This document shows positions 1-64,000 of a stretch of 64,000 bases of DNA, piece after piece. Position numbers and translations under genes: made by a program. The notes beneath the pieces are model-generated. The model was not told where the DNA came from. It ran no database searches and saw only the letters and a program-made list of their open reading frames with translations. Numbering within the stretch: position 1 is the first letter of the stretch; each line of letters opens with the position of its first letter. Origin of the DNA: an uncultured Gammaproteobacteria bacterium (GTDB lineage: Bacteria > Patescibacteriota > Microgenomatia > Daviesbacterales > UBA10151); the NCBI GenBank assembly GCA_964394855.1, contig CAYMZD010000003.1, positions 22,607 through 86,606 of the forward strand. Reading direction: 5' to 3'.

Positions 1-880
1 TTTTTTTTAATATTCTACTTAGATTAATAAGTATGTAAATGGGCGCTCTAAATGCTGCCATCGCTTGACCCTTAAAAGTTAAGTATCTTATGGTATTTAG
101 AATCACAAATAAGAATTTTAGCCAATTTAAATTAGTGAGAACTAATCTAGGAGGGTAGTTTTTTAAAACTGTCATCATTAAATTGCGAAAAGTCAGATAT
201 TCCATCAGTGGCAAATTTAAAGAAGAGGTGGCCATTCGCATATGATAAATTTTTGCTTTTGGTTCAAACCATCCCTTAAAACCTTGAAGTTGTGCCCGCA
301 AACAAAAATCAGCATCTTCCATATAGAAAAAAAAGTCCTCATCAAAAAACCCCACCCTTTTAAAAACCTCTCGCTTAAAAAGACTTCCCCCGCCACTGGT
401 TAAAAAAATATATCCTGGTTTATTAAATTTTATACTGTCTTTTTCCCCAACCCCCTTGGTAATCAAGTGGCCCACCACATCTATATCATCTCCAGCATTA
501 TCGATGATATTTCTTTTGTAAAAATTAAGCATCTTGGCAGAAACAAATCCTGTATCAAGATGGTTTTCGGCAGCTTCTACCAAATAATCAATACATCTTG
601 AATGAAGCTCTGTGTCATTATTCAATAAAAAAATATATTCTCCTTGGGCCTTTTTAATGCCTTTATTAACGGCCGTAGCAAACCCCAAATTTTGGGGAAG
701 TCTAATTACCTTAAAAAGAGGAAAGTTGTTTTCAATAAAATCTACTGAAGAGTCTGTTGACCCATTATCAACTATAATTACCTCAAAATTCTTAAGAGTT
801 TGTTTTACTAATGAGGGCAGACAAATTTTTAAAAGCTCTCTTCCATTCCAATTAGGAATAATGACCGATACTTTATTCAT
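1..880 (-). CDS. Family 2 glycosyltransferase (GT2), partial: C-terminus runs off the window start
   Basis: Minus-strand ATG at 880-878 overlaps the TGA of the upstream gene (ATGA). My own translation gives MNKVSVIIPNWNGRELL...VIIVDNGSTDSS...NLGFATAVNKG...LLNNDTEL...YMEDADFCLRA, a classic GT2 (rhamnosyltransferase-like) motif set. The frame stays open to position 1 and is absent from the ORF track only because it is incomplete. Confidence 0.7.
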   Translation of the reverse strand, partial: MNKVSVIIPNWNGRELLKICLPSLVKQTLKNFEVIIVDNGSTDSSVDFIENNFPLFKVIRLPQNLGFATAVNKGIKKAQGEYIFLLNNDTELHSRCIDYLVEAAENHLDTGFVSAKMLNFYKRNIIDNAGDDIDVVGHLITKGVGEKDSIKFNKPGYIFLTSGGGSLFKREVFKRVGFFDEDFFFYMEDADFCLRAQLQGFKGWFEPKAKIYHMRMATSSLNLPLMEYLTFRNLMMTVLKNYPPRLVLTNLNWLKFLFVILNTIRYLTFKGQAMAAFRAPIYILINLSRILKK

Positions 881-2730
881 TCCTTTAAAGTTACTTCTTC
901 GCTTTTTAAAGTTAGGTTGGGATTATAGTAAGGATCGTTTTGTAAAAGTTTCCCCCATTTTTGATGCATTAGTGCCACCTCCCTTAAAAATTCTTTTACC
1001 TTTCTTCCTCCTTCCCCTGGTTTACCAACTGATATTGATTCCCAATGTTTAAGGCAAGCTAGAGGTGTGTATAAATTATAAAGGCCTTTTTGAATGAGTT
1101 TGAGACAAAAATCAACATCATTAAAAGCTACTCTAAAAGAAGGGTCAAAGCCATTAACACTATCAAATTTTTGCCTGGAAACTAATAAACAAGCAGCAGT
1201 CACAGCAGATACATCCCTCATAGTATCAACCACTCTGGCATAACCGTTATTTACTTCTTTATTAAAGAAATTTTTAAATGGATGACCTGCTACCCCTTTT
1301 TTAACTAACCCTCCAGCAATCCCCAGAGTAACTCCCACATGTTGTATTCTCCCGTTGGGAAACAGCAGTTTACATCCAACAGCTCCAACTTCTGGGCGGA
1401 AGGCGTGTTCTAGCAAGCACTCTATCCAATCCGCAGTGAGAATTTCTGTATCATTATTTAAAAACAATAAATATTCCCCTTGGGCTGATTGAGCTCCAAA
1501 ATTACAAACAAGGGAGAAGTTAAACTGATCCTTCCAGTTGAAAACTTTTGTCCTTCTGTGTTGTTTTTTAATTTCATTATAAAGCTGCCACACTTTTTCG
1601 TCAGTTGATCCTGTATCTACAATTACCAGTTGAAAATTTTTATAGGTAGTTTTCTGTAAAATCGACCAAAGACACCTTTTGATAAAATGATATTGATTTT
1701 TGGTGGGAATAATAATTGAAACAAGAGGTAATTTTTTCAAGTTATATCTTAAATGCCAAAGACCAAGGTATTGGGATGGTAAAACTTTTCCTTTGTAGTT
1801 TCTCCTTTTCAAATCTTCTTCCAAAACTTTTTGTTGAACATTAAACGCATACATTTTATTCTTTTTAGCTCCTGTTTCTCCTGCTGATGATTGTTCGGAA
1901 ATTCTCCAGCTATACAAAACCTTCGGGATATGGGAAATCTTTTTAGTTAAAAAGATTATCCTTAAAAACAAATCCCAATCTTGGGCTCCTTCAAATCCTA
2001 TTCTAAAACCACCCACCTTTTTAATCAGACTGCGTCTTATCACTACCAAATGATTTAGATAATTAATGGAGCGAAGATAGTCGGGGCTCCAATCTGGCTT
2101 AAAAAAGGGGTCAAGATGCAACCTACTATCTGCTGTAACCTTATCTTCATCCGAATAAATCAAATCCGCTTGTCTTTGTTGATTAAGGAGTTTAACCACC
2201 TCATATAAAGCATTTGGCCACAAAATATCATCATGATCTAAAATGGCTACAAATTCACCGCTAGCCAACTTTAGTGCTGAATTAGAGGCTTGAGAGATGT
2301 GTCCATTTTGGGAGCGGAAAATAAACTTTATTCTGCTATCTTTTTTGGCATACTCTGCGATAATTTTTTTTATCTTGGGATTGCTTGAGCAATCATCTGA
2401 CAAACATAGCTCAAAATTGTCATACCATTGATTAATAACAGACTCAATACACTCACGTAGATATTTTTCCGGTGTATTAAAAGTGGGGGTAATAATGGAA
2501 ATTTTTGGTTGATATTTAATTTTTTTAAATTCTTTTTTTGAAGGATAGGTTTTTTTAAACCACTTTAAATACTGGGAATTCACAAAGGCGTTATAATCTT
2601 CCAAAATATCCTGCCTTTTTATTTTTAAAGCCACCACTTTTGGTCCTTGTGTCACCAAAGTAGTCAAAGCCTTAATAATTTTTTCCGGATGGGCCAGGGA
2701 AATTTTTGCTAATCTTGTAATTTCATCCAT
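877..2730 (-). CDS. Two-domain (tandem) GT2 glycosyltransferase, 617 aa
   Basis: Two separate GT2 cores are present. The first reads ISIITPTFNTPEKYL...LSDDCSS...ILDHDD, the second VSIIIPTKNQYHF...VIVDTGSTDE...LNNDTEI. The architecture resembles polymerising dual-GT2 enzymes. Confidence 0.75.
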   Translation of the reverse strand: MDEITRLAKISLAHPEKIIKALTTLVTQGPKVVALKIKRQDILEDYNAFVNSQYLKWFKKTYPSKKEFKKIKYQPKISIITPTFNTPEKYLRECIESVINQWYDNFELCLSDDCSSNPKIKKIIAEYAKKDSRIKFIFRSQNGHISQASNSALKLASGEFVAILDHDDILWPNALYEVVKLLNQQRQADLIYSDEDKVTADSRLHLDPFFKPDWSPDYLRSINYLNHLVVIRRSLIKKVGGFRIGFEGAQDWDLFLRIIFLTKKISHIPKVLYSWRISEQSSAGETGAKKNKMYAFNVQQKVLEEDLKRRNYKGKVLPSQYLGLWHLRYNLKKLPLVSIIIPTKNQYHFIKRCLWSILQKTTYKNFQLVIVDTGSTDEKVWQLYNEIKKQHRRTKVFNWKDQFNFSLVCNFGAQSAQGEYLLFLNNDTEILTADWIECLLEHAFRPEVGAVGCKLLFPNGRIQHVGVTLGIAGGLVKKGVAGHPFKNFFNKEVNNGYARVVDTMRDVSAVTAACLLVSRQKFDSVNGFDPSFRVAFNDVDFCLKLIQKGLYNLYTPLACLKHWESISVGKPGEGGRKVKEFLREVALMHQKWGKLLQNDPYYNPNLTLKSEEVTLKE

Positions 2731-3461
2731 TTTCGATATTTATCAATCACTTTTTCCGATTTTCCATCATCAATAATCTTACCCTTATCTAAAAGGATCA
2801 CTCTTTGACAAAACCTTTGAACCAACTCCATGGAATGGGAGATGATCACAATTGTAACTCCATTTTGGTGAAACTGCTCCATTTTTTTTAAACATTTCTC
2901 TTGAAAACCAATGTCTCCCACAGCCAGTATTTCATCAACCAATAAAATCTCCGGATTGATGTGAATAGCAATGGAAAAGCCAAGTCTCATATACATCCCG
3001 GAGGAATAATGCTTAACTGGTGTGTCAATAAAGTCTGCAATTTCCGAAAAATCTACAATATCTTTAAATCTTTCATCTATCTCTTTTTTAGATAAACCCA
3101 GTATAGTACCGTTTAGGTAAATATTATCTCGGCCGGAAAGTTCGGGATGAAAACCAGCCCCCAGCTCAATCAAAGGACTAATTCTACCATTAACTTCTAT
3201 CTTACCTTTGTTGGGTGTCAGTACACCGGCTATTAATTTTAAAATTGTGCTTTTACCTGAACCATTAACTCCAATAATCCCTATTGATTGACCTATCGGA
3301 ACCTTAAAACTAGCATCTTTAAGAGCCCAAAATTCTTCTTGGGCTTGTGGTTTAAAAAAATCCAACAAAGCTTGCTTTAAAAAAAGCTTTCTGCCTTTTT
3401 TGAATTTTTTACCCACCTTATTAAAGGAAATGGCTATGTTATTTTTCATATTAAATGACAT
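2709..3461 (-). CDS. Polysaccharide-export ABC transporter ATP-binding protein (Wzt/TagH/KpsT-like, NBD only)
   Basis: Walker A GVNGSGKST, signature YSSGMYMRLGFS, Walker B ILLVDEILAVGD. I trimmed the start to MSFNMKNN (the track start at 3518 would overlap wzm by 68 nt). Confidence 0.85.
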   Translation of the reverse strand: MSFNMKNNIAISFNKVGKKFKKGRKLFLKQALLDFFKPQAQEEFWALKDASFKVPIGQSIGIIGVNGSGKSTILKLIAGVLTPNKGKIEVNGRISPLIELGAGFHPELSGRDNIYLNGTILGLSKKEIDERFKDIVDFSEIADFIDTPVKHYSSGMYMRLGFSIAIHINPEILLVDEILAVGDIGFQEKCLKKMEQFHQNGVTIVIISHSMELVQRFCQRVILLDKGKIIDDGKSEKVIDKYRKWMKLQD

Positions 3462-4212
3462 CGCCAAAAAATTTGTCTCTGGTTTTAAAATAAATATACC
3501 CCAAAATAAGTACCACAAAAGCTAAAGTGCCAGAATAGGCAAAACTTGACCAATCCGGACCAGTACCAAATAGAATAGTGTTTCTATAGGCATCAATGAT
3601 ACCTGTCATGGGGTTAAGGTAAAATAGCATTTTTAAATCAGCTGGTATCAACTCCGGTGAATAAATAACAGGAGTTAGATACATCCAGATAGTTAAAAAA
3701 ACACCTAAAACATTTTCCACATCCCTAAAAAAAACATTGGTGGCAGATAATATTAAAGATATCCCCACCATTAAAATAAGTTGAATTATAAATACCAGGG
3801 GGACAAAAATTAAACTTGGGTGAAACCTAATTTGGTATAAAATTAAAAAAAATATTAGTATTAAACTTGTTAATAGAAGATCAATCATTTTGGCTGAAAT
3901 GGCTGAAAAAGGAATAATTTCTCTGGGGAGCTTAACTTTGGTAATTAGACTGGCATTAGACATGATACTCCCTGTGGCAGCGGAGATAGAATTTGTTAAA
4001 AAAATCCAAGGAACCAGGGCCACAAATAAATAAATTGGGTAGGGAATGCTTCCTGTTGGTACTTTAAATAGATGGGAAAAAACAATACTTAAAACCAGTA
4101 AGTTTAAAAGGGGAACTAAAATAGCCCAGGCATAACCCAGAACAGACTGGTTATACCTGGCTTTTATTTCTCTAAAAGTGAGCTGCCAAAATAAATCTTT
4201 GTACTGCCACAT
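3451..4212 (-). CDS. ABC-2 type polysaccharide-export permease (Wzm/TagG-like)
   Basis: Six-TM ABC-2 permease with the typical start MWQYKDLFWQLTFREIKARYNQSVLGYAWAIL. The track ORF extends to 4314 but that extension runs through a tRNA gene. The ATG at 4212-4210 is the plausible start. Confidence 0.8.
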   Translation of the reverse strand: MWQYKDLFWQLTFREIKARYNQSVLGYAWAILVPLLNLLVLSIVFSHLFKVPTGSIPYPIYLFVALVPWIFLTNSISAATGSIMSNASLITKVKLPREIIPFSAISAKMIDLLLTSLILIFFLILYQIRFHPSLIFVPLVFIIQLILMVGISLILSATNVFFRDVENVLGVFLTIWMYLTPVIYSPELIPADLKMLFYLNPMTGIIDAYRNTILFGTGPDWSSFAYSGTLAFVVLILGYIYFKTRDKFFGDVI

Positions 4213-4216
4213 ACTG

Positions 4217-4290
4217 TGCACGCGTCTGGATTCGAACCAGAGACCTCTTGCGTGTGATGCAAGCGCTCTAACCGACTGAGCTACGCATGC
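4217..4290 (-). tRNA. tRNA-Val (anticodon CAC), 74 nt, no encoded CCA
   Basis: Hand-folded cloverleaf on the minus strand. Acceptor GCATGCG/CGCGTGC with one G-U pair, D-arm GCTC-AGTCGGTTA-GAGC, anticodon stem CTTGC/GCAAG with loop ATCACAC, T-arm TCTGG-TTCGAAT-CCAGA, discriminator A. Confidence 0.85.
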
Positions 4291-4304
4291 TCTGATTAAA
4301 TAAC

Positions 4305-4333
4305 ATTCTAGCATTACTACTATTGCATCTCAA
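4305..4333 (-). promoter_or_regulatory. Candidate sigma70-like promoter for tRNA-Val: -35 TTGAGA, 17-nt spacer, -10 TAGAAT
   Basis: Read by eye on the minus strand. The -10 ends about 14 nt upstream of the mature tRNA 5' end. It lies in the 68-bp divergent intergenic region shared with lepB. Confidence 0.25.
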
Positions 4334-4358
4334 GTCAAAATAAATTAAGCTTTTCTTT

Positions 4359-4967
4359 ATGGATGATAACCTTTATGCACCTAATATGGACTTTCCTCAA
4401 GAGAACTACCCTAAAAAAAGTCCCAACGGCTTTTCATCTCATTTGGTTGATTTTATTCAAACACTGGTCATCTTTGGAGCCATTTTTGCAGTCATTTATC
4501 TTTTTATTGCTCAACCTCACAAAGTTTCTGGGAACTCCATGCTGCCAAATTTTCAAAATGGAGACTATATTCTGACTGATAAAATATCTTACCGATTTAC
4601 TAGTCCCCAAAGAGGAGAAGTGATAGTTTTAAAAAATCCCCGAAATGAGGCTCAAGATTTTATTAAACGAATTATAGCTTTGCCACAAGATACTATTAAG
4701 ATAGAAAACAATTTTGTTTATGTTAATAATCAGAAAGTCACTGAACCATATTTACCAAATAATATTTCCAGTTCTGTGGAAGGTTTTTTAATGAATGGAG
4801 AAGAAATAGTAATGGCCTCAAATCAATATTTTGTCATGGGTGATAACAGAATGCACTCATCTGACTCTAGACAGTGGGGACCAGTGACCAGAGAAGAAAT
4901 TATCGGCAGAGTTTTTTTTAGATACTGGCCTCCATCAAAATTTGGGCTAATTAAGAATTATCCTTAA
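4359..4967 (+). CDS. lepB: Signal peptidase I (S26 family)
   Basis: N-terminal TM helix, Ser box GNSMLPN, Lys box KRIIALPQD, and C-terminal GDNRMHSSDSRQWGPV. Confidence 0.85.
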   Translation: MDDNLYAPNMDFPQENYPKKSPNGFSSHLVDFIQTLVIFGAIFAVIYLFIAQPHKVSGNSMLPNFQNGDYILTDKISYRFTSPQRGEVIVLKNPRNEAQDFIKRIIALPQDTIKIENNFVYVNNQKVTEPYLPNNISSSVEGFLMNGEEIVMASNQYFVMGDNRMHSSDSRQWGPVTREEIIGRVFFRYWPPSKFGLIKNYP

Positions 4968-5805
4968 TATTAAAATACCCCACCACTGCCTTGTGTATCT
5001 CCTGTAAGGCTTCTGTTGTCTTTGGTGGAAAGCCCTCCACCGTGATCTCCAATCTAGCCTTTGTGCCTGTTTGGGTACATTTTACTCTGGATTTAATTGT
5101 TTGAGATAAAATATTAGTGAGGTCTTTTTCGATATTATCAACAGTTTCTGAAATTATATGCATTCCCGCCACCACAGCCGACTTTTTGGGACCCATACCA
5201 ACTTTAGCCCTCATTCGGCGAACCAATTCTTCTGTACCTCTCACAGATAAATTTCTCTTCAAGACTTCCTTATAAGCTTCTATTAGAAAATGAGGATCTT
5301 CCAACGCTGATAAGGCTCTGGCATGACCTTCGGTTGTTTGACCGGACATTAGAGCATCCTTGAGAGCATCTGGTAGAGTTAAAAGTCTAATGGTATTGGA
5401 GATATAGGAGGGGCTTTTGCTAACACGTTCCGAGATCTCGGAGTTACCCAGACCAAACTCATCCATTAATCTTTTATAAGCTTGAGCTCTTTCCAGCGGG
5501 TTTAAATCAACTCTTTGAACATTCTCCACAATAGCCATTTCTAACATACCCTGGGGAGTAGTTTCACGAATAACTACTGGTACTTTAACAAGACCTATTA
5601 GCTTAGCTGCTCTCCAGCGACGTTCCCCAGCCACAATCTGATACCCAGCTGGTGTTTTTGCTACTACCAGGGGCTCTAAAATACCATGTGCTCTGATCGA
5701 TTCAGCCAACTCTGATAGGGATTCAGGGGTAATCAGTCCCCGAGGCTGCAAAGGGTTTGGTTCAACCAAGTCAATATCCAATTCAAAAGTTTGTTCTTCC
5801 ATCAT
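4951..5805 (-). CDS. parB: ParB/Spo0J chromosome-partitioning protein
   Basis: ParB-box motif [12 protein letters not shown], a helix-turn-helix region and N-terminal [10 protein letters not shown]. The 3' end overlaps the lepB 3' end by 17 nt (convergent). Confidence 0.85.
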
Positions 5806-6047
5806 AAAACATTAACAAGTATCTTGTTTTGCCTTTTTAAGAACTTAACTTGACCAGGGGAGACAGCAAAAATTGTGTAGTCGTTTCCCTGTTTTGTGCC
5901 AACTCCCGGGAAAACTTTATTACCTTTCTGCCTGACAATAATGTTTCCTGGTTTAACATTCTCTCCATCGAAAAGCTTCACGCCTAAACGTTTAGATATT
6001 GAATCTCTATTTGTTTTGGTTGTTCCTCCGCCCTTTTTGTGTGCCAT
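5802..6047 (-). CDS. rpmA: 50S ribosomal protein L27
   Basis: [24 protein letters not shown] is the canonical L27 N-terminus. The stop overlaps the parB start (ATGA). Confidence 0.9.
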
Positions 6048-6057
6048 GTTTGAGTTT

Positions 6058-6345
6058 TCACACCTGCCAAATCACTTTGACAATTTTTGCTCTTGATCCC
6101 CGCACTTTTCGATAATTGGCCTTCGCGTGAAACTTAGCCACTCTGGTTTTCCTGCCCTTTTCCTTACTTGTAACCTCAATAGGTAATTTAATATCAAGGT
6201 AAGGTTTACCTACTTGAAGTTTCCCATCCTCGGCTAAAAGAAGTACTTTAGTCTCAAATTTTTCTGGAGATGTTAAGGCTATCTCTTGTCCTGGACTAAT
6301 TTTATATTGTTTACCAGCAATTTCACAAATAGCATATTGCAACAT
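6058..6345 (-). CDS. rplU: 50S ribosomal protein L21
   Basis: [20 protein letters not shown] is an L21-like start. Its size and its position immediately upstream of rpmA fit L21. Confidence 0.8.
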
Positions 6346-6367
6346 GCCCCCAATTTTAAACCGAAAA

Positions 6368-7444
6368 CTACCTCATGTCAATCCTAGCCCGGTGACTCTC
6401 TACAGAAGCAAGTAGCCCCAGGGAGATAAGAGTACTGATGAGCGAACTTCCGCCATAGGAAATTAAAGGTAGGGTAATCCCCGTGATTGGCAGAAGACCG
6501 ATATTCATACCAATATTAACCACAGTCTGAAACATTAACACAGCACTCACTCCAATTGCTATCAGATACCCCAAATAATTTTGAGCTTGCAGTGCCACTT
6601 TTAGGCTATAGAAAATTAGAAAAAGGTAAATAATTATTATGATAAGCGTGCCCAAAAAACCTAATTCTTCTGCCATAGAGGCAAAAATAAAATCAGTCCT
6701 ATATTCTGGTAAAAATTGTAATCTACTTTGGGTACCATAACCCAAACCTCGGCCTAAAAATTGTCCAGAACCAACTGCAATAATAGATTGAATAGCCGTA
6801 TAGCCGACCTGGAGAGGATCACTGCCTGGTGACAAAAAAGTATTTATTCTTTGCTTCTGATAATCGTGTAGCGAAAGCCATACCACAGGCAAGATAAAGA
6901 CAAATAGCAGTATTAGGGTGAGCATTTTTTTTAGTGATATGTTGGAAGCAAAAAGCATAAACGACCACAAAGCTACGATGGTAATAGTCGTGCCTAAATC
7001 TGGCTGTTTAAATATCAGAAAAACAATTGGTAAGGTAAGCAGGATGCTTTTTAAAATATTAATCCATGTAGGTCGATTAAACGCCCAAAAAAAACTTAAA
7101 ACAAGTATCAAAACTGGTTTGGCAAATTCTGAAGGTTGAATATTAAAAATTCCCAAAGGAATCCAGCGAATAGAGCCCCGAGATTCTATTCCCAAGATAA
7201 AAACCAGGATAAGTAATAAAATTATCACAAAATAGCTTGGTTTAATAAAATTAACCAGAGTTTGATAATCTATTTCGGAAATTAAAAAATACAAAAATAT
7301 ACCAACGATGGCAAAAATAAGTTGCTGCAAGCCTAAGTTAAAAGAGGTGGAAAAAATGACAGATACACTAAAGGTTAAAAGCAAAAATAAACTGATTGTA
7401 ATTGGCCAATTTATGAATTTAAGCACCATTTCAAATTTTAGCAA
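6368..7444 (-). CDS. rodA: SEDS-family peptidoglycan polymerase (RodA-like, outside the dcw cluster)
   Basis: About ten TM helices and a conserved C-terminal SEDS block GSGQFLGRGLGYGTQSRLQFLPEYRTDFIFASMAEELGFLG. The start may instead be MVLKF at 7429, which would avoid the 14-nt overlap with ileS. Confidence 0.7.
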   Translation of the reverse strand: MLKFEMVLKFINWPITISLFLLLTFSVSVIFSTSFNLGLQQLIFAIVGIFLYFLISEIDYQTLVNFIKPSYFVIILLLILVFILGIESRGSIRWIPLGIFNIQPSEFAKPVLILVLSFFWAFNRPTWINILKSILLTLPIVFLIFKQPDLGTTITIVALWSFMLFASNISLKKMLTLILLFVFILPVVWLSLHDYQKQRINTFLSPGSDPLQVGYTAIQSIIAVGSGQFLGRGLGYGTQSRLQFLPEYRTDFIFASMAEELGFLGTLIIIIIYLFLIFYSLKVALQAQNYLGYLIAIGVSAVLMFQTVVNIGMNIGLLPITGITLPLISYGGSSLISTLISLGLLASVESHRARIDMR

Positions 7445-10337
7445 CTTTTAGCTTTTTATTTTTTACAATAGAAACAGAGGTTGTAGATTTTAATATTTGT
7501 TGCTCAAACTCCTTTGGCCAAGCAGGAGCTGCAATTTTGGTCTTATCAATCAAGGTAAGATTTTGTTCTTTTCTAAGTTGCTGTATCTGTCGTATCAGCT
7601 CTCGTGTCTCTCCCTCATCTTTAAGGGATTGAGTAATCTTTATATCCAAGCTAATAACAGGTTCTTTTGATGGAGACTTTTGGTACTCAACTTTTTTAAC
7701 ATTTACTTCATCTGCCAGAATCTGCTCCAGCTTTGGATCTAGTTTTTCATTCCATTTATATGTCAATAATCCCAGTGGCTGTCTTAACTTTATTCCGACT
7801 TCCTTTCTTTTGGCATGGACTGCTTCTGTAATCTTCCTTACCAGAATCATATCTTTGACTAGTTCTTCATTAAGTAGTGATTTACCCCCTTGGGGATAAT
7901 CTTGTAGATGTACTGATTCATCTCCAGTGAGATTTTTATACACTTCTTCGGCAATAAATGGGGTTAATGGAGCCAAAAGCAAACTTGTGGTAACCAATAC
8001 TTCATACATCACCGATAAACAAGTATTTTTATCCTCTTCCTCGGCTTCCGGTCCAACCCTGTCCCTCGATCTTCTAATATACCAAGTTGAAAAATCATTG
8101 ACCACAAAATCTTCCATTGCTCGAGAAGCAGTTGCAGCGTCATATTTTTCCAAGCTTTCATTAACTAGAATAATCAGCGCATTCAATTTAGCCAAAATCC
8201 ATTCATCCAATACAGTCAAACCACTGCCACTTTTTTCACCTTCCCATTTTGCCAAATTAGCATAATCTACAAAAAACTTATAGCAGTTCCAGAAAATTAG
8301 AACAAATCTTTTTCTGACATCATCGATTAGGTTATAACCGAAACGCAAATCTACCCCCGGATTTGCAGAAAGGTAAATCCACCTCATGGCATCAGATCCT
8401 ACTCTATCAAAAGCTTCATCAAGTGAAACAGCATTACCTTTTGAACCATGCATTTCCTCCCCTTTTTCATCCACAACCTTGCCGTGCCCGAATATTCTTT
8501 TAACCGGAACTTCCTCCTCTAGAATTGAACTCATAGCAATCATGGCATAAAACCAAAGTCTTGTTTGTTCATACATCTCTACAGAAAAATCAGGAGGAAA
8601 CCACTCACTCCAATATTTCTTATCTCTATTATAGCTTGGTACTTCACCAGCTTTCGGAGTAATTGTTGAGTAAGGGACAATCCCGGCATCTAACCACGGA
8701 TTACCTACATCAGGTACTCTAATAGCTAAAGAGCCACACTTAGAACATTTTAATTTAATCTGATCAACCCACGGTCTGTGGGGAGAGTGGCCTTCAAATT
8801 CCTCCCAACCTTCTATGGCTTTTTCCTTTAATTCATCAAATCCTCCTACTACCTCAAAGTTGTCACACTTTTCACATTCCCAAATAGGTAAAGCTAATCC
8901 CCAATATCTTTTTTTGGATATCAGCCAGTCGTGTAGATTTTCTAACCAATCGAGTTCCCTCTTTTCTACAAACTTGGGCTGCCATTCCATTTTTCGGGCA
9001 ATCTTGATCATTTTCTGTCTGAAAGTCTCCTTATCTTTAGGATCTTCTTTATCTACAGCAATGTACCATTCATCCACCAATCTCCAAACAAGTTCTGTCT
9101 TGCACCTCCAACAGGCTGGGTATTTATGAGCAAATTTGACAATATCAAATAAAAATTTACCATCCTCGAATTTCCCCAAATAGTTAAAGATTAACTGCGG
9201 TTCATCTTTGGCGTTTTTACCGGAAAATTCTCCTAAATCACTCAAATACTTTGCTTCTTCATCTATCAGCTCTATAACCGGCAGATTTCTTTCCTTACCC
9301 AATGCAAAATCTTCTGTTCCTGCGCCTGGTGCAATATGAACTAATCCTGTTCCTTCCTCTTCAGAAATTGGCAAAATGACAGGATCGGTTGCCACTATTT
9401 GATGTTTAATATTCCCCATAGATTTTTGTACTCTAGGTAGATTATCAAAAGGTGTCTCGTACTCCAGGCCGACAAGTTCTCTACCCTTAATCACTTTTTC
9501 TATCTTAAGACTCAATTTTTTAGCAGAAACCCTACCTAAATAATACCTATTTCCCGCCACTTGACCAGTTACCAGAGCATATTCTAAATTGGGATCTAAG
9601 GCTACAGCTACATTTCCCGGCAAAGTCCATGGGGTAGTTGTCCAAACTAGGAGATATTCATTTTTTCTTCCAACAATTGGGTATTCAATATAAATAGACT
9701 CATGAATTAGTTCTTTGTAATCCTCAGCTGACATTTCATGTTGAGAAATGGCAGTTCCACAACGAGGACACCATGGTACACTGTCGTGGCCTTTATATAA
9801 CCAACCTCGCTGATTAGTATTTTTCAGAAAATTCCAGATCATATAATTATTCTGATCAGAACCTGTATGATAAGAATTATCCCAGTCCATAAATTGTCCC
9901 AACCTTTTTGATTGTTCGGTAATTACATCCCCATATTTTTGAACTCTTTCCTTGCAAAGATTAATGAACTTTTCTAGAGAAGCTAGCTTATCACCTGGAA
10001 CAATATTTTCTATATCCCTTTTATTTTTAAGTCCAAGGGTTTTTTCAACCTCTACTTCTACCCATAACCCTTGTTCGTCATAACCATTTTGAAATCTCTG
10101 TTTATAACCTTTCATGTTATAAAACCTTTGCCACATATCCTTGTAAGTTCTTCCCCAAGCATGGTGTACACCTAAAGGATTATTCGCGGTCTTGGGTCCG
10201 TCAAGAAAAGAAAACTTTTTGCTGGAAGAATTATTTCTATGAAGATATTTTTTTAATATTTTTTGTTTTTCCCAATAATCTAAGAGTTCTCTCTCCAGCC
10301 CTGGAAAATCAACTTTTGCTGAAACTGGTTTGAACAT
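7431..10337 (-). CDS. ileS: Isoleucyl-tRNA synthetase, type 2 (archaeal/eukaryote-like)
   Basis: 968 aa. The start MFKPVSAKVDFPGLERELLDYWEKQKIL is the type-2 IleS signature. HIGH region PKTANNPLGVHHAWGRT, KMSKS-like EMHGSKGN, CP1 editing domain and Zn-finger CxxC pairs are all visible. Confidence 0.9.
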   Translation of the reverse strand: MFKPVSAKVDFPGLERELLDYWEKQKILKKYLHRNNSSSKKFSFLDGPKTANNPLGVHHAWGRTYKDMWQRFYNMKGYKQRFQNGYDEQGLWVEVEVEKTLGLKNKRDIENIVPGDKLASLEKFINLCKERVQKYGDVITEQSKRLGQFMDWDNSYHTGSDQNNYMIWNFLKNTNQRGWLYKGHDSVPWCPRCGTAISQHEMSAEDYKELIHESIYIEYPIVGRKNEYLLVWTTTPWTLPGNVAVALDPNLEYALVTGQVAGNRYYLGRVSAKKLSLKIEKVIKGRELVGLEYETPFDNLPRVQKSMGNIKHQIVATDPVILPISEEEGTGLVHIAPGAGTEDFALGKERNLPVIELIDEEAKYLSDLGEFSGKNAKDEPQLIFNYLGKFEDGKFLFDIVKFAHKYPACWRCKTELVWRLVDEWYIAVDKEDPKDKETFRQKMIKIARKMEWQPKFVEKRELDWLENLHDWLISKKRYWGLALPIWECEKCDNFEVVGGFDELKEKAIEGWEEFEGHSPHRPWVDQIKLKCSKCGSLAIRVPDVGNPWLDAGIVPYSTITPKAGEVPSYNRDKKYWSEWFPPDFSVEMYEQTRLWFYAMIAMSSILEEEVPVKRIFGHGKVVDEKGEEMHGSKGNAVSLDEAFDRVGSDAMRWIYLSANPGVDLRFGYNLIDDVRKRFVLIFWNCYKFFVDYANLAKWEGEKSGSGLTVLDEWILAKLNALIILVNESLEKYDAATASRAMEDFVVNDFSTWYIRRSRDRVGPEAEEEDKNTCLSVMYEVLVTTSLLLAPLTPFIAEEVYKNLTGDESVHLQDYPQGGKSLLNEELVKDMILVRKITEAVHAKRKEVGIKLRQPLGLLTYKWNEKLDPKLEQILADEVNVKKVEYQKSPSKEPVISLDIKITQSLKDEGETRELIRQIQQLRKEQNLTLIDKTKIAAPAWPKEFEQQILKSTTSVSIVKNKKLKVAKI

Positions 10338-10372
10338 AATGAGAATATTTTAACAGAATATTTTTTCTCTAG

Positions 10373-11512
10373 CTAGCGGTCACGCAAAAAGGCGGGGATT
10401 TCCAATTTATCAGCCTCTGAAAGTTCTTCCTCTCCTTTTACCTCCAACTGTTCTGAAGGAGGTTCTTCTTCCTTTTTAGTATCGTCCCAATCTTGTGGCT
10501 GCTGTGTCAAAGATGCCGAACCCATGCCCGCTCCTACATATTCCCGCAACCTTCTTCTTGATTCATCAAAACCAGTGGCAATAACAGATATCTTGACCTG
10601 ATCCAACTGATCATCTTTGATAGTGGCCCCAAAGATAATGTTAGCATCAGGATCAGCAGCTTGAGCTATAATTTGAGCAGCATCATTAACTTCGTTCATA
10701 CCCAAATCTGGACCACCCACAATATTAAAAAGTACACCTTTTGCTCCCTCAATTGAAACCTCAAGGAGCGGAGAAGCAATTGCCATACGAGCGGCAGCGG
10801 CCGCTCTATTTTCTCCACCGGCCACTCCAATACCCATTAAAGCTGAACCGGCATTATTCATAATCGTTTTCACATCAGCAAAATCGACATTGATTAAACC
10901 GGGCATGGTTATCAGATCAGAAATGCCCTGTACCCCTTGACCCAAAACAGAGTCAGCCAATTTAAAAGCCTCCTGAAGCGTCATATTTTTATCAACTACT
11001 TCTAGCAGTCTTTGGTTGGGAATAACAATCAAGGCATCAACCTTGTCTTTTAATTTCTCTATTCCCTCTTCAGCCACTATTAATCTTCTGGTGCCCTCAA
11101 AAGAAAAAGGCTTGGTGACAACAGCTACTGTTAGAGCTCCTATACTTTGGGAGATTTGGGCCAAAGTAGGTGCTGCTCCAGTACCAGTTCCACCACCCAT
11201 GCCGGCTGTGATAAACACCATATCTGCATCCTGTAGAACATCTTGCAGTTTTTGCATTGATTCTGCAGCTGCTTCCTCACCAATACTAGGATCACCACCA
11301 GAACCAAGTCCTCTAGTTAAACTTTCACCAATTTGTACCTTAGTGGGACTTTGATTTGTTAGCAATGCTTGAGCGTCTGTATTAACTGCCACAAATTCCA
11401 CACTTTGCATTTGCTGAACGGAGATCATTGAAGAAAGAGTATTCCCACCGCCACCCCCTAACCCCACTACCTTTATCTTGGCAAATCTTTGAACATCAGG
11501 TTTTATAAGCAT
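10373..11512 (-). CDS. ftsZ: Cell division GTPase FtsZ
   Basis: Tubulin signature GGGTGTGAAP, N-terminal KVVGLGGGGGN, and a C-terminal acidic/conserved peptide. Confidence 0.95.
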   Translation of the reverse strand: MLIKPDVQRFAKIKVVGLGGGGGNTLSSMISVQQMQSVEFVAVNTDAQALLTNQSPTKVQIGESLTRGLGSGGDPSIGEEAAAESMQKLQDVLQDADMVFITAGMGGGTGTGAAPTLAQISQSIGALTVAVVTKPFSFEGTRRLIVAEEGIEKLKDKVDALIVIPNQRLLEVVDKNMTLQEAFKLADSVLGQGVQGISDLITMPGLINVDFADVKTIMNNAGSALMGIGVAGGENRAAAAARMAIASPLLEVSIEGAKGVLFNIVGGPDLGMNEVNDAAQIIAQAADPDANIIFGATIKDDQLDQVKISVIATGFDESRRRLREYVGAGMGSASLTQQPQDWDDTKKEEEPPSEQLEVKGEEELSEADKLEIPAFLRDR

Positions 11513-11524
11513 AAATTTTTCCTA
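11502..11524. repeat. Direct repeat copy A (23 nt, tttataagcataaatttttccta), containing the ftsZ RBS and start codon
   Basis: An identical 23-mer recurs at 11573-11595. On the minus strand it reads TAGGAAAAATTTATGCTTATAAA, where the ATG is the ftsZ start. Confidence 0.8.
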
Positions 11525-11526
11525 AA

Positions 11527-11553
11527 TTTAAGCTTGAAAACTCTGTTTTTCAA
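11527..11553 (-). promoter_or_regulatory. Hairpin (9-bp stem GCTTGAAAA/TTTTCAAGC, 6-nt loop) between ftsA and ftsZ
   Basis: A perfect inverted repeat read directly. It is AT-rich and therefore weak. It could be a partial terminator or attenuator after ftsA, or an element modulating ftsZ translation. Confidence 0.3.
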
Positions 11554-11572
11554 GCGGTGCTTTCAAACTTCG

Positions 11573-11595
11573 TTTATAAGCATAAATTTTTCCTA
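11573..11595. repeat. Direct repeat copy B, which on the minus strand creates a 6-codon mini-ORF (MLINEV-stop) with the same RBS as ftsZ
   Basis: Exact 23/23 match to copy A, 71 nt upstream of the ftsZ start codon. On the minus strand it reads ATG CTT ATA AAC GAA GTT TGA. Confidence 0.8.
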
Positions 11596-11659
11596 TCCCA
11601 TACTCTGGACGATTCTATCATACATTTACTGTTTACTCAAGACGCAATCTTTTCTTTAG

Positions 11660-12940
11660 TTAAGGAAGCAGTGACTTAACCCAATCAATACCTTTTTGTA
11701 TCACGGATTTTAAAGGCAGACTTCTTACTAACATTGGTATTTTTAACTCTTTCCCTGAAGCTCCGCTGCTACCATAAAGAATCAAACCTGCTGCTGTAGC
11801 AAAACTAGGGGAATCAATCTCATCAACCAATCCAGATAATCCTACTGCATTGCCTATTCTAGCAGGAAAACCAATCACATATTTTGCTTGATCTAACAAA
11901 CCGACAGTCAGAGCACCCCCTCCGCAAATTACCAACCCAGAAGGGATCTGTGCCCCAAATCCACTTTTTTTAATCTCCTTTAAAACAAACTTAAATATTT
12001 CTTGCAACCTTGGTCTAATAACACCTTCAACAGCAGCTTTGGTAGAAATTTTTTGAATATCTTCAATGATACCAAGAGCTTTGACTTCAATGATATTTTC
12101 TTCCTTTTTCTTTTGGGAATCAGACTCCTCACTTAAAACCGCACTTTTAATCTGTTTACTAAGGTGTACTTTTATTTTTTCTGCTGATTCCAAGGACACT
12201 CGGAGCCCTACTGCCAAATCAGAAGTGACATGCCTAGCTCCTATGGGTATCACCGCAGAGTAGGCCACTGAACCATCAACATATATCACCACATCTGTTG
12301 TTTCCCCACCAATATCTACTAACACCACCCCCAACTCTTTTTCCGTATCAGTCAAAACAGCCAGAGACGAAGCCACCCCAGCAGACACTAGTTCAGTTAC
12401 ATCTATACCAACTTCAGAAACCACTTTTACTAAATTCCTCATGGCAGTACTGGAACCAGTAATTATATGTGTATCTGTTTCCAGTCTCACGCCCGTCATA
12501 CCAATTGGATCTCGGATACCTTCTTGACCATCAACAGTAAAAGTGCGCGGGATAACATGTAATATTTCTCGAGAAGAAGGCAGCGGTAATGCTCTGGCAG
12601 CCTCATTCACCCTTAAAACATCACTTTCTTTTATCTCTCCCTCTGGTTCAGAAACCGCCACCACCGCATGTTGATTAATGCTTTCAATTTGCGGGCCTCC
12701 CAGTGACACAAAAGCGGAAGAGATCGAATACCCCGCCATTCTTTCAGCAGCTTCAACAGATTCTGTGATTGCTTCAACAACCTCTTCAATATCAACCACC
12801 TGGCCCTTCCTAACTCCCTTGGAGGAAGTGGCAGAAACACCAATAAGATTTATTTTGCCATCTTCTTCAATATTGGCTATGAGAGTGGCTATCTTAGATG
12901 AACCTACATCTATTCCACAAACTACTTTATCCCTGGCCAC
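11660..12940 (-). CDS. ftsA: Cell division protein FtsA (actin-like ATPase)
   Basis: N-terminal GIDVGSSKIATLIA (phosphate-1), the actin-fold motifs DIGGETTD and GGGA, and a C-terminal amphipathic tail. Confidence 0.9.
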   Translation of the reverse strand: MARDKVVCGIDVGSSKIATLIANIEEDGKINLIGVSATSSKGVRKGQVVDIEEVVEAITESVEAAERMAGYSISSAFVSLGGPQIESINQHAVVAVSEPEGEIKESDVLRVNEAARALPLPSSREILHVIPRTFTVDGQEGIRDPIGMTGVRLETDTHIITGSSTAMRNLVKVVSEVGIDVTELVSAGVASSLAVLTDTEKELGVVLVDIGGETTDVVIYVDGSVAYSAVIPIGARHVTSDLAVGLRVSLESAEKIKVHLSKQIKSAVLSEESDSQKKKEENIIEVKALGIIEDIQKISTKAAVEGVIRPRLQEIFKFVLKEIKKSGFGAQIPSGLVICGGGALTVGLLDQAKYVIGFPARIGNAVGLSGLVDEIDSPSFATAAGLILYGSSGASGKELKIPMLVRSLPLKSVIQKGIDWVKSLLP

Positions 12941-12968
12941 TTATCTTAAACCCTCCTTTTTTGTAAAT

Positions 12969-13718
12969 TTATTTAGCAACATATTTAATAATAGGTCTGC
13001 TGTAGCGCAGATCTATAAACTCCACTTCTTCTTTTATTTTAGCTTCTGTAAGGATCAGTTGTAAAGATGCCAGTTGAAAATCCGGGGACGCTTCGAGAGA
13101 AAAGTATATTTTGGGGTTTGCATCAATAAATAGCATCGTTTGTGAGTAAATTTTGGCTTCTTTAATTTCCATACCCATCCTTTTCAGCTTATTTAAAATA
13201 TTGATGGCGTTTTTCACAACCCCTTCATCTAATTTAGACCCTAAAGTTAAATCCTGTGCTGTCAAGTAAATTTTTGGCACACTGATATTTGGTAAATTTT
13301 TAGAAAAAATAATGCCATCCTCGTCAACCACCAAACCGGCTGCAGAAGAGCTCTCCTCTGATTTTGAGATGATTAGTAGAGCCTGGGGAGTGCGAGTATT
13401 TGCATCAATAATTAAACCATTGGGAGGTTTTCTAGAAAGTTTCACCTCCTTTAAACATAAAAACTTTTGCCTAAGATTACTTCTCATGGCTCCTATATCA
13501 ACAAAGAAAATGTTTTTACCTGCAGCCTCTGATATTTTTTTTATATCCTCCTCACTCGTACAATCTTTTTTATCCAAATTTACCTGAATATTTTTAATTT
13601 CAAAAAATTTTGAATCGAAGAATAAATAACCATCAATAATTAAAAATAAAATTACTAGAGAGAGGCTTAATCTCCATAAATTGGAAAGCAGCTGATTGCT
13701 TTTTCTTTTTTTCACCAT
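12969..13718 (-). CDS. ftsQ: FtsQ/DivIB-like cell division protein (single N-terminal TM plus POTRA-like domain)
   Basis: Supported by position between murG and ftsA, a single TM (LSLSLVILFLIIDGYLFF), and its size. Sequence similarity is weak, so the call rests mostly on synteny. Confidence 0.55.
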   Translation of the reverse strand: MVKKRKSNQLLSNLWRLSLSLVILFLIIDGYLFFDSKFFEIKNIQVNLDKKDCTSEEDIKKISEAAGKNIFFVDIGAMRSNLRQKFLCLKEVKLSRKPPNGLIIDANTRTPQALLIISKSEESSSAAGLVVDEDGIIFSKNLPNISVPKIYLTAQDLTLGSKLDEGVVKNAINILNKLKRMGMEIKEAKIYSQTMLFIDANPKIYFSLEASPDFQLASLQLILTEAKIKEEVEFIDLRYSRPIIKYVAK

Positions 13719-13745
13719 AGCTTAATTATATAATATGTCTTATGG

Positions 13746-14828
13746 CTAAAAGGTGTGGTCTTTTAAGATGATGGTCTCCAGGGCCAGTCTTTTGGCAGCA
13801 TCAGGGATAATCAACTTTTTGGCCGCTTTAGCAGCCGATTTATATTGATCTAAATTTTTAATCATGTCTTGGATATTTTTATAAAGTGTCTCCGGAGAAA
13901 GTTTGGATTGAGGCAAAACTTTGACCATACCAATCGCTTTAAAAAAAAGAGCATTTTTTTGTTGTTCATCTTGATAAAGATAAGGTACTGGTATTAAAAG
14001 TGCTGGTTTCTCCAGAAAGGCTAGTTCAGTCAGAGTGTTAATACCAGCTCTAGATACCACTAAATCAGATTGAACCATTACTTGACCCATCTCTTCAATA
14101 AATTTTTTTACTTCATACTTATCACAGGATCTGGCTTTTAATCTTTCAAAATCCTTAAATTTTGAATCTCCAGTTAGATGAATAATTGTGGCGATTTTGG
14201 TCAGCTTCTCCAGGCTTTCTTCAACTGCCAAATTAATCACATGGGAGCCCTGATTACCACCGGTAATTAAAATACGGGGCAACCCCCCTTTCTCTCGCAT
14301 CATGCTCGCAGCCTGTTTGATCTCACCTCGTATCGGATTACCAGTCAACACTACTTTCTCCTTGCCAAAAGATTTATTTTCACTAAATGCAATAGCTACC
14401 TTATCCGCAAAAAAACTACTTATTTTATTGGCCAACCCCGACACCAAAGTTTGATCGTGAATGATAATAGGGATGGAAAAAAACCAACTCACCACTACTA
14501 TTGGTACTGCCACATAGCCTCCGAAAGATAACACCACATCGGGTTTCTCCTGTAAAATTATCCACCAAGCTTGAACCAAACCAATGGGAATTTTAAGAAG
14601 TGCGGGGATAGTATAGATGGTGAACGTTCTCTGCAGTCTACCTGCTATAATGGGGATAAACTTTACCCCCAGTTTTGGTAAAACCTGTGATTCAACAGAT
14701 TGACTAGGGTCACCTTCACGGGTAGTTTTTCTCCCCACATAGATAATTTGTAGATTTTTATACTTCTTGAGCTCTTCAATAACTGCCAAAGCAGTAGTAA
14801 AATGAGCTCCTGTCATTAGTATTTTCAT
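13746..14828 (-). CDS. murG: Undecaprenyldiphospho-muramoylpentapeptide beta-N-acetylglucosaminyltransferase MurG
   Basis: Start MKILMTGAHFTTALAV (G-loop). C-terminal GGNQGSHVIN matches the MurG GGSQGA motif region. GT28 architecture. Start chosen at M13 of the track ORF. Confidence 0.85.
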   Translation of the reverse strand: MKILMTGAHFTTALAVIEELKKYKNLQIIYVGRKTTREGDPSQSVESQVLPKLGVKFIPIIAGRLQRTFTIYTIPALLKIPIGLVQAWWIILQEKPDVVLSFGGYVAVPIVVVSWFFSIPIIIHDQTLVSGLANKISSFFADKVAIAFSENKSFGKEKVVLTGNPIRGEIKQAASMMREKGGLPRILITGGNQGSHVINLAVEESLEKLTKIATIIHLTGDSKFKDFERLKARSCDKYEVKKFIEEMGQVMVQSDLVVSRAGINTLTELAFLEKPALLIPVPYLYQDEQQKNALFFKAIGMVKVLPQSKLSPETLYKNIQDMIKNLDQYKSAAKAAKKLIIPDAAKRLALETIILKDHTF

Positions 14829-14829
14829 C

Positions 14830-15921
14830 TTATGTTTGTTTCGAGATGTTAAATAATATCCCAATTGCAGCCAAATTTACCACCAGAGCAGAACCACCAT
14901 AGGAGATAAATGGTAGGGGAACACCTGTCAAGGGTAAGAGGGAGGAGATAGCCCCCAGATTAACTATGGCCTGTATCCCCAGCCACAGAGTTAATCCCGA
15001 AGCTAAAATTTTACCAAATTGATCAGTGGTCTTGTCTGCTATTTTAAAACCTCTAATGACAAGAGCAATAAAAAGAGCAATTAAGAGCATAGAACCTAAA
15101 AATCCCAGCTCTTCTCCAATTACAGCAAAAATCGAATCAGTTGTGACTTCGGGAAGATAATATTTTTGTCTAGACTGTCCCAATCCCAGTCCAAAAAGTC
15201 CACCTGTACCAAGGGCAATTAAAATCTGTGAAATATGGTAGGAAAATCCTTGTGGATCTGAAAAAGGGTCTAAAAAAGCCAAGACTCTTTTTCTGCGATA
15301 TTCTGAAAAAATTACCAGTAATAAAAAAGCTGCCACAGCTACTGGCAAGCTTAAAACTATCCTCCATAGTGATCCTCCTGCAATAATATATAAGCCCAAT
15401 GAAGTAGCCACAAAGACAGCAGTCGAACCCAAATCTTTTTGCAAAAAGCCCATGATAAATCCGACTATTAAAATCAGTCCCAACAAAGGTTTAAGCCTGG
15501 CTCCTTTATCAAAAATAGCCGAAAGCCAAAGCACAGCTGATAATTTAAAAACCTCTGCTGGTTGAATAGTCAAAAAATTAAGATTCAACCATCTGTGAGC
15601 TCCTCCCGCTGATGTACCTATTCCCGGTATAAAAACCGCCAGAAGAAGCAGTACTGAACCTGCTAATGCCAAAAAAGAAATACTTCTTAATTTATGGTAA
15701 TCAAAATTGGCAAAAAAAATTGCCACCAACACCCCCAAAACCATCCAAATGAGCTGCCATCTAATGTAGTAAAAACTATCACCAAAATCCCGATAAGCTT
15801 GTATAACAGAAGCATCATAAACAGATACCAAACCAAAAATGACCAACATGGAAACTACGAGGATAAGCGGGATATCAAAAGTTCTCTTTTGTGGATTTAG
15901 GTACGTTTTATTGAGCCTCAT
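14830..15921 (-). CDS. ftsW: SEDS-family lipid II flippase/polymerase FtsW
   Basis: Polytopic with C-terminal SEDS motifs. Located between mraY and murG. The ATG at 15921-15919 makes an ATGA overlap with the mraY stop. The track's GTG at 16008 would overlap mraY by 91 nt. Confidence 0.8.
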   Translation of the reverse strand: MRLNKTYLNPQKRTFDIPLILVVSMLVIFGLVSVYDASVIQAYRDFGDSFYYIRWQLIWMVLGVLVAIFFANFDYHKLRSISFLALAGSVLLLLAVFIPGIGTSAGGAHRWLNLNFLTIQPAEVFKLSAVLWLSAIFDKGARLKPLLGLILIVGFIMGFLQKDLGSTAVFVATSLGLYIIAGGSLWRIVLSLPVAVAAFLLLVIFSEYRRKRVLAFLDPFSDPQGFSYHISQILIALGTGGLFGLGLGQSRQKYYLPEVTTDSIFAVIGEELGFLGSMLLIALFIALVIRGFKIADKTTDQFGKILASGLTLWLGIQAIVNLGAISSLLPLTGVPLPFISYGGSALVVNLAAIGILFNISKQT

Positions 15922-16949
15922 CGCGAAAGTAAAGCTAACCAGAGCCCAAAAATAGCAAACATTGCTCCAGCCAACCAAAATCTGGTTACTATTTTTGGTT
16001 CTTCCCACCCGATATATTTAAAATACATATGTATTGGGGCTACAGGGAAAGCTTTTCTCCTCAAAAATCTTTTGGAAATCATCTGGATGGCAGAACTTAA
16101 GACAATTATGACATAAACTCCACCAATAATTGTCAATGCTAAAACTTTACCTGTTAAAAGTCCCACCACGGCCAGTGTAGCCCCAAAGGCTAAAGCACCA
16201 GCGTCTCCCAAATAGATTCTGGCTGGCCACACATTAAAATAAAGATAAGCAAATAAAGCTCCAATCCAGATACCAATAAAACTAGCCAGTGTTAAATTAA
16301 GTGAAGTTGTCGCCAGAGCAAGTAGAGCAAATAGACAAATAACTAAAAGCCCAGTTGATAATCCATCTAAACCATCAGAGATATTATAGGCATTGGAGAA
16401 GGAGACAATGATAAATGCTGCTATCGGAATATACCAAACCCCAATAATAAAATTTCCCAAACCAGATATATAAATATTATTAAGTCCAATCATTCTATAA
16501 AGCATAAATGCCACCAAAAAAGCAAAAATTATCTGCAAGATTAGGATAAACCTTCCTTTTATCCCCGCATATTTTCCACTAAAAGCTGTAAAGATTTTTC
16601 TGATATCATCCATCAGTCCTATGATAGCAAATGAAATAAAAGTGAATAAGATAATAAATAAATAGTCCGGACCGTCTAAACTATTATAACTATAAAAAGA
16701 AGTATTGATGATAGTTAAAATAGTAATAAGTATTATTAGTAGTATTCCTCCTCCCACTGGAGTATCCACGTCTTTCCCAGCTAGCAGCTTATTATGAATA
16801 GGGGTGGTGCTGTCATCATAGCCTTTGGGAATTGGTTTTTTATACTTCCTTCTTAAAATAAAAAGCAAATTAATAAAAGGAACCATAAAAAAACTGGTCA
16901 CCAAAAAAGAAAGCAGAACCAGTCCTAAAAGTTGACTTAATGGATTCAT
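15918..16949 (-). CDS. mraY: Phospho-N-acetylmuramoyl-pentapeptide transferase MraY
   Basis: NAYNISDGLDGL (MraY DGxDGL motif), ten TM helices, and an ATGA overlap with the upstream gene. Confidence 0.9.
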   Translation of the reverse strand: MNPLSQLLGLVLLSFLVTSFFMVPFINLLFILRRKYKKPIPKGYDDSTTPIHNKLLAGKDVDTPVGGGILLIILITILTIINTSFYSYNSLDGPDYLFIILFTFISFAIIGLMDDIRKIFTAFSGKYAGIKGRFILILQIIFAFLVAFMLYRMIGLNNIYISGLGNFIIGVWYIPIAAFIIVSFSNAYNISDGLDGLSTGLLVICLFALLALATTSLNLTLASFIGIWIGALFAYLYFNVWPARIYLGDAGALAFGATLAVVGLLTGKVLALTIIGGVYVIIVLSSAIQMISKRFLRRKAFPVAPIHMYFKYIGWEEPKIVTRFWLAGAMFAIFGLWLALLSR

Positions 16950-18022
16950 ATTTTTTTAATAATTCGTTTGACAACCTCGTCTAATCTAACTGACTTTGCT
17001 CCTTTAACCAAACAAACATCTCCTTTTACCAACACCTTTAAAAGTTTAGACACCATTTGCGGATTTTGCAAATTAGCTTCCATCTTTTCTGTTAAAAAAC
17101 CTAGTCTTTTTAACTCATCAGCTATAATATTGGCTGCTCCTACTCCCAAAAAAACTAGATCTACTTTTTCTCTATATATTTTTTGAGCTATTTTTCTGTG
17201 TAAGATCTCTGTATCTATATTGTCATCTTTCATCTCTCCAAAACATAAAATCCGTCTTCTGACAGATAACTGCTGCAGCGTATCAATCGCACCTTCAACA
17301 GATAAATAGGTGCCCTCACCCAGATCATCCAAAACCACAGCACCATTAAATCCTGGTAAAACTTGCAGTTCATTTTCCTGTTGGGGAATTTTCTCCAGGT
17401 AATTCTTAATAGCAATCAGTGAAATTCCTTCGTTTAAAGCCAAGGCACTGGCTGCTAAAATTGAGTAAATATGATGTTCACCTAAAATAGGAAGTTTTAT
17501 TTTTACCCTCTCTACTCCATAATTAATTTCAAACGAGGAATTAAAATCCTCAATTTTTAGATTACTAAGCCAAACCTGGCAATTTTCACTATCCTGACCA
17601 AAATAAATAACTCTGGCTTTTGAGTTATCAGCTAATTTTCTCACTGCCAAATCATCATAATTTAAAATTACCAACCCATCATTTGATAATGTACTCGAAA
17701 TTCTATTTATTTCACTGATTATCTTCTTACCAGCTAAAGTCAAACTACTCACAATAATAACATTGGGAGTAATGTTCTCCCATGAATTATCCATATGGTC
17801 TTTCTTTTGATTTAAATCCAAGATTATTCTTCCCTTTTTAGGTCTTATAGCCCACAATTTAATTCCTGGTTTGGTAGTAATGACTGAATATTTTTTAGAC
17901 AGAATGTGCTGCAGCGTCAGTATGATAGTTTTGCTAAAATTACCGACCACACCAATAAAAACTTCTTGGGGAATAATTTTGATATATTGTTTGCCAATAA
18001 AAGATAAAAATGGAATTTCCAA
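16946..18022 (-). CDS. Mur ligase family protein, MurF-like by position, with no N-terminal domain and a degenerate P-loop
   Basis: Central-domain end ILGEHHIYSILAASALAL and the C-terminal domain (GEGTYLSVEGAIDTL ... LGVGAANIIADEL) look Mur-ligase-like. The ATP P-loop reads GVVGNFSKT instead of the usual GxTGTNGKTT. Confidence 0.5.
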   Translation of the reverse strand: MEIPFLSFIGKQYIKIIPQEVFIGVVGNFSKTIILTLQHILSKKYSVITTKPGIKLWAIRPKKGRIILDLNQKKDHMDNSWENITPNVIIVSSLTLAGKKIISEINRISSTLSNDGLVILNYDDLAVRKLADNSKARVIYFGQDSENCQVWLSNLKIEDFNSSFEINYGVERVKIKLPILGEHHIYSILAASALALNEGISLIAIKNYLEKIPQQENELQVLPGFNGAVVLDDLGEGTYLSVEGAIDTLQQLSVRRRILCFGEMKDDNIDTEILHRKIAQKIYREKVDLVFLGVGAANIIADELKRLGFLTEKMEANLQNPQMVSKLLKVLVKGDVCLVKGAKSVRLDEVVKRIIKKI

Positions 18023-18023
18023 A

Positions 18024-19283
18024 TTAAGCCTCTCTTTTTATATTAACACCCAATTTAGTAAGTTTTTCGACAACGTTTTCATAACCTCTTTCTATTAACT
18101 CTGCTTTGTGAATAGTGCTTTTTCCGGATGCCACCGCTGCCGCCAATACTAAAGCCATACCAGCCCTTATATCAGGACTTTCTAAATCGCGTCCTTTAAG
18201 TTTAGATGGACCATACACTAAAACTCGGTGGGGATCGGCAATAGTAATATCTGCCCCCATGGCAATTAACTTATCAACAAAAAACATTCTACTTTCATAT
18301 ATCCAGTCATGGCATAAAGTGATGCCTTTACTTTGAGTAGCCAAAACAATGGTAGGACTCATCATATCAGTGGGAAAACCAGGCCAAAGACCTGTTACAA
18401 TTTTCTTCGGGGAAGTGAGTTTTTGCCCAGAGAAAATAAATTTACCATCCTTAAATTCAGCCTTAAGGCCAAATCTCTTAAGAGGTTCTATAACAGGATC
18501 AGCATCTATCCCACTTGCGCCACTTACCACAACTTTTCCAGAAGTCATGGCTGCGGCAATAGCATAGACGCCCATTTCCAGATGATCCCCAGATAAGCAA
18601 AATTTCGTTCCAGACAGTTTTTTAACCCCCTCTATCATCAAGTTTGTTGTTCCCACCCCCGAAATATTTGCACCCATAGATATTAAAAGTCGGCACAAAT
18701 CAACAACATGCGGATCAGCAGCGCAGTTTCTGATATGGACTTTACCAGGATATAAAACAGAGGCTAAAATTAAATTTTCCGTACCAGTCACAGAAGTTAT
18801 GTTTTGGAAAATATGGCAAATTCTCTTTGACATGGATTTTTGGGGATAGCCAACAGTAAAATACAAATCGTCTTGAGTGATCTTTGCTCCAAGAGTAGCA
18901 AAACCATCAAGATGAACTTCAAAACTTCTTCTGCCAATGATATCTCCTCCGGGATAATGGAACTTGACCCTTCCAAGTCTTGACAGTAACGGCCCGACCA
19001 AAACAATTGAACCCCTTAGCTTTACTACCAAATCATCAGGCAGGCTTGATTTTAAATTGGCTGATTTTAAACTAACTGCTCCGTTTCTCCTTAAAACTTT
19101 TACCCCAATTTTTTCTAGAATTTGTAGCAAAATATCCGTGTCTTTAATCTCGGGGATATTTTCTAAAATAACCTCATCTTCTGTTAAAAGTGCTGCCGCC
19201 ATACAGGGAAAAATGGAATTTTTATTACCAGATATTGTTACTTTCCCCAGTAGGGAATTGCCACCTTCAATAATATATTTCAT
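18024..19283 (-). CDS. murA: UDP-N-acetylglucosamine 1-carboxyvinyltransferase MurA
   Basis: MKYIIEGGNSLLGKVTISGNKNSIFPCMAAAL is the canonical MurA N-terminus. Two-domain EPT fold, 419 aa. Confidence 0.9.
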   Translation of the reverse strand: MKYIIEGGNSLLGKVTISGNKNSIFPCMAAALLTEDEVILENIPEIKDTDILLQILEKIGVKVLRRNGAVSLKSANLKSSLPDDLVVKLRGSIVLVGPLLSRLGRVKFHYPGGDIIGRRSFEVHLDGFATLGAKITQDDLYFTVGYPQKSMSKRICHIFQNITSVTGTENLILASVLYPGKVHIRNCAADPHVVDLCRLLISMGANISGVGTTNLMIEGVKKLSGTKFCLSGDHLEMGVYAIAAAMTSGKVVVSGASGIDADPVIEPLKRFGLKAEFKDGKFIFSGQKLTSPKKIVTGLWPGFPTDMMSPTIVLATQSKGITLCHDWIYESRMFFVDKLIAMGADITIADPHRVLVYGPSKLKGRDLESPDIRAGMALVLAAAVASGKSTIHKAELIERGYENVVEKLTKLGVNIKREA

Positions 19284-19284
19284 G

Positions 19285-19863
19285 TTAAATTCTCGCCTTA
19301 AATCGAAATACAGCAGATAAAATCAAGTGCTTACTTAACTTAAGATCCTCGGGGGCGATCTGTTCAATTTCTCCATTTTCTAAGACTTTGATAGTTTTTA
19401 CTTTTGACTGAAGTAATTTATTTAAAAATAAATTCCCTCCAACCGTACCCGGAAGTCCCTTAATTTCATCAGTTTGTAAACCTTGCTTATTTAAAAATTC
19501 CCATAGCCTGTTAATACTTACTCCTGAATCAACCTCTATCAAAGCTTCATCAACTCCTAAAGATTTTTGAGCCACCTTACCTTTAATACCCACTATATTC
19601 ATGTGTTGAGTTCTGTTTTTAACCACCAGTCCATCAAAACCTTGATCAGCAATAACAATCTTACTGCCAGAACCTATCACCAAATAAGGAACAGTCAGTT
19701 GTTCTGCCATTTGGACAATTTTAGCAAGTTCATGAGTAGTAAAAGCCACGAAAAAAATTTTAGATGGACCACCCAAAGCTACTGTTGTATGGTTGGCCAG
19801 GGGTTCGTCCATTTTGAAACGATCCCTGCCAAATGAACTAATAAGTAAGTTTAGTTTATCCAT
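19285..19863 (-). CDS. murB: UDP-N-acetylenolpyruvoylglucosamine reductase MurB, short form: FAD-binding domain only, 192 aa
   Basis: LANHTTVALGGPSKIFFVAFT, GSGSKIVIADQGFDGLVV and GLPGTVGGNLFLN match the MurB FAD-binding half. The ORF ends 1 nt before the murA start, so the roughly 100-aa C-terminal substrate-binding part is absent. Confidence 0.6.
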   Translation of the reverse strand: MDKLNLLISSFGRDRFKMDEPLANHTTVALGGPSKIFFVAFTTHELAKIVQMAEQLTVPYLVIGSGSKIVIADQGFDGLVVKNRTQHMNIVGIKGKVAQKSLGVDEALIEVDSGVSINRLWEFLNKQGLQTDEIKGLPGTVGGNLFLNKLLQSKVKTIKVLENGEIEQIAPEDLKLSKHLILSAVFRFKARI

Positions 19864-21070
19864 TCTTCAACGCATCCTCACAAGCTTTTCTATCAGACCA
19901 AGGCAACTCTTTCTTGCCATCTAAATTAATAGACTTTTCATGACCTTTACCAAAAATTCCCACCGTATCACCCTTTTTAGCTAAAATATTAATGGCAAAA
20001 TCAATGGCTTTTTTTCTATCATCAATTATATAAAAATTCACCCCCTCTTTGGCTCCGGCTTTTTTTGCCCCTTTTTTAATTTGCTGGTTGATAGCTTTAA
20101 GTTCTCCTCTTGGATCAACAGCGGTCAGAATTACCATATCAGAAAGTTGCTGGGCTATTTTTCCCATCATCCACCGCTTTTTAATATCCCTCTGGCCTTC
20201 TGCCCCGGTAATGGTAATCAGCTTCCCTGATGGAGTTTGTGTTCGCAGGGCCATAAGAGCTTTTTCTAAACCATTAGGTGTGTGAGCGAAATCAATGATA
20301 ATCCTTAAACCATTATTATTTTTTACCCCTTCCATTCTACCTGTTAACCCTTTAAATTGCAGCAGGGATTTGACTACCCGTCTTTGATCAACCCCCAAAT
20401 AAGTAGTGGTTGCCAAAGCAGCTAGGGCATTTTCAATATTGTAATCTCCTGGTACTTGTAACTTAATCCTTAAATCTTGTTGATTAACATCACCTCTTTC
20501 TAACCCAAAGGTAATTATCTTAGCCAATAACTTACCCGATCGTTTAACATATTGGTTAAGGTTGCAATTGATAATGGCTACCCTTACACCCTTCAATAGT
20601 TTTAATTTAGTTTTGATGTAACTGGTTTTGGTCCGATGATAATCTAGGTGTTCATGAGTAATATTGGTAATCACTCCCACCTTAAATTTCACCCCCCAAA
20701 ACCTGAATTGATCCAAGCCGTGAGAGGTTACTTCCAAAATTAAATATTCATCTCCATGATCTAATGCTTGCTTGGTCAATTTCTGTACCACAAAAGGATC
20801 AGGAGAGGTCACATGAAAGCCTGTATCGTAGGATTTTCCAGCAATTTCCGCATTGATAGTTGAAACTAGAGAAACCTTTTTACCAGCATCCTTTAAAATC
20901 TGGTAAATCATATTAACTGTAGTAGTTTTACCATCTGTACCGGTCACCCCGATTACTGCTAAATCTTTTGACGGGAAGCCATAAAAAATATTGGCCAAAA
21001 AGGCCTTGGGCAAATGCCAAAAATAATTTATCATCCATTGAGATAAAAACCGCCTTAATAATTTTTTCAT
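19856..21070 (-). CDS. murE: Mur ligase, MurE-like (UDP-MurNAc-L-Ala-D-Glu:diamino acid ligase), lacking the N-terminal domain
   Basis: P-loop GVTGTDGKTTT sits only 37 aa from the N-terminus. C-terminal TAVDPRGE (DNPR-like, DAP-type specificity motif) and GKGHE are present. Confidence 0.65.
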   Translation of the reverse strand: MKKLLRRFLSQWMINYFWHLPKAFLANIFYGFPSKDLAVIGVTGTDGKTTTVNMIYQILKDAGKKVSLVSTINAEIAGKSYDTGFHVTSPDPFVVQKLTKQALDHGDEYLILEVTSHGLDQFRFWGVKFKVGVITNITHEHLDYHRTKTSYIKTKLKLLKGVRVAIINCNLNQYVKRSGKLLAKIITFGLERGDVNQQDLRIKLQVPGDYNIENALAALATTTYLGVDQRRVVKSLLQFKGLTGRMEGVKNNNGLRIIIDFAHTPNGLEKALMALRTQTPSGKLITITGAEGQRDIKKRWMMGKIAQQLSDMVILTAVDPRGELKAINQQIKKGAKKAGAKEGVNFYIIDDRKKAIDFAINILAKKGDTVGIFGKGHEKSINLDGKKELPWSDRKACEDALKNG

Positions 21071-21084
21071 TGAAGCTAATTATA

Positions 21085-22788
21085 TCATTGTGCCTCTGTT
21101 GGAGCTATTCTGTAATAAGTAAAAAGCTCTTTGGCTATTTCAAAAAAGGTGGGAGCGGCTGTTTCTGAACCAAAGATTGAAACCGAGGGTTGGTTATAAA
21201 GCACTAAGATGACAAACTTGGGACTATCGGCCGGGGCAAATCCCACAAATGAGGCGATGGTTTTATTGGGATCATAATGACCAGCCACGGGAATTTGGGC
21301 AGTCCCAGTTTTACCAGCAATCTTAAAACCTTTTGGCTTGGCCCATTTAGCCTCACCCTCATCCACAGCCTTTACCATCATCTCTGTTAAAACTTTAGCA
21401 GCTTCTTCGCTGATAACTCTTCTGATAAATTTGGGCTTAATTTCAAATCTTTTATTGTCATCTTCTATGGCTTTTACTACTTGAGGTTGCATCAAATTCC
21501 CACCACTAGCTAGTGAAGCCACTGCAGCCACCATTTGAATGGGAGTAACTGCAATTCCTTGACCAAATGAGCTTGTAGCCAAATCTATCTCTCTCCAGCT
21601 TTCTTTAGATCGAAGATTTGGTGAAAACTCATCTTGTAAATCAATACCTGTTTCTTGACCAAATCCAAAATCTACCAGATAAGAATAAAGTTTATCCAAT
21701 CCTAACTTTCTTGATACAAAAACCATACCGGTATTATCAGAATGTATGATAGTTTCCTCCATGGTAGTTTCTGGATAATACTTATTATTCCAAGTTCTAA
21801 TAGTAAAACCACCAATTTGTACCGCTTCAGCGCAACTATCACATTTTGTATCTGGCTTGATAATATGTTCGTTTAAGGCAGCCGCCATCACCAAAACCTT
21901 AAAAATGGAACCAGGCTCAAAACTATCAGCCACAATGGAATTTTTATAATATTCCTTGGCAAACTGGCTGAAATTAGCTGGATCATAATTAGGATAGGTA
22001 GCCAAAGCCAACACAGCTCCTGTTTTAGGATCTAAAACCACAGCCGAAGCACCTTTAGCCTCATACTTTTCAAATCCTTTTCTTAAAGCCTTCTCTACAA
22101 TATATTGCACAGCTCTATCAATATTTAGTATTAAATTTTTACCATCTTTGCCAAAATTGCCAAATGATTGACCAATTAAAATAGGCAGCCCAGCTGCATC
22201 TTTTTCCTGTCTGATGTTACCTGCCATGCCCTTGAGTTCTCCGTTATAAAAACCTTCTAAACCAAAATATCCCGTATCTTCACCTTTGGAGTTACTGGCC
22301 ACAAATCCCAGCAAATGGGCCGCACTGGAGCCTTCTGGGTAAAAACGACTATTTTCTTTTTCAAAGCCTAATCCTTTTATTTTAAGGCTCTCTATTTTCT
22401 TTTTTATTTCCAGCTCAACATTTCTTTGAAGAACCACCCAATATAAATCCTCTGACAATTTATCTTTAAGCTCTCTGCTCAAGCTTAATTCTTCTTCTTC
22501 TTCTTCTGTCAAGATTTTAGCTAATTTTGTGGCCACATTAGATTTATCCTCCTCTTTAAATAATTTTGGTAAACCATAAAGAAGGTATGTCGGCTTTGAA
22601 GAAACTAAAATGAAATTATCTGAAAATAAAATATCGCCTCTTTTGGCTTGAGTTTTTAAATCTTGAAAATGTTGGTTTTCAGCTTTGGCAGACAGTTCAT
22701 CTGCCATAACTACCTGCCAGTAAAAAAGGCGCGCTAAAACAGTTAAAAAGAGTAGAATCAGGAAAATCCTAGTAAATTTAATACGCAT
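21085..22788 (-). CDS. ftsI: Penicillin-binding protein, class B transpeptidase (FtsI/PBP3-like)
   Basis: N-terminal TM, SxxK (SIFK), SxN (HSDN) and KTG (KTGTAQ). Confidence 0.85.
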   Translation of the reverse strand: MRIKFTRIFLILLFLTVLARLFYWQVVMADELSAKAENQHFQDLKTQAKRGDILFSDNFILVSSKPTYLLYGLPKLFKEEDKSNVATKLAKILTEEEEEELSLSRELKDKLSEDLYWVVLQRNVELEIKKKIESLKIKGLGFEKENSRFYPEGSSAAHLLGFVASNSKGEDTGYFGLEGFYNGELKGMAGNIRQEKDAAGLPILIGQSFGNFGKDGKNLILNIDRAVQYIVEKALRKGFEKYEAKGASAVVLDPKTGAVLALATYPNYDPANFSQFAKEYYKNSIVADSFEPGSIFKVLVMAAALNEHIIKPDTKCDSCAEAVQIGGFTIRTWNNKYYPETTMEETIIHSDNTGMVFVSRKLGLDKLYSYLVDFGFGQETGIDLQDEFSPNLRSKESWREIDLATSSFGQGIAVTPIQMVAAVASLASGGNLMQPQVVKAIEDDNKRFEIKPKFIRRVISEEAAKVLTEMMVKAVDEGEAKWAKPKGFKIAGKTGTAQIPVAGHYDPNKTIASFVGFAPADSPKFVILVLYNQPSVSIFGSETAAPTFFEIAKELFTYYRIAPTEAQ

Positions 22789-23051
22789 TAACGAATATAT
22801 TGTATGATTTTGGGAGCAGTAAATCCAATATCAGCAGATTGGCTAGCTATTCTGGTAATGGCAGCGGCAGAAGCTATCTCATTTTCTAACAGCTGATTCT
22901 CCAAATTTAAGTTTTGTCGGAGATTTTCTATATCATTCATCTGTTCTCCCAAACTCACTGTAGTGTGAGAAACCCAGATTTCTATTACCACCAGTACCAA
23001 TAAAAAAAAGCTGATAAAAATTATTATTTTTTTGCTTCCCCAAATGCTCAT
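22788..23051 (-). CDS. ftsL: FtsL/DivIC-like septal protein (single TM plus coiled coil)
   Basis: 87 aa, with TM IIIFISFFLLVLVVIEIWV followed by a leucine-rich heptad region. Position between rsmH and ftsI. ATGA overlap with rsmH. Confidence 0.5.
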   Translation of the reverse strand: MSIWGSKKIIIFISFFLLVLVVIEIWVSHTTVSLGEQMNDIENLRQNLNLENQLLENEIASAAAITRIASQSADIGFTAPKIIQYIR

Positions 23052-23917
23052 ATCTTGGCAAAAATTCTTAATTTGGCCGATCTTGACCCTTGATTGGCCA
23101 CCATCTCCTTTGTAGAAGGAGTGATCGGCTTTTTGGTTAAAATCTCTCCTAGCTTAAGATCTTGCCAAGATTTAAATTGCTTTTTAACTATTCTATCTTC
23201 CAGAGAATGAAAACTAATGACCACTAGCTTACCACTTGTTTTTAACAAATCAAGTGCTTGCGGCAGCGCTTCTTCCAGCGCATTTAGTTCATCATTAACA
23301 GCAATACGCAGAGCTTGAAACACTTTAGTAGCTGGATGGATTTTTCCATGCCTACCTTTAATCCTTTCTACGATACTGGCTAACTCTGTAGTTTTGTGTA
23401 TTGGTTTCACCGAACGGGCGAGAACCACAGCAGCAGAAATGGCTTTAGCAAATCCTTCTTCACCCAGTTTAGTAAATAGTTCATATAACTCTCCTTTATT
23501 TAAACCATTAACAAGATCCATTGCTTTGACTGGTAATTTCAAATCCATCCTCATATCTAATGGTCCATTTTTAGAAAAGGAAAAACCTCTTTTGGAACTG
23601 TCCAGTTGCCAAGTTGATACTCCCAAGTCAAATAAAATACCAGCAAATTTTTTGTTGACTAATTTTTTCAGGTTTCTAAAGTTCCCTGCTACTTGTTTAA
23701 ACCTCTGACCCCCAAGTCTTAACTTTCTAAATCTGGTGCTAGTTCTTGCTACCGCCTCCAGGTCTATATCTAAACCAATAACGTTTCCTTTACTCTTTAA
23801 GATTTCCAGTGAGTGGCCGCCATCTCCCAAAGTAGCATCCAAATACCACCTACCAGGTTTTATATCTAGAGCTTGCACGACCTCTTTCAGAAGAACGGGC
23901 TTATGATAATCTACCAT
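23048..23917 (-). CDS. rsmH: 16S rRNA (cytosine1402-N4)-methyltransferase RsmH (MraW)
   Basis: MVDYHKPVLLKEVVQAL ... DATLGDGGHS is the RsmH signature. Start chosen at M23 of the track ORF, which leaves a 17-nt overlap with mraZ. Confidence 0.85.
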   Translation of the reverse strand: MVDYHKPVLLKEVVQALDIKPGRWYLDATLGDGGHSLEILKSKGNVIGLDIDLEAVARTSTRFRKLRLGGQRFKQVAGNFRNLKKLVNKKFAGILFDLGVSTWQLDSSKRGFSFSKNGPLDMRMDLKLPVKAMDLVNGLNKGELYELFTKLGEEGFAKAISAAVVLARSVKPIHKTTELASIVERIKGRHGKIHPATKVFQALRIAVNDELNALEEALPQALDLLKTSGKLVVISFHSLEDRIVKKQFKSWQDLKLGEILTKKPITPSTKEMVANQGSRSAKLRIFAKI

Positions 23918-24311
23918 ACCTTTGTTTGATTTTAGCAAGTTCTCTACCCCATAATCTAGCGTCCCAGATTTCAAAATGATCACCAGCGCCTACTATGACC
24001 GCTTCTTTCTTCACCCGCGCGAAAGTCAGCAGGGCCGACGGAACCACAAACCTACCTTGAGTGTCTAACTCCACTGACTCGCTACCTGAAAACAAATATC
24101 TTCTTAAATTTCTGGCCCGTTCTTCTGTGGCAGAAACCTCTATTTGCTTTTTGGCTAATTCCTCAAAACCCTCTTTACTAAAACCCCAGATACAACCCTC
24201 AAAACCACGACTTAGGACAATCTCTTTACCAGCTAGCTCATCTCTTAACTTCCTGGGTAGAATTAACCTTCCCTTACCTGTAAAATTGGTGTAATATTCG
24301 CCCAAAAACAT
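23901..24311 (-). CDS. mraZ: Transcriptional regulator MraZ
   Basis: MFLGEYYTNFTGKGRLILPRKLRDEL shows the duplicated MraZ/SpoVT-AbrB fold. The start was moved to M4, where the RBS GGAAGG lies 9 nt upstream. The track ATG at 24320 directly abuts the RBS. Confidence 0.85.
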   Translation of the reverse strand: MFLGEYYTNFTGKGRLILPRKLRDELAGKEIVLSRGFEGCIWGFSKEGFEELAKKQIEVSATEERARNLRRYLFSGSESVELDTQGRFVVPSALLTFARVKKEAVIVGAGDHFEIWDARLWGRELAKIKQRYGRLS

Positions 24312-24340
24312 GAAGGACATCCTTCCTGATTGGGCAGATT

Positions 24341-24394
24341 CACCTTAAATCACCATCTATAACCATTTTGAACCATACTAAAGCTACTTGTCAA
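24341..24394 (-). promoter_or_regulatory. Putative mraZ/dcw promoter-operator: four 10-bp-phased direct repeats plus an adjacent TTGACA
   Basis: Plus strand 24341-24376 reads CACCTTaaat CACCATctat AACCATtttg AACCATacta. On the minus strand these are ATGGTT, ATGGTT, ATGGTG, AAGGTG at exact 10-bp spacing. A TTGACA lies at 24389-24394 (minus). This is the classic MraZ-box layout of a GTGG-type repeat at helical-turn periodicity. Confidence 0.4.
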
Positions 24395-24403
24395 GCCCCC
24401 ATT

Positions 24404-25279
24404 TTAAGGATTAGAAAGAGTTAACACTGCAAAAATTCCTGATCCATCAGTAGAACCGGAAAGTTTTCCTTCTTCCCCTTTTGATTCCATTTCCAGCCAT
24501 TTGTTATCTTTTTCCGAAAATCTGGCTAGTTTAGCATCAGCTGGGGGATTTTCAGCCAGTTCAATACTCACTTGTCCACCCTTTAACTCCTTAGCCAAAG
24601 GTACATTTAAACTATAAACTTTACCCAAAACCTCCCTACCTTCTGGTAGTTTAGGTAGACCTGTTAAATCATTAATAATGGTGTATCCAGTTAACGCCAA
24701 TTCCGATCTATCAGCTTTGACAAAGTATTTAAAGTGGCCATCGCCCGAACTTAAAACTCCCAAAGCTACATCTGGCCGCTGCAAATGCCATTGAGTGATC
24801 ATTTTCAAAGCCCTGGCACCTTTTTTAATATGTAAAGTTAATGTACCATTTTCCACATCCTTATCATATTTACACACATTTTTAGAGCAGGTCCCCAAAA
24901 GTATTTCTTGTTCATATTCTCCCTTTTTTACCTTAGTATCAATGCTTCCCACCACTCCACGATCAATTCCTTCTGCATTATAAGCCAGCTCATAGGAAAT
25001 GGTATCATAAGAAGAAGTACGCTTTAAGCTTAGAATCAAAGCATTGCCATCACGGCGAGGAATAAGTACCGCATAAGGTCCTTCTGCATCAAAAGAAATT
25101 TCATTTTCTTCTACAACTTGACTGGAAGAACCACTAAATTTTTGAAAAAAAGAAAATCCACCAAAGAAAATTAATAAAACTGCCAATAATAAGCTTAAAG
25201 TAATTTTGTTTTTAGCATAAATATTTAATAATCTGGGCAGAAAATTATTCACTTTGTGCTTTTGCCCATGGTGGGCCAA
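24404..25279 (-). CDS. Hypothetical membrane-anchored (signal-anchor) extracytoplasmic protein
   Basis: One N-terminal TM (ITLSLLLAVLLIFFGGFSFF), then a roughly 240-aa soluble domain rich in beta-type residues. No recognisable catalytic motifs. Confidence 0.45.
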   Translation of the reverse strand: MAHHGQKHKVNNFLPRLLNIYAKNKITLSLLLAVLLIFFGGFSFFQKFSGSSSQVVEENEISFDAEGPYAVLIPRRDGNALILSLKRTSSYDTISYELAYNAEGIDRGVVGSIDTKVKKGEYEQEILLGTCSKNVCKYDKDVENGTLTLHIKKGARALKMITQWHLQRPDVALGVLSSGDGHFKYFVKADRSELALTGYTIINDLTGLPKLPEGREVLGKVYSLNVPLAKELKGGQVSIELAENPPADAKLARFSEKDNKWLEMESKGEEGKLSGSTDGSGIFAVLTLSNP

Positions 25280-25497
25280 TGAATTTCAAAATCTTCTGCT
25301 TTACGAGGTATGGGCATAGTTGGCTCTTGCCCATCAATTGATACACGGGACACTGGTGCCTTAGAAAGTGCCACTCTTCTTGCTACAGCATTCCAGACTG
25401 CTCTTTCCAAATCTTCCCCTGGACCTGGGCGAACTCTTTCTGCATATTCAAACCCCCTCCCACTGATAAAAGCCTCCGACTGATCCTTTTCCGGCAC

Positions 25498-26799
25498 TTA
25501 AATTTTCTCCTTTAAATAGTTTATTAATTGGTTGATGGAAACTCTTTCTTGTTTAGTGCTGTCTCTTTCACGTACTGTCACAGTTTCATCTTCCAAAGAC
25601 TTAAAATCCACTGTCACACAAAAAGGGGTACCTATTTCATCCTGACTGGCATAGCGACCCCCAATATTACCCCTTTCATCCCAGGCTACCATGAATTCTT
25701 TTTTTAAGTCAAGACAGATTTTTCTAGCCAAATCCACTAAATCCGGTTTATTGGCTAAAAGTGGAAAAACAGCCACTTTGTAAGGAGCAAGTTTGGGGTG
25801 AAGCTTTAAAATAACCCTGCTATTTTCTTCGCAATAAGCATCAATCAGGAAAAATAAAGCTGCTCTATCCACACCTCCTGATGTTTCAATCACCCAGGGA
25901 AGATATTCTTCCCCTGTTTCCAAATCTTTATATTTCATATTTTGACCAGAATACTCCTGGTGTCTTAATAAATCCCAATCGCCGCGGTGATGTATCCCCT
26001 CAAACTCTTTCCATCCGAAGGGGGAATCGTACTCTATATCTGTAGCAGCACGAGCATAGTGAGCTCTTTCACCCTCCTCATGATCCCTAAAACGCATTTT
26101 ATCTTTATTTATACCTAAACTGATATACCAATCCAAACGGGCCTCCTTCCAATACTCAAACCACTTTTTCCCTTCAGACTCTTTTGGTTCAATATAGTAT
26201 TGCACTTCCATTTGCTCAAACTCCCTAGAACGGAAAGTAAAATTGCCCGGAGTGATTTCATTTCTAAAAGCTTTGCCCACTTGAGCTATTCCAAAGGGCA
26301 ATTTCACCCGAGATGAATCTATCACCTGCCTAAAATTAACATGTACCCCTTGAGTAATTTCACCCCGAAGATAAATTTCAGATTGTTTTCCCTCAACAAC
26401 ACCAAGGTATGTTTTAACAAGTAAATTAAACTTTTGAGTATCTGTCCAATCTGATTTTCCACCATGAGATACTTCATGTTCTTTAATCACATCCTCTTGA
26501 TCAGCTCGGACTCTCTCATGACAGATTTTGCACTCAATTAAAGGATCTGTGAAAGCTTCTACATGGCCGGAGGCTTCCCAAACTTTCGGATTCATCATAA
26601 TGGCAGCATCTATCCCCACCATGTCCTCACGGCGCTGCACCATATCTTTCCACCACTCCTGCTTAATATTTCTTTTTAACTCAACTCCAAGGGGACCATA
26701 ATCCCAAGTTCCTGCCAAACCTCCATAAATTTCCGAGCCGGGATAAATAAATCCCCGCCTTTTACAAAGCGCGACTACTTTATCCATTAGATCTGTCAT
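25498..26799 (-). CDS. glyQS: Glycyl-tRNA synthetase, alpha2 homodimeric type
   Basis: MTDLMDKVVALCKRRGFIYPGSEIYGGLAGTWDYGPLG is the canonical dimeric GlyRS N-terminus. Class II motifs and the C-terminal anticodon-binding domain are present. Confidence 0.9.
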   Translation of the reverse strand: MTDLMDKVVALCKRRGFIYPGSEIYGGLAGTWDYGPLGVELKRNIKQEWWKDMVQRREDMVGIDAAIMMNPKVWEASGHVEAFTDPLIECKICHERVRADQEDVIKEHEVSHGGKSDWTDTQKFNLLVKTYLGVVEGKQSEIYLRGEITQGVHVNFRQVIDSSRVKLPFGIAQVGKAFRNEITPGNFTFRSREFEQMEVQYYIEPKESEGKKWFEYWKEARLDWYISLGINKDKMRFRDHEEGERAHYARAATDIEYDSPFGWKEFEGIHHRGDWDLLRHQEYSGQNMKYKDLETGEEYLPWVIETSGGVDRAALFFLIDAYCEENSRVILKLHPKLAPYKVAVFPLLANKPDLVDLARKICLDLKKEFMVAWDERGNIGGRYASQDEIGTPFCVTVDFKSLEDETVTVRERDSTKQERVSINQLINYLKEKI

Positions 26800-27434
26800 A
26801 TCTTTTTCAAGAACAGTCTGCTTTTTAACTTGCCTTCAATCACTCTTTCTATAGTGTAACGTAATGTGTTTTCCAATTCCAGAGCCTGTTTTTCATTTAT
26901 CTTAATTTTCTCAATCTCATCCCAATTTAGTATTTCCAAATTAGCCAATAACCTAAACGATCGTTGATGATATTGGTTATTTTGTGGCTGGAAACTGATA
27001 AATCCCAAATAACTTAAAATTTTGGCCTCATATGCTCTGATTAAAATTTGGCGGGGGTTTCTGGATAATCTTTGCAGGACATTTATCAAATGTTCATACA
27101 AAATCTTGTTTTCCTGATTTTCCGCGGTTAATTTATCAGTTAGTTCTAAAATATGATATGCATAAGTGGAAAGAGTTAAGTCTTCTTTTAAGTTTTGGAA
27201 TGTATCCAAAGATTGAGCTTCTGTTAATATTAAAAAATTCTTGCCTGGATGAAGATACATCTGGACCCGATTTAGAAGTTCCACATTGCCGGAGCGCCGA
27301 GAGGTAATTCGCCGTACTCCTTTAGCCAAAACAGAAATTTTTCCCCGATGGAGTGAAAATATGGTAAGTATCCTATCTGCCTCCCCCAAATCCCTCCTCT
27401 TTAAAATTACCCCTTCTGTCTTAAACCCTAACAT
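26796..27434 (-). CDS. recO: DNA repair protein RecO
   Basis: The N-terminal OB-fold block EGVILKRRDLGEADRILTIFSLHRGKISVLAKGVRR matches the RecO consensus. 212 aa. Confidence 0.7.
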   Translation of the reverse strand: MLGFKTEGVILKRRDLGEADRILTIFSLHRGKISVLAKGVRRITSRRSGNVELLNRVQMYLHPGKNFLILTEAQSLDTFQNLKEDLTLSTYAYHILELTDKLTAENQENKILYEHLINVLQRLSRNPRQILIRAYEAKILSYLGFISFQPQNNQYHQRSFRLLANLEILNWDEIEKIKINEKQALELENTLRYTIERVIEGKLKSRLFLKKI

Positions 27435-27442
27435 GAGGCTTA

Positions 27443-29281
27443 TTATAGTTCAAATTTGAATTCTTTATCTTGATCCAATTTAAATTTGGCTTTTTGGGAG
27501 CCGTTAATTTTAATAGTGTATTCAAAATCTTTGGCTCCGGGCTGTTTTTGGACCAATAACTTATATTCACCCTTAGGATTATACGGCACAGTGTATTCTA
27601 TCTCTAACTTTCTTGAATTTTGTGGCCTGACAGTCACAAAGGCCTCAAAAACTCCTTTTCCAAGCTGTTCAATGGTATTGATACCATCTTCCGAGCCTTT
27701 GGAGGAAATTAGCTTACTCCCCTTAGGTACAAAAAAGCGGACATAATCCCTGTTGATACCATTTAACCATACCCCAAAGGGTTGGGAATTTTTATATTCA
27801 ATGATAACCTTCTTTCTCACTTCCGAACCTTTAACACTAATCTCCTGGGTGACTTTTTGCTCAACATAGAGATTAGACTTGCCCCCAGCAAAATTAGCAT
27901 CATTGATGTGAAGGTAATCACCATCAAAATCTTTTATTTCTCCTATCCAATTAAGCTTTGCTAAAGAGTTTTGAGTCCTCCTGTCGTGTATGTAAAACAT
28001 CACATGCTTGTGATTGGCCAACCTAATGATTGTCTCCAGGGCTTGAGGAACTTTCTCCGTATCAGCTCCCACCAGTTTGGCCAAAATTTGAGACATTAAA
28101 ACACCTAAAATGGCCTTTCTATCTTGCGTTCCTTTAGCAGCCACCTCTGCATATGATTCCAGTTCATAAATAACATTAGGACAATTGCATCTTGGGTCTA
28201 ACTTTGCAGAGTAGGGAGTGCCAAAAATATCAACTTCGCCAGTCACTTCAATTAACTCTTCTACCACTTGAGAATCAATATAAATGATGCCATCAAAAGG
28301 GGTGCCTTGTCCCAAAAGTAGATACATTCTCTCAAATTCTTGGGCAGCAGTGGGTAGATCTGGAGAAATATTGGAATCTCTCATACTCCAAGCAGAGCGG
28401 GGTTTACCAGATACTTCAGGCAGATATTTGACAATTGGTGGAGGCGGGGTTAAAGGACAGATTTTGGATTCACAAGTGGCTAATAAACGTTCATCCAAAC
28501 GATAGATATCATCAGAGGTAGTAGTTGTCACTTGACCTCTGTCAACTTTTAAGAAGGCATAGGCCGTGATAAAACCGCCTGTGGGTCTAATCTCTTTATC
28601 ATTTTGAAAAAGTAAGAGGTAGTTTTTAGGACTCTGTTGTCCCAGGGCAGTAGGTGTCACCTCTAGGGCATCTTTGGCGTCTGTGACAGCAGCGTGAGTT
28701 CCTACCATAAAGTTCTTGGCTGTTTGGACAACTTGTTTGACATTTATTCCTCTAAATTGCGACGGATATTTATCTACATCTATTTTTTCCACTTTTTCCC
28801 GGGCTTTTTTTAAGTTAGGCTCCACTTTAGTAAAAGAAGGTAGTGATTTTTCTAAAACCTTTAAGCTTTGCGAGATTCTATCCGGACCAGTAATAGGTTT
28901 TCCCAAAAACCCCAATTCTTCCTCATGTGGTTTTAAATCAGCTAGAATTTTTTCCACTGCCTCAAGATCGTCTATCCCTGCAGAGGTCAGTGATTTAATA
29001 TCCCCATAATATCCTCCCACCACCGGAATAATTTTCATCCATAAAAGAAGATTTAAGGATACATCAACTCGGGTGAGTGCATCATGTGTCTCTTTGACTT
29101 GAGCTTGAATTTGTCCAAAATTCTGCTGCTGGTAAGCAGAAGCTATGGCTTTAGCTTTGACTCCTAAATCCTTCATTCCATCCACAATAACTTTAAAAGG
29201 AATGCCAACAATGAGGACTAAAATTACAAAAAAAATAATTAATCGAGTTAAAGGCCGTTTTTTATTTAAATTTTTCAGCAT
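27443..29281 (-). CDS. DUF4012-like membrane-anchored extracytoplasmic protein, 612 aa
   Basis: N-terminal TM followed by a large external domain. The block YLLLFQNDKEIRPTGGFITAYAFLKVDRG matches my recollection of the DUF4012 hallmark (LLL.QNNAE.R.TGG.IG). The gene sits immediately upstream of the priming glycosyltransferase. Confidence 0.5.
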   Translation of the reverse strand: MLKNLNKKRPLTRLIIFFVILVLIVGIPFKVIVDGMKDLGVKAKAIASAYQQQNFGQIQAQVKETHDALTRVDVSLNLLLWMKIIPVVGGYYGDIKSLTSAGIDDLEAVEKILADLKPHEEELGFLGKPITGPDRISQSLKVLEKSLPSFTKVEPNLKKAREKVEKIDVDKYPSQFRGINVKQVVQTAKNFMVGTHAAVTDAKDALEVTPTALGQQSPKNYLLLFQNDKEIRPTGGFITAYAFLKVDRGQVTTTTSDDIYRLDERLLATCESKICPLTPPPPIVKYLPEVSGKPRSAWSMRDSNISPDLPTAAQEFERMYLLLGQGTPFDGIIYIDSQVVEELIEVTGEVDIFGTPYSAKLDPRCNCPNVIYELESYAEVAAKGTQDRKAILGVLMSQILAKLVGADTEKVPQALETIIRLANHKHVMFYIHDRRTQNSLAKLNWIGEIKDFDGDYLHINDANFAGGKSNLYVEQKVTQEISVKGSEVRKKVIIEYKNSQPFGVWLNGINRDYVRFFVPKGSKLISSKGSEDGINTIEQLGKGVFEAFVTVRPQNSRKLEIEYTVPYNPKGEYKLLVQKQPGAKDFEYTIKINGSQKAKFKLDQDKEFKFEL

Positions 29282-29916
29282 TAAATTGCTCCTTTTCCCG
29301 AAAGAACCGCCGGGATAGTTTTAAGGATGATCCACAAATCAAAAATAATTGAGCGTTTTTGTATATATTTAGCATCCATCTGAACTCTTTTATCAAAATT
29401 TATTTCTGAACGACCGGATACTTGCCAAAGCCCAGTTAATCCTGGTTTACCAGATAAGATAATCTTAACATACTCGCGGGAGTTAGGATGTTTAATTTGT
29501 TGCTCTTCCAACTCAAAAGGATAATATGCTCTGGGGCCAACTATACTCATCTCGCCCCTTAGGATATTAATCAGTTGGGGGAGCTCATCCAAAGAGGTTT
29601 TGCGGATAAATTTCCCCACTCTGGTAATTCTGGGATCCTCATCAATAGGCAATTTATAACTATTTTGTTTATATTTTTTAAGTAAGTCTGGATTATTGTT
29701 AAGTATCTCCTGGGCACCAATAATCATTGATCTAAATTTATACATTTTGAAAAGTTTCCCGCTTTTTCCCACTCTCATGGGTGTATCAGCTAAAATTGGA
29801 CCCTTTGAATCTAGCTTTATAGCCAAGGTCACAAATAGTAAAAAAGGGGATAAAATAATGAGCCCTAAACTTGAGCCCATAAAATCTATTAACCTTTTAG
29901 CAAAATTGTAGACCAT
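29281..29916 (-). CDS. Polyprenyl-phosphate phosphoglycosyltransferase, small monotopic PglC/WecP-type 'bacterial sugar transferase'
   Basis: KRLIDFMGSSLGLIILSPFLLF (re-entrant helix), PRITRVGKFIRKTSLDELPQLINILRGEMSIVGPR (PF02397 hallmark). Start chosen at MVYNFAKRLIDF. The track start would overlap the upstream GT4 by about 90 nt. Confidence 0.85.
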   Translation of the reverse strand: MVYNFAKRLIDFMGSSLGLIILSPFLLFVTLAIKLDSKGPILADTPMRVGKSGKLFKMYKFRSMIIGAQEILNNNPDLLKKYKQNSYKLPIDEDPRITRVGKFIRKTSLDELPQLINILRGEMSIVGPRAYYPFELEEQQIKHPNSREYVKIILSGKPGLTGLWQVSGRSEINFDKRVQMDAKYIQKRSIIFDLWIILKTIPAVLSGKGAI

Positions 29917-29923
29917 AAGTCTT

Positions 29924-30937
29924 TTAAGTGTACAACAAAGAGTCAATGGTTTGTCTAAAATTTTTAATAAATTTATTCTTACTAAAATTTGTGGCATTTT
30001 CCAGACAATCATTGGGGTTTATTTTAATAGCATGCAACCCCAAAAGAGCCTTTTCCAAACCTTCAACAGTCTGTTCATCAAAAAATGTGCCTGTTTTAAG
30101 CTCAACTACTGTTTCCAATGCACCTCCTTTTTTATAAGCTACCACAGGTTTACCCAGAGCTTGAGCTTCCAAACTGGTTAATCCAAAATCCTCTATCCCT
30201 GGCATGATGAGGGCTCTGCACCCAGCTAAAATATTAACTACCATCTCATCACTCAATCCTCCTGCAATCATTTTAAAGGGAACTCCCATTTTTTTTAAGG
30301 CTTGAGTTGCCAAATCAAATCTTTTATATTTATTTGGCCTGCCTATCATGACAAAATAACCACCATCAAATGTTTCCACACCTTTAAATCTTTCCAGATC
30401 TATAAACGGATAAACCACTTTTGATTCCGTTCCGTAGACCCGCTTGATGCGCCTTCTCGCATTATCTGAACCAGCAATAAAAAAATCTACCCTTTTTGCG
30501 CAAACTTGATCATACAGTCTTAAGTTAGTCATCAAAGCTTCTCCTAAACCATAATTTCCATATCCTGAAAAATGCCACAAAAATCTGGGAGGGGTATGAC
30601 AATAACAAATATGAATTGTCCCGGGTTTGGTAATAATACACTTGGTAAATCTGGTGGTGTGGGAAATTACTAAATCAAACATACTAAAATCAAACTGTTC
30701 AAAAGCAATTGGATAAAAGGGTAACATCATTTTATATAAAGCCTTCCATCCTGGAATTTTTTGTAGAAAAGATGTTATTATTTTTTTCTTGCCAAATCTT
30801 TTTTTAAGCTCCGTATGGTTTTCATCATAAACAGAAGTATAAATCGGCGCATCAGGATAAATCTCACAAAGTCCCTCAAGGACTCTTTCTGCTCCTCCCC
30901 ATTGCACCAAATCATCATGAACAATGGCTACCCGCAT
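29924..30937 (-). CDS. GT4-family glycosyltransferase
   Basis: Start MRVAIVHDDLVQWGGAERVLEGL and a C-terminal GT-B block DFGLTSLEAQALGKPVV (E-x7-E variant). Confidence 0.75.
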   Translation of the reverse strand: MRVAIVHDDLVQWGGAERVLEGLCEIYPDAPIYTSVYDENHTELKKRFGKKKIITSFLQKIPGWKALYKMMLPFYPIAFEQFDFSMFDLVISHTTRFTKCIITKPGTIHICYCHTPPRFLWHFSGYGNYGLGEALMTNLRLYDQVCAKRVDFFIAGSDNARRRIKRVYGTESKVVYPFIDLERFKGVETFDGGYFVMIGRPNKYKRFDLATQALKKMGVPFKMIAGGLSDEMVVNILAGCRALIMPGIEDFGLTSLEAQALGKPVVAYKKGGALETVVELKTGTFFDEQTVEGLEKALLGLHAIKINPNDCLENATNFSKNKFIKNFRQTIDSLLYT

Positions 30938-32025
30938 TTATGGTATACCTCCAGTGTTTGCTTTGCTAATTTTTGCCAACTAAAATCTTTATATCTTTTT
31001 AATCCCTTCTTTACTAGCTCTAATCTTCTCTCCTCACTATTTAAGACTTGAAAAAATTTTTCCACCATATCATTTATGTCATGAGGATTAAAATAAATGC
31101 ATGCGTCCCCTCCCACTTCCGGTAAACTACCTGCATTTGAGGAAACAACAGGACAACCAAGCGCCATAGCCTCTAAAATTGGAATACCAAAACCCTCCTC
31201 AAAACTGGGCATCACAAACATAAGCGCATTTTTGTAGAGAGAAACTAATTCTTCATCTGTTACATATCCTTTATAAATAATGTCCGGATTTTGATATTCT
31301 TTTCTAATTCTTTGCCAGAAATAATGATCATGACCAGCTAAAACCAATTTTAAATTTGGATAATCTTTCTTGATCCTTAAAAATGCTTTGATTAACCCTT
31401 CCACATTTTTATGAGGATGAGCATTTCCCACATAAAAAATATAAGGGTTTCCTACCAAATTTCCATGTTTCATTTTTGACACGGCCGTGACAATATTGTT
31501 ATCAACTGCTTCATAAGTTACAATTATTTTTTGACTATTAACTCTCCACTCATCCATTAACTGTTTTTTGACAAACTGTGAGGGAGCTATAATCTTTTCT
31601 GAATTTTTGACAGCCCGCTCAAAAACTTTTTTGTAACTAAATTGTTTTAGTTTATGAATAACATGACTATGGGTAGTGGCCCGCTGCATGGAAAAATGTT
31701 GATGAATAAGATCATGAATTGTCACCATAAATTTACCCCCATAAAAAATGGGTACATTAAAATGGGGAAAATGTACTATATCTGGTTTAATCCGATTTAA
31801 TATCCGCGGTAATCTAATCTGTTCCTTAACCCCATACCAGCGAAAATCAGCCAAAATCTTTTGGAAATTATTATTTAACACCAGTCTATCATAATCAATT
31901 TTTAAAAGAAGGATAAAATATTCGTTTTGTTTATCTAATTTCTGCAAACTATCAATCAAGTTCCTGATATATCTTCCCAACCCTGCTTCATGATACATTC
32001 TGCCGTCTATGACAATTTTCATCAT
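30928..32025 (-). CDS. GT4-family glycosyltransferase
   Basis: MKIVIDGRMYHEAGLGRYIRNL and EGFGIPILEAMALGCPVV (E-x7-E). Start trimmed to MMKIV. Confidence 0.8.
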   Translation of the reverse strand: MMKIVIDGRMYHEAGLGRYIRNLIDSLQKLDKQNEYFILLLKIDYDRLVLNNNFQKILADFRWYGVKEQIRLPRILNRIKPDIVHFPHFNVPIFYGGKFMVTIHDLIHQHFSMQRATTHSHVIHKLKQFSYKKVFERAVKNSEKIIAPSQFVKKQLMDEWRVNSQKIIVTYEAVDNNIVTAVSKMKHGNLVGNPYIFYVGNAHPHKNVEGLIKAFLRIKKDYPNLKLVLAGHDHYFWQRIRKEYQNPDIIYKGYVTDEELVSLYKNALMFVMPSFEEGFGIPILEAMALGCPVVSSNAGSLPEVGGDACIYFNPHDINDMVEKFFQVLNSEERRLELVKKGLKRYKDFSWQKLAKQTLEVYHKCG

Positions 32026-32027
32026 GA

Positions 32028-32915
32028 TTAAACAGTGTTGCTCCTCCTCGCTAGCCACCATTTTAAGTTAATTCCCCAATATACCAACCAATTAATCAAA
32101 AACGGATATTTCTCCTCCAGATGTTTTTTATAAAAAATTTTCATAGTTTGATAAAAAGAATTTAAAGCCTGTTTTTGTGAGATTTCAGAAGCAGTGGCAA
32201 TTTTTTGAGAATGTTTTTTAATACCAGATGTCACTCCTTTGTAATGAATAATTTTGACATCTGGCACGTACATTATTTTATAACCTGCAGTTTTAATGCG
32301 AAAACACAAGTCCAGGTCTTCGCCGTAAAGAAAATAATCTTCATCAAATAAACCAACTTTACGAAGGACATCTTTTCTGGTCATAAAAAAAGCTCCAGAT
32401 ATAGCATCTACCTCATGAGGTTTTGTCATATCTCTATCTTTTAAATGATATAAACTGTCAATCTTCAAAACAAAGTATAAAAATGAGGCCCAAGGAGTGG
32501 GAAAACCTCTATGGGAAGCAAGGTCCATTAAACCATCAGCTTTTTCCACCCTACAAGACGCGCCGCCCACATCTGGATTTTGTTCCAGATATGAAACCAT
32601 GTACGGTAAGGTTCCTGGTAAAACTTTGCTGTCCGGATTAAGCAGTAAAATATATTTTGTGGTAACTTTCTTTAAGACTAAATTATTAGCCCTACCAAAT
32701 CCCAAATTTTCTTTATTTTTTAAATAGTTTATTTTGGGAAATTTAATTTTTGCTTTTTGTAAACTGCCGTCCACTGATGCATTATCTATAACCCAGGTAT
32801 CAAAATTTAGCTCATCTTCAACATTTTCCAGGGACTGAAGACATTGTAATAAATAGTCCCCCCCGTTAAAATTAACAATAATAATAGATAAGTTATTTTT
32901 TGCCAAGTTGCTCAT
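32028..32915 (-). CDS. GT2-family glycosyltransferase (rhamnosyltransferase-like)
   Basis: LSIIIVNFNGGDYLLQCLQSL, VIDNASVDGS, ENLGFGRANN, LLNPDSKV, GEDLDLCFR. Confidence 0.8.
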   Translation of the reverse strand: MSNLAKNNLSIIIVNFNGGDYLLQCLQSLENVEDELNFDTWVIDNASVDGSLQKAKIKFPKINYLKNKENLGFGRANNLVLKKVTTKYILLLNPDSKVLPGTLPYMVSYLEQNPDVGGASCRVEKADGLMDLASHRGFPTPWASFLYFVLKIDSLYHLKDRDMTKPHEVDAISGAFFMTRKDVLRKVGLFDEDYFLYGEDLDLCFRIKTAGYKIMYVPDVKIIHYKGVTSGIKKHSQKIATASEISQKQALNSFYQTMKIFYKKHLEEKYPFLINWLVYWGINLKWWLARRSNTV

Positions 32916-34083
32916 AGATGGTGCTTAATTTGGCCGCTATCATCTCATAACTATATTTTTTCTCCACTAATTTTCTGGCATTTTTGGCAATTTGTTCATA
33001 AAACTCTCTTTGTTGTAAAATCCTCACTGTTAAATTTGCTAAATCCAAAGGACTATCTCCCACCAAAACCGATTTTCCATTTACTGCATCTATTCCCTCA
33101 ATCCCAATAGAAGTTGTCACCACTGGTAAGCTCGATGCCATGGCTCCTAAGATTTTTAAACGAGTCCCTCCTGGTCCATATAAGGGAGCAATCAGTATTC
33201 CTGCATGATGATAGGCTTTTTGTACTCCTTCAACATCATCAATTTTTAAATTATGTAAGGTAATACCTTCTCCAGCCAGGGAGGAAATTTTTTCCGTATT
33301 TTGACCGGCAATTACCAATTGTACTTGAGGTAGTTGTCGGACAATTAGGGGATAAATTTCTCTGGCTAAAATTCTGGCTGCTTCAATATTTTGTAACCAG
33401 GCATAATTACCCATAAAAAGGATGATATGATTAAAGTGTATCGCTACATTCTCCATTAAATCTTCACCCACACCATTTGGTACCACCTCAACTTTTAAGT
33501 TTTTAACTAACTTTTCCATTACCATGGCATCCCTTGGTGAAACTGCCACTACCATCTTGGCCTTGCGCCAAAAGTATGTTTCCCAAAATTTAATTTTTAA
33601 AACATCAATGTATAGAATGGGACGAAGTAGGGCTGGGCGGAAATTCTTTACATAATGTTGGTACACCTCATATTCTATGGTCTGATCTACTAAAACTACC
33701 GCAATGTTAGTTTGGGGAAGATGAGGGCTAACATAAAAAGTTTCGGCATGAATAATGTCAAAATCTTCCTCTGATAAAATTTTCTTAACTACTTCTTTTT
33801 CTTCTTGGGAAAAATTTCTAATCACCAAAAAGGGGTAAAGTGAAAAAGCAGTTTTAAATATATTTTTAATAGTCCATGGTTTTTCTGCTCTTTTAAAAAC
33901 GAAAACTTTTTGACAATATTTTTTTAGATTGTTGACATATTTTTTTTCCTCATCATGTTTTATGAGAGAACAAAGCGTAATTTGATGTTTTTTTGATAAC
34001 TGCTTGATCAAATTATAAGATCTTATTTGACCACCAGAAGATGGTGGGTAAGGAAGATACGGTGTCAGCATCAAAATTTTCAT
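32893..34083 (-). CDS. GT4-family glycosyltransferase
   Basis: MKILMLTPYLPYPPSSGGQIRSYNLIKQL is a GT4 N-terminal motif. GT-B C-terminal half. Confidence 0.8.
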   Translation of the reverse strand: MKILMLTPYLPYPPSSGGQIRSYNLIKQLSKKHQITLCSLIKHDEEKKYVNNLKKYCQKVFVFKRAEKPWTIKNIFKTAFSLYPFLVIRNFSQEEKEVVKKILSEEDFDIIHAETFYVSPHLPQTNIAVVLVDQTIEYEVYQHYVKNFRPALLRPILYIDVLKIKFWETYFWRKAKMVVAVSPRDAMVMEKLVKNLKVEVVPNGVGEDLMENVAIHFNHIILFMGNYAWLQNIEAARILAREIYPLIVRQLPQVQLVIAGQNTEKISSLAGEGITLHNLKIDDVEGVQKAYHHAGILIAPLYGPGGTRLKILGAMASSLPVVTTSIGIEGIDAVNGKSVLVGDSPLDLANLTVRILQQREFYEQIAKNARKLVEKKYSYEMIAAKLSTIYEQLGKK

Positions 34084-34086
34084 AAT

Positions 34087-35532
34087 TTATGGCTCTGGAT
34101 CATCTTTACTAAATTCTTTTTTTATTTTTGTTAAATCAACAATTACATAATTTGGAGTTTCCTCTAAAACTGTAAAATGTCTCATGGCCCATTTGGTTTG
34201 ACCATCTTTGGCCACTGACACCAGATGAGTAACACCGAAGTTCGCTACCATCTCGGCGAAGGGGAAAGCAACCACTGGCCAACCCGGTCTATCGATTTGG
34301 TAAAGAAAAGCCGTGTCACCACTGTACGGAGCCACCACCACTGCATTTTGAGGAAGGAGTTGATCCGCCTTTTTCCCTGCCTCAATAATGGGGGGATTAT
34401 TAATTTTGTAAAGTTCCTTAACTTGGGTCCAACTAAAATAAAACATCAGAGAAAAAAATAACACTGCCGAAAAAAAAGACCAAAATCTTGATACAAAATT
34501 AGCACTGCCCTTAATTAGGTAGACAAAACCAATACTGGCAAAGACAGAGGCCACTGGAACAAATATAATCTGATAATAATCATGTCTGACATTGCCTGTG
34601 GCAAAAACCACAAAATATAAAAACATAGCCAAGGCCCAAAGATGAAGAAAAAAATTCCCATCTTTAGGTCTTATTAAAAGACCTAAAAAGAAAAGAAATG
34701 CTCCTGTGACTCCCAATATTTCTCTACCAATCCTCTCGGATATTATCCACCACCAAAAGGCTGGTCTAAAACGGATACCATCTCCATTAAGGAGCCAATT
34801 CGATGCTGGGATGCCCTCTGGAGACTGTAATATCCACAGCCTCCATAAAATAAAGGGTAGTAGTGACAGAAACAAAAAAAGCAAAAGTTTTTTAGAAATT
34901 AATTTACCATTTTTTTTGTAATATACAGCCCCTAGAGGAAGCAGGTAAAAAATAGCCCAAGGCTTTATTAAAAAAGATAAAGCAGTAAAAAATCCTGCCC
35001 ACCACAAAAACTTCCTTCCCTCCCAGATCCAACGATCCACAAAAAAGATCATGCCCAAAGCAAAGAAAACAAATGTTGGCTCTGGCAAAGTGGTTCTGGA
35101 GAAAAAGATGTTGAATGGTAAGAAAGCAAAGACCAAAGCTGCCAAATAGGCCACAGCCACTGACGCATATTTTCTGACTATCAAATATAAAAAAACTAAA
35201 CTACCCACAGAGAAAATAACAGAAACAAGACGATGAAGCCATTCTTGAACACCAAAAACAAGATATAAAGGATAAACTGCTATATTGTAAACTGGAAACT
35301 CCACAAAGCGGTATCTGGCCAGATTGGGGTAGGGAGCTTCTGCCACACCTGATGTGTCATCATATTTGGGCAAAAAAGGATTAAAACCCTCCTTAATAAA
35401 ATTTCTGGTGACGGCTGCCGTATCTGCTTGCCTCCAAGAGTGCCAATCAGCAATTGGGGAATCTATTTTATAAAGCCTGACTAAAAAGGCTAAGATGACA
35501 ATAAGTATTAACCAGGCTTTATTTATTTTCAT
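34087..35532 (-). CDS. Polytopic membrane protein, putative GT-C-type (PMT/ArnT-like) glycosyltransferase
   Basis: About 11-12 TM helices. First loop reads RLYKIDSPIADWHSWRQADTAAVTRNF, a pattern I associate with GT39/ArnT-like annotations. There is a C-terminal soluble domain of about 100 aa. No database confirmation. Confidence 0.45.
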   Translation of the reverse strand: MKINKAWLILIVILAFLVRLYKIDSPIADWHSWRQADTAAVTRNFIKEGFNPFLPKYDDTSGVAEAPYPNLARYRFVEFPVYNIAVYPLYLVFGVQEWLHRLVSVIFSVGSLVFLYLIVRKYASVAVAYLAALVFAFLPFNIFFSRTTLPEPTFVFFALGMIFFVDRWIWEGRKFLWWAGFFTALSFLIKPWAIFYLLPLGAVYYKKNGKLISKKLLLFLFLSLLPFILWRLWILQSPEGIPASNWLLNGDGIRFRPAFWWWIISERIGREILGVTGAFLFFLGLLIRPKDGNFFLHLWALAMFLYFVVFATGNVRHDYYQIIFVPVASVFASIGFVYLIKGSANFVSRFWSFFSAVLFFSLMFYFSWTQVKELYKINNPPIIEAGKKADQLLPQNAVVVAPYSGDTAFLYQIDRPGWPVVAFPFAEMVANFGVTHLVSVAKDGQTKWAMRHFTVLEETPNYVIVDLTKIKKEFSKDDPEP

Positions 35533-36928
35533 TTTTTACCTCTACCATTTTAACTGTTGCCAGAGCGACCCCCAAAGAAAGCCAAAGAAGTTGGGCTATT
35601 TTAGACGATTCTAAAATATCTATTACTAAGGCTGTGACAAGAAGTGATAAAACTCCACTAAAAAGTCCTATGATCACAGTAGCTGGTAAATTTTTGGCGC
35701 TCTTTTTAATAAATCCCCACATTTTTTTCAGTATTAGCCAAAAAACAAGCACTAAAGAGGCTGTCCCCAACAGTCCTGTTTCTCCCAACGAGCGCAAATA
35801 GTCATTGTCTGTGGATATGGTAATTGAAGAGTAACCCGTTCCCAGCAGTGGATTTTTTAACCAAGCTCTGATGGCTCTTGGCCACTCCTCATCTAATCTA
35901 ATACCAAAAGAGCGATAAACTCCCAATTCGGTGGTATTGAGGGGTTCACCCGGAGCCACATCAACCGGTACACCTGCAGGGGTGGCTACTCCGTCGGCAG
36001 CATTCTCAATGGAGAAGGCTTTGGTGGAATTTGGCTTCTGGGGAGGAGGGGTATATTTTGGCCCTCCACCACCTAATAAATTAACCGTTAAGGTAGCCAC
36101 ACTCCTGTGTCTTAGATCAGGAGAAATCACCAGTGCTAAAAGGGATGCCCCCAATAAAATTAAAATTAGTTTTTTTTGTCCCAGCAAGAAAAAGGCCAAG
36201 GATATGCCCAAAATGGCTGCTACAAACGAAGCTCTGGCTGCAGTTAGAGCTAACAACAAAAAACTTAAAGCTCCAGTTAAGCCGATCAAGGCCTTTTTGA
36301 TAATATTTCGCACATACAAAAACATTCCTGCCAATAAAATTAAAACTACTGCCAGATATCCGGCCAAGTCATAATGACCAGCAAAGGTGGAGTTAACTCT
36401 TGCCTCTGGGCTTAAAAATAAAATTAAGCCTTTGGAGAACTCCCTATTGGTAGTGGAAATAACCGGGAAAGATAGCCACTGTTGTCCAAAACCGTAAATT
36501 ACCACCATCAAAGTGGTAAAAAACATTACTTTTAACCAATCTTTTACTTGCGCTAAGGAGGTAAATGCACTGTAAGCTACAAATAAAAGAATCATTGATT
36601 CCACTCGCCTAAGATAGTGTAATAATCCCAGATGGGGGGAAACTGTTTGGGTCAGAAATATGGCCGAAAAAAGACTCAAGCCACCAATTACCCAAAATAA
36701 AGCTACTACCTGGAATAAATTGCTAGATAAAAAGCTTTTTAAATTTGGTAAAATTGCCAAAAACCACCATAAAACCACCACAGCAATTAAAAAATCTTCT
36801 AACCGAATAGCCACATATGTTCCCGGAACATTAAATAAGGGGAATTTTGGGTAAAGTGGTATAAAGATAGAAAGACCCAAAACTGCCCAAAAAAGATATT
36901 TTTTACAAATTAAAGATAACTTCAACAT
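35519..36928 (-). CDS. O-antigen ligase/polymerase-like (Wzy_C/WaaL-like) membrane protein
   Basis: About 10-12 TM helices. It has a large Pro-rich external loop (GGGGPKYTPPPQKPNSTKAFSIENAADGVATPAGVPVDVAPGEP) followed by LTAARASFVAAILGISLAFFLLGQKK, which is typical of the Wzy_C region. Confidence 0.5.
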   Translation of the reverse strand: MLKLSLICKKYLFWAVLGLSIFIPLYPKFPLFNVPGTYVAIRLEDFLIAVVVLWWFLAILPNLKSFLSSNLFQVVALFWVIGGLSLFSAIFLTQTVSPHLGLLHYLRRVESMILLFVAYSAFTSLAQVKDWLKVMFFTTLMVVIYGFGQQWLSFPVISTTNREFSKGLILFLSPEARVNSTFAGHYDLAGYLAVVLILLAGMFLYVRNIIKKALIGLTGALSFLLLALTAARASFVAAILGISLAFFLLGQKKLILILLGASLLALVISPDLRHRSVATLTVNLLGGGGPKYTPPPQKPNSTKAFSIENAADGVATPAGVPVDVAPGEPLNTTELGVYRSFGIRLDEEWPRAIRAWLKNPLLGTGYSSITISTDNDYLRSLGETGLLGTASLVLVFWLILKKMWGFIKKSAKNLPATVIIGLFSGVLSLLVTALVIDILESSKIAQLLWLSLGVALATVKMVEVKNENK

Positions 36929-37784
36929 AAGTTTTGGAAAAATTTAATTTGCCAAAAATGGCAAAGAAAAAAATACGCAAAATTGTAGAGATATAAATTA
37001 ATATTCTCACCATCAATGCTACTTGGTTACCAAACTGTTTTTTATAAAAATAAATTAGTCCTTTATATTCGCCGCTCCACTGTCTTAATTTTGGCTTATC
37101 CAAACTTCCTCCCGACAGGTGTTTGATAGAAACTGTGGGATTTAACATCACTTTAAAACCTCCCTTTTTAGCCCTGTAACAAAACTGTGCATCTTCAAAG
37201 TACATAAAATACCCCTCATCAAAAAACCCCACCTTGGAAAAAACCTTATTTTTAATAAACATAAAATTGCCTGATACCCAGCCAACCTCATGCACTTTGT
37301 CATAGTAGTGGGCATCATTTCTGTGGAAAGATGTACCAATACCTAAACTTTCTAAATTAAAAAGCCAGCTAAAAAGTGCCAGACCAAAAGGTAAATCTCC
37401 ACCGTTGGGTTGCAGCTTTCCATCAAATCCCCAAACTTTACAACTGGAAATACCACAACTGGGATTTTGCTTCATAAATTCCACCATTTCATCAATGACC
37501 CCATCTGAAAGTAGTGTATCAGAGTTGAGAATCAAACAAAAATCACTTTCACTTTGTCTTAATACCAAATTATGTCCGGCAGCAAAACCAATATTTTTTT
37601 TATTCTCTATTAATTTAACCTGGGGAAATTCTTTTTTTATTAGTCTCGCAGAACCATCCATCGAGCCATTATCCACCACCCAAACTACTATCTCATTTTG
37701 CCATTTTTTGTTCAAAATACTCCTCAAGCAATTCTTAGTTAAATCTTTAGTATTATAGTTAACTACTGATACAGTGACACTCAT
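36903..37784 (-). CDS. GT2-family glycosyltransferase
   Basis: VSVVNYNTKDL, VVDNGSMDGS, NIGFAAGHN, ILNSDT and FEDAQFCYR form the canonical GT2 motif set. Confidence 0.8.
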   Translation of the reverse strand: MSVTVSVVNYNTKDLTKNCLRSILNKKWQNEIVVWVVDNGSMDGSARLIKKEFPQVKLIENKKNIGFAAGHNLVLRQSESDFCLILNSDTLLSDGVIDEMVEFMKQNPSCGISSCKVWGFDGKLQPNGGDLPFGLALFSWLFNLESLGIGTSFHRNDAHYYDKVHEVGWVSGNFMFIKNKVFSKVGFFDEGYFMYFEDAQFCYRAKKGGFKVMLNPTVSIKHLSGGSLDKPKLRQWSGEYKGLIYFYKKQFGNQVALMVRILIYISTILRIFFFAIFGKLNFSKTYVEVIFNL

Positions 37785-38353
37785 TTCGCTCTTTCTTGCA
37801 AAATATTCTTAAAAATCAAATACAGGGCAGCCAGAGCTAACCAAATGCCTAAATAAACAATCAAAGCAGCAAAGATACTGGCTGGATATAAACGTAAAAT
37901 AGTTTTGGAAACAAAATACTGCCCATTAATATGTATGTGGTCACCGATAAAAGTATGGTTTCTTTTCAAAATCTCATTATCAATATACGGCTCATAGCCA
38001 GCCACGAAAATGGAACCCTTTAAGGGATAGACATATTCTTCCAAAAAGGTCACATAAAGTTGGTCTCGCAGGTATGTATAAGCATATTTAGGAGGATAAT
38101 TTAAAGTCGCTGGTGGAAATAGAAAACCCCAAAAAAATTTTTCTTGCATTTTTTGACGATAAAATTCACCAATACCTTTTCTATCAAATTGGGAAAAGTA
38201 AGCCGCAATATTGGGGACTTGATAGGTATCTCCTGGCTCGTTTGATTTTAACGAGTTGGGTAGGGGTGGAAAATCATTAACTGATGAAGGAGTAGGTGCC
38301 AGAATATACAAAAGTCCTATTATAAAAATTATGATAAGAGTGATTTTAATCAT
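37781..38353 (-). CDS. Hypothetical bitopic membrane protein (N- and C-terminal TM)
   Basis: TM helices at both ends and an aromatic-rich roughly 130-aa middle domain. No recognisable motifs. It overlaps its neighbours by 1-4 nt, which fits co-translation. Confidence 0.4.
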   Translation of the reverse strand: MIKITLIIIFIIGLLYILAPTPSSVNDFPPLPNSLKSNEPGDTYQVPNIAAYFSQFDRKGIGEFYRQKMQEKFFWGFLFPPATLNYPPKYAYTYLRDQLYVTFLEEYVYPLKGSIFVAGYEPYIDNEILKRNHTFIGDHIHINGQYFVSKTILRLYPASIFAALIVYLGIWLALAALYLIFKNILQERAK

Positions 38354-38955
38354 TACTGAAATAGTCTGGCTCTACCTATTTTGTAGTGAGGATCTTTAAG
38401 TCTTCTTTCCCCAATTATTTGAGCTGGCACACCCCCCACAATGGCAAATTCAGGCACATCTTTGGTGACAACTGCTCCGGCAGCTATGACAGCTCCTTTG
38501 CCAATTTTAACACCCGGTAAAATTATCACTCTTGGTCCGAGAAAGACATAATCTCCAATCTCCACCGGCTCTAAAATGGGGTGAAAATCTTCGGCAGTTA
38601 TATCATGCTCACTATTGTAAATTAAAACTTGCGAGGCAATATCTACATGTGAACCAATCAAAAGTTTATCTCTCCCATCAAAAAAACAGTCATTGCCAAT
38701 GACGCAGTCTTCGCCAATGCGGACATTTTTCAGAGAATAAAACCGCAAACCAACATGGATACTTGAACCCTTGCCAATCTTAGCCCTGGCCAATCTATAA
38801 ATTAAACGTCTAACATGATGAGAAGGAATAAGTGAACCTACATAGGCTAGATAAAGACCAAAATCAGCCAAATAATTATAAAGTCTATTAAAAACTTTGG
38901 CCAAAACCTGATCATAAGTCAAAGATTTTCCCATTCGGTCACGAAAAATGCTCAT
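38353..38955 (-). CDS. Hexapeptide-repeat (left-handed beta-helix) sugar O-acetyltransferase
   Basis: Repeated [LIV]G-x-x-x-x blocks: [70 protein letters not shown]. The family is NodL/LacA/WbbJ-like. Confidence 0.8.
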
Positions 38956-40114
38956 TGGTTACCTCCTCTAGAAGAGTCAAGGTTTTCCTGGTACACTCCT
39001 CCCAGGAAAAGTCTTTGACCCTATTTAATCCTAATTGTACCCTTTTTTGACGCAAGTTTTCATCTTTTAGTAAAGATTCCACACCCTTTTTAATACTCTC
39101 CACTGAATATGGATCCACTAAAATCCCTGCTTCTCCTGCTACTTCTGGAAGTGAGGAAACATTAGAAACAACCACACTTGTTCCGCAAGCCATAGCTTCC
39201 AAAACTGGGATGCCAAAACCTTCCCAAAGTGATGGTAAAACAAACATTGCCGAAGCAGATAAAAGTATGGGGAGTTCTTCTGTTGGCACAAAACCGGTAA
39301 AGATCACTTTATTTTCTATCCCCAAACTTTTGGGGGTTTCCAGAATATCCTGATACATCCAGCCTTGTTTACCAGGACCTGTAGTTTTTCCCACAATTAC
39401 TAGCTGCAATCTATCCTGATCTTCTGACTTAACAAGTTTAGCAAATGCTTCCATCAACCTGATAAGATTTTTTCTTGGCTGGATAGTACCAATAAAAATA
39501 ATGTAAGGGGATTTAATATGGTATTTATGTAACACCTTTTGTATCTTATTTTTATCTTTAACAGGTTTAAAAATATCCTTGTCATATCCTAGGGGAGTTA
39601 CTGCTATTTTGTCAGGATTCACTTGATAATTTTGGACAATATCTTGTTTAGTAAACTCGGAAATAGCCAATATTTTGTTACTATTTTTTATTGAATACTG
39701 TGTCCAAAGTTTAAGTTGCCAAAGATCTCTTGATTTAAACATTTCCGGAAAATGTAGGTAAGATAAATCAAAAATAGTACAAACTTTTCTCACCGGAGAA
39801 AATCTGGGTATATAGTGGGTCGGTGAGAAAAAAACCTCCGGTTTTTCCTTAGCTAAATGTAAAGCTAGGGGAATTGCCAACCAAGTTTTCAATTTATTAG
39901 GTTTTAAAATTCTATATCTCCAACCAAGTCTTGTCTTAGGCAAATCAGGAAGGGGTTGGTGGGGGAGTAATATGGTATATTCATTTTTTTGATCTATCCT
40001 TTCCAGATTTCTTAAAATTTCAAAAGCATACTGTCCTGAACCAACTCGATTAGCTACATTTGCCTCATATCCATCAATCCAAATTTTCTTTAAGCCGTTT
40101 CTACCATTTTTCAT
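38939..40114 (-). CDS. GT4-family glycosyltransferase
   Basis: [18 protein letters not shown] (E-x7-E) and a GT-B fold N-terminal half. Confidence 0.8.
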
Positions 40115-40127
40115 ATTTCACCACCTC

Positions 40128-41153
40128 CTATTGTTTACTATCATATAATTGTTTATAAATTTTAAATGTCTCTTCTGCACATTTTTTCCAGGAAAATTTT
40201 TTGGCTTGTACAAATCCCCTCTTAATCATTCTTTTTCTTTTTTGCTCATCTTCCATCACCTGCCTTAATTTATTTTCAATATCCAAAACAGACTCCGGAT
40301 TAACATATTCTGCCGCATCTCCACCCACCTCCGGCATAGAAGAAACACTTGAGCTAATAACCGGCACTCCACAGGCCATAGCCTCTAAAATTGGCAAACC
40401 AAATCCTTCATAAAATGAAGGGTAAAGTAAAACTTTGGCCCCGCCATATAAAAGGGGTAGCTCCTCTGATGAAATCCAGGGAGTAGTCTCTCCGGTAATT
40501 ACTAAATTATAATTTTTAGCTGCCTCTTTCACCCTTTTTAAATTCCTTCTCTCCCCTACCCCACCAATAGCTAAAATATAATCATCTGGAAGTTGATACT
40601 TTCTTTTAAATTCCTCCACTTTATCGGCAGATTGAGGTTTAAAATTATCGGACACTCCCTCATAAATTACTGTAATTTTTTCTCTGGGAATCTGCGAAAT
40701 CTCCAGTAAATCTTTTTTGGTACTTTGGGAAACCGCAATTACTATGTCCACCTCCCTCTCCACCAGCGCCAGACGCCTTTTGTGAACTTCCACAATTTTA
40801 TGATGTGACCACTTCGGAAATTTTAAAGGGATCACATCATGATAAGTTGTTATTTTTTTAGCTTTCGAGGGAGGCTGGGTCCAATCAGAGGAGTGAAAAA
40901 CATCCACCTCTCCAATAAAATTATCTATCCCAAACATTCTCCATCTATTAAATAAAATTTCCAGCAAAGTTGGAGGGATGGGGAATGATTTTACCTTTGG
41001 TAAGTTTCCATGATATGATTTTCGCAAAGATGAATAAAAAAAGATTACTTCTAAATCTTTAATTTTTAAAAGCTCTTCTGCTAAATTTAAAGTATAATTG
41101 GCCACTCCCCCAGGATGAGCAATTTGGGAAATATCAAGGCATGCTTTGATCAT
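40128..41153 (-). CDS. GT4-family glycosyltransferase
   Basis: [18 protein letters not shown] (E-x7-E). Start trimmed to MIKACLD, because the track start overlaps the upstream gene. Confidence 0.75.
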
Positions 41154-41172
41154 AAATAAATTGTAGCAGGTT

Positions 41173-42558
41173 CTATAACTTACTGTATTGGTGGACAAAA
41201 CCTACTCCATGAAAATTAAAAGTTTCAATTTTTCGATAACCTAAATTATCTAATTTTTTCTTAAGTAACCTATCTGGATCTGTTATATCTACCAGATATT
41301 CAAACAGAAAAACTTCCTTTGCAGCAATACTATTTATATCATTTAAGGTTTTGGCTGGAATTTTTTTAAGCCCTGGTTGGACATTTAGTGCTTTTTGCGA
41401 ATAGTATAGATATGGAGAAAAAACTCCATTACTTTCTAAAAGAATTACTGACTGCTCATCCGCCATCTCTTCCACCCGATTCACAGCTCCTTTCCAATCC
41501 TCTCTTTGAAATTTAGGATTTATAAAGTAGGCAGCAAGACTTATTAGACTTATTAGACAAATTAAACTGATGATCGGAAAAATTATCTTCCCAGGTAGCG
41601 AAAAAACTCCTTTAGCCAACAACAGATAAAGGGGGGGTAAAATAAAAATCATTCTAAAATAAGCTAAAACAGGAATATAAAAAGAAATTAAAAATGCCAA
41701 CCCTAGTGGCAAAATTAACCACAAAAGTAGTAATTTTATAGCGTTTTCTAATTTTCTTATGCCTATCCAGAGGGCCAATCCATAAATAATTCCCACCAGG
41801 AAAATTAACCCAGCATAAATCATCTTGTTATCAATGCTCACCCTGCCAAAGAAAGTCTTTATGGGAATTAAAAGTAGCTGTTTTAAATTTGCTCCTCCTA
41901 CCACAGAAGCCCATCCTGGAAGTGAAGTTGCCGCCCCAGTACCTGATATAAGCTGTCTAGGAAAAACAAAAAGCCAGGGAATGAAAAATGTGAAACTTGT
42001 AGCCAATAAAAAACCGACTTTTGTAAAAAGTTTGTCTTTAGTCCAAATTATAAAAACAAGTTGTGCCGGAAAAATTAAATATGGTAAATAATCAGAATAT
42101 AAAACTAAAACATTAGCCAAAATATATCCCGGCCAAATTCTTTTGAATAAAAAATAAAAAGATAAGGTAGCAGCAAAAGTGGCTAAAGAATACATTCTGG
42201 CCTCTTGTGAATAATAAATATGAAGAGGCGCCAGGGCCATAAAAAGTGACGCCAAAGTAGCAATCTTTTTATTAAATAATTCTTTGCCCAAAAGATATAC
42301 CAACCAAACAGTAGCCACTCCTAAAACTAGCGAAGGAATCCTCACCCATACTTCCCCCACTCCACCCAATTTTATCCATATCCAAAGTAAGGCAAAATAT
42401 GCCGGTGGATGAAAATCTCCAATCGGGTATTTAGTCACAAAATCCCAAAATGTTAAATTTTTGGCAGAAACTATATTAATGGCCTCATCTAACCACAAAG
42501 ACTGATCCAGTTTAATCAGTCTTAGTATTACAGATAAAAATAAAATTCCATGGATCAT
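41173..42558 (-). CDS. GT-C-type membrane glycosyltransferase, PMT_2/ArnT-like (GT39/GT83-like)
   Basis: The first periplasmic loop carries LWLDEA (DE motif), followed by LAPLHIYYSQEARMY, which resembles the PMT/ArnT family. About 12 TM helices. Confidence 0.7.
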   Translation of the reverse strand: MIHGILFLSVILRLIKLDQSLWLDEAINIVSAKNLTFWDFVTKYPIGDFHPPAYFALLWIWIKLGGVGEVWVRIPSLVLGVATVWLVYLLGKELFNKKIATLASLFMALAPLHIYYSQEARMYSLATFAATLSFYFLFKRIWPGYILANVLVLYSDYLPYLIFPAQLVFIIWTKDKLFTKVGFLLATSFTFFIPWLFVFPRQLISGTGAATSLPGWASVVGGANLKQLLLIPIKTFFGRVSIDNKMIYAGLIFLVGIIYGLALWIGIRKLENAIKLLLLWLILPLGLAFLISFYIPVLAYFRMIFILPPLYLLLAKGVFSLPGKIIFPIISLICLISLISLAAYFINPKFQREDWKGAVNRVEEMADEQSVILLESNGVFSPYLYYSQKALNVQPGLKKIPAKTLNDINSIAAKEVFLFEYLVDITDPDRLLKKKLDNLGYRKIETFNFHGVGFVHQYSKL

Positions 42559-42561
42559 AAT

Positions 42562-43395
42562 CTACTTATAGGGTTGCTCCCCCAAAAATGAACCAATTAG
42601 AGAAATTTCAACTGCCAGATCATAAACTATCTTAAAAATTAAAAATTGCGGGAGCTTGTACTTGATTGCTTTGATACTTCCATGTATTAGAGAAAAAGGC
42701 AGGGAATACCTTATTAAGGCTATCCACCTCATGATCCATTCCCGTCTTATTTTCCTTCTTTTAAATTCTGACTTTCCCACCCATCTGGCCTGCTTAAAAA
42801 TTTCCCATAAATTTTCCGGATTTCTATGGTAAAATTTGGCACCCAGAGCAACAGTTGCTAAACTGTCCAGCTTTTCCGATAAAGTATAGTCATCAACATA
42901 ACCAATGGGAGAAAATCCTCCCACTTTATCAAATTCCCTTTTTAAAATGGCCCGAAAAACTGGTTGTTTATCCGGATAATTTTTTCCATGCATTCTATCC
43001 CAAGGTAAACCTTTATTAATATTCCAACACTTGCTCCAAACATTATCTTTGTTTAAAACATACTCTTCTTTGGAAAAAGTACCAATGGTTTTGCCTTCAC
43101 GAATTGGTTGAGTTAATTTTTCGATGAAATGGGAATCAAAAGTCATATCCGCATCTACAAAAACCACAATTTCACCGCTAGCCTGTTTTACTCCCAAGTT
43201 CCTTGCCACTCCAGGACCTTTATGAGTTTGTTTAAGTAGTTGAAGACCCTTAACTTTTTCGATAGTTTTATCAGTAGAACCATCATCAACAACAATTACT
43301 TCTATATCTTTGTAGCTTTGGTTTTCCAAAGACTCAAGACACTGCCCAATTACTTTTTCCTCATTATACGCAGGAATAATTATGGAAACTTTCAT
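42562..43395 (-). CDS. GT2 polyprenol-phosphate sugar synthase-like (DPM1/GtrB-like) with a C-terminal membrane anchor
   Basis: MKVSIIIPAYNEEKVIGQCL, VIVVDDGSTDKT, VFVDADM (DxD), and a C-terminal hydrophobic/amphipathic segment. It sits directly downstream of the PMT/ArnT-like GT-C. Confidence 0.65.
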   Translation of the reverse strand: MKVSIIIPAYNEEKVIGQCLESLENQSYKDIEVIVVDDGSTDKTIEKVKGLQLLKQTHKGPGVARNLGVKQASGEIVVFVDADMTFDSHFIEKLTQPIREGKTIGTFSKEEYVLNKDNVWSKCWNINKGLPWDRMHGKNYPDKQPVFRAILKREFDKVGGFSPIGYVDDYTLSEKLDSLATVALGAKFYHRNPENLWEIFKQARWVGKSEFKRRKIRREWIMRWIALIRYSLPFSLIHGSIKAIKYKLPQFLIFKIVYDLAVEISLIGSFLGEQPYK

Positions 43396-44345
43396 TTAAA
43401 TATTTCCTCGAATAATTTTTGATATTTTTCTGCCACTTTATCCCAGGAGAAATTTTCCGCTTGTTTTCTTGGTAAATCATCCCAGTTTTTGGACAGCGTT
43501 TCCTTAATGGCCATGGCATATTTTTCTGAATTAGCAACATCAGTTAAGATTCCACTGTTGCCTACTATTTCTCTTCTGGGAGGATCATCCGGCGCTACAA
43601 CAGGCAATCCTGATGCCATGGCTTCCACATAAACTATGCCAAATGACTCCCTGTCCCAGCTAGGTAAAACGAACAAATCAGCGCTTCTGTAAATTTGTGG
43701 TAAGTCATTATACCCGGCAGATATTATTTGTAATCTGTTAGGAATTTTTTTCTCTCCCAGTTGAAGCAGTTTCTCTTTTTCTTCTCCTTCACCTACTATA
43801 ACCAATGAACCACTTACAAACTCCATGGCGTTAATTGTCCGCTCATGATACTTGTACCAGACCAGCGCCCCTACACTTAAGATAATTGGTCTGGGTAAGC
43901 GTAAATCCATTTTCTTCCCTTCTGGTTTAAATTTTTCCAAATCAACTCCATTGGGAATTTTTACTATTTTTGTTTTCCAAGCCCATTTTTTAGCCCACTC
44001 GGCCTCAAAATCTGTCAAGGCCACATAAACTTGAGGGGTAGTAATAGCTATATTCCAGATATCATCTTTGCCTGGACCAGCTTGTCCAGAAATTAAAGTT
44101 TTATATCCTTTAAATACTCTCCCCAGACTTACCTTTAGAGCTTGTAAGCGCCCATTGGTAGGAATTATTAAATCATATTCTCCATTAAGCATTCGGGAAA
44201 AAGAATCTGCCTGATTACCAACAATAATATCAACATCATGGGTTTTGCCTAATCTCTTGGAGAGCTCCTCTACATAAGTTTCAACTCCTCTGCTGACACT
44301 TTTTTGTAATCTTGATAAAAAAGCAATTTTCAATTTTTTTGCCAT
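43392..44345 (-). CDS. GT4-family glycosyltransferase
   Basis: ESFGIVYVEAMASGLPVV (E-x7-E). Confidence 0.7.
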   Translation of the reverse strand: MAKKLKIAFLSRLQKSVSRGVETYVEELSKRLGKTHDVDIIVGNQADSFSRMLNGEYDLIIPTNGRLQALKVSLGRVFKGYKTLISGQAGPGKDDIWNIAITTPQVYVALTDFEAEWAKKWAWKTKIVKIPNGVDLEKFKPEGKKMDLRLPRPIILSVGALVWYKYHERTINAMEFVSGSLVIVGEGEEKEKLLQLGEKKIPNRLQIISAGYNDLPQIYRSADLFVLPSWDRESFGIVYVEAMASGLPVVAPDDPPRREIVGNSGILTDVANSEKYAMAIKETLSKNWDDLPRKQAENFSWDKVAEKYQKLFEEIFK

Positions 44346-45682
44346 ACCTGAATTCCCCCTCTAATACTACCTACAATATGATAATTTTGTTTTATATAAT
44401 CAGTCACCTGTTGAGGTTGGTAAGTTCCTAATTCAAACCATTGACCTTTTTGCGGGGGTAACACAAAAATATACATTATTTCTTTTTCTTTTAAACCATT
44501 TATCAACTTTTCCTGCATTCCTTCAATTTCCATATACCAGACATAATTATCTATCCATGGTTTGGGCGGCAAAGTGGCAGTTAAAACATACTGTGTGGAG
44601 GAGATTCCCAAAAGATAAGTATAATCTTGAGGTCTTAAATATTTTTTTAAGTCACTGGTAAGCGCTAAATCACTTAATCCATAAAATCGAGGAGAAAGAT
44701 TTACAGTTGGCATTGCCCAAGTTAGCGAAAAAAGGAGAAAAATTATTATTGGTGTAAAAAGAATAAACTTAATCTTAGTCTGCTTTAAAAGAATTACCAG
44801 TAAAACAAAATAAACTGCCATAGCTGGCTGCAACCTAAAAAAAGCAAATCTGGGAAAGGCTGTAATAAAAAGCGCGATAAATGTTAAAAAAGTTAACCTC
44901 TCACCAAGATCCAATTTATTAAAATACTTCAAAGCCAACAATACACCGGGTGTAAATAAAAAGAATGTGGCTAATGCTTCCTTCATTGTTGGCAAACTGG
45001 AATATCCAGGAAATCGAGGATACCAAACAGCAGGAACTGTCACTGTCCAAAACAAAAAGTCATCCCAAATATTTTGGGAAAAAATATATGCTAAAACCCC
45101 CAAGGCAGGTATTGATGTCCCCAGCATTAGTAAAAAAATATTTTTCCATTCTTTAGTCATTAATAAATAAGCAGTTACGGGCAGAAAAGCTACTGCCACT
45201 TGTTGTTTTACTAAAGAAGCCATCATTAAAAAAAATCCAATTAAGAAAAATTTTTTCCAACCATTAAAATAAATCAATGCTACCAGGACTATCAAAATAA
45301 AAGGAGTGGTGGCCAAATCAAACCAGAGCATATTGCCTTCTGAAACCGATTGTACTAATACATAAAAAACAACAGGTAAGCAAGCTAGTAGTTTTTTACC
45401 TAAAATCTTTAAGGAAATTAAAAATATCAAAAAATCACAAAATAAAATTATTGTCCAAGTAAAAATCTGCAGAGTTTGCAAGCTATATCCAAACAAATTA
45501 TAAATGGATGATAGTATCAATACTAAAATGGGAACATAAGGCAAGGCTATATCTTTATAAATATCAAAACCATTATTTAGTAGGTAAGGGTAAGAGGTCA
45601 TTTCCGGCCAAGCCGTAAATTGAAGATTGACTAAAATTATTAAATGGATTATTAAAGTTCCAACAAATAAAATTATGAGCAC
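44330..45682 (-). CDS. Polytopic membrane protein of unknown function, possibly a polymerase or GT-C-like
   Basis: About 12 TM helices and an aromatic-rich C-terminal region. No diagnostic motif recognised. Confidence 0.35.
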   Translation of the reverse strand: MLIILFVGTLIIHLIILVNLQFTAWPEMTSYPYLLNNGFDIYKDIALPYVPILVLILSSIYNLFGYSLQTLQIFTWTIILFCDFLIFLISLKILGKKLLACLPVVFYVLVQSVSEGNMLWFDLATTPFILIVLVALIYFNGWKKFFLIGFFLMMASLVKQQVAVAFLPVTAYLLMTKEWKNIFLLMLGTSIPALGVLAYIFSQNIWDDFLFWTVTVPAVWYPRFPGYSSLPTMKEALATFFLFTPGVLLALKYFNKLDLGERLTFLTFIALFITAFPRFAFFRLQPAMAVYFVLLVILLKQTKIKFILFTPIIIFLLFSLTWAMPTVNLSPRFYGLSDLALTSDLKKYLRPQDYTYLLGISSTQYVLTATLPPKPWIDNYVWYMEIEGMQEKLINGLKEKEIMYIFVLPPQKGQWFELGTYQPQQVTDYIKQNYHIVGSIRGGIQVWQKN

Positions 45683-45694
45683 AGAATTATTTTA

Positions 45695-46486
45695 TCAAAC
45701 AGAACTAAAATAACCTAATTCTTGCCCTGCAATCTCTAAAGGCTCTGGATAATCTTCTAGATAATGATGCCTGGTATACCTAGTGAAGATTTTACGATAG
45801 GCTTCCAATAATCTATATAGATGTAATCTTGGGTAATAATCATCAGGCTCTTCTTTAAAACTTCTGGTCCATCCCCAATGAACATCTGCGAGATATTTCT
45901 CACCGTGTGGCATTACTGAAAAATATGCCAAATCATCAACGGGATCACCAAATAAAAACTGATTAAAATCTGCAAGCCCAGAAAATTTTCCTTTATCCAC
46001 ATAAATACTGCCCAAATGGATATTTCCATTCAAAAATTTTGCCGGAGCGGAATCGAATAAACTTCGGTTTTGCTGCATAATTCTTAAAACTCTTGATCTA
46101 GCATCAAGTAATTGCTCCAGCAATTCTCTGTTGTGTGGAGAAAGTGGTGTTTGACTAACTCCAGTCTTCTTCTCCTGGATTAAGGTCAGATGCATTTCAT
46201 CAGATAATGAATTAAAAAATTCCAGCCAAAAATCGTAGAAACTTCTATGTTGGCCCTTTAATATTCCAGTTGAATTAAACAATACTCCGTTTGCCCAACC
46301 ATAACCTTCACGCGGAATGGAGTGGAGTCTACCTAAAAATTTACCTAAGTCTTCCATGATTCCTCGGGTAGTGATTTCATCTAAAGACAACTCTTCCAGC
46401 GGTTTACCACTTGGGGGGAATGGACGGGCTATAAAACGAGCAATCTCTCCTCGAAGTTTCATCTCATCAAACTGGGGTTTTTCCAT
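45695..46486 (-). CDS. APH/choline-kinase-like phosphotransferase fold protein with a degenerate catalytic loop
   Basis: FLNGNIHLGSIYVD aligns with the HGDxxxxN catalytic loop but reads NGN. LADFNQFLFGDPVDDLAYF aligns with the DFE...GDPxxDLA region. N-lobe motifs are not obvious. Confidence 0.45.
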   Translation of the reverse strand: MEKPQFDEMKLRGEIARFIARPFPPSGKPLEELSLDEITTRGIMEDLGKFLGRLHSIPREGYGWANGVLFNSTGILKGQHRSFYDFWLEFFNSLSDEMHLTLIQEKKTGVSQTPLSPHNRELLEQLLDARSRVLRIMQQNRSLFDSAPAKFLNGNIHLGSIYVDKGKFSGLADFNQFLFGDPVDDLAYFSVMPHGEKYLADVHWGWTRSFKEEPDDYYPRLHLYRLLEAYRKIFTRYTRHHYLEDYPEPLEIAGQELGYFSSV

Positions 46487-46496
46487 CAGGTGTATT

Positions 46497-47252
46497 TTAC
46501 ATCTTTTTAGCTATAATCATCAAATCAGAACCTAACCCCAGTTTGGTTAATATCCATGAAGGTAAGGCAGTGGCGACTTCCATAAAAAATCTTTTTTTAA
46601 AAGTTAAAAGTGACAAAATTATTCCCCCTATGGGATTTTCATAATCCCACACTCCAGAAGCTTTTTCGCTAAATTTTATTTTAAATCCTAATTTCTTTAA
46701 CAGAATTTCCAAAGATTTTTCTGTAAAATGCCAGAGATGTTCTTGAGGTAACAAAAGCGGCCAGTTTTTGCCCATTAATTTTGCCGAGAAGCCTCCAAAA
46801 TTGGGCACATCAATATAAAGTAATCCGCCGGGGTAGAGTAAACTTTTTACTTTTTTTATAACTTCCATAGGATTTTCCAAATGTTCCAAAGTATGATTTA
46901 AAATCACTAAATCAAATTTTCCGTCGATTTTAACCTGCATAAAATCCCTAACTAAAACTTGAATTCCTCTTTTTTTTGCAATTTCTGCTGCTTTAGTAGA
47001 AATTTCTATGCCTTCAACTTGCCATCCTCTTTTTTTAAGAAGGGCTAATATGACCCCGGTTGAACACCCTATTTCCAAAACCTTCCCGGGTTTAGTAAGT
47101 TTTGAGATAATATTCACTCTTTTTAAAAAAATATTTTGGAATAGATTTTCTGCTTTAATGTATGCTTCATCACGATAATATCCCCCTTTTTGACTACCTA
47201 AATCTTTGGTCATCCCCAAACCGCAATGTGGGCATTGATAAATATCCATCAT
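46497..47252 (-). CDS. Class I SAM-dependent methyltransferase with an N-terminal Cys-x2-Cys zinc-ribbon
   Basis: CPHCG, VLEIGCSTGVILALLKKRGWQVEGIEIS (motif I), and a DVPNF-type motif later. Start trimmed to MMDIYQ, because the track start overlaps the upstream gene by 85 nt. Confidence 0.75.
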   Translation of the reverse strand: MMDIYQCPHCGLGMTKDLGSQKGGYYRDEAYIKAENLFQNIFLKRVNIISKLTKPGKVLEIGCSTGVILALLKKRGWQVEGIEISTKAAEIAKKRGIQVLVRDFMQVKIDGKFDLVILNHTLEHLENPMEVIKKVKSLLYPGGLLYIDVPNFGGFSAKLMGKNWPLLLPQEHLWHFTEKSLEILLKKLGFKIKFSEKASGVWDYENPIGGIILSLLTFKKRFFMEVATALPSWILTKLGLGSDLMIIAKKM

Positions 47253-48070
47253 TTTATTAATCTCCTTTTGATTTTCTTTAGTGGGGTTTCCATAGCAGCT
47301 CGCGTTTTGTATAAAAAATCCGCTTTTTGCCAAGGTGAGGGAACAATTTTCGGCCTCTTAAGATAAAGTACTGATGGATATTTAAAATCTTTGGGGAAAG
47401 GTATTCCTAGCTCGTATTTGAACCTCATAATACGCTCCACCACTTGAGCATCTTTACTTGAGCGCCGAAGATGAGATGCATGTAAATATGGGGCATCTAC
47501 CACAGCTACCTCGTGAGGATCTCTTTCGTAAATTAATTTACCTTGCTTGTCAAAAAATCCTTCTCTTAAAAAACCTTGAGGATTAGGATGCACTTCTACA
47601 TGAAGTCCGGGGATATTTCTTTTAAAAACCCGCAAATTATAATGACCCACCCTTCCAGCTATGTGGTAGTCCCCTGCTATTTCTTCTTGATAGTGGTAAA
47701 CATCACCTAAAAGCATCAGAACGGGAACCACTATACATTCGGCTTTAGTTTTTTGAAGCTTCTGCCTTATTTTTTTTATTGAGCTATCCAACCAGATCTC
47801 ATCCCCATCCAAAAGCAACACCCAGTCAGATCTTGTTTCTTTAAGCATTTGCTGCCTTAGGTTGGCATGAGTAACCATTTCCGTATTGGCTGGAAACTGT
47901 CGCAAAACTATTTTGGGAGATTTAATAGTCTTAATAATCTCAACCGTCTGATCGGTTGATCCCAAATCATAAATTAAAATTTTATCCACAAAGTCTATTA
48001 CACTCATCAAAACAAACCAGATAAAATTCTCTTCGTTTCTCACAACCGTATTAGCCCAGACTGTTTTCAT
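47249..48070 (-). CDS. GT2-like glycosyltransferase (DxD = DGDE)
   Basis: TVVRNEENFIWFVLMSVIDFVDKILIYDLGSTDQT and LLLDGDEIW. Confidence 0.55.
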   Translation of the reverse strand: MKTVWANTVVRNEENFIWFVLMSVIDFVDKILIYDLGSTDQTVEIIKTIKSPKIVLRQFPANTEMVTHANLRQQMLKETRSDWVLLLDGDEIWLDSSIKKIRQKLQKTKAECIVVPVLMLLGDVYHYQEEIAGDYHIAGRVGHYNLRVFKRNIPGLHVEVHPNPQGFLREGFFDKQGKLIYERDPHEVAVVDAPYLHASHLRRSSKDAQVVERIMRFKYELGIPFPKDFKYPSVLYLKRPKIVPSPWQKADFLYKTRAAMETPLKKIKRRLIK

Positions 48071-49299
48071 GCTTTTTTGAATTTATAAATCATCCAAATT
48101 ACAGAAGATACTAAGCTAAAAATTTGCGATACCAAAACCGCTAAAGCTACCCCCATCATACCTAATCGTAAAATTAAGAAATATCCCAAAAAGGCTAAAA
48201 TTAAAAGTTGTCCCAGCGAGATAAAGACAAAAACTTTTGGTTTGGCAAAATAATAAAAAATGGCCTGATGTGCGGGAGTGGCCATGAGAAAAATGAGCTG
48301 GCTTAAGAAAAGTATGGCAAATATATTAATACTTTCCCCAAAAGCCTGACCATAAAAAAACGGGATGGCAAAATGGGCAAGAGGTATTCCCAGAAGTCCC
48401 AACAGAGCCAGTCCTACACTCAAAAGCTGCAGTCGTTTTAAATAATTTAAGATTTCCTGTTTATCTTTAGCTGCAGATAGTTTAGGAGCTATTACCGTGG
48501 CCAAAGCAGCCACTAGTTGTGGGACTACCATAGTTAGCTGGTTAGCAGCAGAATAAATTCCTAAGGAAGAGGCGGAAACTAGACGAGCCAACAAAAAGGT
48601 ATCCAGACGAGAACTAACTGCCGATATAAGCGAAGTCGAAGCAACCCATTTGTTGTAGTGGAAAAAGTCTACCGCCACACTATTTTCGTCTTTGACTACC
48701 ATGAAGCGAGGTAAGAATAAAAGCCCCAGAAAAAAACCCAAAAAGGGGATGATAATATAAGCCAAAAGTACGCTCTCCACAGTAAATACAGCAAGAATTA
48801 AAACTAAAATTAACCGCAATCCATTTAAACCAATGTTTAAAAGACTCCAAATTACATAATGCTGCATGGCTTGTAAACTGTGGGAAACAAAAGAAAAAAG
48901 TAATGCTCCGCCTACACCAATGAGGGATAACCTTAAAGGTAACTCTAACTCAACTTTTCCAAACACAAAAGAAGAAATAAAGGGCATTAATAACCATCCT
49001 ACACCCAAGATAATTACCCAAACGGCTAATTTTATTTTGAGACCCAATTTCATAAATCTTAAAGCTTTATCTTGATCTGCATTGATATATCTACCAACGA
49101 AGCGAATTAAACCTGTATCTGTCCCCAAATCAGCGATATCGGCAATTAGAGTAAGTGTCGTAATGGCCAAGGTTAATATACCGAAACTAGCCGGACCTAA
49201 AAACCTGGCAACCAGAATATAAAATAAAAGCCCTAATAGACCATTTAAAAAAGTCCCCAAAAATGTAATGCCTGTTTGGCCTAAAGTTTTTGCAAACAT
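48067..49299 (-). CDS. Wzx-type (MOP superfamily) polysaccharide flippase
   Basis: About 12 TM helices. N-terminus MFAKTLGQTGITFLGTFLNGLLGLLFYILVARFLGPASFGILTLAITTL is typical of PF01943 flippases. Confidence 0.75.
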   Translation of the reverse strand: MFAKTLGQTGITFLGTFLNGLLGLLFYILVARFLGPASFGILTLAITTLTLIADIADLGTDTGLIRFVGRYINADQDKALRFMKLGLKIKLAVWVIILGVGWLLMPFISSFVFGKVELELPLRLSLIGVGGALLFSFVSHSLQAMQHYVIWSLLNIGLNGLRLILVLILAVFTVESVLLAYIIIPFLGFFLGLLFLPRFMVVKDENSVAVDFFHYNKWVASTSLISAVSSRLDTFLLARLVSASSLGIYSAANQLTMVVPQLVAALATVIAPKLSAAKDKQEILNYLKRLQLLSVGLALLGLLGIPLAHFAIPFFYGQAFGESINIFAILFLSQLIFLMATPAHQAIFYYFAKPKVFVFISLGQLLILAFLGYFLILRLGMMGVALAVLVSQIFSLVSSVIWMIYKFKKA

Positions 49300-49314
49300 C
49301 TAATCTTTAAAGTA

Positions 49315-51894
49315 TCACTTTCTACTTTTAAAAGAAAGCTGACTTAAACAATAAAGAAAAAGCCCAACAACTGTTATGGTAGATATCACCATGCCCACCT
49401 GGACGCGGTCTTGCGGTTTATAATAAAGTTTAAGGTTTCTTTTGCTTATATCACCCACCCCAAAACCGTTAATCATGGAGTACACTGGTAGAGATTTTAT
49501 GGGGGCGTTAGTTAATTTCCATCCTTTGCTAAAACGATCAGAGAAAATAATCCATTTAGCGCTACGGGGTAAATTAATTAAATATTCCGTAGGATTTTTC
49601 TCTTGATAATCTATTTTTAAAAGAGTTAGTTTGCTAAACTCCTCGACAAGTTTTTTCTCATCATCAGGTAGAGAAAATGTGGGGAATTTCTGAATAAGTT
49701 TATCCGCAAAACTCAAGGCTCTATCAAAGTCTGCTTGAGGGAAAAAGGCCACTGCATTAATAGCTTGAAATCCTCCTAAATTTTTAAAAGTTACTGTGTA
49801 GCGACCAGGAGAAAGCTGGATAGGGCCTGAAAAATCCCAGTTAAATCGAGAGCCTGTATTTTTAACAATCTTTTCTTTGCTGGCAAAATTAATCTTAAGT
49901 CCGGCTGAGTCAGTGGAGGATAATGAGCGGGTAGCCAGATAGTAATTATCTATTTTTTTAACATCGACCTGATACATCATTTCCTCGTCTTTAATTGAAG
50001 AAAAATCCAAACCATTTTTAAATCCCAGATCATCTGTGCTGATTCCGTTCTTTAGGAGTTCATATTTCCACCGCAGATATTGATCAGGGCTATATCTTCC
50101 CCAATGACCACTAATAAAATCACTTTTCTTTAAGAAAAAATCTTGTAAAAAGGAAAGTTCTAAATCCTTTTTACTGGCATTTTGAAAAACCAACAGAGCA
50201 GAATCTTCAGGCAAAGATAATAAGTCATTTGGATTAAGTAAACCGTCCTCCACAAATAAAGCTCCTATTTTAATAAAATCCCGCCCACCATAAAAACTTC
50301 CATCACCCACTACAATCGCAACTTTTTCCTGGCCATAAATTTTATCTCGAGGAGTTGATACCTGGTAAACTGGAAAGTGGAGTCCCCAATCCAGTTTTTT
50401 AAACCCCAGGCTATCTATAAATTCTAAGAAAAGTTTTCTATTTTCTATATCCTTTTCTGAAAAATCTTTCTGACGGGGAGATTCGGGGAAAAAAGCATAT
50501 TTGATACCCAAGACTTCAAACCAAGAGGTTAAGTTATCATCATGTAAAAAATTAAACAGATCATAAGTACCGGAAATATTTAGGGCAAATGGTATTTCTT
50601 TATAAAGTTCACTGGCTGATAAGCCTTCTTTAGCTAAACCACTAAAGCCAAAAGGCGACCGTTCGGGAAACCATACTGACCTAAAAAAAGATTCATCTTT
50701 TTGTAAATTTTGATAAATTTTTTGGTAATCTCTATCAAACTGCCTTCCAGATAAACTGCCTGATAAATTACCCAAAAGAGCCGGCCAAATAAGTACCAAA
50801 AGATATAAATAAACCAAGATGGCGAGAAGACGAGAATGGAAACCCGTCATTGTTTTAGCCAATAAAATACCTGCGATGAGGGTAGCAGGTATAAAAAATT
50901 TAGTGGAGTCCCTAAAAGCATAAGCCAGCGGAAAATAGTTTATCAAAAACTCAAAGACTCTACCCATGGGTCCAAAAGGAGCACTAATTAAAAGAACAAA
51001 ACTTAAGAATAAAATATAGAATAATAAATTTTCTTTTCTCTTTTTAAATAGAAGACTGCCAAATAAAAGAAATGGTAAAAAGATAAAATACCAAGGAATA
51101 GCATTAATTTTACCAAATTCATTTTGAGGAAAATGAGGGTTAAAAATGGTTAGACCATGAAGGATTGTGATAAAACTCGCTGGCAAATCATTCTCCAGCT
51201 GGGCAACTGTCCCTCCATTAAAACCATTAAAAATAAATGGTATTATCCAAAAGGCATCAAGTAAAATAGTTAAAAGCAAGACATAAATAATATTTTTTGA
51301 TAAGTTATTAAATTCCAGCAAAAAATAAGTTAACAAAGCTAACATAGCCACTCTTAAGTCCGAGTTGGTTAAAAAGAAAAAGGTGAGTACTGATAAAAGA
51401 ATTTTTCCTTTATTGAAAAAATAAAGAGTCAGGGGAAACAACCCATATGAGAGGGCCAGACCAATTTGACCTCCATCAATTAAAAGCAAAAAATAAGTGT
51501 TAAAAGTATATAAAAGACTACCAAGCGTAGCTGCTAAACGATTTTCTACAAATTTTTTAATGAAAAGCCAGGAGCCTACAGCGGCAAGGATGGTAGCGGG
51601 AAAATAAAAAATCAACCTGATGGCTATATCAGCAGTAACTCCCAGCTTTCCCAAAACAGCCATTAAAAAGGTTGGTAAATAAAGCCAAAGCACTTGGAAC
51701 TGTGGACCACCAAAATTGTCATTTCGAAAATCCCAGGCTAACGGTTTTTGTAAAAGGCTGGATAAATTTTCCGGGAAAAAATAAGGAGCATCACCAAAAG
51801 TAAGAGGACCGGGAAGGAAAAAAGCTTTAAATACCAAAAGGTATGGAATTATAATAATAAAAAGGGGCCAAAAATTAATCTTATTTTTTATCAC
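49315..51894 (-). CDS. Large polytopic membrane protein, 859 aa, with YfhO-like topology (putative GT-C glycosyltransferase)
   Basis: N-terminal multi-TM region of about 400 aa, a soluble domain of about 400 aa, and one C-terminal TM. This is the size and layout of Bacillus YfhO-type enzymes. Inference only. Confidence 0.4.
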   Translation of the reverse strand: MIKNKINFWPLFIIIIPYLLVFKAFFLPGPLTFGDAPYFFPENLSSLLQKPLAWDFRNDNFGGPQFQVLWLYLPTFLMAVLGKLGVTADIAIRLIFYFPATILAAVGSWLFIKKFVENRLAATLGSLLYTFNTYFLLLIDGGQIGLALSYGLFPLTLYFFNKGKILLSVLTFFFLTNSDLRVAMLALLTYFLLEFNNLSKNIIYVLLLTILLDAFWIIPFIFNGFNGGTVAQLENDLPASFITILHGLTIFNPHFPQNEFGKINAIPWYFIFLPFLLFGSLLFKKRKENLLFYILFLSFVLLISAPFGPMGRVFEFLINYFPLAYAFRDSTKFFIPATLIAGILLAKTMTGFHSRLLAILVYLYLLVLIWPALLGNLSGSLSGRQFDRDYQKIYQNLQKDESFFRSVWFPERSPFGFSGLAKEGLSASELYKEIPFALNISGTYDLFNFLHDDNLTSWFEVLGIKYAFFPESPRQKDFSEKDIENRKLFLEFIDSLGFKKLDWGLHFPVYQVSTPRDKIYGQEKVAIVVGDGSFYGGRDFIKIGALFVEDGLLNPNDLLSLPEDSALLVFQNASKKDLELSFLQDFFLKKSDFISGHWGRYSPDQYLRWKYELLKNGISTDDLGFKNGLDFSSIKDEEMMYQVDVKKIDNYYLATRSLSSTDSAGLKINFASKEKIVKNTGSRFNWDFSGPIQLSPGRYTVTFKNLGGFQAINAVAFFPQADFDRALSFADKLIQKFPTFSLPDDEKKLVEEFSKLTLLKIDYQEKNPTEYLINLPRSAKWIIFSDRFSKGWKLTNAPIKSLPVYSMINGFGVGDISKRNLKLYYKPQDRVQVGMVISTITVVGLFLYCLSQLSFKSRK

Positions 51895-51916
51895 AGGCTA
51901 AATTGTAGCTAATTAT

Positions 51917-53308
51917 ATGCTAAACAACAACTTGAATGTAATCCTCTTAACTGTCTTTGCATTTATCCTCCGCCTGAAATTTATGTCTCCTTGGCTTGAG
52001 GACTGGGATTCAGTTCAGTTTGCCATTGCCATGGATTCTTACTCTTTATCCGAAGGGATACCGCATGCTCCAGGATACCCCCTATATATTTTGTTGGGTA
52101 AATTTTTATTTTTATTTTTTCATGATCATAATTTGTCTTTGTCTTTTTTAAGTAGCCTTTTAGGATCTTTATCTGTTGTGCCGCTTTACTTATTAGCCAA
52201 TAAGATGTTTAATCAAAAAGTAGCACTACTTTCAAGTCTAATATTTATTTTTTCTCCTGTTCACTGGACCCTGTCGGAAATTGCTCTTACCAATATGCCC
52301 GGTCAGTTTTTTCTCCTACTTTGGATCTATTTATTATACAAATTTATGAATAATTTTAAGGCAAAGGTAATGCTCTCGGGTTTGGCCGGTATCATTTTGG
52401 GGGTGCGGTTTACAGAATTTCCCATCATTATCTCTTTACTTATACTAATATCATTAAAAAAATTTAATATCAGAAAAGCTCTTTTTACTATCTGCTCGTT
52501 TTTTCTAGGATTAGCCTCATGGATGGTTCCTCTAATGTTAATAAGCGGGATTAATCAATTCCTTGAAAGTTATGGTTTTATTGCTAATTATATTTTTAAA
52601 CATGATGCTCTTTTAGACCAGGGAAGATACGGTCTTCAAACAATCAACATCAGATTTGAAAATTTTCTACTCCTACTTAAGTGGTCATATACAGTACCAT
52701 TTACGATACTCGGAACAATAACAGTTATTTTCGTAATAAAAAATCATTTATTTAGGGAGTTTAAATATTTATTCTTAAGTCTTTGGGCTGCTTCTTATCT
52801 ACTACCCCTCCTGTTTTTTTATAATCTAGAAGTTACTCGATATACTCTACCCCTTTTACCACCTCTGGCTATATTAACTACCACACAACTTTATAAATTA
52901 ACAAAAAATAAGATCGCTCTCGCTGGGGTAATAGGTATCATTTTGGGGTTTCTTATTTATCAGTCACAAGATCAGGTTAGGAGATTTAAAAATAGCGTTC
53001 CACCCACAGTTGCATCAGTAGATTATGTCAGGAAAAATTTTGCTCCACACAATACAACTATTATCCCCACAAATACTTTACGTCATTTCCAATATTATGG
53101 ATCAGAGTTTCCATTAATAGATTTAAAAAATGCCAATTACAATCAAGATTTCAAAAATAAAACTATCATCATAGATTTTCCCGGAACAAAAGATAAATTT
53201 AAGGAGTTATCAAACTATGATATAACTAAAAGGGTAGATTTTTTCGGAGATAAAGATATTTATAATAGAATAAATAAAGTTTCAATATATATTTTGAAAC
53301 CAAAATAA
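51917..53308 (+). CDS. DUF2723/TMEM260-like polytopic membrane protein (putative GT-C)
   Basis: The first loop EDWDSVQFAIAMDSYSLSEGIPHAPGYPLYILLGK matches my recollection of the DUF2723 hallmark (WDSGEF ... HPPGYP). About 11 TM helices and a C-terminal soluble tail. Confidence 0.5.
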   Translation: MLNNNLNVILLTVFAFILRLKFMSPWLEDWDSVQFAIAMDSYSLSEGIPHAPGYPLYILLGKFLFLFFHDHNLSLSFLSSLLGSLSVVPLYLLANKMFNQKVALLSSLIFIFSPVHWTLSEIALTNMPGQFFLLLWIYLLYKFMNNFKAKVMLSGLAGIILGVRFTEFPIIISLLILISLKKFNIRKALFTICSFFLGLASWMVPLMLISGINQFLESYGFIANYIFKHDALLDQGRYGLQTINIRFENFLLLLKWSYTVPFTILGTITVIFVIKNHLFREFKYLFLSLWAASYLLPLLFFYNLEVTRYTLPLLPPLAILTTTQLYKLTKNKIALAGVIGIILGFLIYQSQDQVRRFKNSVPPTVASVDYVRKNFAPHNTTIIPTNTLRHFQYYGSEFPLIDLKNANYNQDFKNKTIIIDFPGTKDKFKELSNYDITKRVDFFGDKDIYNRINKVSIYILKPK

Positions 53309-53319
53309 GAAAATATTTT

Positions 53320-53955
53320 ATGAATAATAAACAGTTAAAAAAAATTTGGAACCAGGTTCCTCCTGATTACTATGAAGTGGGTATCAAGAGAAATTTTTTT
53401 CAATGGCTTTGGTTTTATTGGAAAGCCCAAAACTTAATTAATTTTATTAAAAATAAGGATTTTCACACCATACTTGATATAGGGTGTGCTGCGGGAACAT
53501 TAACTAATAAAGTTTCCCAAATATTACCTAATTCTAAAATCACTGGAGTAGATGTTTATTCTAGCGCACTAGCTTTCGGTAAAAAAAGATACCCTCATAT
53601 TAATTTTGTATTATCAGATGCTCATAAATTACCTTTTAAGAAAAACTCATTTGATTTAATTATTTGCATTGAAACAATTGAACACGTTTCTGATCCAGAA
53701 AAAGTCTTTATGGAAGTGAAACGTGTTCTTGGGCAAAACGGAACTTTTATTTTAATCATGGATTCTGGATCTTGGCTTTTTAGAATTGTCTGGGAAATAT
53801 GGGAAAAATCTAGGGGTAAAGTCTGGCAAGGAGCACATCTTCATCCTTTCCATCATAATGAATTGGAGAAATTGATTAAAAAATCAGGATTTAAAATTAT
53901 TAGAAAAAAATTTTCCAATCTGGGAATGGAAGTTTCTTTTGTATTGAAAAAATAA
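53320..53955 (+). CDS. Class I SAM-dependent methyltransferase (Methyltransf_11-like)
   Basis: ILDIGCAAGTLTNKV (motif I), TGVDVYSSAL, SFDLIICIETIEHVSDPEKVFMEVKRVL. Confidence 0.8.
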   Translation: MNNKQLKKIWNQVPPDYYEVGIKRNFFQWLWFYWKAQNLINFIKNKDFHTILDIGCAAGTLTNKVSQILPNSKITGVDVYSSALAFGKKRYPHINFVLSDAHKLPFKKNSFDLIICIETIEHVSDPEKVFMEVKRVLGQNGTFILIMDSGSWLFRIVWEIWEKSRGKVWQGAHLHPFHHNELEKLIKKSGFKIIRKKFSNLGMEVSFVLKK

Positions 53956-53956
53956 C

Positions 53957-55405
53957 TTAATAGGGAAACCTAGCAAGCACTGGTAGGGCTTTATCATTAA
54001 AATCATTGGGTAATGGATTGATATCTTCAAAGTACACTTTAACACTCTTATCGTTAAATAGAAGTTGCAGGGCATTAGCTCCAGATAAAATATAAAAAGC
54101 CTGTTTAGATGAGCTACCCCACTCATCAGCTATAAAAGGATAATGAGGGTCATTTTTAAAATAGAAGATAGTTGACTTTACTGGATGAGGATATGTGTTT
54201 TTTACATCGGTCAGTAAAGCCTTGGCAGCCGTGGCTCTCTTGGCGGCCCAATAAGTAATCTTATTTAATTTACTAGTCTGATAAGAAATTATAAACAAGC
54301 CCAAGATAAAAAAAATCGCCCAAAATCTTAAAAATTTCTTTTGATAAAGTGGTGCTAAAAAGGTGGCCAATAGAAGAGAAAACCATACTAGCGGTAGTTC
54401 AAGATAATAAATAAACTTTTTTTGAGGAAATAATAAAAATGGGGAAATAGATACCAAAAATAAGCATATCAACAAGGTAGTCTTGCCCAAAGAGATCGCA
54501 AATTTCTTATATCTAACTAATAAAGTGATAATAGACGCAAAAAGGAAAAAAAGTGCGGGAACAACAATCTGGACATACCAAGGATACCACTTAATAAAAT
54601 TGGCATTGACGGTAAATTTCGGACCGACAAAATCTACTACCACCTCGGATATGCCAAAACTCCACAAAATATACCAACCCAAACTATTAATAAAAGTTTT
54701 TAAATTAAAAATTGGCTGGTAAACCGACTGGGGGGGCAAACTGGTAAACAAAGATGTAGAAATTAAATAAATAAAGGAGATTAAAAAATACCAAATGAGA
54801 TGAAGGGAAACTTTTTTATAAAGAAATATTTCTAAAATTAAAAGGATTATTGGCAAAGTAATGGCTATTTCATGGCTAAAAATAGCCAAGGAAAAAGAAA
54901 TTATCGACAAAATATAAAATTTTTGTTTTTGACTGGCTTTAAAAATTAAATAAAAAAGGGTGCAGAGTAAAATAAAAAAAGTCGCCAAAAGTGTTTGTAC
55001 TGATGCCAAATAATAGATCTCCACATTATGAACACTACTTAGTAAATAAATTAATACCGCTATACTTGCTGTGATTTGATTTTTGAAAATTTTATGGGCC
55101 AGCTGAAATAGCAACACACCAATAGCCACGATTAAAAAAAGATTAACCAGATGATAAGGAAACGGATTTAAATTAAATAATTTATACATTATCAAATTGA
55201 AAGTTTCTCTTGATAAAGGACGATAAAAAGCATATTCTGCCTGTTTTAAGATAAAGAAACCAGTAATGTCAGTTAACTCTTTATCTGCCACTGTGTTTAA
55301 ATGAAAAAAATCATCTTGGGAAAAATATGAAAAAAGAGCATTAAAATTTATAAATAAGATAAATAAAATACCCACTAAAAACATATAAATTAATTTAATG
55401 TTCAT
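53957..55405 (-). CDS. Polytopic membrane protein, possible GT-C (DD motif in first loop)
   Basis: FSYFSQDDFFHL in the first extracytoplasmic loop, about 12 TM helices, and a C-terminal soluble domain of about 100 aa. Confidence 0.4.
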   Translation of the reverse strand: MNIKLIYMFLVGILFILFINFNALFSYFSQDDFFHLNTVADKELTDITGFFILKQAEYAFYRPLSRETFNLIMYKLFNLNPFPYHLVNLFLIVAIGVLLFQLAHKIFKNQITASIAVLIYLLSSVHNVEIYYLASVQTLLATFFILLCTLFYLIFKASQKQKFYILSIISFSLAIFSHEIAITLPIILLILEIFLYKKVSLHLIWYFLISFIYLISTSLFTSLPPQSVYQPIFNLKTFINSLGWYILWSFGISEVVVDFVGPKFTVNANFIKWYPWYVQIVVPALFFLFASIITLLVRYKKFAISLGKTTLLICLFLVSISPFLLFPQKKFIYYLELPLVWFSLLLATFLAPLYQKKFLRFWAIFFILGLFIISYQTSKLNKITYWAAKRATAAKALLTDVKNTYPHPVKSTIFYFKNDPHYPFIADEWGSSSKQAFYILSGANALQLLFNDKSVKVYFEDINPLPNDFNDKALPVLARFPY

Positions 55406-55414
55406 TTTAATATT

Positions 55415-58006
55415 TTAATCTTTATCTATTGACTGATTTAAAATTATTTTGTCCATAATTACTTCCATAGGAATATTGGGGAATCGAACCACCAGTCCTT
55501 TTAGTATAGTTCCGCCCACAGGCAATTTAAAGTTATAGGTATGAAAATTACCGTCCATCATAATCGGAGTTTGTATTTTTATATCTTCTTGTCTGGATAA
55601 ATATTTATCAGACAAAGGATAAATCGATAAATTTAAATAATTTTGAACTCCATTTTGTAATTCTGCTGCCTCATGTTCATTTTTTATCTCTGCAAATGGA
55701 TGCTCTATAATAAAATCCGCCAAATCAGAATCTATTTGACTAGAGTTTTTAAGAATTTCCAATTCTTGAATACCCGGAAAATCATCTTTTGGGGTCTCTA
55801 AAATAACTATTTTAAAAAATCTGGCATTTACTGGAGGAAAAACATCCTTGATTTGGCCATTGATGACACTATCCCTTTTTGCTTTATAAATTGTTCTCCA
55901 CTCATCAGTCTCATCCTTTTTAATTTGATACTCATATATACTAGGTATACGCGGTTCATATGAGAAAAGTCGTACTTCTGAAAAAGTATAATCCTCCCCA
56001 AAATTAACTACAATAAAGGGCTTTTTACCCTTTACCCATTCAACTTTATTTGCCTCCCACCTAGTATTGGGATTACCATCAACAATATACTTAGCCACAT
56101 TTTTTGCTTCATTGTCGCTGGAAAATACTTGAGCAACCTGTCTAAAATAACTTCTTTCCCCAAGATAAGTGACCAAAGCCTCCCGATAGTTAGGATCATG
56201 AATTATGCTAAAATCTATTTTTTGAGGCCTTTTTGTAATAGAACTGTCAACATAAGGATACTTTTTAATTTGATTTACCAGACTACTGGCTTTCATGACA
56301 ATTTGTAAATTCACAGGTTGATATGATGGAAAATAAGTATCAAATTTAACTAATCCATTAATACTTCTGCTACCCTTGTCATTACTGACTATCATAGATC
56401 TATACACAACTTGGTTATTATTTATTTCTATCCCAGGACCATCAATATAATTTTCAAACAGTTTAGCGCTCTTTAAGTCTATCTTTTCACCCTGCGGACG
56501 GATTTGAGAATTTAATTTATCAATATTAATTAATTGATGCTTGCTGTTATAGAAAAAGTGATAAGCTTTTGTAAAATCATTACTCTTTTTATCTTTAATT
56601 AACTCCTCGTAAGTATCGACAATTTTGATATTATCGATTTTGACTTTATAAAAACTGGCCAGTGAGCTTTCAGTGGAATATACACCGGTTCTTAATATAT
56701 CCCAAAATAAATTTTGCACAACTGGATCAGCAACCGTATCAAAAAGAAATAAAGTTTTACCCTCAAGTGAAGGCACTTCTTTTTTAAGATCGGCAAAGAA
56801 AATCTTTGTAGCTACACTTCTTTTTATCAGTTCTCCTTTAATCTGTGAACCAGCCATGAGATGGATGTAGATGAGTGCTACTGCCAATATAAACCCCATT
56901 ACTTTTAAAAGAATTCTTTTGTTGGAAAAAAATAGGATTTTTAAATAAATTGCTAAAATTACAGCAAAAAAGGGAAGCCCGAAGAGAAGATATCTTTGGG
57001 TTGATGGATGAATGGTAGATGGATTAACTAAATAATAATTAATATACCCTGCAATCCAGAGCAGAACAAAAAAAACTATAACCTTTTTTAAACTAGGAGA
57101 AATTTTGATGAATAGAAAAAATGAAATGATTACTAAAATAAAAGCAGTAGCCAAGATAGCTGGATCAGTACTAGAAGAAAGGTCAGAGGGAATTAAAAAG
57201 TTACTCAAATTTATCACCAATGTACCCAGTGATGAAAAATTCAAATATGGAAGGTAATCTTTGATTTGGCTTGTGCCTAGGTTGCTTCTTTCAATGCCAA
57301 AAAAATCAAGAATATGCAAGATATAAATCAAGAAAGTTATCAAAAAATATGGGGAAAGTCGCAAAAACGAATTTCTAAAAATTTTAAGATTTAGACTAAA
57401 TTTGCTGGAAAAATATAAATCTGAAAAAAATAGTAGAGGGAAAAGGCTGTGAGCTCTTTGGGTAAAAAGAAGGGTTAGCGCACCATAAAAAATAATTATG
57501 GAAAAAAATAAAAAAAATGATTTCTTTTGTAGGTAAGTCTGATAAAGTAACAGGAGTAAAATTACACCAATCATATAGATGAGGCTGGAGACTGAAACAG
57601 AAGACATAAACATTATTTCTGCTCCAACATATCCCGAGGCCAGTATCAAACCCGAAAGATAAGCTATTAAATAATCTTTCGTAACTCTGAAAACAAAAAA
57701 GTAAACTACCAAGCAAAGCAGAATATACAAAATTATTGATGCTCCAAAGTAGACAGTAGGATTTTCCTTAAAAAATAAATATATTGGATAATAGCTTAAA
57801 GACCAACCCTGATAAGGAAAATGGAAAAGACCTCCTTGTTGTAAACGATAAAGCAGTACATAATCATCTCTCCAAAAATATAGATTCCCAACGAAACCAT
57901 ATGTCAAAAAAACTATTACTGAATACGATAATACTATCAAAAAAAGAAAAGATTTTTTCCACATATCATCTGCCCATAATATAATCGATATGATATACTC
58001 ATTCAA
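55415..58006 (-). CDS. Large polytopic membrane protein (863 aa, YfhO-like layout) with a C-terminal discoidin (F5/8 type C)-like carbohydrate-binding domain
   Basis: N-terminal multi-TM region with FWRDDYVLLYRL in the first loop. The C-terminal KYIVDGNPNTRWEANKVEWVKGKKPFIVVNFGEDYTFSEVRLFS matches the discoidin DG-x-x-x-T-x-W ... vDLG core. Confidence 0.5.
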   Translation of the reverse strand: MNEYIISIILWADDMWKKSFLFLIVLSYSVIVFLTYGFVGNLYFWRDDYVLLYRLQQGGLFHFPYQGWSLSYYPIYLFFKENPTVYFGASIILYILLCLVVYFFVFRVTKDYLIAYLSGLILASGYVGAEIMFMSSVSVSSLIYMIGVILLLLLYQTYLQKKSFFLFFSIIIFYGALTLLFTQRAHSLFPLLFFSDLYFSSKFSLNLKIFRNSFLRLSPYFLITFLIYILHILDFFGIERSNLGTSQIKDYLPYLNFSSLGTLVINLSNFLIPSDLSSSTDPAILATAFILVIISFFLFIKISPSLKKVIVFFVLLWIAGYINYYLVNPSTIHPSTQRYLLFGLPFFAVILAIYLKILFFSNKRILLKVMGFILAVALIYIHLMAGSQIKGELIKRSVATKIFFADLKKEVPSLEGKTLFLFDTVADPVVQNLFWDILRTGVYSTESSLASFYKVKIDNIKIVDTYEELIKDKKSNDFTKAYHFFYNSKHQLINIDKLNSQIRPQGEKIDLKSAKLFENYIDGPGIEINNNQVVYRSMIVSNDKGSRSINGLVKFDTYFPSYQPVNLQIVMKASSLVNQIKKYPYVDSSITKRPQKIDFSIIHDPNYREALVTYLGERSYFRQVAQVFSSDNEAKNVAKYIVDGNPNTRWEANKVEWVKGKKPFIVVNFGEDYTFSEVRLFSYEPRIPSIYEYQIKKDETDEWRTIYKAKRDSVINGQIKDVFPPVNARFFKIVILETPKDDFPGIQELEILKNSSQIDSDLADFIIEHPFAEIKNEHEAAELQNGVQNYLNLSIYPLSDKYLSRQEDIKIQTPIMMDGNFHTYNFKLPVGGTILKGLVVRFPNIPMEVIMDKIILNQSIDKD

Positions 58007-58008
58007 GA

Positions 58009-60033
58009 GTGAAGAACTTTTTTATTAATCCGCCAATAATTACTATAACTCTAGTTTATATTCTTTTAATTCTCCTGATGTTGCCGCTTCGGAATGTAGC
58101 ATATTTGGATGATTTCGCCTATATCAAAAATGTCGAAGAGTTTATTGAAACCGGTAATTTAAGGATAACTGATTGGGCTTCCACCAGCTTAGTTTTCCCT
58201 ATTTTATGGGGCGCTTTATTTGCCAAACTTTTTGGCTTTTCCATCAAGATATTGCATGTATCCAATTTGGTCTTATTCTATTTTGGCCTGATGGCATTTT
58301 ATGGTATATTAAGGCAGTTTAATCTTGATAAATTTAAATCTGTCGTCTTTACCCTATTTCTTTTAAGCTACCCTTGGGTTTTCCAATATCTTTTTTCATT
58401 TAACTCTGATACTTTTTATGTCTCTTTAATAAACTTCACGATTTATTTTTATCTTAAGGGTTTGAGTACCAATAAATTGTTTTATTATTTTTTGGGATCT
58501 TTATTCGCAGGATTTTCTTTTTTAACCAGGCAATTGGCTATTACATTTCCCATTGCCATCGGTATAACTTTATTTTTAAAATTTAAAATTGATAAAAAGG
58601 TTGACTGGTCGGCCTTAGCGGTATCCTTATTGCCCATAGTTTTAATTATCATCGGTTATTATAAATGGATCTCCATAGCGGGAGCTTCTGCAGCCGGTTA
58701 TATTTTTTTTAATGAATACACCAAAAGGGCAATAATAGATAGACTGATTCCTCCAAATTTGCAAAGATTTGGTGACACCAGCAGACTTTATTGGGATTTA
58801 TTTTTGCAAAGGCCGTCTATATATTTCGTGTCCATTAATAACCACATACTCCCATTTTTCCTTTTATTTGCGCTTCAAATAACTAAATTTAGAAAATTTA
58901 TAGTATCAAATTTTAAGTCCTTAGCAACAACATCTTTAATTTTTTCTTTTTATGTTTTTTTAGTGTGGACTGTCTGGCAAGATAAAATTCTCTACCGGAT
59001 CCCCCAAACAATTTTTAGTATGGATAAAATGATTGATAACTGGCAATTTATTTGGCCTAGACTTTTCTTTTTAGGTATTCCTTTTTGGATTGGTATTTTT
59101 TTATTAACCTTTAATAAAATTAGGAAATTATTTTTTATTTTAAAACGGCCGTTAATTTCAGGAAGAGTATTTTTTTCTATATTTGCCCTTTTTTCTTTTT
59201 TTCTTTTTTATAAAGCCTTTGAAGATATTTTTTCCACTAATTTAAGACCTCAATTATATACTGATTCATTGCTTCGCTCCAGTGCTTTTTTGAGAACTAT
59301 TTATGTATTATTAAACCCTACCATTATCATCGAGACGTTTAAAGAAATTTGGATAATTTTACTAATTCTGTTTTTGATTTTCATATTTTTTTATGTAACC
59401 ATTATTAAAAATAAGCTAAGAATAAAGAATCTAAATTTACCCATTTTATTGATAACCTTGTTATTTTTAGGACACTTTTCCATCACCAATTTTTTAGCCC
59501 ATTCCCATTGGGAAGAATATACCATTGCTTTTGTACCATTTATAATTTTAATATTGGCACTGATATTAAAAAATATTCCCCTATCTAAAATTAGGGCTGT
59601 TATTTTAATTTTTCTCTTACTGTTTTTTTCTTTACAAATTACCAGAAATCGCTATCAGGAAAATGGCGCTACTTGGGAACTGGGAACTCAAATGGTGAGA
59701 TCTGGGATAGATCCAAAACGGGTGGTAGTTTTTAATATGTCATGGCGTCGCTACTGGCTCTGGCAAGATGCTTTTAATAAGATGGTTAACCAAAAATACA
59801 GCGGGGATAAATATAAAGTCAGGCCGGCAGAGTTTAACCCAGTTGATGAAAAATTACTGGAAGGAGTTTTTTACCAAACAAGGACTATTAATACCAGTGA
59901 AGATATCTCTCGTGGCTATGATGATAAATCTGTTATTCTTCAATCAGAACCTACTTGGCTTTTTGCAGGTAAAAGTTTTATTGTCTGGAAAAAATTTATT
60001 GTCACCAAGGAGTTTCACAAAGCAGGGACTTAA
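58009..60033 (+). CDS. Polytopic membrane protein, 674 aa, possible GT-C
   Basis: YLDDFAYIKNVEEF in the first loop and about 14 TM helices. The C-terminal roughly 120 aa are soluble. Confidence 0.4.
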   Translation: MKNFFINPPIITITLVYILLILLMLPLRNVAYLDDFAYIKNVEEFIETGNLRITDWASTSLVFPILWGALFAKLFGFSIKILHVSNLVLFYFGLMAFYGILRQFNLDKFKSVVFTLFLLSYPWVFQYLFSFNSDTFYVSLINFTIYFYLKGLSTNKLFYYFLGSLFAGFSFLTRQLAITFPIAIGITLFLKFKIDKKVDWSALAVSLLPIVLIIIGYYKWISIAGASAAGYIFFNEYTKRAIIDRLIPPNLQRFGDTSRLYWDLFLQRPSIYFVSINNHILPFFLLFALQITKFRKFIVSNFKSLATTSLIFSFYVFLVWTVWQDKILYRIPQTIFSMDKMIDNWQFIWPRLFFLGIPFWIGIFLLTFNKIRKLFFILKRPLISGRVFFSIFALFSFFLFYKAFEDIFSTNLRPQLYTDSLLRSSAFLRTIYVLLNPTIIIETFKEIWIILLILFLIFIFFYVTIIKNKLRIKNLNLPILLITLLFLGHFSITNFLAHSHWEEYTIAFVPFIILILALILKNIPLSKIRAVILIFLLLFFSLQITRNRYQENGATWELGTQMVRSGIDPKRVVVFNMSWRRYWLWQDAFNKMVNQKYSGDKYKVRPAEFNPVDEKLLEGVFYQTRTINTSEDISRGYDDKSVILQSEPTWLFAGKSFIVWKKFIVTKEFHKAGT

Positions 60034-60039
60034 ATAGAA

Positions 60040-60675
60040 ATGAAAACCATACTTTTAACAGGAGCAACTGGTTTTATCGGTTCATATCTTTTGCCAGAGC
60101 TGGTCAAAGATTTTAAAGTTAAATGCTTGATAAGGCAGGATTTAAAATTTACACATCCTAATGTAATTTTAATTAAAGGAAACCTTCGTTCAGAAAAAGC
60201 CATCAGAGACTCCACCAGGGGAGTATCAGCTATTATTCATCTGGCAGCCCAAAAATATAATATTAAAGACGCCGCCAAGATAAGAAAAGTTAATGTCGGA
60301 GGAACTATTAACTTGTTAAAAAATGTAAGTGGCGCTCATTTTATATATGGCAGTACCTGGCTTGCGGCATATCCACAAAAAACAGGACTTTATGGTCTAA
60401 CTAAAAAAAGGGCCGAGGAGGCTATTAAAAAAAGCGGTGCAGATTATACTATTTTACGATTACCGCACATTTTTAGCCATAAAAAATCTCATCAGATTTT
60501 TATCAGATACATATTACCTGTTTATTTAAGATTAAGGTACGGCGTTAAACCTATCTATCAGCCGATTGAAATAACCAAGGTGTGTAAAGCTATCAAAAGA
60601 ATCATTAACAATAAAAAATTTTATAGAAAATCTTTTTATGTAGTTGATGAAAAAACCCTACAACCTGTCATTTAG
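60040..60675 (+). CDS. Short NAD(P)-binding Rossmann protein (atypical SDR/epimerase family), 211 aa
   Basis: MKTILLTGATGFIGSYLLPEL has the GxxGxxG motif, and YGLTKKRAEE is a YxxxK motif. It is shorter than classical extended SDRs. Confidence 0.6.
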   Translation: MKTILLTGATGFIGSYLLPELVKDFKVKCLIRQDLKFTHPNVILIKGNLRSEKAIRDSTRGVSAIIHLAAQKYNIKDAAKIRKVNVGGTINLLKNVSGAHFIYGSTWLAAYPQKTGLYGLTKKRAEEAIKKSGADYTILRLPHIFSHKKSHQIFIRYILPVYLRLRYGVKPIYQPIEITKVCKAIKRIINNKKFYRKSFYVVDEKTLQPVI

Positions 60676-61456
60676 TACATTTGTAGGCCATCATATAGCC
60701 TAACCCGGATATAAATTTAGAACTTGTTTCTACTTTATAAAAAAGATTAAGCAAAATTTTAACTAATTTCGTACCCATCTTAATTTTTTTAAGGTGGCAA
60801 AGATAATCCAGCGCCCTTAGGGGACTGGGGAAAATCAAATAACCCTCTTTGTCTTCAATTTTAAAACCTGCTTTCTCCAACAAATTTTTAAACTCCCCTC
60901 TTTTATATTGAATTTCATAGCCATAATTATAAATGCCCAATTTTTGCAAAAAACCAATAAATAGAAATCTCCCCCATAAGTCATACTTAACTGGTATTGA
61001 AATCATGGCTACTCCATCGGGTTTTAAAATTCTCCTCATCTCCCGCAAAGCTTTACTGGTATCGGGAAAGTGTTCTACCGTACCAATGGAAACAATAAAA
61101 TCAAAACTACTATTGGGAAAGGGGATCTTTCTCACATCTCCATATTTTGCCCTGACATATTTTGCCTCCTTCTTAACAGCTTTTAATACTTTTAATGAAA
61201 TATCTATACCAAAACATTTGGCCCCCTTTTTATGAGCCCATAATAACAATTTTGTATTTTTAACTTCATCCCAAAGGTCTGATTTAAAAAGCAATTTGCC
61301 CTTAAAGTCACCGAACCAATTGGAAATAATTTGTTTTTCTCTTTTGGAGAAATAAATGGTAGTCGGTATTTGGGCCATTTCTTTTGTTTCATCAAAGACT
61401 TGATCCCAAAATTTTTGTAAGTTGTTAGTCGACCATTGGTCCGGTGAAAGTCTCAT
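60668..61456 (-). CDS. Class I SAM-dependent methyltransferase
   Basis: KCFGIDIS, SFDFIVSIGTVEHFPDTSKALREMRRILKPDG (Methyltransf_11 motifs II/III). Confidence 0.75.
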   Translation of the reverse strand: MRLSPDQWSTNNLQKFWDQVFDETKEMAQIPTTIYFSKREKQIISNWFGDFKGKLLFKSDLWDEVKNTKLLLWAHKKGAKCFGIDISLKVLKAVKKEAKYVRAKYGDVRKIPFPNSSFDFIVSIGTVEHFPDTSKALREMRRILKPDGVAMISIPVKYDLWGRFLFIGFLQKLGIYNYGYEIQYKRGEFKNLLEKAGFKIEDKEGYLIFPSPLRALDYLCHLKKIKMGTKLVKILLNLFYKVETSSKFISGLGYMMAYKCTK

Positions 61457-62690
61457 AACTGTCAGGCCTCCTTATTAACTGCAGCTTTCCCTTCTCTATC
61501 ATATATATTGGCGGTCGCATAGTGGTAAATTGGCTGGAGCGGGACATAGTGTATGCACCACAATCTTTAATAACTATCAAGTCCCCCTCTATCACTTTAG
61601 GTAATGTTTTGGATCTGGCAAAAAAATCAGGGGTTAATAAACTACTACCTGCTATATGATATTTTTTAATTTTTCCCGTCTTACCAACAACAAATAAATC
61701 TCTTTCGGTAAAGAAAACGTTTTCCGGAATAAAAGTAATGCTGGCATCAACAAAAACCCAGTTACCCTTGACGGCAATCACTTTACAAATCACCACTCCA
61801 GCATTACTAACAATAGAGCGTCCCGGTTCAAAAATTATTCTTAAACCTTTTAAATTATATTTATCAATTCCCTCCTTTACACTCCGGGAAATCCTCTCGC
61901 CAAAATGTTCAATCTCTGCAACTTTTGGTTTAAATTCCAGTCCTGCGAAATTTTTTAAAATGGCCTGGATGGGGGAATATCTAAGAAGCGAGGGTGAAGG
62001 GATGCCTCCTCCTAAATCAATATATTCAATGTTAATATTTTCTTTCTTTAAATTAAAAGCCAATTTCATCAAAGCATCAACGGTTTTTAAGAAAGGCTGA
62101 GCCGATAAAACTTGGGATCCAATATGAGCATGTAAACCAATAAAGTTAATGTGCTGCAATTTTGATAGCTTTTTTATTTCCTCTAAAGAATCTTCCAATG
62201 GTATACCGAATTTTGATAAATAAAATTCCACTGTTTTGGCCAAATTGCCGCTGACATTAGGATTAATTCTCAAACCTACATTAATTTTCCTTTTCAAGTT
62301 TTTACCAATTTCATTGGCTCTTTGAAGATCTGCCGGCGAATCTCCATTATATGAATAAATACCTTGCCCGAAGGCTTGAGATAGATCATCCATGCTTTTT
62401 CCTGGTCCATCCATAATAAGCCAACTCTGTTTAAAACCTGCTTTTTGACAAAGATAGAGCTCCATACCTGATGAGATTTGGGCGCTTGAACCCAGAGCTT
62501 GTAATATTTTTAAGACTTGCAGTTCATTATTGGTTTTAACGGAAAAGAAAATTTCAACGGGATAATATTTAGAAAAAGCTTTTTTAAATCTTTGGTAATT
62601 TGATTTTATTAGATTAGCATCAAAAACAAAAACCGGGGTACCTGTTTTTTTAGCTATGTTTCTTATTGGTATCCTCGCAAAATTTTTCAT
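61425..62690 (-). CDS. PLP-dependent fold-type III enzyme of the Orn/DAP/Arg decarboxylase family (LysA/NspC-like)
   Basis: GTPVFVFD ... FFSVKTNNELQVLKIL (PLP Lys), GLHAHIGSQ, LGGGIPS, FEPGRSIV, GDLIVIKDCGAYTMSRSSQF. The usual CESGD Cys appears absent in a hand alignment. Confidence 0.7.
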   Translation of the reverse strand: MKNFARIPIRNIAKKTGTPVFVFDANLIKSNYQRFKKAFSKYYPVEIFFSVKTNNELQVLKILQALGSSAQISSGMELYLCQKAGFKQSWLIMDGPGKSMDDLSQAFGQGIYSYNGDSPADLQRANEIGKNLKRKINVGLRINPNVSGNLAKTVEFYLSKFGIPLEDSLEEIKKLSKLQHINFIGLHAHIGSQVLSAQPFLKTVDALMKLAFNLKKENINIEYIDLGGGIPSPSLLRYSPIQAILKNFAGLEFKPKVAEIEHFGERISRSVKEGIDKYNLKGLRIIFEPGRSIVSNAGVVICKVIAVKGNWVFVDASITFIPENVFFTERDLFVVGKTGKIKKYHIAGSSLLTPDFFARSKTLPKVIEGDLIVIKDCGAYTMSRSSQFTTMRPPIYMIEKGKLQLIRRPDSYETFTGPMVD

Positions 62691-62727
62691 TCTTACAAAG
62701 TTATCAACTATTTTTCAAAATGTCAAA

Positions 62728-63720
62728 CTATCGAGTTCGCCAGTTTTTAGGAAGTAAGGAACTGTCAATTTCCACTTTAGTAAACTTTGGCCTCTGATAA
62801 CCTAACTTTTTAGCATAGCCCCAAGTTTTCTTTATCCCATTAAGTAGTGTGGTTTTATCTTTATAACCCAAAATATTTTTCGCCAATGTGTGATCAGGAA
62901 TGGCATTTTGGACTTCTTGGGGTCTTTCATCCAAATAAATTGGCGGAATTTTTATTCCACTAACATCCTGTATGATCTCTGATAACTTATTAAGGGTATA
63001 ATCTTTATCTGCTCCAATATTAAATGTCATTCCGGAAACCTGCAAAAAACCACACTTGTGTAAAGCAGCAACCACATCATCGATATAAGAAAAGCATCGA
63101 CGCTGATTTCCATCTCCATAAATGTAATATGGTTTTTTCTCAAGGAGTGCATTCATGAAAATAGTGACTACGTTTCTGTAGGGATCTTGCATATTTTGTC
63201 TTGGACCATAAACATTATGAGGACGAGCGATGACATATTCAAAATGGTGGATTTTAGCTAGAATTGGCAGACTTTTTTCCATCATTAATTTACTAACACC
63301 ATATAAATCTTCCGGCTCTGGATCATCGATTTCTTTAAAAGGAGTTTGTATTGCCCCGTAAACAGCAATACTTGAGGTTACTACTATTTTCTTTAAACTA
63401 CATCTTAGCGCAGGCACTAAGGTATTAATGAAGGTATTCCAATTTCTGGAAGTAATATCAATGGGTGAAAATTGGGCTTTATTTTCAGCAGCACAAGCAG
63501 CCAGATGATAAATCAGCTCTGGCTTAATCTTCTCAATTAGCTTAGCGGTTTGCTGACTATTTCTTAAGTCACATTTGAAAAATTTAGCTTTTTTATTGAC
63601 ATGGGAAAGCTTGCCGCCGGAAAGGTCATCCAAACAAAAAACCTTATTCTTTTCTTGAATAAGTCTATCAACTAAATGAGAACCAATAAAACCAGCGCCA
63701 CCAGTTACTAAAACTTTCAT
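62728..63720 (-). CDS. NAD-dependent epimerase/dehydratase (extended SDR: UDP-sugar 4-epimerase, 4,6-dehydratase or UXS-like)
   Basis: MKVLVTGGAGFIGSHLVDRL, a YGVSKLMMEK (YxxxK) motif, and a length of 330 aa. Confidence 0.85.
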   Translation of the reverse strand: MKVLVTGGAGFIGSHLVDRLIQEKNKVFCLDDLSGGKLSHVNKKAKFFKCDLRNSQQTAKLIEKIKPELIYHLAACAAENKAQFSPIDITSRNWNTFINTLVPALRCSLKKIVVTSSIAVYGAIQTPFKEIDDPEPEDLYGVSKLMMEKSLPILAKIHHFEYVIARPHNVYGPRQNMQDPYRNVVTIFMNALLEKKPYYIYGDGNQRRCFSYIDDVVAALHKCGFLQVSGMTFNIGADKDYTLNKLSEIIQDVSGIKIPPIYLDERPQEVQNAIPDHTLAKNILGYKDKTTLLNGIKKTWGYAKKLGYQRPKFTKVEIDSSLLPKNWRTR

Positions 63721-64000
63721 TTAATGAACCTCTTTTTACTAAACAAGCTGGCTAATCGATAATAAAGAATTACCGATACCATTTTCCTGGCTGTTTTAAT
63801 ACCTCCGATTAAAGGTCCTGAAATTTTTGATTTGCCGGTCCTAGCTCCATATCTAACCGGCACTTCTTTGATGGTAAAACCGTGAAGGAGCGCCAAAATG
63901 CTCAGTTCTGGTTGAAAATGGACTCCACCCACTGTAAAAAGTGATTTTATTTTTTCATAAGCATGGCGGTTTATTAATCTAAATGTTGCTCCTGGATCTG
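63717..64000 (-). CDS. GT2 polyprenol-phosphate glycosyltransferase-like, C-terminal fragment (N-terminus beyond the window end)
   Basis: The frame is open to the window edge. It reads ...GATFRLINRHAYEKIKSLFTVGGVHFQPELSILALLHGFTIKEVPVRYGARTGKSKISG, which is a DPM1/ArnC-like C-terminal block. Confidence 0.6.
   Translation of the reverse strand, partial: DPGATFRLINRHAYEKIKSLFTVGGVHFQPELSILALLHGFTIKEVPVRYGARTGKSKISGPLIGGIKTARKMVSVILYYRLASLFSKKRFIK

What the first reader, a model, noticed from the sequence alone, without database searches (positions are those of the whole stretch)
16946..18022. MurF-position Mur ligase with a degenerate ATP P-loop and no N-terminal domain
The P-loop reads GVVGNFSKT where Mur ligases have an almost invariant G-x-T-G-T-N-G-K-T-T. 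Both the Thr/Asn and the Lys-Thr context are altered, and the roughly 80-aa N-terminal UDP-binding domain is absent at 358 aa total. The central-domain end and the C-terminal domain look intact. This may be a catalytically impaired paralogue, or a ligase with altered nucleotide use.
Basis: seen in the sequence. Interest (0 to 1): 0.5.

Follow-up and report, generated by a model that had tools for sequence, protein, structure and literature searches.

The report
Dead MurF kept in division cluster
The gene that sits where the cell-wall enzyme MurF belongs in this Patescibacteria (Daviesbacteria-type) genome still folds like MurF but has lost most residues needed for catalysis. It is nevertheless kept by selection, and related lineages have lost the same residues many times, so it is unclear how these cells complete their cell-wall precursor.

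Summary
ORF 16946-18022 (minus strand, 358 aa) is a MurF-type Mur ligase with a degenerate P-loop (G24-VVGNFSKT-32), no other GK[TS] motif and no N-terminal domain. An in-frame stop lies 5 codons upstream, so no extension is possible.

It keeps only 3 of 9 catalytic positions. Changes in E. coli MurF numbering: G110S, E158D, H188G, carbamyl-Lys K202I, R316E, N334E.

The missing N-domain is not part of the decay. Catalytically intact orthologues in Daviesbacteria and Curtissbacteria lack it too.

The gene is not an extra paralogue. Intact and degenerate forms occupy the same slot: murE, short murB, (murA), X, mraY, ftsW, murG. Each of 26 species genomes has one copy.

Catalytic residues were lost at least 7-12 times in the family. 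Two dead copies compared give dN/dS 0.11, like their neighbours, so this is not a pseudogene. A family-specific hairpin, FE[IL]NYGVERV, is 85-100% conserved in 39 degenerate representatives.

The AlphaFold model (pLDDT 88) best matches MurF structures.

Best reading: a catalytically dead MurF orthologue kept for a non-catalytic role, either scaffold or substrate binding, next to MraY. Whole genomes could not be searched, so a second murF elsewhere is not excluded.

The parts
16946..18022 (-). Degenerate MurF orthologue ('dead MurF'), 358 aa, TTG start
   Evidence: ORF list. Pfam Mur_ligase_M 45 bits over aa 101-195 only, and Mur_ligase_C 35.5 bits. TIGR01143 murF 115 bits against a cut-off of 288.6. 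AlphaFold pLDDT 87.9; best PDB matches are MurF, 4qf5 TM 0.83.
17927..17953 (-). P-loop remnant G24-VVGNFSKT-32 (E. coli MurF 104-112 region). Gly110->Ser; Lys111 and Thr112 retained.
   Evidence: Alignments to intact orthologues and to E. coli MurF. No other GK[TS] in the protein.
17366..18022 (-). Central (ATP-binding) domain remnant, aa 1-219. The first ~100 aa carry deletions of the LDPxLNIP loop and the xHSEFLG segment. Substitutions: E158->D, H188->G, carbamyl-Lys K202->I.
   Evidence: pLDDT is 57-92 in the first 100 aa and above 90 afterwards. In the L004/L006 pair dN/dS is 0.21 for this part against 0.06-0.10 for the rest.
17504..17533 (-). Family-specific beta-hairpin motif F164-EINYGVERV-173. 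It is the most conserved segment in both intact and dead forms.
   Evidence: Five of its positions (F164, N167, G169, V170, E171) are invariant across 120 family members and two more (E165, R172) nearly so. Its ten positions are 85-100% conserved in 39 degenerate 50%-cluster representatives, but nine of them only 14-53% (F164 92%) in 95 canonical MurFs. It lies in strands E161-168 and E171-177 of the model.
16997..17365 (-). C-terminal (Mur_ligase_C) domain, aa 220-342. The fold is kept. D331 is kept. R316->E (ENELQ), DDTYNSSP->DDLGEGTY and GEMxELG->GEMKDDN lie at its N-terminal edge and inside it.
   Evidence: pLDDT above 90. dN/dS 0.057 in the dead pair.
18029..18034 (-). Shine-Dalgarno GAGAGG, 6 nt upstream of the TTG start, inside the 3' end of murA
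   Evidence: Read directly from the sequence.
16946..16949 (-). ATGA stop/start overlap with mraY, suggesting translational coupling
   Evidence: Sequence and ORF coordinates.
15918..16949 (-). mraY (downstream neighbour)
   Evidence: Glycos_transf_4 in the identical Logan contigs. 69-76% identical across dead-MurF genomes.
18024..19283 (-). murA (upstream neighbour)
   Evidence: EPSP_synthase, 214.7 bits.
19285..19863 (-). Short murB, 192 aa, FAD-binding domain only
   Evidence: dN/dS 0.14.
19856..21070 (-). murE, 404 aa, no N-terminal domain, all catalytic motifs intact
   Evidence: TIGR01085 351.7 bits, above the cut-off of 257. Alignment.

Best explanation
This is the positional orthologue of MurF (UDP-MurNAc-tripeptide:D-Ala-D-Ala ligase) in a Daviesbacteria-type (Patescibacteria/Microgenomates) genome. 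It has become a pseudoenzyme: it keeps the two-domain MurF fold but can no longer carry out ATP-dependent acyl-phosphate ligation.

Shown:
- MurF ancestry, fold and dcw position.
- Substitution of the Mg2+ ligand His, the carbamyl-Lys, the triphosphate Arg, the DxYN Asn and the P-loop Gly.
- Purifying selection on the dead form.
- Repeated independent loss of the same residues in the family.

Inferred: the protein is kept for a non-catalytic job that the intact ancestor already had. The most likely job is as a structural or substrate-holding subunit of the cytoplasmic precursor machinery (MurE / short MurB / MraY / MurG). It would be co-translated with MraY, and its conserved family-specific hairpin (FE[IL]NYGVERV) and C-terminal domain would serve as the working surfaces.

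D-Ala-D-Ala addition must then be supplied by something not seen here.
For: Ancestry and fold:
- The best family match is murF.
- An intact orthologue aligns to E. coli MurF residues 99-446 at 2.8e-44.
- The model has pLDDT 87.9 and its top Foldseek hits are MurF structures.

Same slot:
- Intact forms (P0051, P0350) and degenerate forms (P0035, P0013, P0053, P0080, P0100) all lie between murE/short murB/(murA) and mraY-ftsW-murG.
- There is one copy per genome in 26 species genomes.

Loss of catalysis:
- Only 3 of 9 scored positions are kept. Sister sequences vary even at Lys111/Thr112.
- The roles of the P-loop Lys, the triphosphate Arg and the carbamoylated Lys are as summarised in PMC3060825.

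Selection:
- L004 vs L006, both dead, give dN/dS 0.11, against murA 0.16, mraY 0.08, ftsW 0.075 and murG 0.19.
- By region the values are 0.21, 0.10 and 0.057.
- Dead forms diverge only about 1.3-1.4 times faster than their neighbours. Intact forms diverge 0.99 times as fast.

Recurrence:
- 29 of 120 relatives and 9 of 25 species representatives are degenerate.
- Fitch parsimony on the tree gives at least 7-12 independent transitions.
- About 40 degenerate clusters at 50% identity exist.

Retained surface: the hairpin motif, C148/W151 and E303-L304..L307-G308-F309 are 82-100% conserved in the dead forms.

Expression: an SD sequence and an ATGA overlap with mraY.

Precedent: Mur ligases bind one another and MurG through their central domains (PMC10214165).
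Against: - No direct evidence exists for any binding partner or ligand. The scaffold role is inference only.
- FtsI keeps SxxK/SxN/KTG in all dead-MurF genomes, and MurE is intact. A D-Ala-D-Ala-ending precursor therefore still seems to be needed, and its source is unknown.
- Lys31-Thr32 and Asp (for E158) are retained in this particular protein, so residual nucleotide binding cannot be excluded from sequence alone.
- dS is near saturation (1.3-1.9).
- The tree is an unbootstrapped NJ tree.
- The N-terminal alignment of degenerate sequences is uncertain in detail.
Confidence: 0.55

Rival explanations
1. A second, catalytically competent murF (or another ligase) elsewhere in the genome adds D-Ala-D-Ala. 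The dcw-cluster copy has been freed from catalysis. This is compatible with the dead-orthologue reading but would make the finding much less puzzling.
For: FtsI transpeptidase motifs and MurE are intact in dead-MurF genomes, so the activity seems to be needed. murC, murD and ddl are also absent from the cluster and the window, so Mur genes are scattered in this clade. Repeated loss is easiest if a backup exists.
Against: No second family member was found in any of 26 species genomes, within +-10 kb of any locus, or in about 78 kb around this gene. 76% of relatives keep all nine catalytic residues, which argues against general redundancy. Daviesbacteria proteins retrieved with a sister-lineage MurF were the same dcw orthologue. 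Whole genomes could not be searched.
Confidence: 0.4
2. It is still an active ligase with an unconventional active site or altered nucleotide or substrate use.
For: Lys31-Thr32, Asp at the E158 position, D331 and the NxDD motif are retained. An otherwise intact relative (L028) tolerates the same Gly110->Ser change.
Against: The His Mg2+ ligand, the carbamyl-Lys, the triphosphate Arg and the Asn of DxYN are all replaced by dissimilar residues, and two active-site loops are deleted. In the closest dead relatives the P-loop Lys/Thr are not conserved, so there is no conserved alternative active site. The first 95 aa are the least constrained part.
Confidence: 0.07
3. It is a gene in the course of decay, that is, relaxed selection on the way to loss, with no remaining function.
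For: Dead forms evolve 1.3-1.4 times faster than neighbouring genes and have longer branches. The N-terminal third is poorly conserved.
Against: dN/dS between two dead copies is 0.11 overall and 0.057 in the C-terminal domain, like essential neighbours. Open frames are kept in about 40 divergent clusters. The motifs are 82-100% conserved. The RBS and translational coupling are intact.
Confidence: 0.08

Closest known systems
MurF, UDP-MurNAc-tripeptide:D-Ala-D-Ala ligase (E. coli 1GG4, A. baumannii 4QF5/4QDI, T. maritima 3ZL8, P. aeruginosa 4CVK)
   Same: The central and C-terminal domain fold (TM 0.81-0.83). The best HMM family. The position in the dcw cluster directly upstream of mraY. The NxDD and D331 motifs.
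   Different: No N-terminal domain. P-loop Gly->Ser. E158D, H188G, K202I, R316E, N334E. Two active-site loops deleted. Scores 115 bits against the TIGR01143 cut-off of 288.6.
N-domain-less but catalytically intact MurF of Daviesbacteria and Curtissbacteria (e.g. P0051 in CP066688.1, P0350, P0277)
   Same: Orthologous slot, 45-53% identity, the same family-specific motifs (FE[IL]NYGVERV, NLQNPQ, KGDVCL) and the same lack of the UDP-binding N-domain.
   Different: These keep all nine catalytic positions and a ~45-aa N-terminal extension. The window protein and its clade lost both.
Plastid PAP11 / MurE-like subunit of the plastid-encoded RNA polymerase (8R6S_Q, 8W9Z_N)
   Same: A Mur-ligase fold used as a structural subunit of a complex rather than for cell-wall ligation. 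It appears among the structural and sequence matches. That PAP11 is non-catalytic in seed plants is from my own knowledge and was not tested here.
   Different: Eukaryotic, derived from MurE, recruited to an unrelated machine. Here the dead ligase stays inside its original operon.
MurT of the MurT/GatD lipid II amidotransferase
   Same: A Mur-ligase homologue without the UDP-binding N-domain that works as part of a complex (PMC6085368 listed; 6H5E among the fold matches).
   Different: MurT is catalytically active, has a DUF1727 C-domain and a GatD partner. The query gives no MurT family hit among the NCBIfam matches and matches MurT structures poorly (TM 0.48).
Mur ligase complexes and the MurE-MurF chimera (Bordetella pertussis)
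   Same: Evidence that MurE, MurF, MurC, MurD and MurG associate through central domains and that gene order reflects assembly (PMC10214165). This is the basis for proposing a scaffold role.
   Different: In those systems every ligase is catalytically active.

Membership tests
Mur ligase superfamily (fold) | Mur_ligase_M central domain and Mur_ligase_C domain above Pfam gathering scores | tested here: met
   PF08245 45.1 bits (cut-off 24), but only profile positions 102-200. PF02875 35.5 bits (cut-off 28.4).
Mur ligase superfamily (fold) | Three-dimensional similarity to solved Mur ligases | tested here: met
   Model pLDDT 87.9, pTM 0.85. Foldseek E 3e-23 to 7e-22 and TM up to 0.83 against MurF structures.
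MurF (TIGR01143; EC 6.3.2.10) | Curated family score | tested here: not met
   115.4 bits against a cut-off of 288.6, matching profile positions 139-416 only.
MurF (TIGR01143; EC 6.3.2.10) | ATP P-loop GxxGxxGK(T/S) | tested here: not met
   GVVGNFSKT: Gly110->Ser, with Lys/Thr kept. No other GK[TS].
MurF (TIGR01143; EC 6.3.2.10) | Mg2+ ligands Glu158 and His188 (E. coli MurF numbering) | tested here: not met
   E158->Asp and H188->Gly, with the xHSEFLG segment deleted.
MurF (TIGR01143; EC 6.3.2.10) | Carbamoylated Lys (K202), essential in MurD/E/F | tested here: not met
   K202->Ile. Requirement as cited in PMC3060825.
MurF (TIGR01143; EC 6.3.2.10) | Triphosphate/ribose/adenine contacts Arg316, Asp331, Asn334 (DxYN) | tested here: not met
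   R316->Glu (ENELQ). D331 kept. Y333->Gly, N334->Glu (DDLGEGTY).
MurF (TIGR01143; EC 6.3.2.10) | N-terminal UDP-binding domain (~E. coli residues 1-98) | tested here: not met
   Only 26 aa precede the P-loop, with a stop 5 codons upstream. Also absent in intact orthologues, so not diagnostic in this clade.
MurF (TIGR01143; EC 6.3.2.10) | dcw-cluster position upstream of mraY, orthologous to intact MurF | tested here: met
   Same slot in the 8 loci whose called genes were read, and the same murE-to-murF spacing in the loci checked; one copy per genome in 26 species genomes.
MurF (TIGR01143; EC 6.3.2.10) | D-Ala-D-Ala adding activity | not testable with these tools
   Needs an enzyme assay or complementation of murF(ts).
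MurT (lipid II isoglutaminyl synthase subunit) | Match to the MurT family model / DUF1727 C-domain / gatD neighbour | tested here: not met
   No MurT model among the 18 NCBIfam hits of the query. No glutaminase gene in the cluster. Foldseek TM 0.48 to 6H5E_D.
Non-catalytic Mur-ligase-fold subunits (e.g. plastid PAP11) | Stable incorporation into a protein complex without ligase activity | not testable with these tools
   Only indirect support: loss of catalytic residues together with purifying selection.

The most novel reading that the evidence does not exclude
The genomes that carry the dead copy have no MurF activity at all. Either their peptidoglycan precursor is finished by a non-Mur route to the D-Ala-D-Ala terminus, or they build wall from tripeptide precursors.

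The dead MurF would then be an obligatory structural or substrate-presenting subunit of a compact Mur-MraY assembly. In this assembly MurB, MurE and MurF have each shed the domain that normally holds the UDP-sugar substrate.
Probability: 0.18. Interest if true: 0.85.

Novelty: new variant of a known kind. Interest (0 to 1): 0.6.

Why it matters
MurF is regarded as an essential enzyme of bacterial wall synthesis, present wherever peptidoglycan is made, and as a drug target. Here its orthologue has lost catalysis repeatedly while remaining under selection inside an otherwise intact division and cell-wall operon.

If these genomes have no other MurF, there must be an unknown way to finish or bypass the pentapeptide precursor in a large group of uncultured bacteria.

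If they do have one, the dead copies are a natural experiment. They would separate a non-catalytic role of a Mur ligase, long suspected from Mur-complex work, from its enzymatic role. They also point to a specific conserved hairpin as the candidate interaction surface.

There is a practical consequence too. Automatic annotation of these proteins as 'UDP-N-acetylmuramoyl-tripeptide--D-alanyl-D-alanine ligase' overstates what they can do, which affects metabolic reconstructions of Patescibacteria.

Tried and rejected
1. N-terminal extension through a start miscall: rejected. There is an in-frame stop 5 codons upstream and an SD before the TTG.
2. A shifted P-loop: rejected. No GK[TS] occurs anywhere in the protein.
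3. Assembly artefact: rejected. The identical ORF was assembled from three runs.
4. Second Mur ligase in the window: an HMM of the intact family against all six-frame ORFs found only murE. Pfam scans of 44 window ORFs found no Ddl, MurC or MurD.
5. Walking beyond the window ends (+10 kb and +4 kb): nothing relevant.
6. Genome-collection scan with the dead-clade alignment. It returned 26 loci but not the window's own genome or its closest dead relatives, so a second murF in those genomes could not be tested.
7. Search with a sister-lineage intact MurF (P0160) to pull out a possible second Daviesbacteria MurF. The Daviesbacteria hits were the same dcw orthologue.
8. Exact cluster look-up for names and accessions: no names returned.
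9. Correlation of decay with the presence of murA between murB and murF: none.
10. Literature searches on dead or pseudo-enzyme Mur ligases and on Patescibacteria or Daviesbacteria MurF: nothing on this.
11. MurT, CapB, FPGS or CfbE identity: MurF is by far the best family. The other Mur-ligase-type families listed are weak or partial matches and CapB does not appear.
Full report
**What is there.** The ORF at 16946..18022 is on the minus strand, is 358 aa long and starts at TTG. It lies in a tightly packed division and cell-wall (dcw) cluster, all on the minus strand:
- mraZ, rsmH, ftsL, ftsI
- murE (404 aa), a 192-aa murB-like gene, murA
- this ORF
- mraY, ftsW, murG, ftsQ, ftsA, ftsZ.

The murA stop codon ends 1 nt before the TTG. 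A GAGAGG Shine-Dalgarno sequence lies 6 nt upstream of it. The ORF's stop overlaps the mraY start as ATGA. In frame, a stop lies 5 codons upstream of the TTG. The identical protein was assembled independently from three sequencing runs.

The window has 36% G+C. The relatives are from Candidatus Daviesbacteria and other Microgenomates/Patescibacteria MAGs.

**Checking the observation.** The P-loop reads G24-VVGNFSKT-32, and there is no other GK[TS] in the protein. Pfam recognises only the second half of the Mur ligase central domain (profile 102-200) plus the C-terminal domain. The best NCBIfam family is murF, at 115 bits against a cut-off of 288.6.

**How far the damage goes.** I aligned the protein with 119 relatives and with E. 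coli MurF, whose residues 99-446 I took from the PDB alignment. I then scored nine positions: G110, K111, T112, E158, H188, K202, R316, D331 and N334.
- 91 of 120 sequences keep all nine.
- The window protein keeps three: K111, T112 and D331.
- Its changes are G110S, E158D, H188G, K202I (the carbamoylated lysine), R316E (EHRLQ->ENELQ) and N334E (DDTYNSSP->DDLGEGTY).
- The LDPxLNIP loop and the xHSEFLG segment are deleted, and GEMxELG has become GEMKDDN.

The P-loop lysine and the Arg stabilise the triphosphate, the Asp binds the ribose, and the carbamoylated lysine of MurD/E/F is essential. This is as summarised in PMC3060825, which cites Bouhss 1997/1999 and Dementin 2001.

In the closest dead relatives even the Lys/Thr positions drift (GDWGRQ, GDWGRT, GDWGIQ, GDGGTQ). 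Nothing in this clade is preserving a nucleotide site.

**The N-terminal domain is a separate matter.** Catalytically intact orthologues (~398 aa) align to E. coli MurF from residue 99 onward. In place of the UDP-binding domain they have only a ~45-aa leader. In the 50%-identity representative library, many intact MurFs of 387-447 aa have just 20-72 residues before the P-loop. A Curtissbacteria example is among them. The missing domain is therefore a lineage trait of working enzymes and is not evidence of impairment.

**Orthologue, not paralogue.** Gene neighbourhoods were read for one intact member (P0051 on the 820-kb chromosome CP066688.1), a second intact one (P0350) and five degenerate ones (P0035, P0013, P0053, P0080, P0100). 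All have the gene in the same slot: after murE and the short murB, with or without murA, and directly before mraY-ftsW-murG. A scan of one genome per GTDB species found 26 loci in 26 genomes and never two in one genome. Within +-10 kb of every locus the only other Mur-ligase-like ORF is murE.

**Recurrent loss.**
- Among 25 scorable species representatives, 16 keep 9/9 and nine have lost between one and eight residues.
- I built an NJ tree from the well-aligned C-terminal 250 columns. On it the window protein falls in one clade of strongly degenerate sequences. Other degenerate sequences are scattered among intact ones.
- Fitch parsimony needs 7-12 transitions, depending on the threshold.
- A profile of the dead clade, searched against 1.84 billion representatives, listed about 44 sequences (bits >= 212) ahead of the ordinary MurFs. 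Of the 39 degenerate ones that were full-length enough to score, all kept 0-7 of 9, and only one representative in this group (P0121) was intact.
- Caveat: the tree is not bootstrapped, and N-terminal alignment of degenerate sequences is uncertain in detail.

**Still under selection.**

| L004 vs L006 (both dead, 74% aa identity) | dN/dS |
|---|---|
| murF-like, whole gene (dN 0.17, dS 1.58) | 0.11 |
| murF-like, aa 1-95 | 0.21 |
| murF-like, aa 95-200 | 0.10 |
| murF-like, aa 200-349 | 0.057 |
| murA | 0.16 |
| mraY | 0.08 |
| ftsW | 0.075 |
| murG | 0.19 |

Whole-gene values are and regional values. dS is near saturation, so the ratios are approximate.

Across 351 locus pairs I compared the divergence of the MurF-like protein with the mean divergence of MraY, FtsW and MurG. 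The ratio is 0.99 for intact-intact pairs, 1.29 for mixed pairs and 1.37 for dead-dead pairs. This indicates partial relaxation, not neutrality.

The most conserved element in the dead forms is not a Mur-ligase motif. It is a family-specific hairpin, F-E-[IL]-N-Y-G-V-E-R-V (aa 164-173). N167, G169 and V170 are 100% conserved, and E171 and R172 are 95-97% conserved, in 39 degenerate representatives. In canonical MurFs nine of the ten hairpin positions are 14-53% conserved; only F164 (92%) is shared. C148/W151, K206, E210 and E303-L304..L307-G308-F309 behave the same way. Five of the hairpin positions are also invariant across the 120 intact and dead members.

**Structure.** AlphaFold2 with the 120-sequence alignment gives pLDDT 87.9 and pTM 0.85. 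Confidence is weaker (57-92) in the first 100 residues and above 90 afterwards. The best PDB matches are MurF: P. aeruginosa 4CVK at E 3.4e-23, A. baumannii 4QF5 at TM 0.83 and T. maritima 3ZL8 at TM 0.81. MurC and MurE follow. The plastid RNA-polymerase subunit PAP11, a MurE-like protein, is also matched.

**What it most likely does.**
- Shown: it is the MurF orthologue, it cannot plausibly perform the ATP-dependent ligation, and it is maintained by selection.
- Inferred: it keeps a non-catalytic function that the intact ancestor already had. The conserved family-specific surfaces predate the loss and outlast it.

Mur ligases associate with each other and with MurG through their central domains (PMC10214165; PMC6420597 listed), and here the gene is translationally coupled to mraY. 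The most economical proposal is therefore a structural or substrate-holding subunit of the precursor machinery. I put about 0.85 on 'catalytically dead', about 0.9 on 'functional protein', and about 0.35-0.4 on the scaffold/substrate-holder mechanism specifically.

**The open problem.** FtsI keeps SxxK, SxN and KTG in every locus, including those with dead MurF. MurE keeps all its catalytic motifs. MraY, FtsW and MurG are well conserved. By established knowledge a D,D-transpeptidase needs a D-Ala-D-Ala-terminated donor, so the activity seems to be required.

I found no second murF in the window, in the extra ~14 kb fetched beyond its ends, or near any related locus. A search seeded with a sister-lineage intact MurF returned only the same dcw orthologue for Daviesbacteria. 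I could not search whole genomes. The genome scan did not return the window's genome or its nearest dead relatives. A second murF elsewhere therefore remains the main unresolved alternative.

**Comparison and novelty.** It works like, and descends from, MurF. It fails the membership tests for an active MurF: family score, P-loop, His Mg2+ ligand, carbamyl-Lys, Arg and DxYN. It is best described as a MurF-derived pseudoenzyme.

The nearest conceptual precedent is the plant plastid MurE-like PAP11. That PAP11 is non-catalytic in seed plants is from my own knowledge and was not tested here.

Full-text searches found no description of dead Mur ligases in Patescibacteria. I rate it a new variant of a known kind, with interest 0.6. 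It would be more interesting if the genomes prove to lack any other MurF.

Noticed in passing
window 19285-19863 (-); also L004 5454-6044, L005 9354-9941, L006 176-757, L009 8131-8730, L037 7387-7977: The murB gene encodes only ~192-199 aa. It has the FAD-binding domain alone and aligns to residues 16-173 of a 309-aa MurB (4PYT). The C-terminal substrate-binding domain, which carries the catalytic Ser/Glu, is absent. This form is universal in the Daviesbacteria loci fetched and is under purifying selection (dN/dS 0.14). No separate MurB C-domain gene was seen nearby.
   Followed up: partly
window 19856-21070 (-): MurE (404 aa) also lacks the N-terminal UDP-binding domain (profile match starts at 90/486) but keeps every catalytic motif. 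In this clade MurB, MurE and MurF have thus each lost the domain that normally holds the UDP-sugar substrate.
   Followed up: partly
representative-library hits P0160-P0263: Many catalytically intact MurFs of 387-447 aa have only 20-72 residues before the P-loop. N-domain-less MurF seems widespread (a named example is from Curtissbacteria), which is at odds with the textbook three-domain description.
   Followed up: partly
window 24404-25279 (-); counterparts L004 689-1531, L005 3065-3973, L009 395-1270, L037 2121-2960: A conserved 280-302-aa ORF with no Pfam hit lies immediately upstream of mraZ in each of these five Daviesbacteria dcw clusters. Function unknown.
   Followed up: no
loci L014, L018, L019, L021, L023, L024, L026, L028, L030, L031, L033, L034: Twelve GTDB species-representative MAGs that carry this Daviesbacteria-type cluster are titled 'uncultured Gammaproteobacteria bacterium'. 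This looks like a mislabel in the deposited records.
   Followed up: no
window 27443-60033: A very long run of surface-glycan genes. It includes a sugar transferase, many GT2/GT4 glycosyltransferases, four PMT_2-type mannosyltransferase-like membrane proteins, a Wzy-like polymerase, a flippase and an 863-aa F5/8 type C domain protein. It also holds large ORFs of 450, 482 and 859 aa with no Pfam hit.
   Followed up: no
window 6368-7444 (-) and 14830-16008 (-): There are two SEDS genes. One is ftsW in the dcw cluster. The second is a rodA-like gene directly after ileS, and the same ileS-SEDS pairing recurs in L005 and L008.
   Followed up: no
L028 10001-11101: An otherwise intact orthologue (8/9) carries the same P-loop Gly110->Ser change (GITGSVSKTS) as the window protein. 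Either this substitution is tolerated or it is an early step of decay.
   Followed up: no
L004 4375-5454: MurE of one dead-MurF genome has internal deletions of 8 aa, about 33 aa and 5 aa (359 aa in total, against 404-406 in the other genomes) but keeps all its catalytic motifs.
   Followed up: no

Follow-up and report, generated by a model that had tools for sequence, protein, structure and literature searches.

How does a bacterium that retains murA and its cell-wall machinery manage with a murB gene that encodes only the FAD-binding half of the enzyme? The question is raised by a short open reading frame in the 64,000-nucleotide stretch of DNA that we analysed as a whole, called the window below. 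MurA makes enolpyruvyl-UDP-GlcNAc, the substrate that MurB activity must reduce. MurB is an antibiotic target whose chemistry depends on domain 3, and to our knowledge every characterised MurB, all the solved structures among our matches included, is a three-domain enzyme that uses this domain. A sequence-only reading of the locus had described the gene as the FAD-binding half of murB, with no space for the C-terminal domain between flanking genes that abut cleanly, and had offered as explanations a split or novel reductase partner, a remnant gene, or a frameshift that hides the remainder.

The short murB gene and its junctions

The short murB lies on the minus strand at 19285..19863, starts with ATG and encodes 192 aa, made up of MurB domains 1 and 2 only, which together form the FAD-binding PCMH module. 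At its 5’ end it overlaps murE by 8 nt (19856..19863, minus strand), which we read directly as ATGGATAA; the ATG of the short murB stands at 19863 and the murE stop codon at 19858-19856. The start is confirmed by the N-terminus 'MD.K.KLI.DSFG', which is kept among homologues. At the 3’ end the minus strand reads AAG GCG AGA ATT TAA C ATG, placing the TAA stop codon at 19287-19285, a single spacer base at 19284 and the ATG of murA at 19283-19281. This junction (19281..19299, minus strand) also holds an SD-like AAGGCGAG, located within the end of the short murB and 8 nt upstream of the murA ATG, a layout compatible with translational coupling of the two genes.

Because murA is full length and starts one base past the stop codon, there is no room for more murB, and on this point, as on the clean abutment of the genes on both sides, the sequence-only reading was right. 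In relatives the spacing from the short murB to the next gene is approximately 0-100 nt, without extra coding sequence in any of them. As for the indels that the earlier reading had raised as a possible cause, the ORF and both junctions are 100% identical and gapless in three independent run-level assemblies (SRR12113420, SRR12113383 and SRR12113384), so an assembly indel is not the explanation.

What the short protein keeps and what it lacks

Pfam finds only FAD_binding_4 (PF01565) in the 192-aa protein, at residues 38-145 with E 4.4e-11, and gives no match to PF02873 (MurB_C, domain 3). Six NCBIfam MurB equivalog models match it only across approximately their first 115-170 positions and far under their cut-offs, the best being NF010480 with 88 bits against a cut-off of 259, and TIGR00179 reaching 54 bits against 144.5. 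MurBs in the PDB likewise align to it over only their N-terminal ~175-195 residues. These matches bear out the description of the gene as the FAD-binding half alone. The features of the PCMH/VAO-type superfamily, a two-subdomain alpha+beta fold and glycine-rich pyrophosphate-binding motifs, are present. We modelled the protein with AlphaFold2 from an alignment of 114 sequences (pLDDT 90.3, pTM 0.84), and the best Foldseek matches of the model are MurB structures, with TM-scores of 0.78-0.81 when normalised to the query and ~0.52 when normalised to the target. As modelled, the protein consists of MurB domains 1+2, the whole FAD-binding PCMH module, with nothing beyond them, which settles in the affirmative the point left by the earlier reading of whether 192 aa would form a complete module of this kind.

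The residues that are missing were located in an alignment of the short protein with full-length CPR MurBs and with S. aureus MurB, the sequence of which is identical to 1hsk_A over 2-307. The C-terminus of the short protein lies 4-6 residues past the last beta-strand of domain 2, 'ILSAVFRFKA', the S. aureus equivalent of which is 'VVLEAAFTLAP'. It also lacks two internal stretches, one of ~9 residues that follows the PGxxGG motif (NAGAYGGEV in S. aureus) and one of ~9 residues that bears 'Y-R-x-S' ('YRNS' in S. aureus; 'FGYDxS' in the CPR type), the 'FGY(D/R)xS' segment. There is no counterpart in this alignment of S. aureus R188, S238 and E308 (1HSK numbering, that is, native 176/226/296 plus 12), the established catalytic set, equivalent to E. 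coli R159/S229/E325; the structures of Benson et al. are reportedly the source of the MurB catalytic residue set. The segment with the Y-R (Y-D in CPR) has been deleted, and the Ser (Cys in CPR) and the Glu fall within the absent domain 3. Judged by the alignment, every known residue that binds enolpyruvyl-UDP-GlcNAc or protonates it is absent, and a protein so constituted cannot follow the canonical MurB mechanism.

The loss of all catalytic and substrate-binding elements favours the view that the short protein is a pseudoenzyme, a non-catalytic structural or regulatory subunit derived from MurB that might serve, for example, as a scaffold or regulator for the neighbouring Mur ligases or for MurA, with the reductase encoded elsewhere. 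We regard this as the main rival of the reading that we put first below and as a serious possibility, though one we would hold to only with reservation. The reductase would in that case be a second murB, possibly acquired horizontally, or a non-homologous enzyme.

Search for the missing C-terminal domain

We made a MurB_C HMM from the C-terminal 135 residues of 65 full-length MurBs. In the six frames of the whole 64-kb window neither this HMM (best E 0.47) nor tblastn finds MurB_C, and the same HMM finds none in 51 short-murB loci covering 933 kb (~10 kb around each), whereas the positive controls, three loci with full-length murB (L005-L007), give E 1e-44 to 1e-57. With no MurB_C in any frame and a full-length murA one base on, the hidden frameshift proposed by the sequence-only reading is refuted, and the recurrence of the same ORF in independent assemblies and the lengths of the best homologues, given below, count against it too.

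These searches also bear on a true split gene, in which an unlinked ORF of its own elsewhere in the genome would encode MurB_C, and the product would reassemble with the 192-aa protein. An unlinked ORF could lie outside the 64-kb window and the ~10 kb around the relatives' loci that were covered, and the protein database does hold many proteins that carry PF02873 only: a C-terminal-domain profile returned 120 of them, of 95-207 aa, among the matches listed. Those inspected, however, are broken calls of full-length genes. The 175-aa 'MNSKWT' group of Roizmanbacteria stems from full-length genes broken by a GGGG-run frameshift (L055) or by an N-run (L057), a scaffold gap/N-run interrupts P0282 (L056), and five other PF02873-only proteins belong to 90%-identity clusters with full-length members of 312-324 aa. 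In metagenome data scanned with the same C-terminal-domain profile (80 loci), 75 of the 81 MurB_C segments share their ORF with a FAD domain; of the others, five run into the end of their contig and one could not be resolved. Among the proteins inspected and the metagenome loci we therefore have no evidence of a real stand-alone MurB_C family. Moreover, a simple split would leave the 'FGYDxS' segment and the post-GG loop on one of the two pieces, and both are gone. We consider a split gene unlikely.

Homologues, descent and selection

A search of 5.8 billion proteins yielded 243 homologues of the short protein. The best 120 of the 243 are all 188-214 aa long, mostly 193-196, are 51-59% identical and carry PF01565 only. 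An exhaustive HMMER search of 1.84 billion cluster representatives recovered short proteins of 185-205 aa in ~40 separate clusters (at 50% identity), the most distant of them 29% identical; full-length MurBs appear in this search from 36-39% identity and are aligned over residues ~5-155 only. The short murB is found in 44 species-level genomes (GTDB species representatives), mostly Ca. Daviesbacteria, and genomes with a meaningful name are nearly all Candidatus Daviesbacteria (Microgenomates group), including a complete chromosome of 820,589 bp (CP066688.1). In public databases the protein is annotated as 'UDP-N-acetylmuramate dehydrogenase' or 'FAD-binding protein', and our full-text literature searches turned up no MurB described as short or truncated from CPR, Patescibacteria, Microgenomates or Daviesbacteria.

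In a neighbour-joining analysis all 40 of 40 bootstrap replicates contain a pure clade made up of 39 of the 43 short representatives. This clade is recovered when only residues 1-146, which precede the deletions, are used, and it nests within the full-length MurBs of CPR. The truncation was therefore a single event, passed on to descendants during a long radiation. In the orthologue pairs that are least saturated, dN/dS of the short murB is 0.08-0.17, in the same range as its neighbours murA (0.07-0.24) and murE (0.12-0.16). The gene is under purifying selection. Together with the depth of the monophyletic short clade, this disposes of the proposal that the gene is a decaying remnant. More generally, an artefact or dying pseudogene, that is, a normal murB whose remainder is masked by a sequencing or assembly frameshift or was lost in a recent truncation, has nothing to recommend it beyond the short length of the ORF, and against it stand the identical DNA in three assemblies, the lack of MurB_C in any frame, the start of murA one base after the stop, and the homologues, species-level genomes and dN/dS just given; we hold it to be extremely improbable.

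The gene is almost certainly a genuine, selected member of an undescribed clade of domain-3-less MurBs of ~185-205 aa in Microgenomates-group CPR, with Daviesbacteria at its core. We are equally sure that a CPR-type three-domain MurB was truncated once, in ancient times, to give this clade, which has stayed in the native dcw-operon slot of murB. It can also be said with great confidence that the clade keeps a complete two-lobed FAD module, with GxGSK and PG[ST][IV]GGN, and has lost domain 3, the post-GG loop and the Tyr-Arg/Asp segment.

Genomic context in the window and in relatives

The neighbours of the short murB are Mur and Fts genes only. The murA gene (18024..19283, minus strand) encodes a full-length protein of 419 aa that scores 425.5 bits with TIGR01072 against a cut-off of 392.7; its residues 2-417 align to 3-415 of E. 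coli MurA 1uae_A, and it has Asp at the position equivalent to Cys115. The murE gene (19856..21070, minus strand; 404 aa; TIGR01085 351.7 bits) encodes a protein without N-terminal domain 1, residues 22-402 of which align to 88-480 of 4bub_A. N-terminal domain 1 is likewise absent from a murF-like ligase of 358 aa (16946..18022, minus strand), for which murF is the best NCBIfam match, with 115 bits and under the cut-off; its residues 11-353 align to 92-451 of 3zm5_A. Genes for the membrane steps are also present (mraY, murG, ftsW and PBP genes). Since murA is intact and these membrane steps are encoded, a reductase activity is still needed. A Pfam scan of the 34 window ORFs found no murC, murD or ddl and no candidate partner oxidoreductase; from 24 to 64 kb the window contains mainly glycosyltransferase and polysaccharide genes.

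The order murE-murBshort-murA-murF-mraY is found in 42 of the 44 genomes. The murA gene does not stand between the short murB and murF in L037 (CP066688.1) and L048, both Daviesbacteria, nor in the divergent lineages L052-L054, and in divergent short-murB lineages the next gene downstream is the murF-like ligase. This leaves murE, which is upstream of every short murB examined, and the murF-like ligase as the invariant neighbours, and murC is missing from the cluster at all short-form loci. In other CPR lineages (L005-L007) a murB of 313-328 aa with PF01565+PF02873 lies directly upstream of murA, with murC before it. The short murB occupies the same slot as this full-length CPR murB and is therefore its positional orthologue. 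By descent and by native operon position, the gene is an orthologue of murB.

The reading that we put first, tentatively and as the best of several, is that the short protein is a flavin module that acts with a partner in trans. It would be a flavoprotein that still accepts hydride from NAD(P)H, and the MurA product would be reduced only when a trans partner holds the UDP-sugar over the flavin face, which would now be exposed. Candidate partners are the products of the neighbouring operon genes, to which it is putatively coupled in translation: MurA for most Daviesbacteria, and MurE and MurF in all lineages; alternatively, the partner may be some protein other than MurB_C. Stand-alone PCMH flavin subunits do exist in multi-subunit enzymes, for example CutM/CoxM, QorM and GlcE. 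A trans partner would fit a short form that is real and widespread, that goes back to a single truncation, that is the positional orthologue of murB and is under purifying selection, in a pathway that requires a reductase. The gene neighbourhoods count against it. No gene specific to short-murB loci occurs within the +-10 kb neighbourhoods, and no partner was found there; MurA is not enlarged, having 419-420 aa beside the short murB against 438-447 aa in full-length lineages; and the adjacency of murA is not universal, as the five exceptions above show.

That the only invariant neighbours are murE and murF, and not murA, favours the pseudoenzyme. On the other hand, no second murB is present among the loci read, and the closest full-length MurBs are the positional orthologues of other lineages, each beside its own murA. 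We would also expect redundant paralogues to be unusual in genomes as small as the Daviesbacteria chromosome.

Residue conservation

Across the 114 aligned sequences, the glycines of the two flavin motifs (G64, G66, G139, G142 and G143) never vary, and conservation reaches at least 90% at S67, K68 and N144. Compared with its full-length relatives the short family has changed GGGSN to GxGSK (N to K) and GGA to GGN (A to N). Further family-specific conserved residues are found in a CPR-specific hairpin (K94-G95-K96, G101, G103, E106-A107 and E110) and near the C-terminus (L151-Q152, H179 and S183). The 39 divergent short clusters have for the most part retained KNR[ST] and the residues of the hairpin; in them H179 and Q152 are not conserved, and approximately one fifth of these clusters have eroded GxG[ST] or GG motifs (e.g. 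GQGKG, GLEGQ, IGER and IAES). Some full-length CPR relatives (P0153, P0163, P0166 and P0180) also have degenerate active-site motifs: P0153 has GSGSK plus 'SSYRAFSD', and P0166 and P0180 have 'GYTYRN'.

The retention of the flavin motifs throughout the 114 sequences argues for a flavin module working with a partner, and the invariance of their glycines in this Daviesbacteria-type family tells against a pseudoenzyme. The erosion of the same motifs in a fifth of the divergent clusters weighs the other way: it is hard to square with an obligatory redox role across the clade, and it favours the pseudoenzyme. The N to K and A to N changes could mean altered ligand binding, a further difficulty for the flavin module. 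In favour of the pseudoenzyme are also the position of the best-conserved clade-wide residues, which lie outside the flavin motifs, in the hairpin (G101/G103 and the K94, E106 and E110 stretches), and the degenerate motifs of the full-length CPR relatives, which suggest that inactivation may have preceded truncation.

The family-specific residues could instead make up a rebuilt substrate site (K68, K94/K96, E106, E110, N144, Q152, H179 and S183), in which case the short protein would be a self-sufficient minimal reductase. This set is invariant or nearly so and is absent from full-length relatives, purifying selection is strong, and no partner has been found. Such an enzyme would be without precedent, however, as even the 268-aa Thermus enzyme (2gqt) still uses domain 3, and the variation of H179 and Q152 in the divergent clusters also counts against it. 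We think this quite improbable.

Comparison with known systems

Known MurBs include type I (E. coli), type IIa (S. aureus, 1HSK) and type IIb (Thermus caldophilus, 2GQT), and the shortest among our PDB matches, the 268-aa Thermus protein, retains domain 3. The short protein differs from canonical MurB in having no PF02873 and no equivalents of R188/S238/E308, in its two ~9-residue deletions, and in scores far under the curated cut-offs. Its closest full-length relatives, at 36-39% identity, are the CPR-type MurBs (P0146, 313 aa; P0150, 328 aa; P0142, 328 aa). The two share the hairpin insertion 'GLVIKN(R/K)T...KG' and the murB slot directly upstream of murA. In the CPR-type proteins, unlike the short one, 'FxFGYDxS' and the post-GG loop are still present and MurB_C is complete, including 'PS(S/A)GCIFKN' and the C-terminal Glu; the motifs that read GxGSK and GGN in the short family are GGGSN and GGA in these proteins.

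CutM/CoxM of CO dehydrogenase, QorM of quinoline oxidoreductase, XdhB, and GlcE of glycolate oxidase show sequence kinship with the short protein only at the superfamily level. Subunits of the CutM, QorM, XdhB and GlcE type are encoded beside Fe-S/Moco or GlcD/F partners, and Pfam found no Fe-S, molybdopterin or GlcD/GlcF partner domains among the 34 window ORFs. MurC-MurB fusions (e.g. P0174, 767 aa) have gained domains, whereas the short murB has lost one and murC is absent from its cluster. These fusions demonstrate how plastic the architecture of MurB is in CPR and how closely murC is tied to murB there. On the sequence comparisons, then, the short protein is of MurB lineage by descent but fails the features that define the enzyme family, namely domain 3, the catalytic residues and the curated cut-offs.

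Implications for the Mur pathway

A broader and rather unlikely proposal, one we offer as speculation, is that the CPR Mur pathway is a physically coupled assembly, the enzymes of which have shed their own UDP-sugar-binding domains (domain 3 of MurB, domain 1 of MurE and MurF, the three genes belonging to a single operon). The 192-aa protein would then be the flavin-bearing core that reduces enolpyruvyl-UDP-GlcNAc while a neighbouring enzyme holds the substrate or, alternatively, a shared nucleotide-binding subunit. If true, this would mean a MurB mechanism without domain 3 or the Arg/Ser/Glu triad. A more ordinary resolution, a second murB elsewhere in the genome, may also apply.

A deeply diverged CPR branch keeps a murB orthologue under purifying selection without domain 3 while retaining murA and the cell-wall machinery. 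That an essential and supposedly invariant enzyme architecture has been halved across a whole lineage would come as a surprise to a specialist. Metabolic reconstructions that score murB as present or absent from these short genes are affected. A new arrangement, either two-component or minimal, may carry out the reductase step; the MurB fold may instead have taken on a non-catalytic function, with another enzyme responsible for the reduction; or muramic acid may be built or obtained differently in these organisms. Each of these outcomes bears on how far an essential pathway can shrink in ultra-small symbiotic bacteria.

Mur ligases flanking the short murB and murA genes

The genes on either side of the short murB and murA pair encode Mur ligases that both lack the N-terminal UDP-binding domain 1. 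MurE (window 19856-21070, minus strand) has 404 aa, of which residues 22-402 align to positions 88-480 of Thermotoga maritima MurE (4bub_A), and the MurF-like protein (window 16946-18022, minus strand) has 358 aa, with residues 11-353 aligning to positions 92-451 of Streptococcus pneumoniae MurF (3zm5_A). There is no space upstream of either ligase gene for the missing domain. The MurF-like protein also has an unusual P-loop, GVVGNFSKT, and its NCBIfam MurF score of 115 is below the cut-off of 288. In canonical Mur enzymes the domains in question bind the UDP-sugar substrate. As MurB, MurE and the MurF-like protein are each without theirs, this one operon encodes three enzymes missing the canonically UDP-sugar-binding domain. 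Two CPR loci with full-length murB directly upstream of murA (L006 and L007) encode MurE proteins of 411-417 aa that have no PF01225 domain and so likewise lack domain 1. Because the domain-1-less MurE accompanies a full-length MurB in these loci, loss of the MurE domain predates the MurB truncation.

MurA and other envelope genes

In MurA (window 18024-19283, minus strand), Asp replaces the Cys that is alkylated by fosfomycin, 'PGGDIIG' aligning to 'PGGCAIG'. Natural Asp variants of MurA, such as those of mycobacteria and chlamydiae, are insensitive to fosfomycin. In two Daviesbacteria-type genomes, those of L037 (30202-50777 of the complete chromosome CP066688.1) and L048, murA is not between the short murB and murF; it must be located elsewhere in these genomes, and possibly adjoins another gene of interest there.

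Two SEDS-family proteins (FTSW_RODA_SPOVE) are encoded less than 10 kb apart on the minus strand (window 6368-7444 and 14830-16008), one in the dcw cluster at the FtsW position and the other downstream of the IleRS gene. Between about 29000 and 60000 the window carries a large cluster of cell-envelope glycan genes, comprising a Bac_transf priming transferase, many GT1/GT2/GT4 glycosyltransferases, a Wzy-like polymerase, a Polysacc_synt flippase, a hexapeptide acyltransferase and five PMT_2/PMT-type (dolichyl-phosphate-mannose-like) membrane glycosyltransferases.

Many records of GTDB representatives titled 'uncultured Gammaproteobacteria bacterium isolate binchicken_...' (L008, L010, L011 and about 20 further loci) have the short murB within a dcw cluster of typical Daviesbacteria type, and the organism names on these records look wrong.

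Apparent split murB genes and active site variation in CPR MurB

The apparent 'split' murB genes of Roizmanbacteria and other CPR were rejected, as a GGGG-run frameshift or N-runs occur just before the PGTxGGA motif (L055, 340-400; L057, 3740-3800; L056, 1396-2238). Gene callers resume after the frameshift or N-run at the Met of 'Y/C-M-N-S-K-W', and the products are 175-aa MurB_C-only proteins with the N-terminus 'MNSKWT'. Database entries having only PF02873 are therefore to be regarded as suspect.

Among the MurB homologues, P0174 (767 aa) is a CPR-type MurC-MurB fusion. P0158 (429 aa) carries the first ~125 residues of a short-type MurB, after which come about 300 residues that are unrelated and rich in low-complexity sequence; it may be a chimera, a frameshift or a real fusion.

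In CPR-type full-length MurBs (P0146, P0150, P0142, P0152 and others, and those of L005-L007) the catalytic Ser position is Cys, 'PSSGCIFKN' versus 'PSCGSVFQ' in Staphylococcus aureus, and 'FGYDxS' stands in place of 'YRxS'. Several representatives (P0153, P0163, P0166 and P0180) have degenerate versions of these motifs. The canonical MurB active site seems to be unusually variable in CPR.

What the first reader, a model, noticed from the sequence alone, without database searches (positions are those of the whole stretch)
24341..24394. Four 10-bp-phased ATGGT(T/G) direct repeats upstream of mraZ: a candidate MraZ operator
On the plus strand the motif [C/A]ACC[A/T]T recurs at exactly 24341, 24351, 24361 and 24371. 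On the coding strand it reads ATGGTT-n4-ATGGTT-n4-ATGGTG-n4-AAGGTG, immediately downstream of a TTGACA hexamer and about 20-30 nt upstream of the mraZ start. MraZ proteins bind arrays of short GTGG/TGGG-type direct repeats spaced one helical turn apart in their own promoter. This window appears to preserve that autoregulatory architecture.
Basis: partly seen in the sequence, partly recalled or inferred. Interest (0 to 1): 0.5.

Follow-up and report, generated by a model that had tools for sequence, protein, structure and literature searches.

The report
MraZ operator at dcw promoter

Summary
On the minus strand, ATGGTT, ATGGTT, ATGGTG and AAGGTG lie exactly 10 bp apart (24376-24341), after TTGACA (24394-24389) and 29 nt before the mraZ start (24311).

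It is not chance. About 35 non-redundant Microgenomates relatives keep the array at a fixed distance from TTGACA, while the neighbouring columns are randomised. In 212 kb of relatives' DNA, the three-box pattern occurs only upstream of mraZ.

The geometry (hexamer plus a 4-nt spacer) equals the B. subtilis MraZ-binding repeats GTGG[A/T]G. Four boxes match the M. genitalium and Burkholderia operators. The array overlaps a predicted promoter (TTGACA-18-CAAAAT), so autorepression of the 14-gene mraZ-to-ftsZ cluster is the likely mechanism. Binding itself is untested.

There is a clade-specific twist. The first box base is A instead of the canonical G. The first DXXXR motif of the protein has lost its Asp (TGKGR), while R15, D82 and R86 are retained.

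This is a new member of a known kind, of modest interest.

The parts
24389..24394 (-). -35 hexamer TTGACA of the predicted dcw (Pmra-like) promoter
   Evidence: Invariant in 30 of 30 anchored relatives at about 2 bits per column. Called by the promoter scan with an 18-nt spacer, 10 of 12 matches. E. coli Pmra also uses TTGACA.
24371..24376 (-). Box 1, ATGGTT, inside the -35/-10 spacer
   Evidence: In relatives it reads AAAATGG-n-G, with ATGG at 1.8-2 bits and the fifth base free.
24365..24370 (-). -10-like hexamer CAAAAT, overlapping the 5' flank of box 2 by 2 nt
   Evidence: In relatives it is (G/C)AAAAT, with AAAAT invariant, at a 17- or 18-nt spacer. It is retained as AAAAAT in the more distant L109, where the TATAGAT block is not. 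The transcription start is inferred near 24357-24359 and is not measured.
24361..24366 (-). Box 2, ATGGTT
   Evidence: Part of the nearly invariant 20-nt block AAAATGGTTATAGATGGTGA.
24351..24356 (-). Box 3, ATGGTG; the best-conserved box, matching the B. subtilis consensus GTGG[A/T]G at 5 of 6 positions
   Evidence: ATGGTGA is invariant in 30 of 30 relatives. B. subtilis consensus.
24341..24346 (-). Box 4, AAGGTG (degenerate 5' half)
   Evidence: GGTGA scores 1.4-1.8 bits in relatives while the five bases before it vary. In about half of the relatives it also forms the 5' arm of a leader hairpin whose flanks covary while GGT stays fixed.
24332..24337 (-). CTGCCC, a conserved leader motif of unknown role (TTCTGCCCAGAAAG in relatives)
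   Evidence: Present in about 35 Daviesbacteria-type leaders, 14-67 nt before the start codon. Absent from the other CPR group. Only marginally above chance elsewhere in the window (27 matches against 17.8 expected at up to 2 mismatches; 3 of 100 shuffles reach 27).
24312..24325 (-). Hairpin GAAGG-ATGT-CCTTC that pairs the Shine-Dalgarno-like sequence, ending 1 nt before the start codon
   Evidence: Flagged as a stem-loop. The stem covaries in relatives: GAGG/CCTC, ATGG/CCAT, GAGA/TCTC, GGCT/AGCC, GAAA/TTTC.
23901..24311 (-). mraZ (136 aa); start taken as the ATG at 24311 (MFLGEYY...)
   Evidence: Pfam MraZ, two stretches, 2.2e-29. PDB 1N0E at 4e-21 and M. genitalium 9QLR at 1e-18, with K13, R15, D82 and R86 aligned and D11 replaced by T.
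10373..23917 (-). Rest of the co-directional dcw cluster, the presumed regulated operon: rsmH, an ftsL-like ORF, ftsI-type PBP, murE-like, FAD-binding (murB-like) fragment, murA-like, Mur ligase, mraY, ftsW, murG, ftsQ, ftsA, ftsZ
   Evidence: Pfam assignments; ORF map. Co-transcription is inferred from the tight same-strand packing only.

Best explanation
The four 10-bp-phased boxes are the operator of MraZ, laid over the core promoter of the dcw cluster of a Daviesbacteria-like (Microgenomates/CPR) bacterium.

Proposed mechanism:
- R15 and R86 read the TGG core.
- The four subunits bind cooperatively.
- The array runs from the -35/-10 spacer (box 1), past the -10 (box 2), across the predicted start site and early leader (boxes 3-4).
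- Bound MraZ therefore excludes or traps RNA polymerase and represses mraZ and the downstream division and cell-wall genes. This is negative autoregulation.

Shown: the repeats, their phase, their conservation, their exclusivity to mraZ upstream regions, the identity of the protein, and the retention of its base-contacting arginines.

Inferred: binding, the promoter and start-site assignment, the sign of regulation, and the extent of the operon.
For: - Sequence and phase are as described, and the site is rare in an unbiased period scan.
- Phylogenetic footprint: TTGACA, AAAATGG, AAAATGGTTATAGATGGTGA and GGTGA score 1.4-2 bits, while columns 7-14 and those beyond 55 score about 0-0.3 bits. Inter-box spacing never varies. 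The distance to the start codon ranges from 53 to more than 146 nt, so the array is tied to the promoter and not to the coding sequence.
- Specificity: all 66 three-box matches in 212 kb of CPR loci lie less than 260 nt upstream of mraZ on its strand. The window has no other two-box ATGGTK or three-box TGGTK array.
- Match to known operators:
  - B. subtilis: GTGG[A/T]G three times with 4-nt spacers.
  - M. genitalium: four GTG(G/T) boxes with 6-nt spacers, each bound by one subunit, acting as a repressor, with the start site inside box 1.
  - Burkholderia: four repeats downstream of the -10, overlapping the start site.
  - E. coli: GTGGG-n5 three times between the -10 and the ATG.
- A more distant CPR group has ATGG-ATGG-GTGG-(G/A)TGG in the same frame after TTGACA, so ATGG and GTGG occupy equivalent box positions.
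- Protein: MraZ family, with K13, R15, D82 and R86 conserved.
- The method recovers canonical GTGG arrays in Planctomycetia, Bacillales and others.
Against: - There are no binding or expression data for any CPR MraZ.
- All four boxes lack the first G of the 'GTG' core that the literature calls conserved across distant bacteria. Box 4 is AAGG, and boxes 1-2 end in T.
- The first DXXXR motif lacks Asp (TGKGR). Residue 13, which contacts bases in M. genitalium, varies in the clade (K, Q, H, R or T).
- Box 4 also takes part in a covarying leader hairpin in relatives.
- The relatives form one clade, so their agreement is not 35 independent observations.
Confidence: 0.82

Rival explanations
1. MraZ binds the array but activates transcription, or acts both ways, instead of repressing.
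For: The -10-like hexamer (CAAAAT or GAAAAT, with an 18-nt spacer) is weak, as expected for a promoter that needs help. In M. gallisepticum, the filamentation seen in the MraZ study cited there came with increased FtsZ (as reported).
Against: Boxes 2-4 cover the -10 edge, the predicted start site and the early leader, which is repressor geometry. E. coli, B. subtilis and M. genitalium MraZ all repress through comparably placed boxes.
Confidence: 0.08
2. The conserved block is only the core promoter (-35, -10, discriminator, start site) recognised by the housekeeping sigma factor. The GG periodicity is incidental.
For: The 20-nt invariant block includes non-box spacer bases and the -10-like hexamer. 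TTGACA is invariant.
Against: Box 1 (in the spacer) and box 4 (about +15 to +20) are conserved outside the sigma-contacted positions. The conserved GG doublets fall exactly every 10 bp. The boxes match GTGG[A/T]G at 5 of 6 positions. A sister CPR group carries canonical GTGG in the same frame.
Confidence: 0.05
3. The repeats are bound by another regulator that recognises direct repeats, for example an OmpR/PhoB-type response regulator of cell-wall genes, and not by MraZ.
For: Winged-helix response regulators also use direct repeats at a 10-11-bp period (general knowledge). No binding data exist.
Against: The array occurs only upstream of mraZ in 212 kb of relatives' DNA. It matches the MraZ consensus and the four-box stoichiometry. 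Response regulators usually use two half-sites, not four.
Confidence: 0.03
4. The element acts at the RNA level as a structured 5' leader, or through DNA curvature from phased A-tracts, not as a protein operator.
For: Box 4 is the 5' arm of a covarying hairpin in about half of the relatives. The spacers are A/T-rich and in phase.
Against: Boxes 1-2 lie upstream of the predicted start site. The window itself lacks the box-4 hairpin. In the hairpins the flanks covary but GGT does not, which indicates an extra constraint. The 45-49 spacer alternates between ATTTA and AAAAG, so A-tract identity is not what is conserved. Rfam finds nothing.
Confidence: 0.02

Closest known systems
Bacillus subtilis MraZ-binding repeats (MBRs) in Pmra: GTGG[A/T]G three times with 4-nt spacers (bioRxiv 10.1101/2022.02.09.479790)
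   Same: Identical hexamer-plus-4-nt geometry (10-bp period). Box 3 here (ATGGTG) equals GTGGTG at 5 of 6 positions. Located in the mra promoter, on the coding strand, with the same orientation. Repression there requires both arginines, R15 and R86, which are conserved here.
   Different: Four boxes here instead of three. The first base is A, not G, in every box. The protein's first DXXXR motif lacks Asp.
Mycoplasma genitalium four-box MraZ operator, cryo-EM complexes 9QLR, 9QLG and 9SX6 (PMC12957436); Mollicutes consensus AAAGTG[T/G]
   Same: Four boxes at a 10-bp period, each read by one subunit through K13, R15 and R86. A-rich 5' flanks. The start site falls inside the array. Autorepression.
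   Different: The core there is GTG(T/G); here it is ATGG. D11 is replaced by T. The oligomeric state of the CPR protein is unknown.
Escherichia coli Pmra direct repeats (Eraso et al. 2014; K-12 sequence read)
   Same: TTGACA -35, then GTGGG-n5 three times (plus a degenerate fourth, GGGGT) in 10-bp phase before the mraZ ATG. Repressor.
   Different: The E. coli array starts about 8 nt after the -10 and fills the leader. Here the array begins about 20 bp further upstream, inside the -35/-10 spacer.
Burkholderia cenocepacia PmraBc site: four 7-nt repeats with 3-nt spacers (PMC7761207)
   Same: Four repeats at a 10-bp period, overlapping the start site, bound by MraZ in EMSA.
   Different: Entirely downstream of the -10, with a GTG core and a 100-nt leader.

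Membership tests
MraZ protein family (PF02381; duplicated SpoVT/AbrB-like domains) | Two MraZ/SpoVT-AbrB-type repeats detectable by profile | tested here: met
   Pfam MraZ at 2.2e-29 with two stretches. Full-length alignment to 1N0E (4e-21) and 9QLR (1e-18).
MraZ protein family | Two DXXXR DNA-binding motifs (D11-x-K13-x-R15 and D82-x-x-x-R86) | tested here: inconclusive
   The second motif, D-T-Q-G-R, is intact. The first is T-G-K-G-R: R15 and K13 are present and Asp11 is replaced by Thr. The whole ATGG-box clade has (S/T)-G-x-G-R. The base-contacting arginines are met; the strict motif is not.
MraZ protein family | First gene of the dcw cluster, followed by rsmH (mraW) | tested here: met
   mraZ, rsmH, ftsL-like, PBP, Mur ligases, mraY, ftsW, murG, ftsQ, ftsA and ftsZ are all on the minus strand.
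MraZ operator (MraZ boxes / MBRs) | Three or four direct repeats at a 10-11-bp period on the coding strand upstream of mraZ | tested here: met
   Four boxes at exactly 10 bp. The spacing is invariant in about 34 relatives.
MraZ operator (MraZ boxes / MBRs) | Box core GTG(G/T) | tested here: not met
   The boxes read ATGG, ATGG, ATGG and AAGG. None of 34 loci in this clade has a GTG[GT] chain, and 31 of 34 have an ATGG chain. The TG(G/T) triplet contacted in the cryo-EM structure is kept in boxes 1-3. Sister CPR loci mix ATGG and GTGG in the same frame. It therefore works like an MraZ box with a variant first base.
MraZ operator (MraZ boxes / MBRs) | Overlaps or abuts the dcw promoter or transcription start | tested here: inconclusive
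   The array overlaps a predicted TTGACA-18-CAAAAT promoter, which is conserved in relatives. There is no experimental start site.
MraZ operator (MraZ boxes / MBRs) | Unique or near-unique multi-box occurrence in the genome, at mraZ | tested here: met
   It is the only two-box ATGGTK and three-box TGGTK array in 64 kb. There are no off-target three-box sites in 212 kb of relatives. One looser three-box [AG]TGG match lies antisense inside an ORF at 58832-58855. The whole genome is not available.
MraZ operator (MraZ boxes / MBRs) | Specific binding by the cognate MraZ and box-dependent regulation | not testable with these tools
   This needs EMSA, footprinting or reporter assays.

The most novel reading that the evidence does not exclude
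The Daviesbacteria-type lineage has re-specified the MraZ-operator pair. Position 1 of every box changed from G to A. In parallel, the first recognition loop lost its Asp (D11 to S/T) and relaxed residue 13. Loop 1 would then no longer read the first base, and recognition would rest on R15 and R86 reading TGG. That would be a natural specificity variant, useful for working out a recognition code for MraZ.

The correlation is 31 of 34 against 1 of 86 loci, and it extends to two deeper T11 lineages, L116 and L117.

It is weakened by three points:
- L112 has Asp11 but ATGG boxes.
- Asp-loop CPR proteins have ATGG in two of their four boxes.
- The clade is essentially a single evolutionary event.
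Probability: 0.3. Interest if true: 0.45.

Novelty: new member of a known kind. Interest (0 to 1): 0.3.

Why it matters
It extends the MraZ autoregulatory circuit, by strong comparative evidence, to the candidate phyla radiation. Almost no transcription-factor/operator pairs are assigned in that group. It also gives an explicit promoter model (TTGACA, a 17-18-nt spacer, GAAAAT) for the dcw cluster of Microgenomates.

The A-for-G box variant, together with the altered first DXXXR motif, offers a natural test of the contacts seen in the 2026 M. genitalium cryo-EM structures.

It does not change how MraZ regulation is understood.

Tried and rejected
- **Box register.** I first anchored on GGT and considered GGTG as the core, containing GTG at positions 3-5. 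I rejected this in favour of the hexamer (A/G)TGG(T/A)(G/T). De novo phased-word counts pick ATGG. The fifth base of box 1 is free. The hexamer aligns with B. subtilis GTGG[A/T]G. The sister CPR group has GTGG in the ATGG frame.
- **A possible 'box 0'.** AAAATGGGGG lies just upstream of the -35. It is 26 bp out of phase with box 1, and it reads CCC instead of GGG in most relatives. It is more likely an A/T-rich UP-like block followed by a G/C-rich run.
- **TATAGAT as the -10.** It lies 27 nt from TTGACA, has no conserved -35 of its own, and is not kept in L109, whereas AAAAAT is.
- **The ATG at 24320 as the start codon.** It sits in the loop of the SD hairpin, with no spacing from the SD, and it is absent in L086, L091, L104, L011 and L010.
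- **Known RNA family.** Rfam gives only a sub-threshold ToxI match on the opposite strand inside mraZ (E = 0.6).
- **Eraso et al. 2014 (PMC4010979).** Not held. The E. coli facts come from citing papers and from the K-12 sequence.
- **A wider regulon within the window.** None was found. The 58855 match is antisense and intragenic.
- **Searches not run.** The sequence matches to solved MraZ structures were already decisive.

Full report
**1. What is there**

Read on the minus strand, window 24394-24309 is:

cTTGACA-agtagctttagt-ATGGTT-caaa-ATGGTT-atag-ATGGTG-attt-AAGGTG-aatCTGCCCaatcag-GAAGG-atgt-CCTTC-ATG

- The four hexamers start exactly 10 bp apart, at 24376, 24366, 24356 and 24346.
- The gene that follows is mraZ (Pfam PF02381, 2.2e-29, two repeats).
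- It aligns over its full length with the solved MraZ of M. pneumoniae (1N0E, 4e-21) and M. genitalium (9QLR, 1e-18).
- The longest ORF begins at 24320. The family-typical N-terminus MFLGEY and a properly spaced Shine-Dalgarno sequence point to the ATG at 24311.
- mraZ heads a compact, co-directional cluster running down to 10373: rsmH, an ftsL-like ORF, an ftsI-type PBP, Mur ligases, murA-like, mraY, ftsW, murG, ftsQ, ftsA and ftsZ.
- The MraZ protein is 60-70% identical to proteins of Candidatus Daviesbacteria and other Microgenomates MAGs. The window therefore comes from a CPR/Patescibacteria genome.

**2. Is it more than chance?**

It was defined after the fact, so I ran a motif-free test.
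- The test scanned for any hexamer repeated four times at any period from 7 to 15, with at least 21 of 24 column matches.
- It gives two loci at period 10, this one and an A-rich TAAAAG run at 51481. About 0.15 are expected per simulated window.
- On its own that is suggestive. Falling in the 93-nt gap before mraZ makes it about 2e-4.

**3. Conservation**

- I collected 46 non-redundant upstream regions from genome and metagenome contigs encoding MraZ at 43% identity or more.
- When anchored on TTGACA, not on the repeats, 30 share the same register and 4 more differ by one base in the TTGACA-to-box-1 distance.

Information content per column:

| Columns (TTGACA start = 0) | Sequence | Conservation |
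|---|---|---|
| 0-6 | TTGACAA | about 2 bits |
| 7-14 | next eight bases | about 0.1-0.8 bits |
| 15-21 | AAAATGG (box 1) | 1.6-2 bits |
| 22-24 | three bases | loosely constrained |
| 25-44 | AAAATGGTTATAGATGGTGA | nearly invariant |
| 45-49 | five A/T- or purine-rich bases | variable |
| 50-54 | GGTGA (box 4) | 1.4-1.8 bits |
| beyond 55 | | about 0 bits, apart from an isolated C at column 60 |

- Inter-box spacing never changes.
- The distance from the array to the start codon varies from 53 to more than 146 nt, because hairpin modules are inserted in the leader.
- The array is therefore tied to the promoter and not to the coding sequence.
- The pattern [AG]TGG-n6, three times, occurs 66 times in 212 kb of CPR loci (both strands), in 50 of 56 loci. 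Every occurrence is within 260 nt upstream of mraZ on its strand.
- In the window there is no other two-box ATGGTK or three-box TGGTK array.
- One looser three-box match at 58832-58855 is antisense inside a 674-aa ORF and is probably chance.

**4. Comparison with known operators**

- B. subtilis MraZ-binding repeats are three GTGG[A/T]G hexamers with 4-nt spacers. Repression requires them and both R15 and R86.
- M. genitalium has four GTG(G/T) boxes with 6-nt spacers. In the cryo-EM structures each box is read in the major groove by one subunit.
  - K13, R15 and R86 contact the TG(T/G) bases.
  - D11 and D82 hold the arginines in place.
  - The start site lies inside box 1, and MraZ represses.
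- Burkholderia has four 7-nt repeats with 3-nt spacers, overlapping the start site.
- E. coli K-12 reads TTGACA-17-TAAACT-cctttca-GTGGGaaattGTGGGgcaaaGTGGGaataaGGGGTgaggctggcATG.

The window's array has the same period, orientation and hexamer-plus-4 layout, and it has four boxes. Box 3 (ATGGTG) matches GTGGTG at five of six positions. The difference is the first base, which is A instead of G.

The register is supported in two ways:
- De novo counts of phased 4-mers pick ATGG in 30 of 34 loci of this clade, and pick GTGG, GTGT or AGTG in other phyla.
- A more distant CPR group (L012-L016, L063, L110) carries ATGG-ATGG-GTGG-(G/A)TGG in the same frame after TTGACA. ATGG and GTGG are therefore alternative occupants of equivalent box positions.

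The TG(G/T) triplet contacted in the structure is retained in boxes 1-3.

**5. The protein side**

- Against M. genitalium MraZ, K13, R15, D82 and R86 are conserved, but D11 is Thr.
- Across the fetched loci, every member of the ATGG-box clade has F-(S/T)-G-x-G-R in loop 1, with residue 13 being K, Q, H, R or T.
- The other CPR group and all Firmicutes, Actinobacteria and Planctomycetes sampled keep D-x-(K/R)-x-R.

| Chain of 3 or more boxes | S/T-loop loci | Asp-loop loci |
|---|---|---|
| ATGG | 31 of 34 | 1 of 86 |
| GTG[GT] | 0 of 34 | 15 of 86 |

(Counts.)

- Two deeper T11 lineages, L116 and L117, also use ATGG boxes.
- In the structure, residue 13 of loop 1 is the side chain nearest the first box position, so a coupled change is plausible.
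- It remains an inference, for three reasons:
  - The clade is essentially one evolutionary event.
  - L112 has Asp11 with ATGG boxes.
  - Asp-loop CPR proteins tolerate ATGG in two of their boxes.

**6. Mechanism**

- The scan finds TTGACA-18-CAAAAT (10 of 12 matches).
- Relatives keep TTGACA and (G/C)AAAAT with a 17- or 18-nt spacer.
- L109 keeps AAAAAT while losing the TATAGAT block. This argues that AAAAT, not TATAGAT, is the -10.
- On this model:
  - Box 1 lies in the spacer.
  - Box 2 abuts the -10.
  - The start site falls near 24357-24359.
  - Boxes 3-4 lie in the first 20 nt of the leader.
- In about half of the relatives, box 4 is the 5' arm of a covarying hairpin. This fits box 4 being transcribed.
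- This is repressor geometry, as in E. coli, B. subtilis, Burkholderia and M. genitalium.
- The most likely function is cooperative binding of four MraZ subunits, occluding the promoter and giving negative autoregulation of the dcw cluster.
- An activator role cannot be excluded without experiments.

**7. Rivals**

- **Pure core-promoter reading.** It does not explain the conservation of boxes 1 and 4, or the exact 10-bp recurrence of GG.
- **A different direct-repeat regulator.** It does not explain the exclusive association with mraZ or the match to the MraZ consensus.
- **RNA-level or curvature readings.** They fail for several reasons:
  - Boxes 1-2 precede the predicted start site.
  - The window lacks the box-4 hairpin.
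  - GGT stays fixed while the neighbouring stem positions covary.
  - The A/T spacer switches between ATTTA and AAAAG.
- Rfam has no match.

**8. Novelty**

- MraZ box arrays are well known and have been predicted across many phyla.
- The held literature contains no description for CPR/Patescibacteria.
- I class this as a new member of a known kind, with a clade-specific one-base core variant and an altered first DXXXR motif.
Binding remains to be shown.

**9. Seen in passing**

- A leader with a conserved CTGCCC(A)GAAAG motif.
- A covarying hairpin that pairs the SD directly before the start codon.
- Variable hairpin inserts in relatives' leaders.
- Probable leaderless arrangements in L116 and L117, where the last box is the start codon.

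Noticed in passing
window 24312-24325 (minus strand): The hairpin GAAGG-ATGT-CCTTC pairs the Shine-Dalgarno-like sequence and ends 1 nt before the mraZ start codon. The stem covaries across relatives (GAGG/CCTC, ATGG/CCAT, GAGA/TCTC, GGCT/AGCC, GAAA/TTTC). This suggests translational damping of MraZ on top of transcriptional autoregulation.
   Followed up: partly
window 24332-24337 (minus strand); relatives such as L003, L009 and L097: The motif CTGCCC (TTCTGCCCAGAAAG in most relatives) is conserved in about 35 Daviesbacteria-type mraZ leaders, 14-67 nt before the start codon. It is absent from the other CPR group and only marginally above chance elsewhere in the window (27 matches against 17.8 expected at up to 2 mismatches). 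It can form a UUCU-GCCC-AGAA mini-hairpin. Its function is unknown.
   Followed up: partly
L009, L011, L085, L086, L093, L097, L098, L105 and others, just after box 4: Box 4 plus the downstream bases form a hairpin of the type RRGGU-GAAA-ACCYY, with a GNRA-like loop. The flanking pairs show compensatory changes (G-C, A-U, C-G) while GGU is fixed. The window and L088 lack this hairpin.
   Followed up: partly
window 24267-24281 (MraZ residues 11-15) and all ATGG-box relatives: The first DXXXR motif of MraZ is (S/T)-G-x-G-R throughout this clade. Asp11 is lost and residue 13 is K, Q, H, R or T. The second motif stays D-x-Q-G-R.
   Followed up: yes
L116 and L117 (MraZ 38-43% identical): In these deeper lineages the last ATGG box is itself the start codon (ATGGTG...). 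This implies a very short or absent leader and an operator that overlaps translation initiation.
   Followed up: no
L001 leader; also L005, L007, L009: Extra hairpin modules are inserted between box 4, the CTGCCC motif and the SD hairpin. They lengthen the leader to more than 140 nt. In L001 the module gtcccgaatgatcgggac occurs twice. They may be small mobile or repeat elements.
   Followed up: no
window 58832-58855 (minus strand): A second loose three-box match, ATGGgagtatGTGGttattaATGG, lies antisense inside the 674-aa ORF 58009-60033. It is probably chance and was not examined in relatives.
   Followed up: partly
window 51481-51520: An A-rich run with TAAAAG-like words at 10-bp spacing was the only other hit of the unbiased period-10 scan. 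It looks like low-complexity sequence.
   Followed up: no
window 16946-19863 (minus strand): The dcw cluster contains a murA-like gene (EPSP_synthase family) and a short 192-aa ORF with an FAD_binding_4 domain (murB-like fragment) between murE-like and the next Mur ligase. This gene order is unusual compared with E. coli or B. subtilis.
   Followed up: no
window 24404-25279 (minus strand): The upstream co-directional 291-aa ORF has no Pfam match. Its stop codon lies only 9 nt before the -35 hexamer and overlaps the conserved A/T-rich block, with no terminator-like site in between. Read-through into the dcw promoter is possible.
   Followed up: no
L109, about 60-110 nt upstream of its TTGACA: A tandem run of CCTCTGTA units (cctctgtacctctgtacctctgta...) lies just upstream of the mraZ promoter.
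   Followed up: no
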